From Limosilactobacillus gorillae (GTDB lineage: Bacteria > Pseudomonadota > Alphaproteobacteria > CAAGCB01 > CAG-977): a stretch of 56,684 bases of DNA. The DNA lies in NCBI GenBank assembly GCA_963604715.1, contig CAVCSV010000010.1, forward strand, positions 1 through 56,684, written 5' to 3'. Every line of letters starts with the position of its first letter. Position 1 is the first letter of the stretch. The notes under the pieces were generated by a model. The model did not search any database. It worked only from the letters and a program-made list of their open reading frames with translations, and was not told the DNA's origin. Shown piece after piece: positions 1 to 56,684 of this stretch. The translations under genes were made by a program, and so were the position numbers.

Positions 1-284
1 CCTTAACGTAAGTTGAATTGGAAGAATTTTATATACGTTATTTTGCGAAATTTGATAACCTATCACAATATCCTTGCACTTGTAAGCTACTTTTGATAAG
101 CTATCCTTGTGTTTGCGAAAAAGGCAAACGCAGGGCGTCAGAAACCCTTACCGACATAGTCGCCGCGAGTACGGCGACTGATAAATTATACGTCAAATCT
201 GCCTAAAGGGCGGATTTTGGCGAATAAGGCTGTGTGCTGAATAAGCCAAGCCGTCTTTATGTTGGTACGGTTTCTGAAAATCCG

Positions 285-309
285 CCCACCTGCAAAGGTG
301 GGTATTTTC
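285..309 (+). terminator. Terminator-like hairpin in the leader of the 332-649 CDS
   Basis: The stem is cccacc (285-290), loop tgcaaa, ggtggg (297-302), followed by tattttc. The left arm overlaps an 11-bp inverted repeat (208-218 / 277-287). Confidence 0.4.
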
Positions 310-331
310 ATTAAAGGAAGGATCTTCAGAA

Positions 332-649
332 ATGAAACAACTTGCAAGAATGTTTTTCATTTTAGTTGCGTTGGTGTTCATTGGCGTAAATTCAGCAAAA
401 GCGGATACATATGTCAATGGCTACTACCGTAAAAATGGAACGTACGTAGCACCGCATTATCGTTCTGATGCAAATGGAACAAGAAGCGATAACTGGTCAA
501 CAAGAGGAAACACAAACCCTTATACGGGGGAAGCAGGTACGAAATCTTATGATAGTTATAATAACGGCGGATATAATTCGAATTATAACAACAATTATAA
601 TTCACAATATCGCCAACCGTCATATAGAAATGGCAGATATTATCATTGA
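332..649 (+). CDS. Small secreted N/Y/G-rich protein of unknown function
   Basis: The 105-aa ORF has a signal-peptide-like N-terminus (MKQLARMFFILVALVFIGVNSAKA|DT). The mature part is low complexity (NNGGYNSNYNNNYNSQYRQPSYRNGRYYH). A aaggaag RBS lies upstream, and codons are AT-rich compared with the rest of the window. Confidence 0.6.
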   Translation: MKQLARMFFILVALVFIGVNSAKADTYVNGYYRKNGTYVAPHYRSDANGTRSDNWSTRGNTNPYTGEAGTKSYDSYNNGGYNSNYNNNYNSQYRQPSYRNGRYYH

Positions 650-653
650 AATT

Positions 654-681
654 AAAAAAGCCCTCTTTCGAGGGCTTTTTT
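654..681. terminator. Bidirectional intrinsic terminator between convergent genes
   Basis: aaaaaa gccctc tttc gagggc tttttt is a perfect GC stem flanked by an A-run and a T-run. Confidence 0.75.
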
Positions 682-700
682 GTGTTTGGAACCGGTTTCC

Positions 701-1018
701 TTACGCCATTTGGCTGTTGACCCATTCGGCGAGCTTGGATTTCGTCATTGCGCCCGAATGGGTGGCGACGGCTTGACCGTCTTTGAACATAATCAGGGTC
801 GGGATGCCGCGCACGCCGAAATTCGTCGGCGTTTCGGGCGAATCGTCAATGTTCATTTTGACGACTTTCAGCTTGTCGCCCAATTCTTTGGAAACTTCTT
901 CCAAAACGGGGCTGAGCTGGCGGCACGGCGAACACCATTCCGCGTAAAAGTCCACCAATACGGGAACGGCGGAGTTTTTGATTTCCGTTTCAAATTCGTT
1001 GTCGTTGATGATTTTCAT
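701..1018 (-). CDS. trxA: Thioredoxin
   Basis: The 105-aa product has the thioredoxin fold signature VLVDFYAEWCSPCRQ...GIRGIPTLIMFKDG. The active site reads WCSPC rather than WCGPC. The gene sits downstream of addA, as in many alphaproteobacteria. Confidence 0.93.
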   Translation of the reverse strand: MKIINDNEFETEIKNSAVPVLVDFYAEWCSPCRQLSPVLEEVSKELGDKLKVVKMNIDDSPETPTNFGVRGIPTLIMFKDGQAVATHSGAMTKSKLAEWVNSQMA

Positions 1019-1091
1019 CGTTGTTTGCCCTTTCGTTGTTTGATGCGATAGTTATAAGTGCCTTTTCCCCGCGGGTCAATAGTCCGATACG

Positions 1092-4000
1092 TCATTCAAC
1101 CAACGATGTGATGTCCGCGACTTTCGCCGCTTCCGTCCACAGCAGGAAACAGCGGATTTTCTTTGCGGGATAAATCCGCGCCAAAACCGATTTGTACGCC
1201 CGCATTTGTTCGACATACTGCGCGGGCGTTTTTTCGATACCGTCGGGAATCGCGCGGTTGCTTTTGTAATCGACAATCAAGACTTCCGTTTCCGACACCG
1301 CCAAGCGGTCGATTTGCCCGCTGACGACGCGGTCGCCGACAACGCCCGACACGGGGACTTCCGCCAAGGCGTTCGGCGTGAACAGCGGGAAAAATTCGGG
1401 GTTTGCCAGCACGCTTAACACTTTTTCGACGGCGGTTTCCCCGTCCTCCATCGGGTTGAGTGACAGGAACTTTTCCGCCGCCGTTTTGCGCTTTTCGGGC
1501 GGATAGGACGGCAGGATTTCCAGCAATTTATGGATGAAAGTCCCGCGTTTGCGCGCCTGCAGTCTGTTTTCGGACAGCGGCGAAGCGTAAACGGTTTCCT
1601 CGCCCTCGGGTTTCGAGGGGACAAGCGGCTTCGGCGGCGTCGGTTCGGCGGGCGGCGTTGTTTTAAACGCCCAGTTCGGCAAAGGCGTGGCTGTTTTTGT
1701 CTCTTTCGCCGTTTCGGCGGCTTGCGCAGCTTCGGCGGGAACGAACAGCGTTTTCGAGGGCAGGGAGTCGGCGATTAAGTCGTACCAGTTGTTTTCGGGC
1801 GTTTTTTTGTTGTCCCAGCCTGTGACGTACAGCCTGTCCGCCGCGCGGGTCAAAGCGACGTACAGCAGTCGGCGGTATTCGCGCGCGTCGGCGGCTTTCA
1901 GTTTTTCAATTTCGGCGGCGGCTTCGGCGTTGCGCAGGTCGGCTTTGGGAATCCAAACGGGCGCGCCGTTTTCCAGCCACACCGTTTTTGGGGCGAAGAA
2001 TTTCTTTTGCCGCGTGTCGGGCAGGAAAACAATCGGGGCTTCCAACCCTTTGGACGCGTGAACGGTCATAATCCGCACGGCGTCCAAAGTCTGTTCGGGG
2101 TCGCGCTTGATTTCAACGTCATTCGCTCGCAAATCCCGCAAAAACAGCTGCAAGGACGGCGTGTTCGCGCGGTCGTAGTCCAGCGCCAGATTCATAAACT
2201 CCTCCAGCGCGTCAAGGGCTTGCACGCCCAAGCGGCGGACGAACGCCTTTTGCCTGCCCAGCCGTCCCAGAACAGAAGCGTAAAGCTCGAACGGGCGCAT
2301 GGTGTCCACGCGGTTTAACAGGTCGGACAGAAAAGCGTATGCTTTGCCAAGCGGCGTTTCGGGCTTGTCCGCATAAGCTTTCAATCGGTCGAACAGGGAT
2401 TGCCTGCCGCGTCCGTACGCCAAAGCGAACAGGTCGTTTTCCGACACGCCGTCCAAATCGGGCAAAGCGCGGTCGGATTCGGGCAAATCGTCGGGGGATA
2501 TGCCGCACAAGGGCGACCGCAAAACTGTCGCCAGCGCCAAATCGTCCTGCGGCATCAGCAAAAAGTCGCCCAAGACCATTAAATCCTTGACCGCGATGTG
2601 GGACGTGATTTTCAGCCTGTCCGCGCCCGAAACGGGAACGTTGCGGGATTTCAGTTCGCGCGTCAGACAGTCGATAAAGCTGTTCCTGCGCCGCACCAGA
2701 ATCAGAATGTCGCCTGCCGTTATCGGCTTGCCCGACGGCAGGCGTTCCTTGTTTTGAATCATATCGGCGATTTTGGCGGCGATTTTTGCCGCCGTGCGCG
2801 CCATGGGGGACGATTCCGTTTTGCGGGTTTCGACGGGTTTGGTGTAAACGGCTTGCGCGTCGCCTTGTTCGGGTTGTTCGACGTCCCAGATTTCGACCAG
2901 ACCGCCCGCCTTGTTACGCCAAGCGATATGCGTCGCGTCGTCGTTTCCGTCAACCACGCCGTCGGCGGCAAGGGGATTTTTCAAAACGTCGTTGACGGCT
3001 TCGATAACGGCGGGGGACGAACGGAAAGAAATCGTCATCGGCACGTCGTTCCAACGCTGTTCGGCGTTCAGCACTTTATCCTTGAAAAAGCGGTGCATTT
3101 TTTCGAATTCTTCGGGAACCGCGCCTTGAAAGCTGAAAATCGACTGCTTTTGGTCGCCCACGGCGAACAAAGTGCGGTGCGCCTTGTTCGCGGTTTCGCC
3201 TGCGAAAAACTCGTCCGCCAAAGCTTTGACGATGCGCCATTGAAGCGGGCTGGTGTCCTGCGCTTCGTCGATTAAAATGTGGTCGATGCCGCCGTCCAGT
3301 TTGAACAGAACCCATGCCGCCGCGCCCGATTTTTCCAGCAGGTCAAGCGCGGTTGCAATCAAATCGTCATAGTCTAAAACGGCGCGCGCGGCTTTCAAAT
3401 CGGCGTATTTTTGCGTAATCGCCGCGCCGATTTGCAGCAAAGCCAAAGAAACCCGCATGGCGGCGACGGAGCGCAGACGCTGTTTCAGCTTTGCCGCCCG
3501 CAAAGCTTCGGTTTGCATTGTCGGGTCAGCCGCCGCCGTGTCTTTGTGCGCCAAAGCTTTGCGTGGTTCGCCTGTTTTGGTTAAAAACACGTTCAGATAA
3601 GTGTCCAAAGCCGCGCGCCCGATAACGAAATCGGCAATGATTGCCGCGTTTTTGATGTCGGTTGCCCCTTTGCCGTGTCCCAGAATCAAGGCGGCTTGGC
3701 GCAAGTCGGCTTCGCGCGTTTCGCTTAAAGTGCAGAAATCGTTTATCAGGCTGTCCTCGGTCGCGTTTTCGGGCAAATCGAACGCCTGTTCATACGCCGC
3801 GCGCGCGGATTCCGCCGTCGGGTGCGCTTCGGCAAAGGCGCGCAGACGGGGCAAGCGAACGGCAAGCTCTTTCATCGAATCCAGGAATCCCTGTTCGTTC
3901 GTCGTCAGTGTGACGGTTTGCAATACATTGGCAAAATCGGGGTTGCTCAAAACGCTTTCCTGCGCGTCGGCAATCAGCTTTGCGGCGCTTGGTTCGTCCA

Positions 4001-4469
4001 ACACGTCGAATTGCGGGGAAACGCCCGCCTCCAGCGGGAAACGCTTCAACAGGGATTGACAAAACGAGTGAATCGTCAGAATCTTCAGTCCCCCCGCCGT
4101 GTCCAGCAGTTCGGCGAACAGGCGGCGCGCGGTTTCTTTTTTGGCGGTATTGGCGCCCAAAGCGGTCAATTCCTTGTCCAAATCGGCGTCGCTTGCCGTC
4201 GCCCATTTCGCCAGACGCGCGGCGATGCGGTTATACATTTCCGCCGCCGCCGTGCGCGTAAAGGTCAGACACAAAATCCGTTCGGGCTTTGCCCCCGCCA
4301 GCAGCAAGTTCAAAACACGGTCGGACAGCACTTTCGTTTTGCCCGATCCCGCCGAAGCCGCCACCCACGCCGACGCGGTCGGGTCGGACGCTTTACGCTG
4401 GATTTCGTTCGGGTCAAGCGTCGTCGTCATCGTCGTCCTCCGTTTCTTCGCGGGTCGCCCATTCGTCAA
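1092..4469 (-). CDS. addA: Double-strand break repair helicase AddA (UvrD-like helicase plus C-terminal PD-(D/E)XK nuclease)
   Basis: Walker A is AASAGSGKTKVL. UvrD motifs include ILIDEAQDTS and a C-terminal nuclease motif is GQIDRLAV...IVDYKS. The 1125-aa ORF could instead start at the ATG at 4430 (MTTTLDPNE), which would shorten the overlap with addB. Confidence 0.92.
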   Translation of the reverse strand: MTNGRPAKKRRTTMTTTLDPNEIQRKASDPTASAWVAASAGSGKTKVLSDRVLNLLLAGAKPERILCLTFTRTAAAEMYNRIAARLAKWATASDADLDKELTALGANTAKKETARRLFAELLDTAGGLKILTIHSFCQSLLKRFPLEAGVSPQFDVLDEPSAAKLIADAQESVLSNPDFANVLQTVTLTTNEQGFLDSMKELAVRLPRLRAFAEAHPTAESARAAYEQAFDLPENATEDSLINDFCTLSETREADLRQAALILGHGKGATDIKNAAIIADFVIGRAALDTYLNVFLTKTGEPRKALAHKDTAAADPTMQTEALRAAKLKQRLRSVAAMRVSLALLQIGAAITQKYADLKAARAVLDYDDLIATALDLLEKSGAAAWVLFKLDGGIDHILIDEAQDTSPLQWRIVKALADEFFAGETANKAHRTLFAVGDQKQSIFSFQGAVPEEFEKMHRFFKDKVLNAEQRWNDVPMTISFRSSPAVIEAVNDVLKNPLAADGVVDGNDDATHIAWRNKAGGLVEIWDVEQPEQGDAQAVYTKPVETRKTESSPMARTAAKIAAKIADMIQNKERLPSGKPITAGDILILVRRRNSFIDCLTRELKSRNVPVSGADRLKITSHIAVKDLMVLGDFLLMPQDDLALATVLRSPLCGISPDDLPESDRALPDLDGVSENDLFALAYGRGRQSLFDRLKAYADKPETPLGKAYAFLSDLLNRVDTMRPFELYASVLGRLGRQKAFVRRLGVQALDALEEFMNLALDYDRANTPSLQLFLRDLRANDVEIKRDPEQTLDAVRIMTVHASKGLEAPIVFLPDTRQKKFFAPKTVWLENGAPVWIPKADLRNAEAAAEIEKLKAADAREYRRLLYVALTRAADRLYVTGWDNKKTPENNWYDLIADSLPSKTLFVPAEAAQAAETAKETKTATPLPNWAFKTTPPAEPTPPKPLVPSKPEGEETVYASPLSENRLQARKRGTFIHKLLEILPSYPPEKRKTAAEKFLSLNPMEDGETAVEKVLSVLANPEFFPLFTPNALAEVPVSGVVGDRVVSGQIDRLAVSETEVLIVDYKSNRAIPDGIEKTPAQYVEQMRAYKSVLARIYPAKKIRCFLLWTEAAKVADITSLVE

Positions 4470-7326
4470 ACCGCGCCAAGTGGTCGTAATCGTTGTACTT
4501 TTGCGAAACGCTGGTGTCGGGCGTCGGTAAATAGGGCGTTTCGGGATTGTCGAACGCCTCTATCGCCGCGGTCAGCCGTTCCAAAGCCGCGGCGGTCAGT
4601 TCGTCCGCGTCGGCGGAAATTTTGCGGATTTGCCCGCCGTCGCTTTCCCCGCGCAAACGCCAGTATTCCAGTGCTTTGACTTCGCCCTGCGGCAGGTTTG
4701 CGAAGCCGTGGCGGCGGATGATTTCGGCTTCCAAGGGCAGTTGGGGCGAATAGCCCGCCAAAACGGATTTTTCCGTCGGCAAAGTTCCCGTTTTATAGTC
4801 GATAATCGAAATCGAGCCGTCTTTCATCACGTCGATTCTGTCCGCGCGTCCCGTCAGGGTGAAATCCCCGCCTTTCATCGGCAGGACGGCTTGCCCCGTT
4901 TGTTCGGGGTAAATGCGGCGGATGGAGGCGATGCGTTCGCGCTGTCGGGCAAGGAACCATTTCAGCGCTTCGAATACGCGCGGTTTCCAAAACGCGGCGG
5001 CGGTGATTGAAAAGTTCAGTTCGGCAATCGCTTTTTCGCCGATTTCAAACAGTTCGGCTTCGGCGTTCGGCGGAATCGAATCGGGGTATTTCGTGCAGAA
5101 CAGTTCGACCGCTTTGTGCAAAGCCGACCCGAAATCCGCGACGTTCAGCTGCAAATCGATGTCATCCAGCGGCTTTAAGCCCAAGATATGGCGCGCGTAA
5201 ATCGAATACGGGTCGCGGAACAGCGTTTCGATTTGCGTGACCGACAAAGCGCGCGGGCGCGCCGCGACGGGCGGGCAGGGGCGCGGCGGCTGAAAAGCGA
5301 CGGTTTCGGCCGGCGTGTCCAGTTGTTTGCTCCACGTCTGTTTCGTTCCCGTTTCCCACTTCAAGCCCGACGCGTTCAGCACGGCGTCCAGACGCATCAG
5401 CCAGCGCGACGGCACGGTCGGCGTTCCGCCGCTTTTCAGCGAACGGGTCAAGAGGACTTTCGGCGCGCAGAACGCTTGGCAGAAATCGTGCGCGGACAGC
5501 GCGATTTTGCGTTCGGGCATGGGCATCGCGCATTCGGCGCGCATGGGACGGCTGAGCCACGGGTCGGCTTCAATCGTTTTCGGCCAAATCCCTTCGTTCA
5601 GCCCGCCCAAAATCAGCACGTCGGGGCGAATCAAGCGCGCTTCCATCGTTCCCAGAATGTCCAGCCGCGGGTGCATGCCGAATTTCGGACGCACCAAAGC
5701 CCCGCCCGCCAGCAAAGTAAACATCGCCAAGTAATCCGCGGGCGGCATGTCGTCGGCAAGGTCTGCGTTTTCCTGCAAATCGGCAATCAGATTCAGCGCG
5801 GCTTCGCCCGCGTCGCCGACCCAAAGCCTGTCCGCGCCGCTGCGGTCGTCCGACTGTGCCAGCGCTTCGGCGGCTTTCAAATGCGCGGTCAGATATTGTG
5901 TGAACGGGTGCGGTTCTTTGCTTTGCATCAAAGCGGTAAAATCGCCCAAGCAATCGGCAATCGTCTGTACAAACGCCGTATCCGCCGCCGATTTCAGCAG
6001 TCCGTCGAACCCGTCGCCGGGGCGTTTCCCGCGCAAAGCGGTCAGTTCCAAAGCGCGCACTTGCGGACGGAAACTGCCGTATTTCGTGCCGCCCGCCGCC
6101 AAAGGATGCTTCAAGCATGCCAGCAAATCGAACGGCGCGGCGTTGTTTAACCCGACCTGTCCGACCAGATTCAGAAAAATTCCCAGCGGCGTCAAGGACA
6201 GCGGCACGCCCGCCGAATCGTCCATGGACACGCCCCAGCGATTCATTTCGGCAACGACCCTGCGCGCCAAAGAACGGTCGGGCGTAATCAAAGCCGCCGT
6301 TTTTTCGGGCGTTTCCAGCGTTTCGCGCAACGCCAAAGCGATGACCAGCGCTTCTTCCTGCGGGGTGGCGCAGTCAATGCGCTCGATGCCCGCCAAAGCG
6401 TCCGCCGCAAACGGCTTCGCGCTTTGCCATTTGTCGGTTGTCGCGGCGGGGCGTATGGCTTCGCAAATCAGACGCAGGCGTTCGGAAGCGGGGGCTTTTT
6501 GCCCGTATTCCTTGACATCCGCGCGCGCAATGCCCATTCGTTCCAACAGCCGTTTCAAGTGGTATTGCGGGTGTGACGGTTCAACGGCGGCGAAAGTTTC
6601 TTCGTCCGAAATCAAATCCAGTCCCGGCAGAATCACCGTGCCGTTCGGCAGGGATGCTATCGCGTCCAGCAGCATCGCCGTTGCGGGTTGCGACCCCGTC
6701 GATCCCGCCGCTATAATCGGGTGGGGCGGCGGATTGTTGCGCCAATAATCGGCTTGGGCTTTGAACAGGCGGACTTGGCGGTCGGCGGCGTCGATAACGC
6801 CTTCTTCCTTTAAAATTTCGGGCCACATCGCCGTAATGATTTCCAGAAACTTCAGCGTTTCCTGCCAATGCGCGGCGAACGTGTCGGGGACAAGGTTTTT
6901 CAACAGCGACAAATCCGTCTGCTCAATCGTGCTTTCATCCAGAAAAGCCGCCAGAGCGTCCGCCAGCTGCAAAGCTTTTTCAGCCGAAAGGTCGTCGGGC
7001 TGTTTTTGTTTGACCAGCTTTGCCAGCAGCAAACGGCGGCGCAGGGACGAAATCGCGGGGGGAATGTCCTCCGCGCCCGCAACGCTCAAAGACGTAACGG
7101 TTTCGTCGCTGTCCAGCGATCCGAACGGAATCATTTTCGGCAGCAGCAGGGGCGTTCCCGCGCTTTGCCGCAAAAACGCGTCGCGCATCGTTTTGCACGC
7201 GCGGCGGGTGGGCAGGAACAGCGTGATTTGCGCCAGTTCTTCGGGGCTGTTCGTTTTCATCAATTCGGCGGCGAGCGTGTCCGAAAAACAAAGCGTCGGG
7301 GAAATGGTGAAAACGTTTTTCGTCAT
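4414..7326 (-). CDS. addB: Double-strand break repair protein AddB (alphaproteobacterial type)
   Basis: The 970-aa ORF lies directly upstream of addA. It has a C-terminal PD-(D/E)XK-like motif (GRADRID...IIDYKTG) and an acidic tail. The addB-addA-trxA order is typical. Confidence 0.88.
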   Translation of the reverse strand: MTKNVFTISPTLCFSDTLAAELMKTNSPEELAQITLFLPTRRACKTMRDAFLRQSAGTPLLLPKMIPFGSLDSDETVTSLSVAGAEDIPPAISSLRRRLLLAKLVKQKQPDDLSAEKALQLADALAAFLDESTIEQTDLSLLKNLVPDTFAAHWQETLKFLEIITAMWPEILKEEGVIDAADRQVRLFKAQADYWRNNPPPHPIIAAGSTGSQPATAMLLDAIASLPNGTVILPGLDLISDEETFAAVEPSHPQYHLKRLLERMGIARADVKEYGQKAPASERLRLICEAIRPAATTDKWQSAKPFAADALAGIERIDCATPQEEALVIALALRETLETPEKTAALITPDRSLARRVVAEMNRWGVSMDDSAGVPLSLTPLGIFLNLVGQVGLNNAAPFDLLACLKHPLAAGGTKYGSFRPQVRALELTALRGKRPGDGFDGLLKSAADTAFVQTIADCLGDFTALMQSKEPHPFTQYLTAHLKAAEALAQSDDRSGADRLWVGDAGEAALNLIADLQENADLADDMPPADYLAMFTLLAGGALVRPKFGMHPRLDILGTMEARLIRPDVLILGGLNEGIWPKTIEADPWLSRPMRAECAMPMPERKIALSAHDFCQAFCAPKVLLTRSLKSGGTPTVPSRWLMRLDAVLNASGLKWETGTKQTWSKQLDTPAETVAFQPPRPCPPVAARPRALSVTQIETLFRDPYSIYARHILGLKPLDDIDLQLNVADFGSALHKAVELFCTKYPDSIPPNAEAELFEIGEKAIAELNFSITAAAFWKPRVFEALKWFLARQRERIASIRRIYPEQTGQAVLPMKGGDFTLTGRADRIDVMKDGSISIIDYKTGTLPTEKSVLAGYSPQLPLEAEIIRRHGFANLPQGEVKALEYWRLRGESDGGQIRKISADADELTAAALERLTAAIEAFDNPETPYLPTPDTSVSQKYNDYDHLARFDEWATREETEDDDDDDA

Positions 7327-7327
7327 G

Positions 7328-8035
7328 TTATTTCAAAGCCTTTTCGGCGATTTTCAATGCTTCGGGCGTACCGACGTGATACCAGTCGCCGTTCAAAACG
7401 ACGGCGGCGAGTTTGCCCGTTTTTTCCGCCTTGTCATACAAAACGTTCAGCGAAAATTTGCCGTTGGGGGTATTGTCGAACATGCTTTTTTTCAAAATCT
7501 GCGCGCCCGCGAAAACGTACGGCGCGGTCGTTCCCGCGGCTTTGCGGTGCGGCTTGCCCTGTTCGTCCAGCAAATAATCGCCCGTGCCGTCGTGACCGAA
7601 AACATGCGTCATCGGCACCAATAACAGCAAAGCGTCCGTTGTGTCGGGATTCCACGCCTGTTCCAAAGCCTGTAAAGCGGGCGTGCCGTTTTCCGTCCAC
7701 GCGGGGTCGGCGTTTAAAACGAAAAACGCGTCGTCTTTCAGCAAAGGCAGGGCTTTTTTGACGCCGCCGCCCGTTTCAAGGGCGGATTCCTCGTCCGAAT
7801 AAACGAAATTCAAATCCGAACGTTTGGCAAAGTTCGCTTTGATTTTATCGCCCAGATAGCACACGTTGACCACGCAGTCGCGAATTCCGTGCGCCGCGAT
7901 TTTGTCTGCGATGCGGTCGATAAGCGTTCTGCCGTTGACGGCAATCAGCGGTTTGGGCAAAGCGTCGGTCAATTCGCGCATGCGCGTGCCGCGTCCCGCC
8001 GCCAAAATCATGGCTTTGTTTATTTTTGCAGACAT
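7328..8035 (-). CDS. murU: Nucleotidyltransferase, MurU-like N-acetylmuramate-1-phosphate uridylyltransferase
   Basis: The N-terminal motif is MILAAGRGTRMRELTDALPKPL. I chose the start at the ATG at 8035 (MSAKINK), because the upstream 68 codons of the ORF overlap amgK. The gene is paired with an AmgK-like kinase. Confidence 0.8.
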   Translation of the reverse strand: MSAKINKAMILAAGRGTRMRELTDALPKPLIAVNGRTLIDRIADKIAAHGIRDCVVNVCYLGDKIKANFAKRSDLNFVYSDEESALETGGGVKKALPLLKDDAFFVLNADPAWTENGTPALQALEQAWNPDTTDALLLLVPMTHVFGHDGTGDYLLDEQGKPHRKAAGTTAPYVFAGAQILKKSMFDNTPNGKFSLNVLYDKAEKTGKLAAVVLNGDWYHVGTPEALKIAEKALK

Positions 8036-9036
8036 TGGGGGATTCCTCTGGCTTCGGCTGGAACGTTCTTGTCGAACCACAGGCGCAGTTTCGCCAAAGC
8101 GGGGTGTTCCAAAGCGCGCTCCAGCAACCGCCACAGACGCGGCAAATGCTGTAAATAAACGGGTTTCCCGTCGCGCACGCACAGGCGCACGAAAATGCCC
8201 AGCACTTTGGCGTGCCGCTGTGCCGCCAAAACCGCCCAAGAGGTCAAAAATTCCTCGTTGCTCGGCAGTTTGTCCGCCATGGCGGCGATATAGCGGTCTT
8301 GCATTTCTTTGAACAAATCGGGGCGGATGTCGCGGCGCGCGTCTTCCAGCAGGGACATGATGTCATAAGTGACGGCACCCGCCAAAGCGTCTTGGAAGTC
8401 CAGCAGACCGCAGGCTTGCAACCCTGTTTTACCGTCCAGAATCATCAGATTGTCGACGTGGTAGTCGCGCAAGACGATGGTTTTCGGCATTTTTTGAACC
8501 AAGGGGAAGACTTCCTGCCACAACAGCGCGTATTCGTCGGCGACGGTTTTGTCGGTTTCGTGTCCGAATGCCGCGGGCATGAACCAGTCGGGGAACAGCA
8601 TCGCCTCGCGCAGCAAAGCGTCGTCGTCGTAGGGCGGCAAGTCTTCGGGAATCGCGGTTTCTTCGTTCAATTTGTGCAAATCAATCAGCAAATCGGTCGC
8701 CAGAGTGTACAAAGCGCGTTCGTCTTCGCCTTTTTTCAGCAATCGGGTATAGGTCGCGTCGCCGAAATCCTCCAGCAGGACGAAACCGTTTTCCTCGTCC
8801 GCGGCGTAAACGTGCGGCGCGCTGTAGCCCAGCTTTTCCAAGTGGCGGGCGACTTTCAAAAACGGACGGACGTTTTCCATCGGGGGCGGCGCGTCCATCA
8901 AAACGCGGCTTTCGTCCAAACGGGTCAGACGGTCGTAATGACGGAAAGACGCGTCCGCCGCCAGCAAACGGCGTTTGCCGTTATCCCAGCCGTTTTGTTT
9001 CAAAAAGTCGTTCAGCAGAGTCAGTCTGTCCGCCAT
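8020..9036 (-). CDS. amgK: Phosphotransferase-family kinase, AmgK-like (anomeric MurNAc/GlcNAc kinase)
   Basis: APH/choline-kinase motifs are present (LRDYHVDNLMIL, GLLDFQDA). The start was chosen at the ATG at 9036 (MADRLTLL). The gene is tightly coupled between tsaE and murU. Confidence 0.75.
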   Translation of the reverse strand: MADRLTLLNDFLKQNGWDNGKRRLLAADASFRHYDRLTRLDESRVLMDAPPPMENVRPFLKVARHLEKLGYSAPHVYAADEENGFVLLEDFGDATYTRLLKKGEDERALYTLATDLLIDLHKLNEETAIPEDLPPYDDDALLREAMLFPDWFMPAAFGHETDKTVADEYALLWQEVFPLVQKMPKTIVLRDYHVDNLMILDGKTGLQACGLLDFQDALAGAVTYDIMSLLEDARRDIRPDLFKEMQDRYIAAMADKLPSNEEFLTSWAVLAAQRHAKVLGIFVRLCVRDGKPVYLQHLPRLWRLLERALEHPALAKLRLWFDKNVPAEARGIPQCLQK

Positions 9037-9488
9037 TGTAAATTCTCCAGTCTGTTTGCCCAATCGCTGCCGTGAGGGATTAAAGCGACGCGGCGTGTGT
9101 CGGGCGTATCGCCCGCCGTGATTTTGATTTCCAGTCTGTTGCGCGGATAAAGCCGTTCCGCACGTTCGGGCCATTCAATCAGGGAAATGCCGTCGCTCAG
9201 CGCTTCCTCGAATCCCAGTTCATACACTTCGTCGGGTTGTTTCAGGCGGTACAAATCAAAGTGCCAAATCGTGCCTTTTTCGGTATCGTACAGCTGAACC
9301 AAAGTGAACGTGGGGCTGGGGACGTCTTCGTCGGGCGAGGTCAACGCCTGTACGAACGCGCGGGAAAACACGGTTTTGCCCATGCCCAAATCGCCGTACA
9401 GCAAAATCACGTCGCGCGGCTTTGCCAAAGCCGCCAGTTTGCGGGCAAGGGATTCCATTCCCGCTTGATTTACGGTTGTTTCCTGCAT
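9021..9488 (-). CDS. tsaE: tRNA t6A37 biosynthesis ATPase TsaE (YjeE)
   Basis: The 155-aa product has the P-loop LYGDLGMGKTVFSRAF, the motif PSPTFTLV, and HFDLYRL. Confidence 0.9.
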   Translation of the reverse strand: MQETTVNQAGMESLARKLAALAKPRDVILLYGDLGMGKTVFSRAFVQALTSPDEDVPSPTFTLVQLYDTEKGTIWHFDLYRLKQPDEVYELGFEEALSDGISLIEWPERAERLYPRNRLEIKITAGDTPDTRRVALIPHGSDWANRLENLQWRTD

Positions 9489-10435
9489 CAGAAGTTGTCA
9501 AAAATGGATTTGGTTTTCTTTTTCGACGGCAATTTTACTTTGGGCACCGTGATTTTGGACGCGCGTTCCTGAATTTGCTGCTGTTCCGCCTGCCATTCCC
9601 ACGGTTTTTGGAATCGTCCCTCCCACAAGCCGGATTTGCTTTGCCGCGCTTTTTGTTCATACGGAACGTAAATCGGCGTAATGTCGGGCAAAGCGATTGC
9701 CCAGCCCGCTTCGACCATTACCGCGCCGATGTCGAACGACGAAACGGAACATGCCGCCATTAAATCGCCCTGTTTGTTTTGTTGCATGATTTTGCAGGAT
9801 ACGGGGTCGGAACCGATGATTTCCTGCAATTTGCGGGCGGAAATATAACCGCAGTCGTATCCGCGTCCGTGCGCGTCCGTGCAGTTTTGCCCCAAAACGG
9901 GCGTGGCAATGCCGTACAATCGGACGGGCATGCCGTTGACGATGATTTTGTCCCCGCCCAGAATTTTTGAAACTCTGCCCTCCAGCACGGGAATTTGAGG
10001 CTGAGTCTGCACGGGGGGCTGTTGCGTCTGTTCCTGTCCCTGCGGCATTGCGGCGGAGGGCTGTTGTTCCGCCGCTGTCGGCTGCAGGGCGGGCTGAGCG
10101 GCGGCGGATTGAGGCTGAGCGGTCTGTTCCTGCGCCTTTTTACCCGTCAAAGCATCCATAACGTTATTGACGATGTCGCTGCCCGAAACCAGCAAAACCA
10201 TGCCGCCGACAAAAACGGTGACCAGTCCCAGCGTTGCGAAACATCCCAAAACTTTCCACAATTTGCGGGTCATCAAAAACAGCGCGACGATGCCCAGCGC
10301 AATCATCCCGCCGCCGATGACGAAATCGCCGGGGTTGGCGTTTTGAAGCTTCAGGCTGCCGATATAGGACCAAGCCATTGCCAGAAAGATAACTCCCATA
10401 CGGATAATGAAACGCATTGCCGATGTCCTTTGCAA
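9488..10435 (-). CDS. Membrane-anchored SNase (thermonuclease)-like domain protein, probably catalytically inactive
   Basis: The N-terminus has 3-4 hydrophobic segments, followed by a Q/P/A-rich linker. The C-terminal SNase-like fold reads VRLYGIATPVLGQNC...CGYISARKL...DIGAVMVEAGWAIA...GLWEG. Confidence 0.65.
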   Translation of the reverse strand: MQRTSAMRFIIRMGVIFLAMAWSYIGSLKLQNANPGDFVIGGGMIALGIVALFLMTRKLWKVLGCFATLGLVTVFVGGMVLLVSGSDIVNNVMDALTGKKAQEQTAQPQSAAAQPALQPTAAEQQPSAAMPQGQEQTQQPPVQTQPQIPVLEGRVSKILGGDKIIVNGMPVRLYGIATPVLGQNCTDAHGRGYDCGYISARKLQEIIGSDPVSCKIMQQNKQGDLMAACSVSSFDIGAVMVEAGWAIALPDITPIYVPYEQKARQSKSGLWEGRFQKPWEWQAEQQQIQERASKITVPKVKLPSKKKTKSIFDNF

Positions 10436-10459
10436 ACAGGCGTGAAAATTTTATGTATT

Positions 10460-10505
10460 AAAGAAAATGCCGCGGTCAAAGTCAATAACCGCGGCATAAT
10501 TTTTT
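10460..10505. terminator. Hairpin terminator downstream of the 10518-11228 CDS
   Basis: atgccgcgg (10467-10475) pairs with ccgcggcat (10489-10497), with T-rich runs on both strands. Confidence 0.6.
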
Positions 10506-10517
10506 TATGAAAAAGTT

Positions 10518-11228
10518 TTAACGCGTGTATTCGTCGCGCTTGCGAACCGTGCGCACCATATTGGTGCGTTTTGCCGATTGTTCGCGTTCGTGGCGCACCT
10601 GAGCCAAATCACGGCGCTTGACCTGCTTGCGGCTCAACCCGCGCAATTCGCGCAGGCGTTTGGCGGTCAGCTTTTTGCCCGTTTCCTTTTCGGCGATGCG
10701 GGCGCGTTCCTTGGTGCGGTTGCGTTCCAGCTTTTTGCGGTTGAAACGGTTTTTGCGTTCGCTGGGCAACAGGCTCATCCGCGCTCTGCGTTTGCGCTTG
10801 CGTTTGCCCTCCAATCCGCGGACGTCCCGTTTTTTGACATTCATGGGTTTGGCTTTGCCGACCATTTCGGGGGAATATTGCGCTTTCATCAATTCTTCGC
10901 GGGACAAAGCGCCGTCCATGCCCAATTTGTGTTCCTGACGCAACATGGCGTCGCGCACGCCCAACCCTTCGCGGATTTGGCGGGAATGCTCCGAACGCGT
11001 CCGTTCGCTTTGCGCTTCCCGTCCTTTTTCGGCGGCGTTGATTTTTTCGGCGTACAGCTTTTCCTCCGCCTGTTTGGCGGCTTTGGCGTTTCTATACAGG
11101 ATGTTGTCGTTCTGCACCGTGTTGGAATGCGCGTTTTTTTCGGCGTTCCGTTCCAGCTTGTTGCGTTGAGACCACACAAATTCGCTGTTTTCCGTCAAGC
11201 GTATACGTTTTTTGTTGTTTTCCTGCAT
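10518..11228 (-). CDS. Hyper-charged K/R/E-rich protein of unknown function
   Basis: The 236-aa ORF has no hydrophobic segment and contains GKRKRKRRAR and other basic clusters. The opposite-strand ORF (10578-11285) is F/A/G-rich, which is typical of antisense to a K/E/R-coding frame. Confidence 0.6.
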   Translation of the reverse strand: MQENNKKRIRLTENSEFVWSQRNKLERNAEKNAHSNTVQNDNILYRNAKAAKQAEEKLYAEKINAAEKGREAQSERTRSEHSRQIREGLGVRDAMLRQEHKLGMDGALSREELMKAQYSPEMVGKAKPMNVKKRDVRGLEGKRKRKRRARMSLLPSERKNRFNRKKLERNRTKERARIAEKETGKKLTAKRLRELRGLSRKQVKRRDLAQVRHEREQSAKRTNMVRTVRKRDEYTR

Positions 11229-11342
11229 TTCTTTTGTCCGTCAAAAGGGTTCTTGTTAAAATCAGTATACAGGAAACAAAAATAAAAGTGAAGATGTTTC
11301 GACAAAAAGTTTCGAAAAGAAAAATCGCTTAAAATCAAACGC

Positions 11343-13685
11343 TTACTTTACAGGTATGAGAATCTTGAGCCGCAGGGTGTTTTGTTTTTCAGAACATTCG
11401 GCGTTTCCGCCGTGCATTTCAATCAGGTTTTTGGCGAAAAGGGTTTCGAATCGCTTGCCGAAAGCGTCTTTGTCCGCGCCGTCTTTGGGGGTGTAGGCGA
11501 TTTCCACATCCAAAAATTTGCGCCTTTTTTCCGTTTTGACGGACAGCGCGACGGTGCTTTGCGGGGCGGTTTCGGTGACGGCAAAGCTTAAAAAGGCAAA
11601 CAAAGCCTGCTTCAAGCGGCGTTTGTCGGCAACGATTTGCACCCTGTCGGGCAACGGGTCAAGCTGCAGGGAAACATCGTTTTTGCGCGCCAGTTCGACG
11701 GTGGTTTTCATCAATCCGATTAAAACGGACGCAAAATCGACGCAGTCCAGTTCCAAAACGGCGGAACCGCTTTCAATCAGCGCCAAATCAACCGTTTGGT
11801 CCAGCAAAAACCGCGATTCGTCGGCGTCGGCGGCAAGGATTTCGCCGCGCAGTCGGTTCAAAAACGTTTCGCGCAGTCTGTCCGTTTGGGCGGCGGCTTG
11901 TTTGAAACGCGCCAGCATTTTGTCCTTTTCCGCGGCGGCCGCCGAAAATTTTTCTTCTTCGGACACATCGACGTAAGACACGAAAATCCCGCCGCCCGGA
12001 ACGCTGTACGCCGAAAATTCCAGCACTTTGCCGTCGGGGCGCAGAATTTGGAACACTTCGCCCGAATGGGTCGTGATGACGCCCGTCAGCTGTTCTTTCA
12101 GCGCGTCGCGGTTTTTGTCCGTTTCAAAAAAACTCATCTGTTTTTCAATGATTTCGGGGACGCTCAGCGCACCCGTTTCTTTCAAATTCCACAAAGCCCT
12201 GTAGGAGTCGTTCGCGGCTTTCAGCCGTCCGTCGCGCCCGAACAAAAGGACGGCTTCGCGCAAATGGTTGAACACCGTTTCCTGCGTTTCGTTCAAAACG
12301 GTAACCGACCGTTCCATGGTCAGATGTCCCGTTACATCCTCATAAGTAATCAGCAAGCCGCCCTGCGGGTGGGGAATGATGGTGCGGCACAGCGTTATGC
12401 CCGACGGCAAATGAATGTTTTCGACCGTTTCGGACACCAGCGACGAAAAATTTTTCAATTCCCGCGCTTTGTACGCCGCAAAATCGCGGTTTTCGGGCAG
12501 GCGGCGCTTGTTGCGCAGTTCGTCCAGAAAATGGGAATAGGTCGGCGACGAATCCAGCCATTCCTCTTCCAAATCCCACAAATTCAAAAAAGACGTGTTG
12601 TAAAACTGCAGGCGGGTGTCGGCGTCGAAAACGGCAATGGCGGTTTTCAAATGTTCCAAAACGCCGATGTGCGCCGCAATGTGGGCGTCCAGACTGTCCT
12701 GCAGTTCCTGTTCCGCCGTAACGTCGCGGACAAAGCCGACCGTTCCGCGGTTTTCCAAAGGAATTTCGGACGCTTCGACACGGCGGCGTTTGCCGTCCAT
12801 AACGACGTATTCGCGCACTTTGCGTTCTTTGCCCGCCGCGCGGGCGGATGCCGCCAAAACCCGCGCGTCACGCGGCGATTTTTCGTAAACCAGCTCGGTT
12901 CCCTGCGCGACGGCGTCCTGCGGGGAATCGGCGTGCAGAGCCGTGGCGTACGCTTGGTTGCACGCCGCGATTCGCAAATCGGCGTTTCTCAGCCACACGG
13001 GAAAGGGCAGGGCGTTCAGCGCTTCCTGCGACAATTTTTGCCGGCTGCGCAGGTTTTGTTCCTGCACGGACAGTTCCGCAATCCGTTTGCGGACGTCGGT
13101 GATGTCGCGCAGCCACAAAATATCCAGAATGCCCGTCTGTTTCGCGGTCAGACGGCGCTTTCCCTCCGCCAGAAACGCCCGCGTTCCGTCCGTCAGTTCC
13201 AGTGCGAAAGGCGTATTGTCCGACCGCATGACCGACAACGCGTTTGCCAAAGCGTCCGCGCTGTCGGGGGTCAGTTTTTCCAATACGGATTCGAACGAAG
13301 CCGCCGTCCCGTCCGTCAGATTCAGCAAAACCGCCAATCGGCGCGAACAGGACGTGCTTTTCAAAAAACCGACGGCGTTGTACGACCATAAATAAAAACC
13401 GTCGGACTGGGTTTCCAGCGCTTCGCGGGCGACAAAAGCGGCGCTTTGGTTTTCGGCGGCTTTTTTGCGCGCCGATCGGGCGACGGCGATTGCCCCGCAA
13501 ATCACGCCGATTGCCGCCAGACAAAGCAATGTCAGCGTTTTCGGATAGGAAAACGCGAACAGGAATATTTTTGCCAAAAACAAATCGGTCGCTTTCATAT
13601 TTTGAAAATAAACCGCTTGGGCGAAAACCGCAAAACAAAAATTCATCTTTTCGAACGAAGAAGAAAGGATTAAAATGCTTGCCAA
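11343..13685 (-). CDS. Multi-PAS sensor kinase-like protein with a degenerate DHp/CA core (DivL-like pseudokinase)
   Basis: The protein has an N-terminal TM segment and at least three PAS-like modules (ACNQAYATAL, FYNTSFLNLWDL, AANDSYRALWNL). The C-terminal HisKA/HATPase-like region reads ETFLNRLRGEIL where H-E-L-R-T-P-L is expected. It sits next to tsaE, where I recall divL in Agrobacterium. The start is ambiguous among 13685, 13646 and 13598. Confidence 0.7.
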   Translation of the reverse strand: MASILILSSSFEKMNFCFAVFAQAVYFQNMKATDLFLAKIFLFAFSYPKTLTLLCLAAIGVICGAIAVARSARKKAAENQSAAFVAREALETQSDGFYLWSYNAVGFLKSTSCSRRLAVLLNLTDGTAASFESVLEKLTPDSADALANALSVMRSDNTPFALELTDGTRAFLAEGKRRLTAKQTGILDILWLRDITDVRKRIAELSVQEQNLRSRQKLSQEALNALPFPVWLRNADLRIAACNQAYATALHADSPQDAVAQGTELVYEKSPRDARVLAASARAAGKERKVREYVVMDGKRRRVEASEIPLENRGTVGFVRDVTAEQELQDSLDAHIAAHIGVLEHLKTAIAVFDADTRLQFYNTSFLNLWDLEEEWLDSSPTYSHFLDELRNKRRLPENRDFAAYKARELKNFSSLVSETVENIHLPSGITLCRTIIPHPQGGLLITYEDVTGHLTMERSVTVLNETQETVFNHLREAVLLFGRDGRLKAANDSYRALWNLKETGALSVPEIIEKQMSFFETDKNRDALKEQLTGVITTHSGEVFQILRPDGKVLEFSAYSVPGGGIFVSYVDVSEEEKFSAAAAEKDKMLARFKQAAAQTDRLRETFLNRLRGEILAADADESRFLLDQTVDLALIESGSAVLELDCVDFASVLIGLMKTTVELARKNDVSLQLDPLPDRVQIVADKRRLKQALFAFLSFAVTETAPQSTVALSVKTEKRRKFLDVEIAYTPKDGADKDAFGKRFETLFAKNLIEMHGGNAECSEKQNTLRLKILIPVK

Positions 13686-13729
13686 AGCGAAAAAGGCTTC
13701 CTATATTAACGGTAGTGTAAAACTTTTAA

Positions 13730-14254
13730 TTGCAGTATAAGGAGCGGATAATGGCATTGTACAAAAGAACCCGCGGCGCTTCCCGCGGCAGAACGGCGGA
13801 CGGAGCCCCCAACCCGATTGACGTTCACGTCGGTGCGCGCGTCAAAATGCGTCGTACCCTGTTGGGGATGAGTCAGGAAAAACTGGGCGAAGCCATCGGG
13901 CTGACGTTCCAGCAGGTGCAGAAATACGAACGCGGACTGAACCGTATCGGCGCCAGCCGTCTGTTCGACATCAGCAAGGTGCTGGAAGTGCCCATCGGTT
14001 ATTTCTTTGACCAAATGGACGAACAGGTTGCGGAACGGTCGCCGCGCATGTTGGCGGGCAACACCGCTTTGGCGGAAGAATCGATTCCCTTCCCTTACGA
14101 TCCGATGAACAAGCGTGAAACGCTGGAATTGGTACGCGCTTATTATTCCATCACCGACCGCCGCGCCGCGCGCCGCGTGTTCGAATTGATGCGGTCTTTG
14201 GCGCATTTCGGTTCGGATGTCGAAGAGGAAGAAGTTTCTTACGACGAAGAATAA
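13730..14254 (+). CDS. XRE-family helix-turn-helix transcriptional regulator
   Basis: The HTH_3 signature is VGARVKMRRTLLGMSQEKLGEAIGLTFQQVQKYERGLNRIGASRL. The start could instead be the ATG at 13751 (MALYKR). Confidence 0.8.
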   Translation: MQYKERIMALYKRTRGASRGRTADGAPNPIDVHVGARVKMRRTLLGMSQEKLGEAIGLTFQQVQKYERGLNRIGASRLFDISKVLEVPIGYFFDQMDEQVAERSPRMLAGNTALAEESIPFPYDPMNKRETLELVRAYYSITDRRAARRVFELMRSLAHFGSDVEEEEVSYDEE

Positions 14255-14269
14255 AAATCGTTTCCAAAA

Positions 14270-14307
14270 CGTCCGCTTTGCTTTATAAACAAAGCGGGCG
14301 TTTTTTT
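14270..14307 (+). terminator. Intrinsic terminator after the HTH gene
   Basis: cgtccgctttg, loop ctttataaa, caaagcgggcg, followed by ttttttt. Confidence 0.75.
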
Positions 14308-14347
14308 GTGCCTGCTTCATACTTTTTTGGACATGAGGAGTACATTT

Positions 14348-15517
14348 ATGAGGAAAAACTATCTGTTTACCAGCGAATCCGTATCCGAGGGGCATCCCGA
14401 CAAGGTGTGCGACAGCATTTCGGACACGCTGCTTGATTTGTTTTTGACGCACGATCCGCAGGCGCGTTCCGCCGTCGAAACCATGGCGACCACCGACCGC
14501 GTCATCATTTGCGGCGAAGCCCGTTTGCCCGAAACCGTCGACAAACGCATGATGGAGGACGCCATTCGCAAATGCATCAAAGACATCGGCTACGAACAAA
14601 AAGGTTTCGACTGGCAAACCGTCGAAATTCAAAACTATCTGCACAAACAGTCGTCCGACATTGCGCGCGGCGTCGACGAATCCGAAAACAAGGAAGAGGG
14701 CGCGGGCGATCAAGGCATCATTTTCGGCTATGCGACCAACGAACTGGCGAATACCGAGTATTCCCCCGCGACTTTGTACTTGTCGCACGGCATTTTGAAA
14801 GAATTGGCGCGTCTGCGTCATTCGGGCGAAATCAAGTGGCTGCGCCCCGATGCGAAAAGCCAAGTCACTTTGAATTATGAAAACGGCATTCCCGTCGGCG
14901 TCGATTCGATTGTCGTTTCAACCCAGCACACCGAGGAAGTTCCTTACGATGAAATCCGCGAAACCGTGCGTTCCGTGGTTCACAAACTGCTGCCGAACGG
15001 CTGGACGGTCGACGATAAAAAATTCTACGTCAATCCGACGGGACGCTTTGTAACGGGCGGACCCGATGGCGATACGGGATTGACGGGGCGCAAAATCATC
15101 GTCGATTCCTACGGCGGCGCGGTGGCGCACGGCGGCGGCGCGTTTTCGGGCAAAGACCCGACAAAAGTCGACCGTTCGGCGGCGTATGCGACGCGTTATC
15201 TGGCGAAAAACGTCGTGGCGGCGGGATTGGCGGACAAGGCGATGATTCAGGTTGCTTACGCCATCGGTGTCGCAAAGCCGTTGGCGGTGTATTTGGAAAC
15301 CTACGGCACTTGCAAAGTGGACGAGGAAAAACTGGAAAAACTGTTACCCGAAGTCATGGATTTAAGCCCGCGCGGCATCCGCACGCACTTGAAGCTGAAC
15401 CGCCCGATTTACCTGCCGACGTCGCGCTACGGTCATTTCGGGCGCACGCCCGACGTCGAAGGGGCTTTCCCGTGGGAAAAGACCGATTTGGCAGATATTC
15501 TGCGCCGTGAATTTTAA
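14348..15517 (+). CDS. metK: S-adenosylmethionine synthetase
   Basis: Diagnostic motifs are [25 protein letters not shown] and [17 protein letters not shown] gaggag RBS lies upstream of the ATG at 14348. Confidence 0.95.
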
Positions 15518-15527
15518 GAGGTGACTT

Positions 15528-16268
15528 ATGACGGAAACAGGGTTCAAGGAACATCGTTTTTACGGCCGCCGCAAAGGCAAAAAATTAAAGGAATCCCGCG
15601 TTGTTCTGCTTGATTCTTTTTTGCCGAAGGTGCGTTTGCGCGCTTTTGCGGACGGCGAAAAAGCCGACCCGAAAACGCTGTTTCCGTTTCCCGTCGCCCA
15701 TGCTTGGCTGGAGGTCGGATTCGGCGGCGGCGAACATCTTGCCGAACAGTCGCGCCGTCATCCCGACACGGGCTTTATCGGCGCGGAAGTGTTTTTGAAC
15801 GGCATCACGTCTTTGCTGACGCATTTGACGGGAAAGGAACGCAGCGGCGACGTGGACGAAAACGTCGGACTGGCGGACGGGCGCGTTGATAACGTGCGTG
15901 TGTACGACGACGACGTGCGTGATTTGTTCGACCATTTCACGGACGGCGGTTTCCAGCGCATTTATGTTCTGTTCCCCGATCCGTGGCCGAAGCGCAAGCA
16001 TCGCGACCGCCGCTTCATCGGCCCCAAAAATCTGCCGATATTGGCGCGTTTGCTGGAAAAAGGCGGCGAATTGAGAATCGCCAGCGACGATATGACGTAC
16101 ATCCGCTGGGCTTTGCAGCATTTGATGGATTCGCCCGATTTCGAATGGACGGCTCAATGTGCCGACGATTGGCGCAAACCGCCCGCCGACTGGGTCAACA
16201 CGCGCTATGAATTAAAGGCGCTGGACAAGGGCAAAAAGCCCGTTTATCTGGTTTTCAGGAAAAAATAA
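15528..16268 (+). CDS. trmB: tRNA (guanine46-N7)-methyltransferase
   Basis: Motifs are LEVGFGGGEHL and VLFPDPWPKRKHRDRRF. Confidence 0.9.
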   Translation: MTETGFKEHRFYGRRKGKKLKESRVVLLDSFLPKVRLRAFADGEKADPKTLFPFPVAHAWLEVGFGGGEHLAEQSRRHPDTGFIGAEVFLNGITSLLTHLTGKERSGDVDENVGLADGRVDNVRVYDDDVRDLFDHFTDGGFQRIYVLFPDPWPKRKHRDRRFIGPKNLPILARLLEKGGELRIASDDMTYIRWALQHLMDSPDFEWTAQCADDWRKPPADWVNTRYELKALDKGKKPVYLVFRKK

Positions 16269-16270
16269 CC

Positions 16271-16573
16271 GTGCGGGTCAAGGTCAAATCGAACGCGCAT
16301 GAACGCGAATTCGTGATTGCGGGGGCTTTCACCGCCGCCGACGAAGACGCTTTTTTCGACGTGTTTTTGCAGGTGCGCCGCCAATCCGAACCGCAGATGA
16401 CGTTCAATCTGGCGCAATGCCCTTTTATGGACACGGCGGCGATGGGGATGCTGTTGCTGGCGTGTCAGGAAGCGGCGGGCAAAAATCTGGCGCGCGTGAT
16501 TCGCGGCGCGTCCGATTCGCTGACGGAGCAAATGAAAGCCTGCGGATTCGAAAAATTTTATTTTTTCCAATAA
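16271..16573 (+). CDS. STAS-domain protein (anti-sigma-factor-antagonist-like)
   Basis: The 100-aa ORF starts with GTG. The core NLAQCPFMDTAAMGMLL resembles the SpoIIAA/STAS D-S-S-G-L region, with Thr at the phospho-site position. Confidence 0.6.
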   Translation: MRVKVKSNAHEREFVIAGAFTAADEDAFFDVFLQVRRQSEPQMTFNLAQCPFMDTAAMGMLLLACQEAAGKNLARVIRGASDSLTEQMKACGFEKFYFFQ

Positions 16574-16640
16574 AAGGCTTGAAAACGGCGGGAAAGTCTG
16601 GTATCCGTATTGACAATACATTCTTGTAGTTTTTATGAGG

Positions 16641-16666
16641 GTGGGCTCAAAGAGCCCGCTTTTTTT
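16641..16666 (+). terminator. Intrinsic terminator
   Basis: gtgggctc aaa gagcccgc, followed by ttttttt. Confidence 0.7.
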
Positions 16667-16687
16667 GTACGAAAAGGGAAACAGCCG

Positions 16688-17179
16688 ATGGCTTTATACG
16701 AAACGTTGAACGATTTGATTACGCCCGTGTGCGACGAGCTGGGCTATGATGTCGTGCGTGTGCTGTTGTCGGGCGGCGAACGGCGCAAAAGCTTGCAAAT
16801 CATGATTGAACGCAAGGACAGGGCGCCTTTGACCGTTGACGACTGCGCGACCGTCAGCCGCGCGCTGTCCCCCGTGTTGGATGAAAAGGATCCGATTGAA
16901 AGCAATTACACTTTGGAAGTCAGCTCCCCCGGAATTGACAGACCTTTGGTGAAATTGGACGATTACAATCGGTTCAAAGGGTTCGAAGCCAAAGTCGAAT
17001 CGTCCGCGCCGATTGGCGGACGCAAGCGTTTTCAGGGAAAATTGCTGGGAACCGAGGGCGAAAACGTCCTGATTGAATTCGACGGCGCGCCCGTGTCGAT
17101 TCCGTTCGCCGATGTCGCCAAAGCGAAATTGGTGCTGACGGACGAATTGATTGCGGCAAGCGAAGCTTCGCAAGGCTAA
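16688..17179 (+). CDS. rimP: Ribosome maturation factor RimP
   Basis: The motif is YTLEVSSPGIDRPL. The gene lies immediately upstream of nusA, and the start was chosen at the ATG at 16688 (MALYETL). Confidence 0.9.
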   Translation: MALYETLNDLITPVCDELGYDVVRVLLSGGERRKSLQIMIERKDRAPLTVDDCATVSRALSPVLDEKDPIESNYTLEVSSPGIDRPLVKLDDYNRFKGFEAKVESSAPIGGRKRFQGKLLGTEGENVLIEFDGAPVSIPFADVAKAKLVLTDELIAASEASQG

Positions 17180-17202
17180 TGAGGATAACTGAGGAAAAAC
17201 CA

Positions 17203-18744
17203 ATGGAAAATACGGCAGCTTTACCGCGTCCCGAACTGTTGCAGGTCGCCGAGGCGGTCGCCCGCGACAAGGGCATTGAAAAAGACGAAGTCTTAACGGC
17301 TATGGAATCGGCGATTCAAAAGGCGGGTCGGTCGAAATACGGCACGGACGTTTATGTGAAAATCGACCGCAAAACGGGTGAAATTCTGGCGTACCCGATG
17401 TACAGCGTCGTTGCCGACGATGCCGACCCCGCGGAAACCGAAGACAATCCGAAAAGCTTGATTAGCTTGACCAAAGCGCGCGAAATCGATCCGAAAGTCA
17501 ACGTCGGTGAAATCGTTATCGATTACCGCAAACAGCTGTCCGTCGATTTCGGTCGCATTCCCGCGCAGACGGCGAAACAGGTCATCGGGCAGAAAATCCG
17601 CGACGCGGAACGCATCCGTCAATATAACGAATACAAAGACCGTGTCGGCGAAATCATCAACGGCATTGTCAAACGCGTCGAAACGGGCAGTGTGATTGTC
17701 GACATCGGGCGCGCCGAAGCCGTTTTGCGCTGGGACGAAATGATTCGCCGCGAAACGTTCCGCACGGGCGACCGCATCCGCGCCTATATCATGGACGTGC
17801 GTTTGGAATCCCGCGGGCCTCAAATCTTTCTGTCCCGCACGCATCCGCAGTTCTTGGCGAAACTGTTCGCGCAGGAAGTTCCCGAAATTTACGACGGCGT
17901 GATTGAAATCAAAGCCGTTGCCCGCGACCCCGGTTCGCGCGCGAAAATGGCTGTGACGGCGACCGATTCGTCGATTGACCCCGTCGGCGCCTGCGTCGGT
18001 ATGCGCGGCGTGCGCGTTCAGGCGGTCGTCAACGAATTGCAGGGTGAAAAAATCGACATCATCCAATGGTCGCCCGATCCCGCAACCTTTATCGTGAACG
18101 CTTTGGCTCCCGCCGAAGTCGTCAAGGTTGTTCTGGACGAAGAAGATCACCGTATGGAAGTCGTCGTTCCCGACGACCAGAAATCGCTGGCTATCGGCGG
18201 ACGCGGTCAAAACGTCCGTTTGGCGTCGCAGCTGACGGGCTGGTACGTCGACATTCTGACCGAAGCCGAAGAATCCGAACGCCGCCAGAGCGAAGTCAAA
18301 GTCCGTACACAGGCGTTTATCGACGCTTTGGACGTTGACGACGTTATCGCGCATTTGCTGGTTGCCGAAGGCTTTAGCTCGGTTGATGAAATCGCCGTCG
18401 TTCCGATGGAAGAAATCGCTTCCATCGAAGGATTCGACGAAGATTTGGCGACCGAACTGCAGAACCGCGCCAAAGCCTACATCGAAAAACGCAACGCCGA
18501 ATTTGCCGTTCGCAGCAAAGAACTGGGCGTTGACGACAGCTTGATGAACTTGGAAGGTTTGACGCAGGAAATGATTGTCAAACTGGCGGAAAAAGGCGTC
18601 AAAACGCTGGACGATTTTGCCGATTTGGCAACGGACGAAGTGTTGGAAATCGTCGGCGAAAACGCGATGACCGCCCACGATGCCGAAGCTTTGATTATGA
18701 AAGCACGGGAGCACTGGTTTGAAAACGACGGCGAAAAAGCCTAA
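17203..18744 (+). CDS. nusA: Transcription termination/antitermination factor NusA
   Basis: S1 and KH domains are recognisable (GACVGMRGVRVQAVVNELQGEKIDII, AIGGRGQNVRLASQLTGW), followed by C-terminal acidic repeats. A gaggaaaaacc RBS precedes the ATG at 17203. Confidence 0.95.
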   Translation: MENTAALPRPELLQVAEAVARDKGIEKDEVLTAMESAIQKAGRSKYGTDVYVKIDRKTGEILAYPMYSVVADDADPAETEDNPKSLISLTKAREIDPKVNVGEIVIDYRKQLSVDFGRIPAQTAKQVIGQKIRDAERIRQYNEYKDRVGEIINGIVKRVETGSVIVDIGRAEAVLRWDEMIRRETFRTGDRIRAYIMDVRLESRGPQIFLSRTHPQFLAKLFAQEVPEIYDGVIEIKAVARDPGSRAKMAVTATDSSIDPVGACVGMRGVRVQAVVNELQGEKIDIIQWSPDPATFIVNALAPAEVVKVVLDEEDHRMEVVVPDDQKSLAIGGRGQNVRLASQLTGWYVDILTEAEESERRQSEVKVRTQAFIDALDVDDVIAHLLVAEGFSSVDEIAVVPMEEIASIEGFDEDLATELQNRAKAYIEKRNAEFAVRSKELGVDDSLMNLEGLTQEMIVKLAEKGVKTLDDFADLATDEVLEIVGENAMTAHDAEALIMKAREHWFENDGEKA

Positions 18745-19375
18745 GAAACAACCCAAACGGCTCTGGCACGGGATGCCCCGCGGCAGCGTCGAACGCAAAG
18801 CCAACCCCGAAACGGTGCGCAAATGCATCGTTTCGGGCGAGGTTTTGCCTGTTGAAAAGCTGATTCGGTTCGGCATTTCCCCCGACGGGGAGGTCTGCCC
18901 CGATTTGGCGAACAAGCTGCCCGGCCGCGGAATATGGATTGCCGCCGACAGGGACGCCGTGCAGACCGCGGTGACAAAGGGCTTGTTTAGAAAGGCGGCT
19001 CGCGCTAAAGTGAGCTGTGCGGACGATTTGGTCGACCGTATAGACGCTCTGTTCGTCAAGCGGATTCAAAGCTTGCTGGGATTCGCGCGCAAAGCGGGGC
19101 AGGTCATTACGGGTTTCGACAAAGTCGCGGCGGCTTTGGAAAAAGGGCGTGCGGCTTATGTCTTGCAGGCGTCCGACGGTTCGCCCGACGGATGCGGAAA
19201 AATAAAACGCCTGTGCGGCGATATTCCCGTCTTTGCCGTGCTGACGGCGGACGAAACGGCGCAGGCGCTCGGCGCGGGGATTTGCGTTCATGCCGCTTTG
19301 ACGGTGGGGGGCGCGGCTGAAAATCTGGTCGCCGAAATCAAACGGCTGGCGGCTTTTCGTCAAAAAGAACTTTAA
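18719..19375 (+). CDS. YlxR (DUF448)-type RNA-binding protein fused to an L7Ae-like domain
   Basis: The YlxR signature is RKCIVSGEVLPVEKLIRF...LPGRGIWI. The C-terminal part is YlxQ/L7Ae-like. The gene lies between nusA and infB. The start is ambiguous between the TTG at 18719 and the ATG at 18773. Confidence 0.8.
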   Translation: MKTTAKKPKKQPKRLWHGMPRGSVERKANPETVRKCIVSGEVLPVEKLIRFGISPDGEVCPDLANKLPGRGIWIAADRDAVQTAVTKGLFRKAARAKVSCADDLVDRIDALFVKRIQSLLGFARKAGQVITGFDKVAAALEKGRAAYVLQASDGSPDGCGKIKRLCGDIPVFAVLTADETAQALGAGICVHAALTVGGAAENLVAEIKRLAAFRQKEL

Positions 19376-19402
19376 TTTGCGTAGGAAAAGGCTGATTTAT
19401 CT

Positions 19403-21946
19403 ATGACAGACGCTAACGATAAAAACAAAGGAACTCCGTTGACTCTTTCCCGTCCCACGCTGGGGCTGAAAAAAACGGTGGACGTGAACCGCGTGCATCA
19501 AAGCGTGGCGGGCGGACGCAACAAATCCGTTCAGGTCGAAGTGCGCAAAAAGCGTTCTTTTGTAACAGACGCTCACGGCAACATTCAGGGCGTTCGTTCC
19601 GATTCCGCCGCGACGATGGACAGCGAAAAGGCGCATCGTTTGAAAGTGCTTCAGGCAGCGATGAAAGCCGACGAGGAAGCCAAAGCGAAAGCCGAAGAGG
19701 AAGCCCGCCTGCGCGCCGAACGCGAAGCCAAAGAAGCTGCCGACCGCGCCGCACGCGAAAAGGCGGAAGCCGAGGAAAAAGCCAAACTGGCTGCTGCGGA
19801 AGCCGCGAAAAAAGCCGCCGCTCCCGCGCCTGCGCCCGTGGTGAAAAAGCCCGTGGAAGCGCCGAAGCCCGTTAAAAAATTCGACAAGCCCGCCGCCCGT
19901 CCGCAACAGCCCGCGATGAGCCCCGAAGCCGCCGAAGCCGCTGAACAGCACCGCGCCAAAACGGCGTTCAAGCACAAAGAATCGCGCGACGACGATCGCC
20001 GCCAAGCCAGACGCGGCGGCGGTGACGACGAAAAATGGCGCGGCGGTCGCAATATGTCGGCTTTGATGCGCGGCGACGACGAAGAAGGACGCGGCAGAAG
20101 CTTGGCTTCCATCAAGCGCGCCCGCGAAAAAGAACGTCAAAAGATGTTCGGCGCGCCCAAACCCGCCGAAAAGGTTTACCGCGAAGTCATCATTCCCGAA
20201 ACCATCACGGTTCAGGAATTGGCGGCGCGTATGAGCGAACGCGGCGCGGATGTTGTCAAAGCGCTGATGAAAATGGGCGTCATGGCGACCATTACGCAGA
20301 CTATTGATGCGGACATCGCACAAATCATTGTCGAAGAAATGGGACACAAAGCCCGCCGCGTCGCCGATGCCGACGTTGAAGAGGGATTGCGCGACGCGCC
20401 CGATGCCGAAGAAACGAAACTGCCCCGTCCGCCCGTTGTGACGGTTATGGGACACGTCGACCACGGCAAAACGTCTTTGCTGGACGCGTTGCGTTCGACG
20501 GATGTTGCGGGACACGAAGCTGGCGGCATTACGCAGCATATCGGCGCGTATCAGGTCAAGTTGGAAAACGGTCAGCGCGTAACGTTCATCGACACGCCGG
20601 GGCACGCCGCCTTTACGGAAATGCGCGCCCGCGGTGCGAAAGTCACCGACATCGTTGTTTTGGTGGTTGCGGCGAACGACGGCATTATGCCGCAAACGAT
20701 TGAAGCGATTACGCACGCGAAAGCGGCGGGCGTTCCCATCGTTGTCGCCATCAACAAAATCGACGTTCCGGGGGCGAATCCCGAAAAAGTGCGTCAGGAT
20801 TTGATGCAGCACGGCGTTTTCGTCGAAAGCATGGGCGGTGACGTTCTGTCCGTCGAAGTGTCGGCGAAAAAACGCATCAACTTGGACAAACTGATTGAAG
20901 CTATTTTGCTGCAAGCCGAAATTCTGGATTTGAAAGCCAACCCGAACCATTCGGCGGAAGGCGCGATTATCGAAGCCAAAATGGAAAAAGGACGCGGTTC
21001 CGTCGCAACCGTTTTGGTTCAGCGCGGCACGCTGAAACAGGGCGACATTTTCGTCGCGGGCAACAACTGGGGACGCGTTCGCGCTTTGACGAACGAATAC
21101 GGTCACCGCGTGGACAGCGCGACGCCGTCCGTTCCCGTCGAAGTCATCGGTTTCCAAAGCACGCCTTGTGCGGGTGACGACTTTATCGTCGTCGCGAACG
21201 AAGACAAGGCGCGCGAAATCGCGAACTACCGCCAGCGCAAAGAACGCGAAGCCCTGCAGGTCAAGAGCACGCGTTCCGCCGTCGAACAGATGTTCGACAA
21301 GATTAAAGCGGGCGAAGTCAAAGAACTGCCCGTCGTGGTTAAAGCCGACGTTCAGGGTTCGGTCGAAGCGATTACCGCGACGCTGAACAAAATTGCCACC
21401 GACAAGGTGCGTGTCCGTGTTTTGCATGCGGCGGTCGGCGCGATTAACGAATCCGACGTAACGCTGGCGAAAGCGTCCAGCGCGCTGATTATCGGCTTCA
21501 ACGTTCGCGCGAACACTTTGGCGCGTACCGCGGCGAAGCGCGACGGCATCGAAATCCGCTACTATTCCGTGATTTACGAAGTCGCCGACGCGGTTCACAA
21601 CATCTTGGAAGGCATGCTGGAACCCGAACTGAAAGAAAAGATTTTGGGCTATGCAAAGATTCGCGAAGTCTACAACATCTCGAAAGTCGGCAAGGTCGCG
21701 GGCTGTATGGTCAAGGAAGGCTTGATGAAGCGCGGCGCGAAAGTCCGCCTGTTGCGTTCCAACGTTGTTTACCACACGGGGACTTTGGCGCAGCTGAAAC
21801 GCTTCAAGGACGACGTCAAGGAAGTCCGCGAGGGCTACGAATGCGGCATGAGCTTTGAAAACTTCAACGACATCATGGTCGACGACACGGTCGAATGCTA
21901 TGAAATCGAAGAAGTCGCCGCCAAACTGGACGACATCCGCGTATAA
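19403..21946 (+). CDS. infB: Translation initiation factor IF-2
   Basis: GTPase motifs are [19 protein letters not shown] and NKID. The N-terminal region is K/E/A-rich and the protein is 847 aa. Confidence 0.97.
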
Positions 21947-21958
21947 GGAGCGTTGAGC

Positions 21959-22375
21959 ATGAGGTCGAATTCCAAACCCGCAACACAGCGTCAACTGCGC
22001 GTCGGCGAACAAATCCGCCACATCTTGGCGGACTGTTTCCAGCGCGGCAACGTGCCGAAGGACTTTTTGGACTGCCCGCCCGTTTCGGTGATGGAAGTCA
22101 AAATTTCGCCCGATTTTTCGTACTGCAAAGCGTACATTTCCGTCCTGTCGATTGAACCTGCGACGGCGACCGATTTGGCGAAAGCGCTGAACAAGCAGGC
22201 GGGATTTTTCCGCAAAATCGTCGGAACGAAAATCCGTCTGCGTCTGACGCCCGAAATTCATTTTCTGGCGGACGGCGCGCAGGAGGAAGCCGACAGAATC
22301 GACGCTTTGCTTGCCAGCGAAAAGGTACAGCGCGATTTGACGGCGGTACACGATGACGAAGAAGCCGATGGTTAA
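21959..22375 (+). CDS. rbfA: Ribosome-binding factor A
   Basis: The motif is QRQLRVGEQIRHILA...PEIHF. An aaggag RBS lies 8 nt upstream of the ATG at 21959. Confidence 0.9.
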   Translation: MRSNSKPATQRQLRVGEQIRHILADCFQRGNVPKDFLDCPPVSVMEVKISPDFSYCKAYISVLSIEPATATDLAKALNKQAGFFRKIVGTKIRLRLTPEIHFLADGAQEEADRIDALLASEKVQRDLTAVHDDEEADG

Positions 22376-23147
22376 GGCGATCTTTTTCGACATTGACGGA
22401 ACACTAATCAGCTTTCGGACGCATACGATGCCCGAATCGGCGCGGCAGGCGTTAAAAGCTTTGCGTCAAAACGGCGTCAAAGTGTTCGTTGCGACGGGGC
22501 GCGCACCGAGCAGCGCCGAATTTATCAAGGAATACTTCGATTTCGACGGCTTTGTTTACTTTAATGGTGCGCTGTGTGCGGACAAAGACGGCAACACGCT
22601 GTACAACGAACCGCTGAACCGCGCCGCCGTCGACGTTGCGATTCCGTATATGAACGAAAACAAAATCGCCTGCTGTTTCGAAATGGCTGACCGCACCGTG
22701 TTCAACCTGATAAACGACCGCGTGCGCGAACTGATGAAGCTGGTGGACGAAGCGTCCATTCCGTCGTCCGTCGAGGATGTGTCGCAAACAGCGGACAGCG
22801 TTTACCAGTTGTCCGCTTTTGTAACAGAGGACGAAGAGGCGGGGTTGATGCGTCTGTTGCCCGATTGCAAAGCGTTGCGGTGGCATCCTTTGTTTGTCAA
22901 CGTTGTCGGCAAAAACGGCGGAAAGCCTGTCGGCATTGCCAAAATTTGCGAAAAGTACGGCTTTGATTTAAAGGATGTCATGGCGTTCGGCGACGGCGGC
23001 AACGATTGCGATATGCTGAAAACCGTAGGAACGGGCGTTGCCATGGGCAACGCGGGGGACGAGGTCAAGCGGATTGCCGATTATGTTACGACCGATGTCG
23101 ACGATAACGGGATTTTCAACGCGTTGAAACACTTTGAAGTGATTTGA
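22368..23147 (+). CDS. Cof-type HAD-IIB phosphatase, paralogue 1
   Basis: Motifs are IFFDIDGTL, ATGR and AFGDGGNDCDML. The start was set by alignment to paralogue 2 (MVKAIFF versus MVKAVFF). Confidence 0.85.
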   Translation: MVKAIFFDIDGTLISFRTHTMPESARQALKALRQNGVKVFVATGRAPSSAEFIKEYFDFDGFVYFNGALCADKDGNTLYNEPLNRAAVDVAIPYMNENKIACCFEMADRTVFNLINDRVRELMKLVDEASIPSSVEDVSQTADSVYQLSAFVTEDEEAGLMRLLPDCKALRWHPLFVNVVGKNGGKPVGIAKICEKYGFDLKDVMAFGDGGNDCDMLKTVGTGVAMGNAGDEVKRIADYVTTDVDDNGIFNALKHFEVI

Positions 23148-23148
23148 T

Positions 23149-23910
23149 ATGGTAAAAGCGGTTTTTTTCGACATTGACGGAACGCTGGTCAATTACAAAA
23201 CGCACGTCATTTGCGATTCGACGCTGGCGGCTTTGCGGGCTTTGCGCGCGCAGGGCGTCAAGCTGTTCGTTGCAACGGGACGCCCGCTGAAAGGCACGGC
23301 GTTTTTAAAGGATATTTTCGATTTTGACGGCTTTTTGGCGCTGACGGGGTCGTATTGCGCGGACAGGGACGGCGTGTTTTTTACCAAAAAAATGTCCATG
23401 GACACGCGCACCCGCTTTATGGACTATTTGGAATCGCACAATCTGGCGGGTATTATGGAAACGGCGGACAGGTACGTTTACACCGAAATCAACGACCGCG
23501 TGCGCACCGTGATGAACCGCGAACTGCCGCCCGCCGAAAACTGCCGCGAACTGGCGGAAGATGTTTATCAGATGATTGCTTTCGTCGATGCAAACGAACA
23601 GGCGGGCTTGATGGCGCAAATGCACGACTGCACCGCTTTCCGCTGGAGCGACGGGGCAATCGATTTGACGCTGAAAACTGGCGGAAAACGCGCGGGTATT
23701 GCCGCCGTTTTGGAAAAATACGGCATTGACCGCGCCGACACTATGGCGTTCGGCGACGGCGGCAACGATACGGATATGCTGCAATTCGTCGGAACGGGCA
23801 TCGCCATGGGCAACGCCGCTGATGCCGCCAAAGCCGCCGCCGCCTACGTTACCGACGATGTGGAACACGACGGGATTTTCAAGGCTTTGAAGCACTTTGG
23901 CGTGATTTGA
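23149..23910 (+). CDS. Cof-type HAD-IIB phosphatase, paralogue 2
   Basis: Motifs are VFFDIDGTL, ATGR and AFGDGGNDTDML. By eye it is roughly half identical to the upstream gene and begins 1 nt after its stop. Confidence 0.85.
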   Translation: MVKAVFFDIDGTLVNYKTHVICDSTLAALRALRAQGVKLFVATGRPLKGTAFLKDIFDFDGFLALTGSYCADRDGVFFTKKMSMDTRTRFMDYLESHNLAGIMETADRYVYTEINDRVRTVMNRELPPAENCRELAEDVYQMIAFVDANEQAGLMAQMHDCTAFRWSDGAIDLTLKTGGKRAGIAAVLEKYGIDRADTMAFGDGGNDTDMLQFVGTGIAMGNAADAAKAAAAYVTDDVEHDGIFKALKHFGVI

Positions 23911-24805
23911 GCCTGTGTCGCCTGTTTTGGTCAAGGGCGGCGTTCAAACGCAATCGGATGTATTTCGAAACGGAGGGCTGTTCGGCGCAATATTGTTCCG
24001 TTACGGCGGAAATCAAACGCGGGTCGTAGTCTGTGAAGCGTTGAACGAAAGTCAATCCGAACATCGGAACAACGGAATTGAACATATAAAAAGCGTTTTT
24101 TTTGACAAACGGAAATCCCAAAAACGGCAAAATCAGCGCTTCGTTGTCGTATAAACGGATTTTGTTTGTTCGAATCCGCATGATAAGGCGAATCGGGAAC
24201 GGAATCACTTGACGCAAGGCGGATTTGATTTCGCGGCGGTGCTGTTTATAAAGGCTTTTCAAGTCTTTTTTATCCAAAAAAGCCGCCGTTTTCCCCGAAC
24301 ATAAAATGCCGCTCAGCCGTTTTTCGCATTGAACGAAATAAGTTTTGTCGGCGGACGGTTTCAACTCTTTGAAAAAAGCCCTGAAATCGTTCCGCAAAAA
24401 CATCCGTTTTTTGACGACCAGAAAAAAGCTCATCAAAAATTTGTTTTTGGCAAGCCCCCACGCGTCGCAGTCCAAAGCATCCATTTTGTCGAAAATCGGC
24501 TGAAGCGGGCAAATCGGACCGAAACACGAATCGTTCGTCAAAATCATTTCGTCGTAGCGTTCGATAAAATCCCAGCCCAAAGCGTCGATGATTTTCGCCC
24601 ACGACCCGAAATCGTATTTCGAATGTTTGCCCAGGAAAACGCCCTTGACGAACGGAGCGATTTTGGCGGTTTCCGCGGCGGACAAATCATTGTCGGCGCA
24701 ATAGTAAACGTCGGCTGTTTCGGACAGGCTTTTCAAATAATAAACAACGTATTGTTCGATTTTTTGCTTCGGACTGAATCCCGCGAACAAACAAAGGCGT
24801 TTCAT
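23879..24805 (-). CDS. Rhamnan-synthesis-protein-F (RgpF)-like glycosyltransferase-family protein
   Basis: The pattern I associate with RgpF-family N-terminal modules is present: KYDFGSW...YDEMILTNDSCFGPICPL...DAWGL. The 3' end overlaps the convergent HAD gene by 32 nt. Confidence 0.55.
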   Translation of the reverse strand: MKRLCLFAGFSPKQKIEQYVVYYLKSLSETADVYYCADNDLSAAETAKIAPFVKGVFLGKHSKYDFGSWAKIIDALGWDFIERYDEMILTNDSCFGPICPLQPIFDKMDALDCDAWGLAKNKFLMSFFLVVKKRMFLRNDFRAFFKELKPSADKTYFVQCEKRLSGILCSGKTAAFLDKKDLKSLYKQHRREIKSALRQVIPFPIRLIMRIRTNKIRLYDNEALILPFLGFPFVKKNAFYMFNSVVPMFGLTFVQRFTDYDPRLISAVTEQYCAEQPSVSKYIRLRLNAALDQNRRHRLKSRQSASKP

Positions 24806-24875
24806 GACTTTCCTCCTGAAAAGAAAGTCAAAATACCATAGGGGGAGGGGGGTATAGTCAACAAGAAAAACAAAT

Positions 24876-24906
24876 AAAAACCCGAAAGGAATCTTGTCCT
24901 TTCGGG
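24876..24906 (-). terminator. Intrinsic terminator downstream of plsC
   Basis: On the minus strand, cccgaaagg, loop acaagatt, cctttcggg, followed by tttttatttg. Confidence 0.7.
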
Positions 24907-24931
24907 CTTTGTATTTCGGCGGTTTTGTGTT

Positions 24932-25639
24932 TTACATCGGCTTTATTTCCCGACAGCCTTGTTCGATGCGGTTTCCCAGCTCGTCTAAAAATTCACGCTT
25001 GGGCAATCCCTGCGGCATGGCGGGCATAAATTGAATGACGACTTTCCCCGGTTTTTTGATGAAAGCCTTTTTTCCCCAGAAATACCCCGTGTTGACCGCC
25101 GCGGGAATAACGGGAACGCCGCATTTTTCATACAGCAAAGCCACGCCGGGGTTGCATTTCGTCGGCGTGCCGGGGGGCGTGCGCGTCCCTTCGGGAAAGA
25201 TGACGACGGGGCGGTTTTTGCTTAACCGTTTTTGCGCGCCGTCCAGCATGGTGCGCATGGCTTTCGCGCCCGACGAACGGTCGATGGGAATGCTGCCCAT
25301 AAACAGCAGGTTCCACCCGAACAGGGGGATGTAAAGCAGTTCTTTTTTCAAAATGTAGCAGGGAAACGGCAAAATGGCATGGTACGCCATTGTTTCCATG
25401 GCGGATTGGTGCTTCGACGCGATGATATAGCGGTGCGAGTCCCGCGGCAGGTTTTCGGCGCCGCGCACTTCGAAATCCAATCCGACAATGACGCGCATGC
25501 CCCAAATAATCAGCTTGCCCCACCAGCGGGCGATAACGGGACATTGCGGCAGAAAGAAAATGCAGCATCCCAGAATGCAGATGACAATCGTAACGACAAT
25601 ATAATAGATGTCGAAAATCACGGAACGGATAAAGATCAT
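24932..25639 (-). CDS. plsC: 1-acyl-sn-glycerol-3-phosphate (lysophospholipid) acyltransferase
   Basis: An N-terminal TM segment is followed by the KHQSAMET (HX4D/E block) and FPEGTR motifs. Confidence 0.85.
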   Translation of the reverse strand: MIFIRSVIFDIYYIVVTIVICILGCCIFFLPQCPVIARWWGKLIIWGMRVIVGLDFEVRGAENLPRDSHRYIIASKHQSAMETMAYHAILPFPCYILKKELLYIPLFGWNLLFMGSIPIDRSSGAKAMRTMLDGAQKRLSKNRPVVIFPEGTRTPPGTPTKCNPGVALLYEKCGVPVIPAAVNTGYFWGKKAFIKKPGKVVIQFMPAMPQGLPKREFLDELGNRIEQGCREIKPM

Positions 25640-26262
25640 TGTTCCAAAACCTCCTTGGATTCAAAATCGGGTAAACGGCGCGGAAACAAATTGCGCAGGG
25701 AAACGAACAAAAATTTGGTGTATTCGGACACAATCAAAGCGGTCGAACCGCGCCATTTCCACCAATCGGCGTGTTTGAACGTTTGCGGAAAAACGGGATG
25801 CGGCAAAATGGTGATGTCGGGCATGACGTTTTTGAATTCGGAATAACTGCGCGGCATGTGATAGGACGCGGTAACCAGCCGCATGCTGGTATAGCCGTTT
25901 TTTTTCATCCACGCCAGACTTTCCAGCGCGTTTTCGGTCGTGTTGCGCGCCACATGCCCCAGCACGATTTTGTCGTTGACTTCGGACGGCAGTTCGTCAA
26001 TCGTTTGCGCCAGATTCATCCAGTCGACTTTGCGGTTGACGCCGGAAATCAGCAATTTTTGGGCTTTGCCCTGTTTCAGCAGGTTGACGGCGGTGGACAG
26101 CCGCTCCGTTCCGCCCGTCAGCGCGACAATCGCTTCGGTTCTCGTATCTTCGTCCGCGGGCTTTTTGTTGACCAAAGCGGCGAAACAGAGCAAACCCGCC
26201 GTCCACAGCACGGCGCACGGAAGCAAAACATACAGGCAGAGGCGGCGGATTTTTTTGGTCAT
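25636..26262 (-). CDS. YdcF/ElyC-family (DUF218) protein
   Basis: An N-terminal TM segment is followed by ALTGGTERL...LISGV...TENA...LVTASYHMPRS. The ATG at 26262 forms an ATGA overlap with the ftsX stop. Confidence 0.75.
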   Translation of the reverse strand: MTKKIRRLCLYVLLPCAVLWTAGLLCFAALVNKKPADEDTRTEAIVALTGGTERLSTAVNLLKQGKAQKLLISGVNRKVDWMNLAQTIDELPSEVNDKIVLGHVARNTTENALESLAWMKKNGYTSMRLVTASYHMPRSYSEFKNVMPDITILPHPVFPQTFKHADWWKWRGSTALIVSEYTKFLFVSLRNLFPRRLPDFESKEVLEQ

Positions 26263-27155
26263 AACAGCCGCCTTAAAGTTCTGTGAACCGTCCAATACGC
26301 GGTCAGGGTCGCCAAAGCAATCGCCGCGGCGGGAATCAAGCCCAGCAAAACCCACGCCGCCGCGTCAAATCGGGCTTCGGACAGCAAGCCGCCCTCGATT
26401 TCGCGGGCAATCGACGACAGCATGAACAAAATCGGCAGGACGAAGCAAAATCCGGGGATTGCGCCGAACGCCGCCAAAGTTCCCATGCGCAAAGCGTACT
26501 GCCGCGCGATGTACGCGTCGTGCGCGCCCGTTTGGTGCAGCAGTTCGATAACGGGTTTATGCACCGCCAGCGACGAACAGGTGACGTAAATCACGATAAT
26601 CGACGTTGTGGCAATCACCAGCATCAACAGCGTCGACGCCAGATAATCCAGTCTTTGCGTCAGTTTTATCAGCTTGCCCAGCCACAGTTTGTGCACGTCC
26701 AGCGACGCGTTCGGCGCGCTTTTTTTCAGCAAGGTTTTCAAAATGTCCAAATCGACAACGGTGTCGGGCAGCAGCTGCACGTCAATCAAAGCGGGCAAGG
26801 GCAAATCGTCCAGCAAAACGCTGTCGCCCAGCCACGGCTTCAGCAAATCTTTCATCTGTCTGTCGGTCAGCAGGTTTGCGGACGACACTCCTGCCGTTTT
26901 GCGCAGGACGGACAACGCTTCGTCGATTTCCAACTGTGTTTTTTTGCGGTTGATTTTGCCGTTTTCCTCTATCGGCAGGACTTGAACGGTCAGCGACCCC
27001 GAAATCGAACGGCTCCACCGCGCCAGCATCGAATTCAGCGACAAAGTGCCCGCCGTCGTCAATGTGGCGAAAAACACCATCAGCATCACCATCCACGGCA
27101 GAAACCAGCTCAAGCCGTCTTTCGAAAAAGGCAAATCGCTGGGACGTCTAAACAT
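26259..27155 (-). CDS. ftsX: Cell-division ABC transporter permease FtsX
   Basis: The protein has four TM segments with a large first periplasmic loop. It lies directly downstream of ftsE and overlaps it. Confidence 0.85.
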   Translation of the reverse strand: MFRRPSDLPFSKDGLSWFLPWMVMLMVFFATLTTAGTLSLNSMLARWSRSISGSLTVQVLPIEENGKINRKKTQLEIDEALSVLRKTAGVSSANLLTDRQMKDLLKPWLGDSVLLDDLPLPALIDVQLLPDTVVDLDILKTLLKKSAPNASLDVHKLWLGKLIKLTQRLDYLASTLLMLVIATTSIIVIYVTCSSLAVHKPVIELLHQTGAHDAYIARQYALRMGTLAAFGAIPGFCFVLPILFMLSSIAREIEGGLLSEARFDAAAWVLLGLIPAAAIALATLTAYWTVHRTLRRLL

Positions 27156-27855
27156 GGCTGTCCTCCCCGAACTGCATGCCCGCGGGATAAATCGTCAGGC
27201 GGCCGTTGCTTAAATGCATGCGCGGGAACGGAAACGCGCCGATAAGGCTTTCGTTGTGCGTCGCGATGACGACCGTCGTGCCGCGGCGGTTCAGCTCGAC
27301 GAACAGCCGCAACAGACGCGCCGCCGATTTGTCGTCCATGTTGCCCGTCGGTTCGTCCGCGACCAGCAAATCGGGGCGGTTGATGACCGCGCGCGCAATG
27401 GCGACGCTTTGTTTTTGCCCGCCCGACAAAGTGGGCGGCTTGGCATTCAAATGGTTGCCCAATCCGACCCAAATCAGCAGTTCCGTGACGCGCTTTTTAA
27501 TCTCGTCTTCCGGAAAGCCTGCAATTCGCAGGGGAAGCGCGACGTTGTCGACGGCGGACAAATGGTCCAGCAGGCGGAAATCCTGAAACACGACGCCGAT
27601 TCTGCGGCGGATTTCGGGCAGTTCGTCGCGCGGCGTCGTCAAAGTCGGTCTGCCGAACAGCTTGATATGACCGCGGGTTTGCGCGCGCGCCAGATACAGC
27701 AGACTCAGCAGCGACGTTTTGCCCGCGCCGCTTTCCCCCGTCAGGAAATGAAACGACCCCGCGGGCAAAGCAAACGTTACGTCGCGCAAGACTTCCGTTC
27801 CTTGCCCGTAACGCAGTCCGACGGTGTCGAATTCGACGATATTCTGCGGTGTCAA
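27148..27855 (-). CDS. ftsE: Cell-division ABC transporter ATPase FtsE
   Basis: Walker A is GESGAGKTS, the signature is LSGGQKQ, and Walker B is LLVADEPTG. I chose the TTG at 27855, which has an aagga RBS. The in-frame ATG at 27906 is the alternative. The rest of the 350-aa ORF is not FtsE-like. Confidence 0.88.
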   Translation of the reverse strand: MTPQNIVEFDTVGLRYGQGTEVLRDVTFALPAGSFHFLTGESGAGKTSLLSLLYLARAQTRGHIKLFGRPTLTTPRDELPEIRRRIGVVFQDFRLLDHLSAVDNVALPLRIAGFPEDEIKKRVTELLIWVGLGNHLNAKPPTLSGGQKQSVAIARAVINRPDLLVADEPTGNMDDKSAARLLRLFVELNRRGTTVVIATHNESLIGAFPFPRMHLSNGRLTIYPAGMQFGEDSHV

Positions 27856-27915
27856 GCCTTTATCCTTTGTTGTAATCCGTTTGTTTTCGGGTATACTATA
27901 ACACATTCTTTCAAA

Positions 27916-28596
27916 ATGCCACAGGGAAGACCGATGTTTTTTACTTGTCCGAAATGCAATACCGTTTATGACGTTCCCGCAGAACAGGTCGACAGCGCGC
28001 GGAAACTGCGCTGTGCCATGTGCGGGCATTTGTGGGAACCCGAAATCGAAACGGAAGATGCCGAGGAAGAAAAACACGAGGAAGACCACCCCTTTCCCGA
28101 AGACGACGACATTCCCGAAGATTTGCCCGTTTTTCCCGATGCCGACCCCGACCCGTTTGCAAACGAACCCGATTTGACGGCGTTCAAGCCGATTTTCCAA
28201 ACACCCGAAGAACAGCCTGCCGCAAAACGCTGGATTCTGCCGCTGTATTTTTTAAGCATGGTGTTTTTGGCGGTGGGAATCTATGCGTTTTTCTTTCATG
28301 CGCCGTTGAAAACGCCGCTTGAATTCCTGTCGCTCAGTCCCGAATACGTCGAAAAAGATTATCAAACCAACCTGATTTTAAACGCGGTCGTCCAAAACCG
28401 CTCCGCCGCCGATGTCGCGGCGCAGGGCTACAGCGTTTTTTATTACGACAAAAACGGCAGGGAAGTCACGCAAGCCGACTTTCCCGCAAAGCAGACCTTT
28501 AAAGCGAACGGCACCACCCCCGTCAAACTGGAAGTCGGACGCCCGCCCGCACAGGCGGAAAGCGCCACCCTGCAAATCAAAGCCGCCAAGCCTTAA
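27916..28596 (+). CDS. MJ0042-type zinc-ribbon membrane protein (DUF3426-like C-terminus)
   Basis: The N-terminus reads FFTCPKCNTVYDVPAEQV...LRCAMCGHLWEP. An acidic linker, one TM segment and a beta-rich C-terminal domain follow. It is divergent from ftsE, as is common in alphaproteobacteria. The start could instead be 27934. Confidence 0.75.
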   Translation: MPQGRPMFFTCPKCNTVYDVPAEQVDSARKLRCAMCGHLWEPEIETEDAEEEKHEEDHPFPEDDDIPEDLPVFPDADPDPFANEPDLTAFKPIFQTPEEQPAAKRWILPLYFLSMVFLAVGIYAFFFHAPLKTPLEFLSLSPEYVEKDYQTNLILNAVVQNRSAADVAAQGYSVFYYDKNGREVTQADFPAKQTFKANGTTPVKLEVGRPPAQAESATLQIKAAKP

Positions 28597-29813
28597 ACCC
28601 ACGGGGCGGGTTGGCACAAGCTCATCATTTCCGCGACGGTCTGGCGGCGGCGGATGACGGCATAGCGGTCGCCGTCAAGCAACACTTCCGCGGCTAACGG
28701 TCGTCCGTTGTAGTTGGACGCCATTGTCGCGCCGTATGCCCCCGCCGTTTCAACCGCCAGCAAATCGCCCTCTTTCAATTCGGGCAGAACGCGGCCTTTG
28801 CCGAAGATGTCCGCACTTTCGCAAATCGGTCCGACAACGTCGTATTTGCGGGACGCTTCGCCGCCTTTGAGCGCGACGATATTGTGGTAAGCGTCGTACA
28901 TCGCGGGACGCACCAAATCGTTCATCCCCGCATCCAAAACGGCAAACGACTTTTCGCCTGTTTGTTTGACGCGCACAACGGACGCAACCAACACGCCCGC
29001 GTCGCCCGAAAGGCACCGCCCCGGTTCGAATACGAATTCGCCGTCGAAATCGCCCAGAACATCCTGCAAAACCGCAATGTAATCGGCGGGCGAGGGGGCG
29101 GATTCGTCCGTTTTGTACGCAACGCCCAATCCGCCGCCCACATCGACGGTTTGAATCGAAACGCCGTTTTCGTTCAGCGTTTTCAGCATTTGCTTGGTTT
29201 TGACGAACGCTTCGCGGAACGGTTCAAGGTCTAAAATCTGCGATCCGACGTGCACTTCGATTCCGTGCAGCGAAATGCCTTTGAATTGCTCGGCGGACAA
29301 AAACAGGCGGAGCGCGTCGTTCCAGTCGATGCCGAATTTGTTTTCCTTTTTGCCCGTAGTGATTTTTTCGTGCGTGTGCGCGTCCACGTCGGGATTGACG
29401 CGAATGCCGACGGCGGCTGTTTTGTTTAAGCCGCGCGCGATTTCGTCAATCAATCGGATTTCGGATTCCGATTCGGCGTTGATTTGCTTGATGCCCGCTT
29501 GAATTGCGGCGGTCAGTTCGGCGCGCGTTTTGCCGACGCCCGAAAACACGATTTTGTCTGCGGGAACGCCCGCCTGCAAAGCCAATTCAAGCTCCGCGCC
29601 CGATACGATGTCGGCGCCCGCGCCCATGCCCGCAAAAATCTTTAAAACCGTCGGGTTAAAGTTGCTTTTGACCGCAAAGCACACGGTCGCTTTTTTCAAG
29701 CTTTTGACCGCATTCGCGAATGTTTGGAAGTTTCGGCGCAGTTTTTGTTCGGAATACAGATAAAACGGCGTGCCGACTTCGGCGGCGATTTTCGAAATCA
29801 AAGCGGTGTTCAT
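28593..29813 (-). CDS. lysA: Diaminopimelate decarboxylase
   Basis: The PLP-lysine region is FAVKSN. Other motifs are HVGSQ, DVGGGLGV and EPGR...CESAD. Confidence 0.93.
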   Translation of the reverse strand: MNTALISKIAAEVGTPFYLYSEQKLRRNFQTFANAVKSLKKATVCFAVKSNFNPTVLKIFAGMGAGADIVSGAELELALQAGVPADKIVFSGVGKTRAELTAAIQAGIKQINAESESEIRLIDEIARGLNKTAAVGIRVNPDVDAHTHEKITTGKKENKFGIDWNDALRLFLSAEQFKGISLHGIEVHVGSQILDLEPFREAFVKTKQMLKTLNENGVSIQTVDVGGGLGVAYKTDESAPSPADYIAVLQDVLGDFDGEFVFEPGRCLSGDAGVLVASVVRVKQTGEKSFAVLDAGMNDLVRPAMYDAYHNIVALKGGEASRKYDVVGPICESADIFGKGRVLPELKEGDLLAVETAGAYGATMASNYNGRPLAAEVLLDGDRYAVIRRRQTVAEMMSLCQPAPWV

Positions 29814-30022
29814 TGCGCTTCCTTTTCAAGCTGTTTGTTCAATTCCAGCAGCGAAGACGGTTGAGCGTCGGACTGCGGCGCGTTCTGTTTGACGACGACG
29901 GGATTTCGCGGCGCGGGATATTGGCGCGGATAGGTCGCGTTTTCGGGAAATTCCAAACGTCCGCGTTTGCCGCAGCCCGCGACGGACAAAGCGATGCAAA
30001 GCAGGATAAACAGTTTTTTCAT
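29810..30022 (-). CDS. lptM: Small lipoprotein, LptM/YifL-like
   Basis: The sequence MKKLFILLCIALSVAGCGKRGRLEFP has a lipobox VAGC followed by GxxGxLxxP. The gene lies immediately upstream of lysA. Confidence 0.6.
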   Translation of the reverse strand: MKKLFILLCIALSVAGCGKRGRLEFPENATYPRQYPAPRNPVVVKQNAPQSDAQPSSLLELNKQLEKEAQ

Positions 30023-30098
30023 GACAAAACCTCTTTTTTTGAGTGAACTGTAGCAGAGTTTAAAAACTTTTTCATTCTTTTTAAGGATACTTTTCCCT

Positions 30099-30734
30099 AT
30101 GAAAAGCGTGATTTTTATTTTGTTGATGCTGTTTTCCCCGATTGTTCGGGCGCAAATAACGCTGAAAAGCGCGCGTGCGCCCGATTTGTTCACGCTTGCC
30201 TATCCGAAAAGCACGCCGACCGCGACTTTTTTTAACGAATACGGGCAGGATGTCGGCATATCCAATTTCAGGGGAAAAATCGTTCTGCTCAACATCTGGT
30301 CGACGGGATGTCCGCAATGCGTTATCGAATTGCCGATGCTGGACAGACTGCAAAAGGAAATGGGCGGGATGAAATTCCAAGTCGTCGCTTTGTCGTCGGG
30401 GCTGGAAAACATTCCGACTTTGCGGCGGTTTTTCGTGTCCAAAGGATTGCGCAATCTGCGCGTTTATTCCGACCCGCAAGCGAAGTATTCGCAGGCGGCG
30501 GGCGTGTTGGGACTGCCGACGACTTTTCTGATTGACGAAAACGGCATGGAAATCGGACGCGTGCGCGGAATCGTCGATTGGACGAATCCCAAGTTGAAAG
30601 CGCAAATCCGCGGACTTATCGCTCAAAGCAAAGCCAAAAAGGAACGGGAAAAAGCCGAATCCGTCAAAGCCGAAGAACCGCCCGCGCCCCCGCCCGAACC
30701 GAAACCCGATTTTCAGGGATGGTTCAAAAAGTAA
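30099..30734 (+). CDS. TlpA-family periplasmic thiol:disulfide oxidoreductase
   Basis: The protein has a signal peptide, the motif LLNIWSTGCPQCVIELP (CxxC), and a K/E/P-rich tail. Confidence 0.8.
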   Translation: MKSVIFILLMLFSPIVRAQITLKSARAPDLFTLAYPKSTPTATFFNEYGQDVGISNFRGKIVLLNIWSTGCPQCVIELPMLDRLQKEMGGMKFQVVALSSGLENIPTLRRFFVSKGLRNLRVYSDPQAKYSQAAGVLGLPTTFLIDENGMEIGRVRGIVDWTNPKLKAQIRGLIAQSKAKKEREKAESVKAEEPPAPPPEPKPDFQGWFKK

Positions 30735-30821
30735 AGAATCCCTGCTTTTTTTCGAAAAAGCTTGATTCCTGCGCAAATTGCTTTAAAAGGTAGTCTTCCG
30801 TTTTAAAAACAAGGGGGCGAC

Positions 30822-31298
30822 ATGGCCAAACAACGTTATTTGATTATCTCTTGGGAACAGTTTCACGCCGACGCGCGCGCTTTGGCGGCAAAGCTGGTCA
30901 ACCGCACGGACTTGAAAAAAATCGTTTGCGTGACGCGCGGCGGGTTGTTCCCCGCGGCGGTTCTGGCGCGCGAATTGGAAATCCGCTGGATTGATACCGT
31001 TTGCGTTGCGGGCTATGACGAAGAGGAACGCGGCACCGAAGCGTCCCTGCTGAAAATCCCCGAAGGCGACGGCGAAGGCATGCTGGTCGTCGACGATTTG
31101 GTCGATTCGGGCAGAACGGGCAAAATCATCCGTCAGCTGTTGCCGAAAGCCTACTTTGTCACGATGTACGCCAAACCGCAGGGTGCCGACGTTGTCGACG
31201 ATTACGTCGTCGGCGTTGACCAAGACGTTTGGATTTTGTTCCCGTGGGAAGCCGAACTTTCCCCCGCGTCCCCGCTGGTTCGCCGCAAAGACGACTGA
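30822..31298 (+). CDS. gpt: Xanthine-guanine phosphoribosyltransferase
   Basis: The 158-aa product has the PRPP-binding motif MLVVDDLVDSGRT, and the N-terminus reads ISWEQFHADARALA. Confidence 0.85.
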   Translation: MAKQRYLIISWEQFHADARALAAKLVNRTDLKKIVCVTRGGLFPAAVLARELEIRWIDTVCVAGYDEEERGTEASLLKIPEGDGEGMLVVDDLVDSGRTGKIIRQLLPKAYFVTMYAKPQGADVVDDYVVGVDQDVWILFPWEAELSPASPLVRRKDD

Positions 31299-31303
31299 AT
31301 TTC

Positions 31304-31337
31304 AAAGCTCCGCTTTTAAAAACGGAGCTTTTCTTTT
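31304..31337 (+). terminator. Intrinsic terminator after gpt
   Basis: aaagctccg, loop cttttaaaaa, cggagcttt, followed by tcttttaaa. Confidence 0.65.
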
Positions 31338-31346
31338 AAAGGACAA

Positions 31347-32300
31347 ATGGTTATGACCAAAACAACTTGGAAAGCGGGAACGATGATTTATCCGTTGCCC
31401 GCCGTAATGGTAACGTCGGGAACGATGGAAAAGCCAAACGTGTTCACCGCCGCGTGGACGGGCGTCATCAATTCCGAACCCGCGATGACGTACGTTTCGA
31501 TTCGTCCGTCGCGCTATTCCCACGAATTGATTGAACAAAACGGGGAATTCGTTATCAACCTGACAACGCGGGATTTACTGCACGCCGCCGATTTCTGCGG
31601 TGTCAAATCGGGTCGCGACACGGATAAATTCGCCGAAACGGGAATGACGCCGATGCCCTGCAAATTCGTCAAAGCGCCGCAAATCGCGCAAAGCCCCGTC
31701 AGCGTCGAATGCAAAGTGACCGAAATCAAAAAACTGGGGTCGCACGATATGTTCATTGCCGAAATTCTGGCGGTTGACGTGGACGATTCCCTGCTGGACG
31801 ACGCGGGCAAGCTGGCTTTGGAAAAATGCGGACTGGTTGCGTTCTGCCACGGCGGCTATTACGGGCTGAGCGGACAAATCGGCACGTTCGGTTTTTCGGT
31901 CGCCAAAAAGAAAAGCCGCAAGCAGAAAATCCACGAAATCAAAGCCAAACGCCGCTTGGAAAAAGCCGCGCACGCCGCCGAGGAAATCGACGAGGAAGAA
32001 GAAACGTTCAAAAAACGCAAGTCCGCTTTTGAAGACCGCCGCCGCGCAGACCGCGAACCGCGTAAATTCGACCGCGGCGACCGCCGTTACGCAGACCGCA
32101 AGCCGCGCAAGTTCGACCGTGACGAACGTAACTTTGACAACGACGAAAAACCGTTCAAAAAGCCGTTTGCGAAAAAGCCGTTCGGCAACGGGAAAAAAGA
32201 CTTCGGCGACCGCAAACCGTTCGGAAAAACATTTGAGGGCAGAAAGCCGTTCGCAGGCAAGAAACCCGCGCGCAAGCCATTCAAACCCAAAGCTCAGTGA
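31347..32300 (+). CDS. Flavin-reductase-like domain protein with a long basic C-terminal tail
   Basis: The first ~185 aa are flavin-reductase-like (PLPAVMVTSG...AAWTG...INLT...FCG.KSGRD.DKF). The last ~130 aa are K/R/D/F/P low complexity with repeated DRKPRKFDR and KPF units. Confidence 0.75.
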   Translation: MVMTKTTWKAGTMIYPLPAVMVTSGTMEKPNVFTAAWTGVINSEPAMTYVSIRPSRYSHELIEQNGEFVINLTTRDLLHAADFCGVKSGRDTDKFAETGMTPMPCKFVKAPQIAQSPVSVECKVTEIKKLGSHDMFIAEILAVDVDDSLLDDAGKLALEKCGLVAFCHGGYYGLSGQIGTFGFSVAKKKSRKQKIHEIKAKRRLEKAAHAAEEIDEEEETFKKRKSAFEDRRRADREPRKFDRGDRRYADRKPRKFDRDERNFDNDEKPFKKPFAKKPFGNGKKDFGDRKPFGKTFEGRKPFAGKKPARKPFKPKAQ

Positions 32301-35047
32301 GCTTCCGCCCAATTAAGACCGATGCCGACATCGGCAATCAGCGGCACGGACAGGGATACGATGTTTTCCATAACATTCTTAACCGTCTGTGCCGTTTTTT
32401 GCGCTTCGGATTCGGGGACTTCAAACACCAGTTCGTCGTGCACCTGCAACAGCATTTTTGCGGACAATCCCGCGGCTTTTAACGCGTCGGGCATGCGAAT
32501 CATCGCTTTTTTCAAAATATCCGCCGCGCCGCCTTGAATCGGGGCGTTGATTGCCGACCGTTCCGCGAATTGGCGCGTGTGCGGGTTTTTGTCGTTAATC
32601 GCGCCGACAAAGCATTTGCGCCCGAACGGCGTCAGCACATAGCCGTTCGCTTTGGCAAAGGCAATGGTCGATTCCATGTATTCCTTGATTTCGGGGTATT
32701 TTTCAAAATACGAGTCGATGTATTTCTGCGCTTCCGACCGTTCAATGCCCAGTTGCCGCGCCAATCCGAACGCCGACATGCCGTAAATGATGCCGAAGTT
32801 GATTGCTTTCGCGCTGCGGCGCACCATCGGATCCATGCCCTCTATTGGAATATTGAAAATGTGCGACGCCGTGGACGCGTGAATGTCGACGCCCTGGATA
32901 ATCGCGTCTTTCAGCCGCGCGACGTTCGCGACGTGCGCCATAACGCGCAGTTCCACCTGCGAATAGTCGGCGGACAGCAGAACATTGCCTTTTTCGGCGA
33001 TAAAGGCATGGCGGATTTCGCGTCCCTCCTGCGTGCGGATAGGGATGTTTTGCAGGTTCGGGTCGTTTGACGACAGTCGCCCTGTCAGCGTTCCCGTCTG
33101 CATGAACGTCGTGTGAATCCGTCCCGTTTTCGGGTTTGTTTGCGCCTGCAAAGCGTCCGTGTAAGTGCTTTTCAGTTTAGCGTATTGACGGTATTCCAAA
33201 ATGTCCGCCGCGATTTGATAGCCTTGCTCCGCCAAATCGTCCAAAACGGCGGCTTCGGTAATCCAAGCGCCCGTTTTCGATTTTTTGCCGTTCGGAAGCT
33301 TCAGTTTTTCAAACAGAACCGTTCCCATTCGCGCGGGCGAATTCAGATTGAACTCTTCGCCCGCTTCGGCGTAAATGCGTTTTTCCATGGCGGCGATGCG
33401 TTCGCCGAACGTCGCGCTTAACGCGTGCAGTTCCGCGCCGTTGATTTTGATTCCCGCGCGTTCCATTTGGTACAAAACGGGGACGGCGGCGCGATCCAAC
33501 TGTTCATAAATCGAAACGCGGTGTTCGGCGATCATGCGTTTGTGCAGATAGCCGTACAGCCTGAAAATCATATCGGCTTTTTCCGCAACCAGGCGGTAAC
33601 CGTCCTTGACGGCGACGAAATCGAACGTGACTTTGACGCGTCCCTGACGGCAGGTTTCGTTGTAGGAAATCATCTTGTGATCCAAAAACAGCTCGGTCAG
33701 TTCGTACAGTTCAAGGTAATGCGACGTGCCGTCAAGGTCGTAACACATGATTTTCGTGTCCGCGAACGGGGACAAATCGAAATCCCGCCCCGCTTCTTTG
33801 GCAAACAGATGCCAGTCGGACTTGACGTCGTATCCGACTTTTAAAACGCCTTTGTTTTCCAACAGGGGCAATAGGATTTCAATCGCCTGTTGCGGCAGAA
33901 TTTGACGGGATTCGGGGTCAATGGCTTCGAAAAACGAGCTTTGCGCCGCACCTGTGTTGTGGCGCAAAGGAACGTAATAGGCAACGCCCTCCTTGAACGA
34001 CAGCGAAAATCCGATAAGCTTCGCCGACAGCGGCGGCAGCAAATCCGTTTGCGCAGCAAGCGCGACAACGCCCGCATCCATTGCTTCGGCAACGACGGCG
34101 CGCAAAGCTTCGGGCGTTTGAAGCAACCGATAGTCCGTTTTGACTTCGGCGGCAGACAACATGGCTTTTTGTTCGTCGGATACCCAATGCGGGACTTTCG
34201 CGACCAGACTTTTAAAGCCCATATCCGTTAAAAATGCCGACAGTTCGACGGGATTTGCGGGTTTCGCCGCAAACGTTTCCAATCCCGCCTGCACGGGGGC
34301 GTTGGCATCCAGTTTGACCAGCTTTTGCGAAATCAGAGCCAGTTCTTTGTGTTCAATCAGCAAATCGCGCTTGCGGCTCGGTTTGGCGTTTGCGATGTTG
34401 GCAAACAAATTTTCCAGAGTGCCGTATTCCGTTATCAGTTGCGCCGCCGTTTTGGGACCGATTCCCGGAACCCCCGGCACATTGTCCGACGAATCGCCCA
34501 TCAGCGCTTGCACGTCAACGACCTGTTCGGGATCGACGCCGAACTTTTCAATCACACGGTTGCGGTCGACAACCCGCTGTTTCATCGGGTCAAAGACGGT
34601 TACCGTTCCGCCGACCAGCTGCATTAAATCCTTGTCCGCCGAAACGACGGTGACGTCCGCGCCCGCTTCGCTTGCCATTCGGCTGTAGGTCGCCAGCAAG
34701 TCGTCCGCCTCGAACCCCTCCATTTCCGCCTGCGCCAGATTGAACGCGGCGACGGCTTGGCGCAGCAGGGGAAACTGCGGTATCAGTTCGGGCGGCGTTT
34801 CGCGGCGGGTGGCTTTGTAGTCGGGGTAAATGTCCTGACGGAACGTTTTGCGCGCGGCGTCGAACACGACCGCGATATAGTCGGCGGGCATGTCTTTCAG
34901 CAGCTTCATCATCATCGAACAAAAGCCGTAAACCGCGTTGACGGGCGTGTTGTCCGACGGGCGCGTCATCGGGGGCAGAGCGTAAAAAGCCCTGAAAATA
35001 TAGCCCGAACCGTCGATTAAAACCACTTTTTTGCCGTGCATGTCCAT
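32294..35047 (-). CDS. polA: DNA polymerase I
   Basis: The 5'-nuclease region reads LIDGSGYIFRAF, and polymerase motifs are DYSQVELRV, RRSAKAINFGIIYG and QVHDELVFE. The protein is 917 aa. Confidence 0.97.
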   Translation of the reverse strand: MDMHGKKVVLIDGSGYIFRAFYALPPMTRPSDNTPVNAVYGFCSMMMKLLKDMPADYIAVVFDAARKTFRQDIYPDYKATRRETPPELIPQFPLLRQAVAAFNLAQAEMEGFEADDLLATYSRMASEAGADVTVVSADKDLMQLVGGTVTVFDPMKQRVVDRNRVIEKFGVDPEQVVDVQALMGDSSDNVPGVPGIGPKTAAQLITEYGTLENLFANIANAKPSRKRDLLIEHKELALISQKLVKLDANAPVQAGLETFAAKPANPVELSAFLTDMGFKSLVAKVPHWVSDEQKAMLSAAEVKTDYRLLQTPEALRAVVAEAMDAGVVALAAQTDLLPPLSAKLIGFSLSFKEGVAYYVPLRHNTGAAQSSFFEAIDPESRQILPQQAIEILLPLLENKGVLKVGYDVKSDWHLFAKEAGRDFDLSPFADTKIMCYDLDGTSHYLELYELTELFLDHKMISYNETCRQGRVKVTFDFVAVKDGYRLVAEKADMIFRLYGYLHKRMIAEHRVSIYEQLDRAAVPVLYQMERAGIKINGAELHALSATFGERIAAMEKRIYAEAGEEFNLNSPARMGTVLFEKLKLPNGKKSKTGAWITEAAVLDDLAEQGYQIAADILEYRQYAKLKSTYTDALQAQTNPKTGRIHTTFMQTGTLTGRLSSNDPNLQNIPIRTQEGREIRHAFIAEKGNVLLSADYSQVELRVMAHVANVARLKDAIIQGVDIHASTASHIFNIPIEGMDPMVRRSAKAINFGIIYGMSAFGLARQLGIERSEAQKYIDSYFEKYPEIKEYMESTIAFAKANGYVLTPFGRKCFVGAINDKNPHTRQFAERSAINAPIQGGAADILKKAMIRMPDALKAAGLSAKMLLQVHDELVFEVPESEAQKTAQTVKNVMENIVSLSVPLIADVGIGLNWAEAH

Positions 35048-35093
35048 TGGAACGCTCCCTGAAAATTTTTCTTACTGTATCGGGTTTTGCGGC

Positions 35094-35127
35094 AAAAAAA
35101 AAGGCTTGATTGTTCATCAAGCCTTTT
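35094..35127 (-). terminator. Intrinsic terminator downstream of pssA
   Basis: On the minus strand, aaaggcttgat gaaca atcaagccttt, followed by a run of T. Confidence 0.75.
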
Positions 35128-35130
35128 TGA

Positions 35131-35907
35131 TTAAGCTTCAGCCTGTTCGGGTTTTTCCGTTTTCGCTTTCAAGCGCAGGAAAATATACGAACACAACGGC
35201 ACGCTGATTAAATAGCCTACGAAAGTCAGGCTCAGCATCAGCCACGGTTTGTAGAACAGCGCCCCCGTGTAAAAGCCCGCCAAAGCCATAAAGACGGCGG
35301 CAAGACGGACGGGCAGGCGGATGTGTTTCAGCGAAATCGTCGGCAGACGCGACGCCATCAGCATTGCGCTGACGAACAGGAACAATTCGACGAACCAGCC
35401 GCTTTTGAAAAATTCACAGCCGAATTCGAAGTACAGCATTGCGGGGGTCAGAGCGATGAACGCTCCGCCCGGCGCGGGCAATCCCACAAAGAAATGATGC
35501 CAGTACGACGGCAACGGTTCTTCGTCCAGCATGACGTTGAAACGCGCCAAACGCAGCGCGCAGCACACGGGCATCAGCAAAGCGAACGGCCAGCCCGCAG
35601 AATCCGCGGCGGTCAGAGCCCACATGTACATCAGAACGCCGGGGGCGACGCCGAAGCACACGACGTCGGACAGGGAATCCAGTTCCGCGCCGAAATCCGA
35701 AGCCCCGCGCAGAAAACGCGCGACGCGCCCGTCCAAAGCGTCAAACACCGCCGCCATCAAAACAAAAAACACGGCAAGCTGGAAACGTCCTTCCATCGCG
35801 TAACGAATGGAAGTAACACCCGAACACAGCGCCATCATGGTGACCATGTTCGGCGCGATTTTATTCAACGGCAAATCTTTAATCCGTTTTCCCGTTTTCT
35901 TTAACAT
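35131..35907 (-). CDS. pssA: CDP-diacylglycerol--serine O-phosphatidyltransferase
   Basis: The CDP-alcohol phosphatidyltransferase motif is DALDGRVARFLRGASDFGAELDSLSD, and the protein is polytopic. Confidence 0.9.
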   Translation of the reverse strand: MLKKTGKRIKDLPLNKIAPNMVTMMALCSGVTSIRYAMEGRFQLAVFFVLMAAVFDALDGRVARFLRGASDFGAELDSLSDVVCFGVAPGVLMYMWALTAADSAGWPFALLMPVCCALRLARFNVMLDEEPLPSYWHHFFVGLPAPGGAFIALTPAMLYFEFGCEFFKSGWFVELFLFVSAMLMASRLPTISLKHIRLPVRLAAVFMALAGFYTGALFYKPWLMLSLTFVGYLISVPLCSYIFLRLKAKTEKPEQAEA

Positions 35908-36620
35908 TAGAAGATTTCTCCCTGTGCGCTGTCGCCCGTGACGTTCAAATCAGCCAAAACGGTTTCGCCCGCGACGGCGGTTTGTCCTTCGATAACGCGA
36001 ATGGCGGTGCCTTTGGGCATATAAACGTCCAAACGGCTACCGAAGCGAATCAGACCGAAACGTTCGCCCGCTTTGACGGAATCGCCCTCTTTGACGAACG
36101 TCAGAATGCGGCGCGCGACCAGTCCCGCGATTTGAACGAAAATGATTTTTTTGCCGTCTTTGGTTTCCAAAGCCAGTTCCTGCCGTTCGTTGTTTTCGCT
36201 TTCTTTGTCCAAAGACACGTCGACGAAAGCGCCGGGGCGGTAGTGCATTTTAACGATTTTGCCCGCCATCGGCGCGCGGTTGACGTGAACGCTGAACACG
36301 CTCATGAAAATGCTGACGCGCGTCATCGGTTCGTCGCCCATTTCCATTTCTTTGGGCGGGACGACGTCGGCGATTTTGCTGACAATGCCGTCGGCGGGGC
36401 TCAACACCAAGGAATCCCCCGCGGGAACGGCGCGCTGCGGGTCGCGGAAAAAGAAATAGCACCAAACCGTCAGCACCAGCAAAACAACGCCCAGCGGTTT
36501 GAACAAAATCCACATCAGCAGCGTTAGCGCGGCGAACACGGCGACGAAACGCCAGCCCTCGGGGTGAATGGGCGGCATGATAAAGCGGCGCCATGACAAG
36601 TCGACTCGGGACATAAGCAA
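35907..36620 (-). CDS. psd: Phosphatidylserine decarboxylase proenzyme (short type)
   Basis: The N-terminus reads PIHPEGWRF and the self-cleavage-region motif is FGSRLD. The gene lies upstream of pssA with a 1-nt overlap. The start could instead be the ATG at 36578. Confidence 0.88.
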   Translation of the reverse strand: MLMSRVDLSWRRFIMPPIHPEGWRFVAVFAALTLLMWILFKPLGVVLLVLTVWCYFFFRDPQRAVPAGDSLVLSPADGIVSKIADVVPPKEMEMGDEPMTRVSIFMSVFSVHVNRAPMAGKIVKMHYRPGAFVDVSLDKESENNERQELALETKDGKKIIFVQIAGLVARRILTFVKEGDSVKAGERFGLIRFGSRLDVYMPKGTAIRVIEGQTAVAGETVLADLNVTGDSAQGEIF

Positions 36621-36700
36621 TGCTCCTATAATTGTATTTTATCCGTTGCCTTTTCTTTTAAGCCATAAAGCGTCGGGATAAAAGCGTTTTTTTCAAATTC

Positions 36701-37663
36701 TCATTTTCCCGTTTTGGCGGGAACGACAAAAATCTGATTCGGATAAATCAAATCGGGGTTTTTGATTTGTTTTTTGTTCGCGCGGTAAATGGTGACGTAA
36801 GCGTTGCCGCGGCCGTAAACGAATTTCGCGATTTTCCACAGCGAATCGCCTTTGACGACGCGGACGCGCCGCACATTGTCGGCGTCCATGCCCGCTTCGA
36901 TTTCGAACGGCACTTCGATGCGTCCCGCAACCTGTCCGTTTTCGTCCGTTTGGTCGGCGCGAATCGTGTACTTCATGCCCGCCGTGATTGTGTAAGCGGA
37001 TTTCAGCGCCCATTTGCCCGCTTTGTCCGCGCGCGTGCCGCCGATGAACGTGTTGTTGACATAGACGTTGATTTTTCCCGCTTCGCGAACGTTGCCGGCG
37101 ATTCTGAACGAACCGTCCGCATAATTGACGGATTGAATGTCAATCAGCGCTTCAACGGGTTCGGGAGCCTGCAAAATGGTTACTTCTTCGGCATCCGAAG
37201 ACAGCAAAACCGCCAAAGCTTCCGCGCCGTTCGCGCGTTCGGGAACGGTGACGACGACGACTTCGGATTCGTTTCTGGCGTTGTTGGACGAATCGCGCAG
37301 CCACAATTCATGATCGCCCGCGGGCAGAGGGGATTCGGGGACGTACACCCATTCGCCGTCGGCATTGACTTTGACGACCGTCAGCACCGAATCGCCGTCC
37401 ATCAAGGATATTTCTTCGTCGGGCGCGCCTTTGCCCGCGGCAACCATGGTGCCGTCCTCTTCGACGCGGACGATGTCGAAAGCGGCTTTGACAATATCGG
37501 GAACGTTGTTTTCCAAAGCGGGGAATCCGTTGTCGGCAGATTCTTCGATAATGGGGGAAACGGGTTCAAAATCGGCGGATTTCTTGGGTTTCCCGAACAG
37601 CAAAAAGGCGGCGGTTATTAAAACGATTGCCGACAGAATCAAGAAAACAACATTTTTTTTCAT
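36701..37663 (-). CDS. LysM-domain peptidoglycan-binding protein with an N-terminal membrane anchor
   Basis: The N-terminal TM segment is VVFLILSAIVLITAAFLLF. The C-terminal LysM reads VRVVKGDSLWKIAKFVYGRGNAYVTIYRANKKQIKNPDLIYPNQIFVVP. Confidence 0.8.
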   Translation of the reverse strand: MKKNVVFLILSAIVLITAAFLLFGKPKKSADFEPVSPIIEESADNGFPALENNVPDIVKAAFDIVRVEEDGTMVAAGKGAPDEEISLMDGDSVLTVVKVNADGEWVYVPESPLPAGDHELWLRDSSNNARNESEVVVVTVPERANGAEALAVLLSSDAEEVTILQAPEPVEALIDIQSVNYADGSFRIAGNVREAGKINVYVNNTFIGGTRADKAGKWALKSAYTITAGMKYTIRADQTDENGQVAGRIEVPFEIEAGMDADNVRRVRVVKGDSLWKIAKFVYGRGNAYVTIYRANKKQIKNPDLIYPNQIFVVPAKTGK

Positions 37664-37693
37664 GGCGTAATCCTAAAAAGTTAAAAAAGACTC

Positions 37694-37722
37694 TTGCACA
37701 GTCGCGGATATAGTGCTATAGG
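37694..37722 (+). promoter_or_regulatory. Putative sigma70-type promoter for tRNA-Pro
   Basis: TTGCAC (37694-37699), a 17-nt spacer, then TATAGG (37717-37722), 16 nt before the tRNA 5' end. Confidence 0.35.
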
Positions 37723-37738
37723 CTTTTACACACCTTGT

Positions 37739-37815
37739 CGGAGTGTAGCTCAGCTTGGTAGAGCACTACGTTCGGGACGTAGGGGTCGTAGGTTCAAATC
37801 CTATCACTCCGACCA
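37739..37815 (+). tRNA. tRNA-Pro (anticodon CGG)
   Basis: A cloverleaf can be read by hand. The acceptor stem is CGGAGTG/CACTCCG, followed by discriminator A and an encoded CCA. The D-arm is TAGCTCAGCTTGGTAGAGCA. The anticodon stem is CTACG/CGTAG with loop TTCGGGA. The T-arm is GGTTCAAATCC. Confidence 0.93.
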
Positions 37816-37816
37816 A

Positions 37817-37856
37817 ATAAAGAAAAGCCCCTTTTTGAAAGGGGCTTTTCTTTATT
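37817..37856. terminator. Bidirectional intrinsic terminator
   Basis: aaagaaaagcccctt tttgaa aaggggcttttcttt is a long perfect stem with A/T runs on both sides. Confidence 0.8.
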
Positions 37857-37873
37857 TGAATTGGGGTGTCGAT

Positions 37874-38572
37874 TTATTTCAAATTCAACAGCTTTTCAAG
37901 TGCCGCCGTCATGGCGTCGGGGTTTTCCAGCGGCGGAAAATGTCCGCTGTGTTCAATGACAATCCGTTCGGCGTTCGGAATTCGCCGCGCCATATCGTCC
38001 ATAATCGCGGGAGTGGACAGCTTGTCCAGTTTGCCGCCGACGACCAGAGTCGGACAGATGATTTTTGCCAGCAAATTCCGTGAATCGGGGCGCGACATAA
38101 TCGTTTTCTGTTCGTTGACGTAGCCTTGCAGTCCCGTTTCGAAAACCATTTTCGGCAGCAGCTCTTTTATCGGCGGCTTGTCGCGGTTTTCAGGGGAAAG
38201 AACGGAAAATTGCGACGATTCGACAATGCTTTCCAATCCGTCGTTTTGCGCGCGGGCAATCATCACGGCGCGGTTTTTCGACGATTGTTCCGTTTCCCCG
38301 AACGGGTTGGTGTCCGTCAGGCAAAGGGCTTCGATGCGGTCGGGCGCTTGGCGCATCAGTTCGAAAGCGACATAGCCGCCCATCGAAATCCCGCACAGAC
38401 AGAACTTTTCGGCGGGGATTTCGGACAAAATCCGCTTTGCCGCCGCCGTTATGGTCGTATCGCGGCTCAAATCGGGGACGATAATGGTTGCGCGGTCTTT
38501 CAACGCCGCGATTTGCGGGGAAAACAGCCCGCCGTTGCACAGCAGGGCGGGCAGCAGGACAAGCGTTTTCAT
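37874..38572 (-). CDS. Alpha/beta-fold hydrolase
   Basis: The nucleophile elbow is GISMGG and the C-terminal motif is HSGHFPPLENP. The start was chosen at the ATG at 38572 (MKTLVLLP), overlapping the upstream stop. Confidence 0.8.
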   Translation of the reverse strand: MKTLVLLPALLCNGGLFSPQIAALKDRATIIVPDLSRDTTITAAAKRILSEIPAEKFCLCGISMGGYVAFELMRQAPDRIEALCLTDTNPFGETEQSSKNRAVMIARAQNDGLESIVESSQFSVLSPENRDKPPIKELLPKMVFETGLQGYVNEQKTIMSRPDSRNLLAKIICPTLVVGGKLDKLSTPAIMDDMARRIPNAERIVIEHSGHFPPLENPDAMTAALEKLLNLK

Positions 38573-39120
38573 CAGCGCACCAGTTTTTGCTGGATTTCTT
38601 TGAATTCGGGCGTTCCCGCTTTGCGCAGCCACTCAAACAGCACCATTTCCACGGTGACCAGACCGATGCCTTCGTGCAGCAGGCGGCGTTCGGCGGCGTC
38701 CTCGCTTTCTTTCGCGCGGCTGCCCGACGCGTCGGCGGCGACGAACACGTCATAGCCCGCTTCTTTCAGTTCGATTGCGGTTTGCAGAACGCAAATGTGT
38801 TCCTCGACCCCCGCAAGGATAACCTGCTTTTTGTTCAGCGATTTGAACGCTTGGGCAAAGTCGGGATTGCGCAGGGCGGACAGTTCCGTTTTTGCGACAA
38901 AAGGCGTGCCTTCCGCCGCCGCGTCGCGGATGTCGAACATCGACGCGCCCAATCCTTTGGGGTACTGTTCGGTAACAATGGCGGGAATGTGCAGGATTTG
39001 CGCGCCTTTCAGCAGGCGAGCGCATCCGTCGATGATTTCGCGCGGCGAATTTGCGGCGGGGGCAAGACGTTCTTGAACGTCGATAATCACCAGACAGGAC
39101 GTATCTTTGTTAATAAGCAT
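38572..39120 (-). CDS. Isochorismatase-family cysteine hydrolase
   Basis: Motifs are LVIIDVQE, K..L and ILAGVEEHICVLQTA (catalytic Cys region). Confidence 0.85.
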   Translation of the reverse strand: MLINKDTSCLVIIDVQERLAPAANSPREIIDGCARLLKGAQILHIPAIVTEQYPKGLGASMFDIRDAAAEGTPFVAKTELSALRNPDFAQAFKSLNKKQVILAGVEEHICVLQTAIELKEAGYDVFVAADASGSRAKESEDAAERRLLHEGIGLVTVEMVLFEWLRKAGTPEFKEIQQKLVR

Positions 39121-39197
39121 ATTGTCGTTTTCCTTTTTTTTGTATATAACTCTGTTTCAGTTCTGACACATTTTTAACGGATTGCAAAGAAAAGATA

Positions 39198-40628
39198 ATG
39201 AAATTTTCCGATTTGGGACTCAGCGAAAACACGCTGAAAGCGGTGGCGGACATCGGTTATACCGAAGCGACGCCCATTCAAGAAAAAGCCATTCCCGAAA
39301 TTTTGAAGCGCAACGACGTTATCGGCATCGCGCAGACGGGGACGGGCAAAACGGCGGCTTTCACATTGCCGATGATTGATTTGTTGGCGAACGGCAGGGC
39401 GAAAGCGCTGATGCCGCGTACGCTGATTTTGTCGCCGACGCGCGAACTGGCGACGCAAATCGCCGAATGTTTCCAGCAGTACGGCAAATATCAAAAGCTG
39501 TCCATGGCTTTGCTTATCGGCGGGGAATCCATGGTGGAACAGCAAAAAATCCTCAGCCGCGGGGTGGACGTGTTAATCGCGACGCCGGGGCGCATGATTG
39601 ATTTGTGCGAACGCGGACGCATTTTGTTGCGCGACGTGCAGGTGTTCGTTTTGGACGAAGCCGACCGCATGCTGGATATGGGCTTTATTCCCGATATTGA
39701 AAAAATCGCGGCGAAACTGCCCGCCATGCGCCAAACGCTGCTGTTTTCGGCGACCATGCCGCCCGAAATCAAGGCGCTTGCCAAGAAATTCATGAAATTC
39801 CCCGTCGACGTGCGCGTCGATCCGCCCGCTTCGCCCGCCGTAACGGTAACCCAATACATCGTCAAATGCCGCAAGGACGACAAACGCCCTGTTTTGCGCG
39901 CTTTGGTGCGTTCCGAAAACGTGCACAACGCGATGATTTTCTGCAACCGCAAAACCGACGTGGATATTCTGTACAAATCCTTTACAAAACACGGCTTTTC
40001 GGTCGCGGCTCTGCACGGCGACATGGCGCAGGGGCAAAGAACGGACACGCTGAACGCTTTTCGCGACGGACAGGTGCAGTTGCTGGTGTGTTCCGACGTT
40101 GCGGCGCGCGGGCTGGATTTGCCCGATGTGTCGCACGTGTTCAACTTTGACGTTCCGTTCAACTCCGAAGACTACATTCACCGCATCGGGCGCACGGGGC
40201 GCGCGGGGAAATCGGGGCGCGCGTTTATGCTGATTACGTCCGCCGACTTCAAAGCTTTGGCGCAGATTGAAAAGATGATTGGTCGGAAAATCGAGGAATT
40301 GCCCGACTTTTCACCCGAAAGCTCGCCCGTTTTGAACGAAGAGCTGGAAAAGGCGGAACGCAAAGCCGAGCGCAGACGCCGTCGCGGCGGTCGCGGACAC
40401 GGCGAAAAACGCGCGGAAAAGCACGAGGAAAAACGCGATGCCGAAGTTAAAACTGCCAAACCCGAACAGGCTCGGTCGGAAAAGCGGGTAAAACGTCCCG
40501 CAAAACAGGATGTAAAACCTGCGAAGCAAAACGCGAAACCCGCCAAACCGCAGGGTGAAAAGAAAAAGCCGCACCCCGTTTTCGGCAATCAACTGCCTGC
40601 ATTCATGCTGAACGAGGTCAAGCTGTGA
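39198..40628 (+). CDS. DEAD-box ATP-dependent RNA helicase (RhlE-like) with a basic C-terminal tail
   Basis: The Q-motif region is followed by AQTGTGKTAAF, PTRELA, LDEADRMLDMGF, SAT and HRIGRTGRAG. The tail is K/R/E-rich. Confidence 0.93.
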   Translation: MKFSDLGLSENTLKAVADIGYTEATPIQEKAIPEILKRNDVIGIAQTGTGKTAAFTLPMIDLLANGRAKALMPRTLILSPTRELATQIAECFQQYGKYQKLSMALLIGGESMVEQQKILSRGVDVLIATPGRMIDLCERGRILLRDVQVFVLDEADRMLDMGFIPDIEKIAAKLPAMRQTLLFSATMPPEIKALAKKFMKFPVDVRVDPPASPAVTVTQYIVKCRKDDKRPVLRALVRSENVHNAMIFCNRKTDVDILYKSFTKHGFSVAALHGDMAQGQRTDTLNAFRDGQVQLLVCSDVAARGLDLPDVSHVFNFDVPFNSEDYIHRIGRTGRAGKSGRAFMLITSADFKALAQIEKMIGRKIEELPDFSPESSPVLNEELEKAERKAERRRRRGGRGHGEKRAEKHEEKRDAEVKTAKPEQARSEKRVKRPAKQDVKPAKQNAKPAKPQGEKKKPHPVFGNQLPAFMLNEVKL

Positions 40629-41332
40629 ACCGAATTTTGACGGATTTGCCGCTGACGACGTATGCGGTTTTGCCCGATGACGGCAAAATCGACGGCGCGG
40701 CGGTGATTCTGCACGGCTACGGGTCGGACGGGCGCGATATGGCGGGGCTTGCCGATGTGTTGAAAGACATTTTGCCGCACGTCGCCTTTTATTGTCCGAA
40801 CGCGCCCGAGGCTTTGCCGTTCGGCGGGTTTGAATGGTTCGCTTTCGACGATTACGATCAAAGCAGGATTTTCGATGAACAATGGGGGTTGGCTTTTTTA
40901 AACAAACTGACGCCCCGCATCGAAAAAATCATGCCCGTTATGCACGCTTATTTGGCGGCGGTGACGAAGCATGCGGGCGTCAAAGCGGAAAAAACGGCTT
41001 TGGCAGGATTCTCGCAGGGCGGCGGAACCGCGCTGATGACGGCGCTGACGTATCCCGAACAAGTCGCGTGCGCGGTCGGCATGTCGGCGGTGCCGCTGAT
41101 GGCGGACGGCGGCTTTACCCCCGACAAAGTGCGGTCGAAACCGCCCGTAACGCTGGTTCACGGCGACGCGGACAATGTTTTGCCTTTGCGCGCTTTTGAA
41201 ATCGGCAAAGCGAATTTGGAAGCGGCGGGGATTGACGTTGACGGTTTCGTCATTCCCGATTTGATGCACGGCATCGACCGGACCGCTTTGTCGGTTTTGG
41301 CGAACGCGCTGTTCAAGGCGTTGAAAAAATAA
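40625..41332 (+). CDS. Phospholipase/carboxylesterase-family alpha/beta hydrolase
   Basis: The ORF starts with GTG. Motifs are the GFSQGG nucleophile elbow, VHGDADNVLP, and the catalytic His region DLMHGI. Confidence 0.8.
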   Translation: MNRILTDLPLTTYAVLPDDGKIDGAAVILHGYGSDGRDMAGLADVLKDILPHVAFYCPNAPEALPFGGFEWFAFDDYDQSRIFDEQWGLAFLNKLTPRIEKIMPVMHAYLAAVTKHAGVKAEKTALAGFSQGGGTALMTALTYPEQVACAVGMSAVPLMADGGFTPDKVRSKPPVTLVHGDADNVLPLRAFEIGKANLEAAGIDVDGFVIPDLMHGIDRTALSVLANALFKALKK

Positions 41333-41335
41333 TCG

Positions 41336-41366
41336 AAAAAGAGCGTCAACGCGCGCTCTTTTTTAT
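41336..41366 (+). terminator. Intrinsic terminator separating the housekeeping genes from the T4SS operon
   Basis: aaaaagagcg tcaacgcg cgctctttttt, followed by atttttg. Confidence 0.7.
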
Positions 41367-41409
41367 TTTTGTAAGGTATTTTTAACGAAATAAGGGCAAT
41401 ACTTAAAGA

Positions 41410-42099
41410 ATGGAAAAAAGTATGCCTACAGCGAACGCACGCGCAAAACCGACCCAACGACACGCCGCAAAACCTGCGGCGGACAGCGGATTCAACCGTT
41501 GGCTGTCGCGTGTTTTCGCCGTGATTTGCTTCGCTTTGACGGCAACGCTGACCGTGTTTTCGCTGTCGCTGTTGCACTTGACGGGCGAAACGGAGGTTGA
41601 CGCCGTGTTGGCGACTTCGCCGACGTATTCCGAAAATCTGGCGTATTTCGACCCTCTGCATCCCGAAATGCCCGCAATGGACATTTTGTCCGAAATGTTC
41701 GTGCGCCAGTTCATCACCGTTGCGAACACCGTTTACAAAGATCCGCACGAAATGTTGCGCATGTGGGGCGGCAGCGGCATTGTCCGCTATATGTCGTCGC
41801 CGAAAATTTACGGCGAATTCTGGGACAGGGTCAGCCATACCTACTTTGACGGCGAAAATCCGCCGAAAATCACGATGGAGCCGCACATTCGCCGCATTTT
41901 GAAAGAAGGCTGGAACAACTGGCAGATTTTTTTCGAAACGCGGACGATGCGTTCGAACATCGACAAACCGAAAATCGATTACTGGATTGCAACGATTCAA
42001 TTCAGGTATTATTCTTACAACGCCGTGATGTTCAGACGACTGCGCAATCCGATGGGCTTTACGGTAACCCAATACCACTTGGCGCGGCAAAAAAAGTAG
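41410..42099 (+). CDS. virB8: VirB8-family T4SS inner-membrane protein, paralogue 1
   Basis: A short cytoplasmic N-terminus is followed by one TM segment (VFAVICFALTATLTVFSLSLL) and a periplasmic NTF2-like region. The C-terminus has the VirB8-typical motif WIATIQFRY...RNPMGFTVTQY. Confidence 0.75.
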   Translation: MEKSMPTANARAKPTQRHAAKPAADSGFNRWLSRVFAVICFALTATLTVFSLSLLHLTGETEVDAVLATSPTYSENLAYFDPLHPEMPAMDILSEMFVRQFITVANTVYKDPHEMLRMWGGSGIVRYMSSPKIYGEFWDRVSHTYFDGENPPKITMEPHIRRILKEGWNNWQIFFETRTMRSNIDKPKIDYWIATIQFRYYSYNAVMFRRLRNPMGFTVTQYHLARQKK

Positions 42100-42103
42100 A
42101 AGG

Positions 42104-42310
42104 ATGATGACGATGACAAAAGATTCGATAAAAAAAGCGTTGCTGATTTCCGCGCTGACAATGACGCTGAGCGCCTGCGGATCCATTTATGAAAAGGAAC
42201 CCGTCGGCGTCGGCAAGGACATTTCCGAATTGAAACGGTCGCCCTGCGCGTGCATGATGCTGAAACTGCCCGCGGGATTGCCCGATTGGATGCTGAACGC
42301 GCAAGGATAA
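42104..42310 (+). CDS. virB7: Small lipoprotein in the VirB7 position
   Basis: The 68-aa ORF has a lipobox LSAC|GS. It sits between two virB8 genes with 4-nt gaps on either side. The assignment rests on size, lipobox and position only. Confidence 0.5.
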   Translation: MMTMTKDSIKKALLISALTMTLSACGSIYEKEPVGVGKDISELKRSPCACMMLKLPAGLPDWMLNAQG

Positions 42311-42314
42311 ACCG

Positions 42315-43094
42315 ATGGCAAGACCGATTAAACGACAGCCCGTTGCTTTGAAAAAAGAAACCGCCGCCCCCGCTCCCGAAAAAAGCGATGCGGACGAAGC
42401 GGTTTCCGTCAAAGCGCGGAAAAAAACGCCGCAGATGCCGTCGGACGACGAATTGTCCGTCGATTTGCTGCGCGAACGCCGCTATTTGTGGACGGCGCGC
42501 GCTTTCGCGATTGTGTCGGCGGTGGCGCTGTGCGTCAATCTGGTTTTGATGATTGCCATGTTCAACCTGATGCCGCTGAAGCGGGTCGAACCGTTTTTGC
42601 TGACGTTCCAAAGCAAAGCCGACCAAGTCGTGCGCATTCGTCCGCTGTCCCGCGATTTGGGCGCCGAGGATTTGCTGACCGAAGCCATGATTCGGCAATA
42701 CGTCCTGTTGCGCAACACGATGATTGCCGACGTTGACGAAATGGCGTTCCGATGGGGCAACGACGGTCCTTTGCGCTGGATGTCGTCGCCCAACGTTTAC
42801 AAACAATTCGCCAAAACGGTCAAAGACTGGCTGGCGCGCATCAAGCTGGAGGGACTGACCCGCGAAGTGCGCATCGAATCCGTTGTCCGTCAGCAGGACA
42901 TCTGGATTGTTTACATTATGACGCGCGACATGCTGCCCGAAGCGGATCAGCCCGTGACTCAGCGTTGGCGCGTCAAGCTGAAAGTCCGCTACTTCGCAAT
43001 GCAGTCGAAAAACGAAGTCAAGTATGCCGACCGACTGAAAAACCCGCTGGGGTTCGTCGTTTTGGCTTACGCAATCGAAAGTGCTAATGATTAA
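42315..43094 (+). CDS. virB8: VirB8-family T4SS inner-membrane protein, paralogue 2
   Basis: One TM segment (AFAIVSAVALCVNLVLMIAMF) is present. The C-terminus reads WRVKLKVRY...KNPLGFVVLAY. Confidence 0.8.
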   Translation: MARPIKRQPVALKKETAAPAPEKSDADEAVSVKARKKTPQMPSDDELSVDLLRERRYLWTARAFAIVSAVALCVNLVLMIAMFNLMPLKRVEPFLLTFQSKADQVVRIRPLSRDLGAEDLLTEAMIRQYVLLRNTMIADVDEMAFRWGNDGPLRWMSSPNVYKQFAKTVKDWLARIKLEGLTREVRIESVVRQQDIWIVYIMTRDMLPEADQPVTQRWRVKLKVRYFAMQSKNEVKYADRLKNPLGFVVLAYAIESAND

Positions 43095-43106
43095 AGAGGG
43101 TGTGCC

Positions 43107-44621
43107 GTGCAGAATAACAAAACAATTCGCCTGTTTGCTTTGGCTTTGACGATGACGGTTGCCGTTCCCTGCGGTGTTTCGGCTCAGCAGTCCGCCGCGC
43201 GCGAATCCATGGATGCCGCAATCGAACAGTCCAACGGGGATTATTCGGAAATCGACATGCCCTATTTGTGGTCGCTGGGCATGCAGCAAAAGGCATGGAA
43301 CAAACCGCTGGAACATCTGGGCGAAGGGCAGTCCAAGCCGGGGTATTCGCGTTATTTCTGGTCGCCCGATTTGGTGTTGCCTTTGCGTATCCGCGAAGGG
43401 ATGCACACCTTAATCAATTTCCCGTCGTGGGAATTCATCGACAACGTGTTTTTAGGCAACGAAAGCGCTTTCGGGGCGCAGAAAGTCGCGCCGAACGGGC
43501 TGATGGTGTTCGCCAACAATCCCGAACTGGTCGGCATGGATACGAATATGATTGTGTTCGGCAGATCGGGCAACCGCTATGTGTTCTATTTGCGCAGCGA
43601 AACGTTCAACGCGGACAGAATCACCAACGCCGTGGTCGACATTATCGTCAACGACGACAAATATGTGCCTGATGATTCGGGCAAAACGCCCTTTGCGTCG
43701 GGTACGGTCGGCGGCGGGGCTTCCCCTGCGGGCGCAGTTGCGGGACAAAACGGGAAAAAGGGCAAAAAACTGAAATTTTTCGACCCGATGAACGATTGGC
43801 TGGAAGATTTGGACGTCGACCCCGAAAAACTGAAATTCGACATCGACGTTTTCATTCCCAATCCCGAAGATATGGAAATCGCCCCCGAACGCGTGTGGCG
43901 CGACGAAATTTTCACTTACATCGATTTGGGACCGAAAGCGCTGACGATGCTGCAGCGTCCGATTGTCAACCTGCTGGTTCAGGGCAGCGAAGTGCCCGTC
44001 GGATTCAGAACTCGCGGTCCGAACGGTCGGCTGATTGTGGTCGAGGGCATCGGGGATTTGGTTCTGCGCAACGGCAAACGCCTGTTGTGCCTGAAAATCC
44101 GCAAGGATCCGAGCTTCGGAACGGATTGGGTCGAATATGAAAAATCCGTTCAGCCCGCTTACACGCCCGCGCCGATGCGCACGCCGGGAGTGGCGCCGAT
44201 GGGCGCGAACGCGGTTGCGAACGAACAGGCGGCTCAGCAAATGGCGCAGCAATCCATGCAAAACAGGATGATGCGTCAGCAAATGGCGGACAATATGTCT
44301 TTGACGGGGATGAACGCGCAGATGTCGGCGTCGTTTGCGAACCGCTACCGCCGCGCCGCCGCCGAATCGATAGCCATCGAGCTGGGGGCGGATGCCGAAA
44401 TTTCGGCTTTGGAACAAAAATGGGATAACATTTACCGCAAAAACAAAGATTTGTTGGCGAACTTCGAACCGTATTATTCGGTCGACGCCGTCGCGGAAGG
44501 CGAAACAAGCGATTTGTTCCGTCTGCGCATCGGACCCGTCGGATCGATTAAAGACGGCGACAAACTTTGCGGACAGCTGGGTCGGCGCGGTGTCACCTGT
44601 ATCGTGGTGCGGACGCAATGA
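43107..44621 (+). CDS. virB9: VirB9/CagX/TrbG-family T4SS outer-membrane core protein with a C-terminal SPOR-like domain
   Basis: The ORF starts with GTG after an aagaggg RBS and encodes a signal peptide. VirB9 N-domain-like sequence is TNMIVFGRSGNRYVFYLRSE, and C-domain-like sequence is VWRDEIFTYIDLG...LIVVEGIGDLVLRNGKRLLCLK. The last ~80 aa are SPOR-like (LFRLRIGPVGSIKDGDKLCGQLGRRGVTCIVVR). Confidence 0.8.
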   Translation: MQNNKTIRLFALALTMTVAVPCGVSAQQSAARESMDAAIEQSNGDYSEIDMPYLWSLGMQQKAWNKPLEHLGEGQSKPGYSRYFWSPDLVLPLRIREGMHTLINFPSWEFIDNVFLGNESAFGAQKVAPNGLMVFANNPELVGMDTNMIVFGRSGNRYVFYLRSETFNADRITNAVVDIIVNDDKYVPDDSGKTPFASGTVGGGASPAGAVAGQNGKKGKKLKFFDPMNDWLEDLDVDPEKLKFDIDVFIPNPEDMEIAPERVWRDEIFTYIDLGPKALTMLQRPIVNLLVQGSEVPVGFRTRGPNGRLIVVEGIGDLVLRNGKRLLCLKIRKDPSFGTDWVEYEKSVQPAYTPAPMRTPGVAPMGANAVANEQAAQQMAQQSMQNRMMRQQMADNMSLTGMNAQMSASFANRYRRAAAESIAIELGADAEISALEQKWDNIYRKNKDLLANFEPYYSVDAVAEGETSDLFRLRIGPVGSIKDGDKLCGQLGRRGVTCIVVRTQ

Positions 44622-47600
44622 ACGAAGAATTACTCAGCTCATCGGACAAATATCTGAAGAAATCCAACCGGACTTTGCTTCTGGTTGGAATCTTCGCGTT
44701 TTTGGCTTTTTTCGTCGGCTTGATTATTCTGCTGAGCGGCGGCGAAAAGCAAAAGGAAGACGCAAAGGCAACCGTCGATGGGGCGAGTGACGCTTTTACC
44801 GACATTTCAGGCGGCGGGGCGGACAACTTTGCCACGTTCGACGAACCGTCCAGTTCGATTAAGCTGAACATCACGCCGGAATCCCTGCGCTTCGACCAAG
44901 TCGTGCTGGGGACTTCGGCAGAAGGCGCGATTACGATTACGCCGTCTGCGGGGCGCGTCAGCATTATGGAAATCGGGTTCGAAAACAACCCCGACGACGG
45001 CTTCAATTTGGAAAGCAAATGCAAGCCGAACGATGTTTTGACCCCCGATTTGTCCTGTACCGTCGTTGTCAAATGGGAACCGAAGACCGCGCGGACGATT
45101 CAATCCAACTTGGCGATTAAGTGGCGCGACGAAACGGCGGGCGCAATCGGCAAAACGGTGCTGGTTTCCGTGTCCGCCATGGCAATCGACACCAGCCTTT
45201 GCGGCGTGTGCGACGAAGCGCCGGGCGGCGGAACGACCGCTGACCAGCTGCGGCAAAAAGGACGCTTGATTCTGGGACCCGACGGCAAGCCTATCGGGTA
45301 TGCCGACGAAAACGGCGTTGTGTACGGCTTGGACGGCAAGCGTATCGGCACTTTGCGCCCCGACGGAACGGTGGTCGACGATCAGGGCTACATCATCGGC
45401 GTTGCGGAGGGCGTGCGCGTCGCTTTGGGTCCCGACGGCAGCATTATCGGAACGATTCTGCCCGACGGTCGCGTGATTGACAAAGACGGCAACCTTATCG
45501 GCTATGCTTTGCCCGACGGAACAATCGTCGATTTGAACGGCAATGTTATCGGTATGGCGATTCGGACGGGAACGGCGGTCGACAAAGACGGCAACGTCAT
45601 CGGGCGCGTGATGCCCGACGGGCGCGTGCTGGACGAAAACGGCAATCTTATCGGTTATTTGAACCCCGACGGAACGATTGTCGATTTGAACGGCAACATC
45701 ATCGGTTCGGTGATGCCTTCGGGAACGGTCGTCGACTATTTGGGGCGCGTGCTGGGCATTGTTTTGCCCGACGGGTCGGTCGTTGACGTGGACGGCAATA
45801 TCGTCGGGCGCGTTTTGCCCAACGGCATTGTGCTGGACAAGGACGCCGTGCCTATCGGACGCGTGATTCAGGAAGGTCTGGCAATGGGTCCGGGGTGCAA
45901 GCCTTTGGGGCGCGTCGCCACGGACGGTTCGGTGATGTCTTCGAACAGACAGGTTGGTCGTCTGACCGCGTCGCGTCTGGTGCTGGATATGAGCAACAAT
46001 CCCATCGGCAGCTATGTGCTTGAGGGGGCTTTGCTGGACTGGGACGGCAAAATCATCGGAAAAATCAACGCCGACGGTCAGCCCGTTTCGTTCAAGGACG
46101 AACCGTTGGGCTGTTTGCTGCCCAATACGTTCGTGGTCAACGACAACGAAGAAATGATTGCCGCGACGCGTCCGTTCGGAACGGTCGTCGGAACGTCCTG
46201 CGGATTTGAGGGACGCGTCATGCCTGACGGCTCCGTCGTTCAAAACGGTGAAATGAAAGGGCGCATTCTGCCCGACAAAACGTTTTTGAGAACGGACGGC
46301 ACCATCGGCGGCGCGATTGCGCGCGCGGACATCGGGCTGGCTTCGGGGTGTTCGACTTTGGGCTTTGCCGACATCGAAGGGCAGATGAAAACGACCAAAG
46401 GCGAATATGTCGGCTGTCTGGCGGCGAACGGCAACGTTTTGGATGACAAGTATGTCGTTTTGGGGCGCGTGACGGAAGCGCGCACCGCTTTGGGCATTGA
46501 CGGGCGCGTTGTCGGGCTGGTGGACGGCGCGGGCAGAGCCATTGACAGAAACGGAAAAGTGTTCGCCTGCATGGATGCCGAATATGTCGCGATTTCCGAA
46601 GACAAGGGCGAGCCGATGGGGATTTCCGCCCCCGAAGGCGGCGTGCTGGACCGCGACGGGCGGACAATCGGCTGGGTGATGCCCGACGCTTCGGTCAAAA
46701 ACACGCAAGGCGGCGCAGTCGGCAAAACGCTGGGCGATTCGTCCGTTATCGATATGAACGGACAGAAAATCGCGCGCGTCGTTCCGTATCAGGGACTGCC
46801 TTTGAAAAGCGCGTGCGAACCGATAGGTCGGATTTTGAAAGACGGGCGCGTCGTCGACAAAGACTTCAAACGCGTGGCTTATCTGCACATGGACGATTCG
46901 CTGACCGACGAAAAAGACAACTTTATGGGACGTCTGGCGATGGCTCAGCACGGTATCGACACGCGCAGCAACTATGTCGGGTCGGTGGACGATACGGGCG
47001 CTTTAATCAATCAGGCGGGCGAAAAAGTCGGCTGTTTGCGTCCCGACAACGTATTCGTCGATTCGGACAACAAATTCAAAGCGGCGCAAATGCTGACGGG
47101 ACTTGCCGTCGATGCCAAGACGGATTTGTATGCGCGCGGCGATTCAATCGGCAAAGCGCTGAATTTGAAAGGGACTGAATTCGTTGGCAAAACGCTGGTC
47201 AGCACTTACATCCGAACGGACCGGAAAATCGTAACGGGCGGCATTATTCCGTCGGGGGCAACGGTTTTGGACATCAAAACCAGCAAGCCCATCGGGCGGT
47301 TACTGCCCGACGGGACGGCGGTCAATCTGCAAAGCCGTTATTTGGGACGCTTGAAAATGCCGGGCGGCGACGTTGTCGACCGCGCGGGAACGGTTGTCGG
47401 TAAGATTTTTGTCGGATTGCAGCAGGTTATCGGACCGAACGGCGAAATTTTGGGTGTTGTTCTGTCCGACGGCACGGTGATTGACGAATTCGGGCGCGTT
47501 ATCGGGCACGCGGATTTGGACGGCAAAGTCGTTGACAAAGACGGCAAAGTCATCGGCGAAGTCTTGCCCGTCGGCATGCCCGTTTTGGGTCCCGACGGCA

Positions 47601-50600
47601 AAATCATCGGCTATGTCGGGCTGAACGGCGAAATCGTCGATGAAGACGGCAATCCCGTAATGGGACCCGACGGCAAACCTTTGCGTTATCGCGCGGGTGG
47701 CATGGTTGTCAGCGCGGACGGCAAAGTCGTCGGCTACATCCTGCGCGACGGCTTGGCAATCGATTTCGGCAACAAAGTTTTGGGCGCGATTGACGCGGCG
47801 GGCGTCGTCAAAGACAAAAGCGGCAAAGAATCGGGCACGATGCAGGTCGACGGAACAGTCGTTGACAAACTGGCGAAACCGATTGGGCGCGGTTTGGTGA
47901 ACGCCGTTCCCGTCGCCAGACAATGCAGGGCTTTGGGAACGCTGAACGCGGACGGCAAGGTGGTTTCCTCTGCGGGGGATGAACTGGGCTTTGTCACTTA
48001 CGACCGCGCCGTTCTGGACAAGGAACACAAGCAAATCGGCATTGCGCTCAGCCCCGATTCCGTGATTGACAGACCGTGCAATATTGTCGGCGAAATCGGA
48101 CGCGACGGCAAAGTGCGCAACCAAAACGGCAAAGAAATCGGCTGTGTCGATTTCGACGGAACGGTTGCGGATAAAAACACGAAAAGAATCGGTGCCGTCA
48201 TTCAAAAAGGCGCCGTTATCGGCTTTGACGGCAAAGTGTTCGGCAAAGTCGTCCCCAGCGGCGAAGTGCTGGACGACGGCGGCAAAGCTTTGGGCTGTTT
48301 CGGTTTGGACGGTGCGGTTTTCGACAAAAGCAACAAGCTGACGGGCGTGTCCGACGTGATGAAATACGCCGTGGACAACAAAGGAACCGTCGTTGCGCGC
48401 ATTGTCGGCGGCAATTATGCGGTTTCTTTGGAAAACGACACGTCCGTCGGCACGATGAAAAACGGCAAGCTGCAGGATGCCAAAGGGGCGGAAATCGGCA
48501 TTGCCGTTCCTGCGGGACGCCGCGTCATCGGGCGCGACGGGCGGATAGTCGGCACGGTTTTGCCCAAAGGCGGCGTGATTGACGACGACGGCAAGGAAAA
48601 AGGCATTGTCACCGCCAAAATGAAGGCGATTACGGCGGACAGGAAATTCTTGGGGCGTGTCGTTCCGATTGGCGAAGAATGCAAAGACAAAGAAAACAAA
48701 ATCGTCGGTAAAGTTCATTTCGACGGCACAATCGTCGACGAAAACGTCGAAGTGCTGGGGCGTTTGATGGCGGACGGCACGGCGCTGAGCAACGCTGGAA
48801 CGTATCTGTGTTCGATTTCCCCGATGAATATCATCGACGATGCTTGGATTGGCAAAGCGGTTTACGACGCGAACGGCAACCTTATCGGCTATGTGGACGA
48901 AGACGGCTTTGTGCGCGACGCGAACGGCAACATCATCGGTCGTGTTCTGCCCGACGGGACGGTCGTGGATTTGAACGGCAACGTCATCGGTTCCGTTTTG
49001 GAAGGCGAGCCGATTTATGACGAAAACGGCAACCTTATCGGCATCATTCTGCCCGACGGGCGCGTTGTCGATTTGAACGGCAATTTACTGGGACGCATTA
49101 ACGCCGACGGCGAAATCGTCGACGAAGACGGCAATGTCATCGGTATTTGGAAAAACGGCAAGCTGATTACGAAAGGCGACAAGCTGAAGCCGCGCTTTGC
49201 TTTTGGCAAGGACGGCAAACGTATCGGCATGATTTTGTCGGACGGAACGATTGTCGACGACAAAGGAAACGTTATCGGACGCATTGACGAAGACGGCAAC
49301 ATTCTGGATTTGGACGGCAATATCATCGGCGAACATATCGAAGACAAAGGCAAAGTGTCCGTATTCGGAAAATTCGACCCCGACGCGTACCGCTACCGTG
49401 GCAAAAATTTGGGCGCGGGCGGCGGCACGGGCAAAGGCGAACGCTACGACCCCGCGCGCATCAAGGAATTGCGCGCAAAACAAATGGCGTACCGCCGCAT
49501 GATTCGTCCCGGTTTGGGCGCGGCGGCAAGCGAGGATTCCGAAACCGCGTTGCTCAACAAACAGCACAGAGCCAAAAACTGGGTCGGAATCGGTCAGAAG
49601 AAAACCGTATCGTCCTACCGCGTGAACATGGACAATATGATTCTGGCGGACAAGGCAATTCCCGCCGTTTTGACGCGCTCCATCGATTCGCTGTATTCGG
49701 ATGCGCCCGTATCCGCGGTTGTCGAACGCAACGTTTATTCGGAAAACGGGCGCAAGGTCATCATTCCCGCGGGCAGCCGTTTAATCGGCGAACTGTCGGG
49801 CAATGCGGGCGGTTCCGACACACAGCAAATCACCGTCAAAATGCAGGTCAAATGGACGCGTTTGATTCGTCCCGACGGCGCGGCGTTTACTTTTGTGGAC
49901 GGATCTTCGGGCGATGCGCAGGGACGGGAAGGCATTTCGTCCTATGTCGATTTGCAGCTACTTAAAAAATTCGGCACGCCTTTGATGCAGAGCACGATTT
50001 CTTCGGCGATTTTGTGGGCTATGTCGTCCAATTCAAAACCCGAAGTCGGCAACGACGGCGAAATCGCTTTAAGCGACCGTCAGCAGGCGGCGCAGGATGC
50101 GCGTTCGAAATTCTCGGACGACATGCAAACCATGTTTGACGAAATTTTCAAAATGACATCCAAAATTCCCGTCCGTTCTTATGTTCCGTCGGGAACGCGC
50201 ATTACCGTTTTTGCGGGCGAAGACTTGTGGTTGCGTTCGGAAGTCGAGGACAAGGAAGGCGAATTGGCAAGACCCGAAGGGTTGGTCAACGAGGATTTGG
50301 GAACCGAAAAAGACGATATGGAAAAACGTGAAAACGCCCAAAACAATCAGGGGACGGGACAGGTCAATTCCCAACAGCAGCAGGGCGCCGCGCCGAACAA
50401 TCCGCAGCAACAGCAGCAGCTTTACTACAACAGCTACGGTCAGCCGCAGATGCCGCAGCAGGGCGGGCTGATTTCCCAGACCCCGCCGCAGCAGGGATAT
50501 TATGCGCCCCCGCCCGGATATTACGGATACGGGTACGGCGGTCAGCCGCAGATGCAGCCGCAAAGCCAGCTACTGACGCCGTCGCAACCGTCAACGCAGC

Positions 50601-50665
50601 AAAGACGCGTCCAGACCGTCAAAGAGGAAACAAAAGACGAAGACCCCGCGCCGGAACTGTTCTAA
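44618..50665 (+). CDS. virB10: Giant VirB10/TrbI-family T4SS core protein (2015 aa) carrying an array of about 80 x 17-aa repeats
   Basis: The ATG at 44618 forms an ATGA overlap with the virB9 stop. The TM segment is LLLVGIFAFLAFFVGLIILL. The C-terminal TrbI/VirB10 barrel reads AIPAVLTRSIDS...VIIPAGSRLIGE...VKWTRLIRPDGAAF...GDAQGREGISSYVD. The repeat array and Q/P/Y tail are covered in the findings. Confidence 0.88.
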   Translation: MNEELLSSSDKYLKKSNRTLLLVGIFAFLAFFVGLIILLSGGEKQKEDAKATVDGASDAFTDISGGGADNFATFDEPSSSIKLNITPESLRFDQVVLGTSAEGAITITPSAGRVSIMEIGFENNPDDGFNLESKCKPNDVLTPDLSCTVVVKWEPKTARTIQSNLAIKWRDETAGAIGKTVLVSVSAMAIDTSLCGVCDEAPGGGTTADQLRQKGRLILGPDGKPIGYADENGVVYGLDGKRIGTLRPDGTVVDDQGYIIGVAEGVRVALGPDGSIIGTILPDGRVIDKDGNLIGYALPDGTIVDLNGNVIGMAIRTGTAVDKDGNVIGRVMPDGRVLDENGNLIGYLNPDGTIVDLNGNIIGSVMPSGTVVDYLGRVLGIVLPDGSVVDVDGNIVGRVLPNGIVLDKDAVPIGRVIQEGLAMGPGCKPLGRVATDGSVMSSNRQVGRLTASRLVLDMSNNPIGSYVLEGALLDWDGKIIGKINADGQPVSFKDEPLGCLLPNTFVVNDNEEMIAATRPFGTVVGTSCGFEGRVMPDGSVVQNGEMKGRILPDKTFLRTDGTIGGAIARADIGLASGCSTLGFADIEGQMKTTKGEYVGCLAANGNVLDDKYVVLGRVTEARTALGIDGRVVGLVDGAGRAIDRNGKVFACMDAEYVAISEDKGEPMGISAPEGGVLDRDGRTIGWVMPDASVKNTQGGAVGKTLGDSSVIDMNGQKIARVVPYQGLPLKSACEPIGRILKDGRVVDKDFKRVAYLHMDDSLTDEKDNFMGRLAMAQHGIDTRSNYVGSVDDTGALINQAGEKVGCLRPDNVFVDSDNKFKAAQMLTGLAVDAKTDLYARGDSIGKALNLKGTEFVGKTLVSTYIRTDRKIVTGGIIPSGATVLDIKTSKPIGRLLPDGTAVNLQSRYLGRLKMPGGDVVDRAGTVVGKIFVGLQQVIGPNGEILGVVLSDGTVIDEFGRVIGHADLDGKVVDKDGKVIGEVLPVGMPVLGPDGKIIGYVGLNGEIVDEDGNPVMGPDGKPLRYRAGGMVVSADGKVVGYILRDGLAIDFGNKVLGAIDAAGVVKDKSGKESGTMQVDGTVVDKLAKPIGRGLVNAVPVARQCRALGTLNADGKVVSSAGDELGFVTYDRAVLDKEHKQIGIALSPDSVIDRPCNIVGEIGRDGKVRNQNGKEIGCVDFDGTVADKNTKRIGAVIQKGAVIGFDGKVFGKVVPSGEVLDDGGKALGCFGLDGAVFDKSNKLTGVSDVMKYAVDNKGTVVARIVGGNYAVSLENDTSVGTMKNGKLQDAKGAEIGIAVPAGRRVIGRDGRIVGTVLPKGGVIDDDGKEKGIVTAKMKAITADRKFLGRVVPIGEECKDKENKIVGKVHFDGTIVDENVEVLGRLMADGTALSNAGTYLCSISPMNIIDDAWIGKAVYDANGNLIGYVDEDGFVRDANGNIIGRVLPDGTVVDLNGNVIGSVLEGEPIYDENGNLIGIILPDGRVVDLNGNLLGRINADGEIVDEDGNVIGIWKNGKLITKGDKLKPRFAFGKDGKRIGMILSDGTIVDDKGNVIGRIDEDGNILDLDGNIIGEHIEDKGKVSVFGKFDPDAYRYRGKNLGAGGGTGKGERYDPARIKELRAKQMAYRRMIRPGLGAAASEDSETALLNKQHRAKNWVGIGQKKTVSSYRVNMDNMILADKAIPAVLTRSIDSLYSDAPVSAVVERNVYSENGRKVIIPAGSRLIGELSGNAGGSDTQQITVKMQVKWTRLIRPDGAAFTFVDGSSGDAQGREGISSYVDLQLLKKFGTPLMQSTISSAILWAMSSNSKPEVGNDGEIALSDRQQAAQDARSKFSDDMQTMFDEIFKMTSKIPVRSYVPSGTRITVFAGEDLWLRSEVEDKEGELARPEGLVNEDLGTEKDDMEKRENAQNNQGTGQVNSQQQQGAAPNNPQQQQQLYYNSYGQPQMPQQGGLISQTPPQQGYYAPPPGYYGYGYGGQPQMQPQSQLLTPSQPSTQQRRVQTVKEETKDEDPAPELF
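45263..49330 (+). repeat. In-frame tandem array with a 51-nt (17-codon) period inside virB10
   Basis: Consecutive units parsed by hand include TILPDGRVIDKDGNLIG, YALPDGTIVDLNGNVIG, MAIRTGTAVDKDGNVIG, RVMPDGRVLDENGNLIG, YLNPDGTIVDLNGNIIG and IVLPDGSVVDVDGNIVG. 4068 nt divided by 51 gives about 80 units. Exact 17-21-nt DNA repeats recur at 45486, 48873 and 49026, and at 45527, 45680 and 49067. Confidence 0.9.
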
Positions 50666-50683
50666 GGGAAAGGAATGTAAAAT

Positions 50684-51661
50684 ATGTCGACAGATGCTTT
50701 TCAGGTGTTGAAATCGGTTTTGCGCTACTTGTCCTATTGGTACGAACAGGACAACGTGGAAGAAGTCGCCATCAACCGACCCGACGAAATCTGGCTGCGT
50801 TTGCGCGGGCGGCGCGCGCATCCGTGGGCGTGTCAGCAGGACAAAAACCTGTCCAGAACGTATTTGATGGATTTGATGCATATCATCGCCAACACGTTCG
50901 AATTGCCTTTCGATCCCGAAACGGGTTCGCCCGCCGTATACGCGACTTTGCCGGGGGATCACCGTTTTACGGGCATTGCGGGCAAAAACGTGATGTACGA
51001 CAACGAAGATTTGACGGGCGGTATCGCCATGTGCGTCCGCGTCCATTCCGACGACGTTAAATTCGGGCTGGGCGATTACGGATTGAAAGCGGGCGAACGT
51101 CTGCAAAAGCTGAATAAATTGAAAGAGGTCGAAAACCCCGAAGACCCCTACGAACGTTTAATCCTGTCCATCAAGCGCGGCGACCACATTTTGGTTTCCG
51201 GTGCGACGGCGACAGGTAAAACAACGTTTTTGAACAACCTCTTAACGATTCTGGATTCGCACAAGCGCGTCATTACAATCGAAGATACGCGCGAATTGAT
51301 TGTGCCGCATCCGAACCATGTTCACTTGGTTTTGTCGCGTACCGAACAAACGAACACGATGACGTATCCGAAGCTGATTGACTTGGTCGTGCGTTTTACG
51401 CCCGACGCGATTATCGGCGGTGAAATTTCAACGGCGAATGCGGGGGCGTTGTGGGAACTGATGGGGTCAGGGCACGACAACTGCTTTGCAACCATCCACG
51501 CGGAAAGCTCGGAAGCCGCCTACAAAGCGTTTACCGACCGTATTCTGCACTGTTACCCGACTATCGACCGCGAAAAAACGATTGCCGAAATGCACGACAA
51601 ACTGCGTGTCGTTCAAATCAACCGTCAGGGCAACATTCGCGCGGTTACCGAAGTTACTTAA
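50684..51661 (+). CDS. virB11: VirB11-family T4SS traffic ATPase
   Basis: Walker A is LVSGATATGKTTFLN, followed by VITIEDTRELI. The His-box region is PDAIIGGEISTANAGALWELMGSGHDNCFATIHA. Confidence 0.88.
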   Translation: MSTDAFQVLKSVLRYLSYWYEQDNVEEVAINRPDEIWLRLRGRRAHPWACQQDKNLSRTYLMDLMHIIANTFELPFDPETGSPAVYATLPGDHRFTGIAGKNVMYDNEDLTGGIAMCVRVHSDDVKFGLGDYGLKAGERLQKLNKLKEVENPEDPYERLILSIKRGDHILVSGATATGKTTFLNNLLTILDSHKRVITIEDTRELIVPHPNHVHLVLSRTEQTNTMTYPKLIDLVVRFTPDAIIGGEISTANAGALWELMGSGHDNCFATIHAESSEAAYKAFTDRILHCYPTIDREKTIAEMHDKLRVVQINRQGNIRAVTEVT

Positions 51662-52068
51662 CCGTTGGTTTCGGGGGCGGGTTGCTGTTCCGCCGCTTGT
51701 GCCCGATGCGCGCTTTGTTCGTTCAATCCGCGCGCGATGTTCATATTGATGCTGATGAGGATGTCCAGCGCCTTGGCTTCGGGATTTGCCATGACGGCAA
51801 AGGTGTGCTTGAAAATAAAGTGCGCCAGATTGAACACGTTTTGTTTGATTTCAAAGGGTAAAGGGTTGGATTCTTCGGTTGCGTCGCTGACCAGAATCGT
51901 CCAGAGCTTGCGGTTTAAATCCAGCGCTTCCTGCAGCTGTTCTTTGGACACGGGCCAGTTTTCCTTGCACGCGTTCAGCCGCGAAGCGGTGCGAACCAGC
52001 GCGCGGGCTTCCAATTCGTTTTGGGGGAGGGCGGACGATTCTGCCGCGGCATAGGGATTCGTGTTCAT
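51658..52068 (-). CDS. flaF: FlaF-family flagellar biosynthesis regulator homologue
   Basis: The 136-aa product reads ELEARALVRTASRL...ALDLNRKLWTILVSDATEESNPLPFEIKQNVFNLAHFIFKHT...INMNIARGL, which matches the FlaF pattern as I remember it. Its stop overlaps the virB11 stop (ttaa). Confidence 0.65.
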   Translation of the reverse strand: MNTNPYAAAESSALPQNELEARALVRTASRLNACKENWPVSKEQLQEALDLNRKLWTILVSDATEESNPLPFEIKQNVFNLAHFIFKHTFAVMANPEAKALDILISINMNIARGLNEQSAHRAQAAEQQPAPETNG

Positions 52069-52167
52069 TTTTAAAAAGCTCCTGTTTAAAAAGAAACTGA
52101 ACTATGCTACCGTAAACAGGTTAAGAAATCAAAAAAGAAAAGCTTTTGAAAAAAAGGATTCCAAAAA

Positions 52168-53064
52168 ATGAAAAAATTATTGCTTTTCGGACTGATAGCC
52201 GCTGTTGCGGCGGCGCAGGCGAATGCCGCGCCCGTCAGACGCGACCCCGAGGAATTTCCCAATCACTTTTGCGGCGGTATGAACGCCCGCGACCCTTTCA
52301 AAATCGCGGGTTTTGCGCATTATCCGCCGTTTTCGTGGAAATCCGCCGATATTGAGCGGTTTAAGGATACGCGCCACCATATTTACACATACGACGGTTT
52401 CGTTGCGGAATATGTCAAGGCGGCATTGAAAAACATCAAAGTCAAAGACATCGAAAGCCAGTTTTTCGATTCCGAAGACGAAATGCGCCGCGCGGTTCTG
52501 GAAGGCAAAGTCGATTTGATTTTCACGACGTTTTACCAAGGCGGGGACAGATCGGGACTGGATTACATATATCCGGCTTATTTCGGCAATCCGCTGGCGG
52601 TTGTGTCCCGCGCCGACAAAAAAGTCGAAAAATCCGAAATAGCCGACTTGAAAGGAATGATAGGCGTTATTCGCCGCGAAGAAGGCATGCTGGGGCTGAT
52701 TCAGGGACAGCTGCCGACGGATACCAAAATCGTCGAAGTGGACGGTGTGGAAGAGGCGTTTAAAAAACTGATGGAAGGCGAAGTCGATTTTATGATTTCA
52801 AGCCCCTATGCCGTCATGGCGGAAGCCAAACGTCTGAACCTGAAAGACAAAATTTACATTCATCCGCATGTTTTGCGTCCCGTTAAATTCTTTGCGGCGT
52901 TTTCAAAAATGTCCCGCTGCGCCCGCTATAAAAAGCTGCTGGAACCCGAATTGAAAAAACTGTTCGAAGACAAATCTGCGGCTGAAAAAAAGATGAAAGA
53001 ATACATCGACAAATGGGCGGAACACGGTGACACCGCTTTGGATTTTCCCGAATACGGTTATTAA
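52168..53064 (+). CDS. Periplasmic substrate-binding protein (family-3 / PBPb-like), orphan
   Basis: The signal peptide is MKKLLLFGLIAAVAAAQANA. The architecture is a two-lobe SBP-like fold (DLIFTTFY...AVVSR). No permease or ATPase gene is adjacent. Confidence 0.6.
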   Translation: MKKLLLFGLIAAVAAAQANAAPVRRDPEEFPNHFCGGMNARDPFKIAGFAHYPPFSWKSADIERFKDTRHHIYTYDGFVAEYVKAALKNIKVKDIESQFFDSEDEMRRAVLEGKVDLIFTTFYQGGDRSGLDYIYPAYFGNPLAVVSRADKKVEKSEIADLKGMIGVIRREEGMLGLIQGQLPTDTKIVEVDGVEEAFKKLMEGEVDFMISSPYAVMAEAKRLNLKDKIYIHPHVLRPVKFFAAFSKMSRCARYKKLLEPELKKLFEDKSAAEKKMKEYIDKWAEHGDTALDFPEYGY

Positions 53065-53065
53065 C

Positions 53066-53096
53066 AAAAAAGCCTCCGCAAAACGGAGGCTTTTTT
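53066..53096. terminator. Bidirectional intrinsic terminator
   Basis: aaaaa gcctccg caaaa cggaggc tttttt lies between convergent genes. Confidence 0.8.
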
Positions 53097-53112
53097 GTAT
53101 CCGCGCGTTTTT

Positions 53113-56100
53113 TTATTCCGCGCCGAATTTTTCTTCCGCCATTTTCTGGGCGGACACATAGTCGAATTTGCCCGTTCCCAAAATGGGCGGTTCTTTGACG
53201 ACGATGATTTTCGACGGCGTGCCGAGGTCGTTCAGCCCCGCTTGTTTGACAAACGCGCGGATTTGCGCCGCATCGGCGTTTTCCGCCGTGGTAATCAGCA
53301 CCAGCTGTTCGCCCTTTTTCGGGTCGGCGATGGCGACGACGCCCTGAACCGCGCCTTCGTACAGTTTCGCCAGTTCCTGTTCAATCGCCGTCAGCGAAAT
53401 CATTTCGCCGCCGATTTTTGCGAAGCGTTTGGCGCGTCCTTTAATCGCGACAAAGCCGTCTTTGTCAATCGCGACAATATCGCCCGTGTCGTGCCAGCCG
53501 TCTGCGGGCGGCTGCAGGACGCAGGGATTGTCGGCTTTCATATAGCCCTGCATGATGTTGTCGCCGCGCACGAACAGCCGCTTGCCGTCAGCAATGCCGG
53601 GGACGTCTTCCAATCGGGCTTCCAGTCCGGGGATAAGACGGCCGACCGTGCCCGCCTTGATGTACATCGGCGTATTCACCGCAATCAAGGGCGCGGCTTC
53701 GGTTGCGCCGTAGCCTTCCAAAATGCGGATGCCGAATTTTTTGCTCCACAGTTCGGCGGTGGTTTCTTTCAGCTTTTCCGCGCCGACGATTGCATAACGC
53801 AAAGCAAAGAAGTCATACGGGTGCGCCGACGCGCCGTAACCCGCAAAGAACGTGTCCGTACCGCACAAAATCGTCGCGTTCGTGGCATAAACCAGTTCGG
53901 GAACGATGCGGTAGTGCAGAGGCGACGGATAATAAAACGTCTTGATGCCCGACAGTGTGGTCAAAATCGTTCCGATGCCCAACCCGAACGCGTGGAACAT
54001 CGGCAGAGCGTTGAAGAACACGTCGTTCGAATTCAAATCCAGAATGCTCAGCGCCTGATACCTGTTCGCTTGGAAATTGATGTGCGACAGCAAAACGGCT
54101 TTGGGCATGCCTTCGGAACCCGACGTGAACAAAATCGCCGCCGTTTGGTCCGCCGTGTGTTTGGGTTTGCGCGAAATCAAACAATCGACGATGCCGTGGA
54201 ATTTGTCTTCGCCCGAAACCTGTTTGGCGAAATCTTCCATATAAACCAGATTGATGCCCGCGTCGATGATGGCGGCTTCCAGTTTTTCCAGCTTGCCGCC
54301 CTCGATGAATTTGCGCGATGTTACAACCGTTTTCAAGCCGACCGTTTTAATGCAGGACAGCACTTGCGCGATGCCGCTTGAAAAATTCAGCATGGCGGGG
54401 ACTTTGTCGCGGCTTTGCAGGGCAAAGAACACGACCAAATTCGCTAAAACGTTCGGCAGCAGAATGCCCAATCGTTCTTCGGTCGGGAACAGGCGGTCGA
54501 ACGTGCGTCCCAAAACATAGCTTTTCAGAATCAACGTCTTGTAGCGCAAGGGTTTGCGGTTGACGTCCTCGGCGATGACGTGGTGCTTGCCGTGGATTTT
54601 CTGTGCGTTCAAAAGCCCTGTGAACAGGTGTTCGTTGATTTTGGACGACGCGTACATCATTTCCGACATCATCGTATACAGCTGCAGCGACACTTCGTGG
54701 TTGCGCTGGCGTCCCGTCAAAGCGGGGTCGATGTCGAACTTTTTGTGCGGCATGATGTTGACGGTGATTTTGGGGAAGTATTGCGTTTTGAACTTTGTTT
54801 TCAGCAAAGAAAACTTGGAATACTGCGCCCCGTTGATGCGCACGGGCAGGATGTTCGCGTTGGCTTTTTCCGCGACGATGCCCGCGCCTTCGTACACTTT
54901 CATCAAAGCGCCCGTGACGCTGATGCGCTGTTCGGGGAAAATCATCACTTTGTTGTTGCGTTTAATCAAGTCGATTAACGAACGCAAAGACAGTGGGTTG
55001 TTCAAATCCAACGGGTACAAATCCACCATCAGCGCAAAGAATCGCGCAAACCAGCGTTTTTCCCATTCGGGTTTGATGACGAACGTAATCTTTTCGGGCA
55101 TGAAAGCCGCAATCAGCAGCCCGTCCAGCAAAGACGTGTGGTTGGCGACAATCAAAACGCGCTTGCCAGCGTCTTGGAAATTGGGCAAGCCTTTGACGGT
55201 CACGCGGAACAGCGTTTCCAGAATCGTTTGCGCGATGGAACGCACCAAAGCCGCGGGCAGGACCGAGCAGTTGTAGACCGATACGACGAAGCTTGCCAAA
55301 GCAAACAGCAGGAAAATGGCGGGAATGCTCAGTTCGAAATGGCGCAAAACGGCGACAATCAGTGCGACGACGGCAATACCCGCCGCGTTGATGATGTTGT
55401 TTGCGGCAAACACGGCGGCGCGGTTGGCGTCGGTCGCTTTCTTTTGAATCAGGTTGTTCAGCGGCGTGATGTACATCCCGCAGCAGAACGCCAGCAGGAA
55501 AAAGAAAAAGCAGAACACTGCGGGACGGAAGCGCGTGACAAACTCGACAAAATCAACACGTTCGGCAGGTGTTCCGTAGCCCAAAGTCAAAACGGACAGC
55601 GCCAAGAAACAGGCGGCGATGCCCAGCGTGCTGATGGGAACGTATGTCGTGTGAACGACGCCGCGCAACAACCGCGTGCAGTAGGCAACGCCGACGCCGA
55701 CTCCCAGCGCGTACAGGCTGAGCAGGAAAGCGGCGGAAACCGCGTCCGTGTTGAACACTTGCGTAATCAGCGGATAAGTCAGCAAAATAACCAGCAGACC
55801 CAGCGACCAAAACCACGTCGCGCCCAAAATACTGCGGTACAGCAACGGATAACGGCGCACCGTGCGCAGGGTGGAACGGATGCCTTTGAGGATATTGCCG
55901 TCGAATTTTTTCAAATCGGGTTCGGGGGCGGCTTCGGCGACGGAGCGGGTTGCCAGATAGCTTGCCAGCGACAGGACAATCAAGCACAGCGCGGCGATGC
56001 GCACGGGCAGCAGAACGCCGATTAAAATCGCGGCAATGATGCTGACGTAAGTCGATTTCGACGTATAGGCGTTGCTGCCGATAAAGTCCTTTTCATCCAG

Positions 56101-56493
56101 CCGTTCGGGTTGCAAAGCGTAGCGGATGGGACCGAAAAACGCGGACAGCGTGCCGAACAAAACGGGCAATAAAATCAGCAATCCCGCATTGTTGGCAAAG
56201 AAAACCAGCCCCGCCGTCAGCATCAAAGCCAGTTCGACCAGCTTGACGGAGCGGGTCAGCTTGATGCGTCCGTACTTTCTTGCCAGAATGGTTGCGCGCG
56301 CCGAAAACAAAAAGAACGGCAGCAACAGCAAACCCGCAATCAGGTTCGACGGGTCGGGCGATTGCTGGGTGATGCGCACGGCGATAATGGCAAGCAAAGC
56401 GATTTTAAACAAGCTGTTTGTCAGTCCGTCGAACAAAACGGCGAACAGCCCTTTGGCGGCTTTGGTCAGGTTTTCTGTGGAATGTGAAGACAT
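53113..56493 (-). CDS. aas: Fused MFS lysophospholipid transporter (LplT-like), 2-acyl-GPE acyltransferase and acyl-ACP synthetase (Aas)
   Basis: The N-terminal ~400 aa are polytopic and MFS-like. The middle PlsC-type domain has IVANHTSLLDG and FPEQRIS. The C-terminal AMP-binding domain has ILFTSGSEGMPKAVLLSH, EGYGATE and DTGDIV..D.DGF. The protein is 1126 aa. Confidence 0.85.
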   Translation of the reverse strand: MSSHSTENLTKAAKGLFAVLFDGLTNSLFKIALLAIIAVRITQQSPDPSNLIAGLLLLPFFLFSARATILARKYGRIKLTRSVKLVELALMLTAGLVFFANNAGLLILLPVLFGTLSAFFGPIRYALQPERLDEKDFIGSNAYTSKSTYVSIIAAILIGVLLPVRIAALCLIVLSLASYLATRSVAEAAPEPDLKKFDGNILKGIRSTLRTVRRYPLLYRSILGATWFWSLGLLVILLTYPLITQVFNTDAVSAAFLLSLYALGVGVGVAYCTRLLRGVVHTTYVPISTLGIAACFLALSVLTLGYGTPAERVDFVEFVTRFRPAVFCFFFFLLAFCCGMYITPLNNLIQKKATDANRAAVFAANNIINAAGIAVVALIVAVLRHFELSIPAIFLLFALASFVVSVYNCSVLPAALVRSIAQTILETLFRVTVKGLPNFQDAGKRVLIVANHTSLLDGLLIAAFMPEKITFVIKPEWEKRWFARFFALMVDLYPLDLNNPLSLRSLIDLIKRNNKVMIFPEQRISVTGALMKVYEGAGIVAEKANANILPVRINGAQYSKFSLLKTKFKTQYFPKITVNIMPHKKFDIDPALTGRQRNHEVSLQLYTMMSEMMYASSKINEHLFTGLLNAQKIHGKHHVIAEDVNRKPLRYKTLILKSYVLGRTFDRLFPTEERLGILLPNVLANLVVFFALQSRDKVPAMLNFSSGIAQVLSCIKTVGLKTVVTSRKFIEGGKLEKLEAAIIDAGINLVYMEDFAKQVSGEDKFHGIVDCLISRKPKHTADQTAAILFTSGSEGMPKAVLLSHINFQANRYQALSILDLNSNDVFFNALPMFHAFGLGIGTILTTLSGIKTFYYPSPLHYRIVPELVYATNATILCGTDTFFAGYGASAHPYDFFALRYAIVGAEKLKETTAELWSKKFGIRILEGYGATEAAPLIAVNTPMYIKAGTVGRLIPGLEARLEDVPGIADGKRLFVRGDNIMQGYMKADNPCVLQPPADGWHDTGDIVAIDKDGFVAIKGRAKRFAKIGGEMISLTAIEQELAKLYEGAVQGVVAIADPKKGEQLVLITTAENADAAQIRAFVKQAGLNDLGTPSKIIVVKEPPILGTGKFDYVSAQKMAEEKFGAE

Positions 56494-56509
56494 ATCGAAT
56501 CCTCGGATT

Positions 56510-56546
56510 AAAAAAGACAGACCCTCCGTTTGTCGGAAAGGTCTGT
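56510..56546 (-). terminator. Hairpin terminator after the edge-truncated minus-strand ORF
   Basis: acagacc (56517-56523) pairs with ggtctgt (56540-56546). On the minus strand it is followed by cttttttaat. Confidence 0.45.
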
Positions 56547-56555
56547 TTGAAAGGG

Positions 56556-56684
56556 TCAGTTTTCTTTTTTGGGGTCGCGCACGGCAATCGGCATCAACAG
56601 CGTCCTTTTAAACGAACAGTCGTTCGACAGCTTTGCGAAACGGGAAAAAAACAGTATGTTCGATTTTGGAAACGGCATGAAAGC
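56556..56684 (-). CDS. 3' end of a CDS running off the right edge, product unknown
   Basis: My own reverse-complement translation gives ...AFMPFPKSNILFFSRFAKLSNDCSFKRTLLMPIAVRDPKKEN*, with the stop at 56556-56558. Only 42 codons are visible. Confidence 0.3.
   Translation of the reverse strand, partial: AFMPFPKSNILFFSRFAKLSNDCSFKRTLLMPIAVRDPKKEN

Follow-up and report, generated by a model that had tools for sequence, protein, structure and literature searches.

A giant VirB10 with a conserved array of beta-hairpin repeats in type IV secretion loci of uncultured gut Alphaproteobacteria

Results

The virB8-virB11 locus

The window, by which we mean the whole stretch of 56,684 nucleotides that was analysed, contains a cluster of type IV secretion system (T4SS) genes; elsewhere it carries housekeeping genes such as nusA, infB, polA and metK. 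All features described below lie on the forward strand. A terminator-like hairpin with a 12-pair stem and a T run (41335..41364) adjoins the first virB8 gene upstream, and is probably the 5' boundary of a virB8-virB11 operon. It is followed by two virB8 paralogues, encoding proteins of 229 aa (virB8a, 41410..42099; Pfam VirB8, E = 2.9e-10) and 259 aa (virB8b, 42315..43094; Pfam VirB8, E = 9e-23, and also NCBIfam VirB8), each present in 69 of the 80 related loci. Next comes a virB9/CagX homologue of 504 aa (43107..44621; Pfam CagX, E = 3.6e-12; 75 of 80 loci) with a C-terminal peptidoglycan-binding SPOR domain (aa 458-502, Pfam). Its stop codon overlaps the start codon of the giant virB10 gene in an ATGA (44618..50665; 2015 codons plus stop). 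The last gene encodes a VirB11 ATPase of 325 aa (50684..51661; NCBIfam VirB11, E = 3e-43), found in 79 of the 80 loci at 65-100% identity. The translationally coupled order virB8-virB8-virB9-virB10-virB11 is thus kept in 69-79 of the 80 loci. Neither the window nor the 10-kb flanks of the related loci contain virB2-B6 or virD4.

VirB10 is the bridge between the inner and outer membranes. The preliminary description of this DNA had recognised a VirB10 homologue, and this is borne out by its single N-terminal transmembrane helix, its TrbI barrel and its virB8-virB9-virB10-virB11 context. The open reading frame (44567-50665) has its first ATG at 44618 and encodes 2015 aa with no internal stop or frameshift. 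A short cytoplasmic tail precedes the transmembrane helix (aa 21-39, LLVGIFAFLAFFVGLIILL, 44678..44734), the only Kyte-Doolittle window above 3.0 in the protein. An Ig-like domain of the choice-of-anchor D/ASH type with conserved Cys residues follows (aa 83-170, 44864..45127), matching NCBIfam choice_anch_D at E = 2.2e-6, which is under the cut-off of that model, and Pfam ASH at E = 0.026. After it comes a conserved CxxC (aa 195-198). At the other end of the protein, a non-repeat linker delimited by sequence and family alignment (aa 1572-1675, 49331..49642) leads to the TrbI/VirB10 beta-barrel domain (aa 1676-1873, 49643..50236; Pfam TrbI, E = 6.1e-32, profile positions 2-188 of 188). The motif VKWTRLIRPDG, earlier assigned to a canonical barrel, does lie inside this full-length match. 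Homologues of the barrel in the PDB include ComB10 (4.9e-14), CagY (4e-9 to 8e-8), VirB10, TrwE and TraF, and its best-scoring models are VirB10 and ComB10, not IcmE. The Q/P/Y/G-rich low-complexity tail (50258..50662) is the fastest-evolving region of the protein, but it keeps a conserved ...LF end, with F2015 nearly invariant across the family alignment.

An array of about 80 hairpin units

Between the N-terminal part and the barrel, as first described, aa 216-1571 (45263..49330) form a tandem array of beta-hairpins, with about 80 units of 17 aa. Its coordinates, its lag identity and a parse into units all agree with the number and length of units originally claimed. The array has 1356 aa, or 79.8 x 17. 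Averaged over all lags, sequence identity is 0.08, but it rises to 0.24 at a lag of 17 aa and to 0.20 at both 34 and 51 aa. A dynamic-programming parse gave 83 segments, of which 62 have exactly 17 aa, nine have 18 and three have 16; lengths other than 17 were penalised, but the register was nevertheless set by the terminal hydrophobic-Gly. The family consensus of the unit is x-V-L-P-D-G-x-V-V-D-x-(N/D)-G-x-V-I-G, and the example units quoted previously, including TILPDGRVIDKDGNLIG, were found at their places. The impression that the ends are near consensus and the centre diverged is essentially right, because the top-scoring units are at aa 245-397 and 1425-1571; another near-consensus pair lies at aa 947-980. 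Unit types recur with a three-unit superperiod. The DNA of the array has diverged, and the sole tandem repeat that Tandem Repeats Finder detects is 153 nt x 1.8, with 78% identity. Near the C-terminal end, a variable, near-consensus and YD-like sub-array (aa 1413-1509, 48854..49144) has units of the form x-P-V-Y-D-x-N-G-x-L-I-G, and the NCBIfam YD_repeat_2x matches are found here.

AlphaFold2 predicts a single confident all-beta body for 31 units (pLDDT 89.5, pTM 0.87), with similar local confidence for 12 units (pLDDT 90.3, pTM 0.76), and places strands of 5 and 3 residues in alternation every 17 aa. In a direct-coupling analysis of 2935 seven-unit windows both hairpin ladders reappear, and the strongest coupling joins position 13 with position 1 of unit +5. 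The suggestion that the units are beta-hairpins is therefore supported by predicted secondary structure and covariation: in each unit two strands pair into a hairpin, with one turn at P-D-G and the other at D-x-(D/N)-G. Foldseek searches with these models against solved structures gave no global match (TM-scores <=0.19), and the significant E-values reflect only local hairpin similarity. The protein also has six Cys pairs spaced by 72-73 aa, a number reached in none of 20000 shuffles; the 73-aa spacing dominates in 176 family members, and the Cys count is even in 84%. We infer from this spacing that the pairs are disulfides formed in an oxidising compartment. A contact at 73 aa spans about 4.3 units, against a superperiod of three, and the two spacings do not readily combine in one geometry.

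The unit had been thought to differ from YD/Rhs repeats and from those of the G-x-V-V-D-x-D-G-x-V-I-G type, to which DUF3659 corresponds. This does not hold, since those models match the array above threshold: Bflower_2, Bflower, DUF3659 and RHS_repeat (Pfam), as well as YD_repeat_2x (NCBIfam), all exceed their own thresholds, Bflower_2 at 292 bits against a cut-off of 38. The 17-mer is thus a member of the beta-flower/DUF3659/YD group of hairpin repeats, and no new repeat type. The likeness to beta-flowers (PF21784/PF21785) and DUF3659 (PF12396) consists of strong HMM matches (292, 116 and 75 bits) and of a shared hairpin "petal" that carries a [DNEQ]xxG motif at its tip. However, each described beta-flower closes into one barrel of about 96 aa built from 8, 10 or 12 strands, and many of them are lipoproteins (Durairaj et al. 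2023, PMC10584680), whereas the array has about 160 strands without domain breaks, a 3-unit periodicity with no 4- or 5-unit one, and loops of 4-5 residues on either side, where beta-flowers have 9 and 4. YD/Rhs repeats (PF05593, TIGR01643) give the best local structural similarity and resemble the C-terminal sub-array, but the array has a period of 17 aa and short strands, is embedded in a T4SS subunit, matches no toxin, plug or autoprotease family, and shows no global superposition on them (TM <=0.16).

Conservation across the family

Among uncultured gut and rumen Alphaproteobacteria, 334 species-level genomes encode relatives of the protein, and the 17-aa period is present in all 120 listed homologues. 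In 50 of 56 relatives the region aligned to aa 211-737 stays within 521-560 aa, even where identity falls to about 30%, and the remaining six have insertions there that bring it to 720-834 aa. The dN/dS of the array is 0.03-0.15, compared with 0.09-0.16 for the barrel, which shows that the array is under strong purifying selection, with nothing to suggest diversifying selection. In one clade the gene is split in two: the first half comprises the transmembrane helix and array, and the second a Sec-type signal peptide, array and barrel. The same 17-aa hairpin repeat also occurs in some DotG/IcmE proteins (P0199, P0205, P0209, P0211, P0222, P0224, P0240), where it occupies the place of the Legionella DotG repeats; P0199, whose locus was looked up, sits among icmN-M-L-K-E. 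The Legionella repeats are pentapeptides, and the window protein has no Pfam match to the Pentapeptide family. The preliminary description had allowed that the unit might be a characterised repeat routinely found in related VirB10 proteins. This is partly so, given its presence in the VirB10 of 334 species genomes and in some DotG/IcmE proteins, but the repeat family has been characterised only computationally.

Discussion

Our results show that, from inner-membrane anchor to outer-membrane barrel, an Ig-like domain and about 80 hairpin units occupy the place of the usual short linker of VirB10. The T4SS encoded here is best explained as a chromosomal, vertically inherited system of uncultured gut Alphaproteobacteria, and we think it probable that the array of its giant VirB10 forms a rigid periplasmic scaffold that replaces this linker. 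The covariation ladders, Cys pairs, three-unit recurrence, low dN/dS and signal peptide of the split clade favour a rigid structure in the periplasm over a surface fibre.

Two known subunits offer the closest comparisons. DotG/IcmE of Legionella and Coxiella also belongs to the VirB10 family: it is anchored in the membrane at its N-terminus, has a TrbI barrel at its C-terminus and between them a long region of tandem repeats, for which the proposed role is the periplasmic cylinder of the channel. The number of these repeats differs from species to species and from strain to strain (PMC6761968). The window protein differs by its place in a virB8-virB11 cluster, which is type IVA-like, whereas DotG belongs to the type IVB Dot/Icm system, and its array exceeds those of the DotG proteins with the 17-mer by a factor of 3-10 in length and lacks their Pro/Thr linkers between three-unit modules. 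CagY of Helicobacter pylori is of comparable size (about 1900-2000 aa), with very large repeat regions before a homologous C-terminal barrel, and gains and loses repeat blocks in-frame. Yet its repeats are unrelated in sequence, and the repeat models that match the array include no CagY family. Moreover, CagY rearranges through highly similar DNA repeats in a process linked to immune pressure, according to PMC5954226, whereas the DNA repeats here are diverged and the array is under strong purifying selection.

The length of the window copy deserves caution. All four closest relatives contain 189 aa that this copy is missing at about aa 1427 (nt ~48896), a junction where relatives carry 189-336 extra residues. 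No other of the 177 full-length family members is as short (1483 aa, with the 5th percentile at 1671 aa). Hence the subunit of 2015 aa stands as the length of the reading frame, but this length is probably atypical of the family. One might see in this, in the fact that the protein forms a singleton cluster, and in the missing stretch being exactly that between two similar repeat copies in relatives, signs that the array or its length arose only through misassembly. We find this barely credible. Identical 2201-aa proteins occur on dozens of independent contigs and the 2203-aa form likewise in many assemblies, the frame is uninterrupted, the family spans hundreds of species and the DNA repeats have diverged, so the array itself is neither artefact nor broken gene. 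As for the gap, the DNA copies that flank it in L001 share only 74% identity and no exact run longer than 23 nt, which is short for k-mer collapse, so that the gap fits a real in-frame deletion. Comparable 79-aa block alleles, such as proteins of 2290 and 2211 aa at 99% identity, each occur in several assemblies.

Such block-number polymorphism, including the 189-aa deletion, could also fit an array exposed on the outside of the cell, where it would serve as a fibre, sheath or adhesin touching host or prey cells, as proposed for CagY repeats. Repeat regions of CagY and DotG have been argued to be host-exposed and strain-variable (PMC6761968 and PMC5954226), and local Foldseek matches include fibre-like hairpin repeats (adenovirus fibre, MORN proteins). 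Nevertheless, the array lies between the inner-membrane helix and a barrel that docks under the outer membrane, the second half of the split form is Sec-exported with its barrel still C-terminal, diversifying selection is not seen, and unit number is fixed across the family in the N-terminal two-thirds. We thus regard external display as improbable, and topology, signal peptide and purifying selection make a surface fibre the least likely of the three shapes initially offered (stalk, sheath or surface fibre). It is somewhat less improbable, but still unlikely, that the array mainly binds peptidoglycan or another envelope glycan, anchoring or positioning the machine in the cell wall instead of scaffolding the channel. 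[quoted passage not shown] 2023, PMC10584680). But TM-scores to choline-binding modules are 0.10-0.13, the consensus has no evident aromatic-rich binding motif, known wall-binding modules are far smaller than eighty units per chain, and VirB9 already supplies wall anchoring through SPOR. Finally, the above-threshold YD_repeat_2x and RHS_repeat matches, and top Foldseek E-values to Rhs and teneurin shells (3e-16 to 1e-9), might evoke a closed cocoon enclosing cargo or toxin. This is very improbable: TM-scores are 0.03-0.16 with an rmsd of 17-31 A, YD matches are limited to the C-terminal sub-array, strands have 3-5 residues in a period of 17 aa, no toxin or autoproteolysis domain was found by family match or annotation, and a VirB10 barrel follows the array.

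If the array is indeed a periplasmic scaffold, it would fold there into one rigid, continuous, disulfide-stapled beta superstructure, and not as beads on a string. By analogy with the DotG and CagY repeat regions, it probably stands in for the usual VirB10 linker. Multiplied by the usual oligomeric state of VirB10, it may build an enlarged periplasmic cylinder, stalk or cage, which would sit between the inner-membrane complex and the outer-membrane cap; PMC6761968 cites cryo-ET of a central-channel cylinder formed by DotG. The N-terminal two-thirds would be a fixed scaffold, and blocks of units would be gained and lost at two sites, near aa 1035 and aa 1427, by in-frame recombination.

No paper describing such a repeat-filled VirB10 was found in the literature searched, in line with the original proposal of an undescribed form. 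Overall, this giant VirB10 is conserved across hundreds of species of gut Alphaproteobacteria, and if our interpretation is true, its array would do what the repeats in the middle of DotG are held to do in the Dot/Icm system.

A giant member of the VirB10 family

The giant virB10 gene occupies an uninterrupted reading frame of the forward strand (listed at 44567-50665), whose first ATG, at 44618, forms an ATGA overlap with the stop codon of the preceding gene. Translation from this codon yields the 2015-aa product that the preliminary description had claimed. The C-terminal beta-barrel of the VirB10/TrbI family is present at aa 1676-1873, where the Pfam family TrbI (PF03743) matches with E = 6.1e-32 (111 bits against a cut-off of 35) over positions 2-188 of the 188 in the profile. 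The last 444 aa match the PDB structures of ComB10 (E = 4.9e-14), CagY, Xanthomonas VirB10, TrwE and TraF. The protein also has the bitopic inner-membrane topology of VirB10, a short cytoplasmic N-terminus followed by one transmembrane helix: its sole hydrophobic helix is at aa 21-39 (score of 3.09, all other windows scoring 1.7 or less). As is typical of virB10, the gene lies between virB9 and virB11 in a virB-type cluster, and this position is kept in related loci. Members of the family cross the outer membrane with a two-helix antenna projection, and a candidate helix-loop-helix-like stretch (YVDLQLLKKF...SKFSDDMQTMFDEIF) can be read in our protein.

VirB10/TrbI proteins have a short proline-rich periplasmic linker and a total length of ~380-500 aa. 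Here, an Ig-like domain and an array of 1356 aa stand in the place of the linker, bringing the total to 2015 aa. The Ig-like domain, of the choice-of-anchor D / ASH type and with conserved Cys residues (44864-45127, aa 83-170), and a conserved CxxC motif (aa 195-198) are located between the transmembrane helix and the array; canonical VirB10 has neither. The barrel is followed by a low-complexity tail rich in Q, P, Y and G (50258-50662, aa 1881-2015) with a near-invariant C-terminal ...LF. The tails of other clades are rich in Ser and keep the LF ending. The equivalog-level NCBIfam models were not reached (T4SS_VirB10, 105 bits against a cut-off of 220; ComB10, 99 against 300). The protein is a member of the VirB10 family and not an equivalog of a named subtype.

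The neighbors of the gene are two tandem, diverged VirB8 paralogues (41410-42099 and 42315-43094), a VirB9/CagX homologue with a C-terminal SPOR domain (43107-44621), all on the forward strand, and a VirB11 ATPase. Duplicated virB8 genes are known from the rvh system of Rickettsiales, which the two paralogues recall. Many more distant loci apparently have a single virB8, because both VirB8 queries match the same place. The SPOR domain (aa 458-502) is of a peptidoglycan-binding type, and its fusion to VirB9 suggests a tether between the core complex and the cell wall. The VirB9 orthologue (513 aa) of the related locus L070 appears to have a similar C-terminal end. A terminator-like hairpin is found upstream of the first virB8 (41335-41364), and a scan for promoters and terminators gave nothing else beyond shuffle expectation. 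The remaining secretion-system genes are absent from the window and from the 10-kb flanks of related loci. Housekeeping genes make up the remainder of the window (addA/addB-like, metK, rimP-nusA-infB, polA, psd and pssA), and the virB cluster is therefore chromosomal. The AddA/AddB-type helicase-nuclease pair spans 1092-7326 of the reverse strand. The same strand encodes a secreted protein that combines Big-type Ig-like domains with a LysM domain (36701-37663) and an 1126-aa fusion of an MFS transporter, an acyltransferase and an AMP-binding domain, of the Aas-like lysophospholipid recycling type (53113-56493). An ORF of 428 aa opposite the latter (53095-54381, forward strand) matches no family and is likely spurious. 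The sole RNA gene found in the window is a tRNA-Pro with anticodon CGG (37739-37815, forward strand).

Periodicity of the array

The array (45263-49330, aa 216-1571) has 1356 residues, or 79.8 x 17. Its residue identity is 0.24, 0.20 and 0.20 at lags of 17, 34 and 51 aa, against a mean of 0.08 over all lags, i.e., the 17-aa periodicity is far above chance. Segmentation anchored at the terminal hydrophobic-Gly gave 83 pieces, 62 of them of exactly 17 aa. All units quoted in the preliminary description were found in the protein. The scores of the unit profile peak at aa 245-397 and 1425-1571, and the statement of the preliminary description that the ends of the array are near consensus and the center has diverged is therefore essentially correct. 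The DNA copies have diverged: we detected a single repeat, of 153 nt x 1.8 with 78% identity.

Conservation and split genes

In a protein search, over 100 clusters, with lengths of 1500-2600 aa, shared the Pfam set of our protein. They come from MAGs labeled 'Alphaproteobacteria bacterium', and NCBI names them 'hypothetical', 'DUF3659 domain-containing' or 'TrbI/VirB10 family'. The best period was 17 aa in all 120 proteins analyzed among the matches listed. A scan with one genome per GTDB species found relatives encoded in 334 genomes. By their MAG labels, the best 80 loci are from uncultured Alphaproteobacteria, proteobacteria and Rhodospirillales-type taxa, among them bins of the 'Azospirillum sp.' and 'Acetobacter sp. 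CAG:977' type; the samples were of human gut, rumen, horse, rabbit and the like. The exception is L021 (CAVDQP010000011.1), which carries the alphaproteobacterial virB8-virB9-giant virB10-virB11 locus under the label of the Firmicute Holdemanella biformis, most likely by bin contamination. The order virB8-virB9-virB10-virB11 is kept in 69-79 of these 80 loci. Identical proteins of 2201 and 2203 aa were recovered from numerous independent contigs, 33 in the case of one protein.

The counterpart of aa 211-737 has 521-560 aa in 50 of 56 relatives, even at ~30% identity (720-834 aa, with insertions, in the other six), and family alignments show conserved residues that are specific to individual units. 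The N-terminal part of the array is therefore an ancient scaffold of fixed length. Relative to four relatives with 80-97% identity, dN/dS is 0.03-0.15 in the three segments of the array, as low as or lower than the 0.09-0.16 of the TrbI barrel, and shows strong purifying selection on the array; the C-terminal tail is the fastest-evolving part of the protein. This comparison showed no sign of diversifying selection, whereas PMC6761968 reports such selection in the host-exposed regions of CagY or DotG.

The giant virB10 of one clade consists of two neighboring genes instead of one. In L070 (10001-13936 and 13940-18625), the first ORF (1311 aa) encodes the transmembrane helix, the Ig-like domain and ~60 units, and the second, 4 nt downstream, opens with MNKKTLLKLFVTFQLSIFSFSVHAA, after which come further units, the barrel and the tail. 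At least 13 loci have this pattern (further split loci are L044, L046, L055, L056, L064, L065, L067, L068, L071, L072, L073, L078 and L080). Among the database homologues, P0096-P0120 are second halves that start with Sec-type signal peptides followed by EITAIDFNGD... units, and P0101 is a matching N-terminal half. The split clade shows that covalent continuity of the VirB10 strut is dispensable.

Length variation

Our protein lacks 189 aa at ~aa 1427 (nt ~48896) that are present in its four closest relatives, and is 92% identical to one of them, P0002, outside this gap. The span from the CxxC motif to DKAIPAV (1483 aa) is the shortest among 177 full-length members (5th percentile of 1671, median of 1702). 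In the relatives, the stretch is flanked by two copies of EDGFVRDANGNIIGRVLPDGTVVDL, and our sequence shifts from copy-1-like to copy-2-like at the gap. Such flanking copies might have been collapsed by the assembler, but in the locus L001 their DNA shares only 74% identity, with no exact run longer than 23 nt, which makes a collapse less likely than a real deletion. The gap, carried by one contig only, thus looks like a real in-frame deletion. For the array as a whole an artefact is excluded, the local gap possibly excepted. Two alleles of the species-level P0005 cluster (P0150, P0153-P0155, P0157 and P0161 versus P0005, P0149 and others) differ in the same variable sub-array by one five-unit block of 79 aa, at 99% identity: alleles of 2290 aa and of 2211-2212 aa are each found in several independent assemblies. 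In more distant relatives, insertions are also found at another site, near aa 1035.

Structure of the array

We modeled aa 211-737 (31 units) with AF2, using a 61-sequence alignment made from this segment and full-length database proteins. The model has a mean pLDDT of 89.5 and a pTM of 0.87 (90.3 and 0.76 for a 12-unit piece), and is all-beta: a strand of ~5 residues alternates with one of ~3 in each 17-residue period. Such a pTM over 31 units argues for an array predicted to form a single rigid body and not a string of beads. Direct-coupling analysis of 2935 distinct seven-unit windows of the family revealed a hairpin structure, with antiparallel ladders 3-7, 2-8 and 1-9 about a P-D-G turn, and 10-14 and 8-16 about a D-x-N-G turn. 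The top coupling, twofold above the next, links position 13 to position 1 of unit +5, which is 73 residues apart, and is a cysteine pair. Six Cys pairs have this type of spacing in our protein (427-499, 528-600, 578-651, 733-806, 1103-1176 and 1154-1227), a number reached in none of 20000 shuffles. Among 176 family members, 73 aa is by far the commonest Cys-Cys distance (3.4 pairs per protein), and the cysteine count of the array is even in 84% of the members.

The profiles of unit types are similar only when units are 3, 6, 9, 12 or 15 apart. The 3-unit statistic (+0.068) was matched by none of 5000 shuffles, and the 2-, 4- and 5-unit statistics are negative. Covariation, Cys pairs and superperiod fit a compact, non-flat superstructure with conserved contacts in an oxidizing compartment. 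Three-hairpin modules may be stacked along the array, or it may run as one continuous ribbon of ~4 hairpins per turn, the latter hinted at by couplings at 55-62 and 73 residues. Phase-sorted covariation, noisy at an effective sequence number of ~350-400, recovered only the Cys pair and recurrent i/i+3 couplings near the P-D-G turn.

Relation to known repeats

The preliminary description had called the units reminiscent of, but not the same as, known repeats. Yet, several Pfam and NCBIfam models match above their thresholds, and this wording is therefore too cautious. Bflower_2 (5-fold beta-flower) reaches 292 bits (gathering score of 38) in 15 stretches of the protein, Bflower (4-fold) 116 bits (25), and DUF3659 75 bits, above its gathering score. 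YD repeats are matched by RHS_repeat PF05593 (32.3 bits, cut-off of 22) and YD_repeat_2x TIGR01643 (60.4 bits, cut-off of 15.8, with the C-terminal sub-array as best stretch). Judging from these profile matches, the 17-mer is a member of the beta-flower / DUF3659 / YD hairpin-repeat group. The beta-flower families (PF21784/PF21785, clan CL0395) were defined from AlphaFold models as small closed barrels of 8, 10 or 12 strands, with hairpin 'petals' bearing a [DNEQ]xxG tip motif (Durairaj et al. 2023, PMC10584680). This motif is found at unit positions 10-13 (D/N - x - N/D - G; D 47%, N 20%, G 62%). The 15 Bflower_2 stretches hint at a tiling by 4- or 5-fold domains, but the unit similarity recurs only in multiples of three, with 4- and 5-unit statistics of -0.020 and -0.025, and covariation and Cys pairs also argue against such tiling. 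The barrels of beta-flowers are discrete and shallow, with 4-, 5- or 6-fold symmetry, and the array may be built otherwise. DSSP gave loops of 4-5 residues on both sides in both AF2 models, where beta-flowers have asymmetric rims with loops of ~9 and ~4 residues.

The array lies between the inner-membrane helix and a barrel that docks under the outer membrane, and the second half of split proteins is exported alone by its signal peptide; the array is thus periplasmic. Three other readings have less support: a surface fiber, a wall-binding module and an Rhs-like cocoon. The last would fit the YD matches and the significant E-values of Foldseek searches of the PDB to YD shells of Rhs, Tc toxins and teneurins, but TM-scores to Rhs shells are 0.03-0.16. 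Rhs toxins have a closed shell and an autoproteolytically released C-terminal toxin; our protein has no match to toxin or protease families and ends in a VirB10 barrel. Weaker Foldseek matches include choline-binding modules, fascin and ricin B, with TM-scores of 0.19 or less and rmsd of 15-30 A throughout the PDB matches. Those to viral models (BFVD) include adenovirus fibers and MORN-repeat proteins, at similarly low TM-scores. No fold can be assigned from these searches, since all TM-scores are at most 0.19. The comparison proposed in the preliminary description hence found a familiar local hairpin geometry, and no solved structure with the same global arrangement. In sequence and profile searches of the PDB, the array matched nothing besides a bactofilin, marginally (E = 0.009); the antiparallel ladders rule out the beta-helix that this match would imply. 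Pentapeptide and bactofilin-type repeats form one parallel beta-helix coil per repeat, unlike the units of the array, and Pfam gave no Pentapeptide match.

The 17-mer in DotG

The 17-aa repeat is rare, since a search with 12 units against 1.84 billion representative proteins gave only 736 matches at E <= 1e-3. The complete proteins of 650-900 aa among them fit NCBIfam T4SS_IcmE_DotG at both ends (E = 1e-90 to 1e-111), and have a middle part with a 17-aa period and beta-flower and YD matches. These are DotG/IcmE proteins of type IVB systems: the database homologues P0199 (locus L081, 4585-7269), P0205, P0209, P0211, P0222, P0224 and P0240. The locus of P0199 has the arrangement icmN-icmM-icmL-icmK-icmE. 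Our protein is of another type, with a C-terminal part lacking an IcmE match (NF033900) and a virB8-virB11 context. Legionella DotG has pentapeptide repeats, in variable number, where the 17-mer DotG proteins carry the hairpin repeat. The units of the latter are grouped in threes separated by Pro/Thr-rich linkers, with the motif x-P-V-Y-D-A-N-G-x-L-L-G / Y-A-G-P-D-G-V-V-R-D-A-N-G-K-V-L-G / T-L-G-P-D-G-T-L-R-D-A-S-G-x-x-L-G. As read from these sequences, the grouping is independent support for a three-unit module. DotG forms the cylinder of the central channel, according to cryo-ET work cited in PMC6761968. On the best-supported reading, the giant VirB10 array would be a functional analogue of the repeat regions of DotG and CagY.

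Discussion

VirB10 is the energy-sensing strut at the center of every Gram-negative type IV secretion system. In the reading best supported by our results, its usual linker has been replaced, in the periplasm, by a long rigid hairpin-repeat structure that is probably disulfide-stapled. Established here are the identity of the protein, its gene context and conservation, the periodicity, the hairpins, the conserved Cys spacing, the split form and the purifying selection; disulfides, three-dimensional shape, stoichiometry and the part played in the machine are inferred. Multiplied by the oligomeric state of VirB10, the array would enlarge the periplasmic part of the core complex. One can go further, with rather more doubt than confidence, and picture a periplasmic superstructure unlike any solved T4SS, such as a disulfide-stapled beta tube or cage made of many VirB10 copies, that would set an unusually large machine from inner to outer membrane. 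It would be divided between two polypeptides in one clade, and the same block would have been independently recruited into type IVB DotG. If so, the 17-residue hairpin would be a general 'spacer material' of VirB10-family proteins, previously unrecognized.

Repeat-expanded VirB10 homologues are already known; the literature searched contains no description of a giant repeat-filled VirB10, and none of the 17-mer form. To our knowledge, CagY and DotG are the only well-studied repeat-expanded VirB10s, and they belong to the two structurally most elaborate machines known. The family studied here would be a third repeat solution, different in sequence. It offers natural handles, namely a strut made of two proteins, conserved cysteine staples open to mutation, and alleles differing by whole blocks of units, which suit work on how T4SS assembly responds to a longer, shorter, stiffer or looser VirB10 linker. 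Through it, the beta-flower / DUF3659 group, defined computationally, would for the first time be linked to a clear cellular context. Finally, this solution is fixed throughout a lineage of uncultured Alphaproteobacteria of gut and rumen, some of them human-gut species, which suggests that these little-known bacteria depend on a secretion machine of unusual build.
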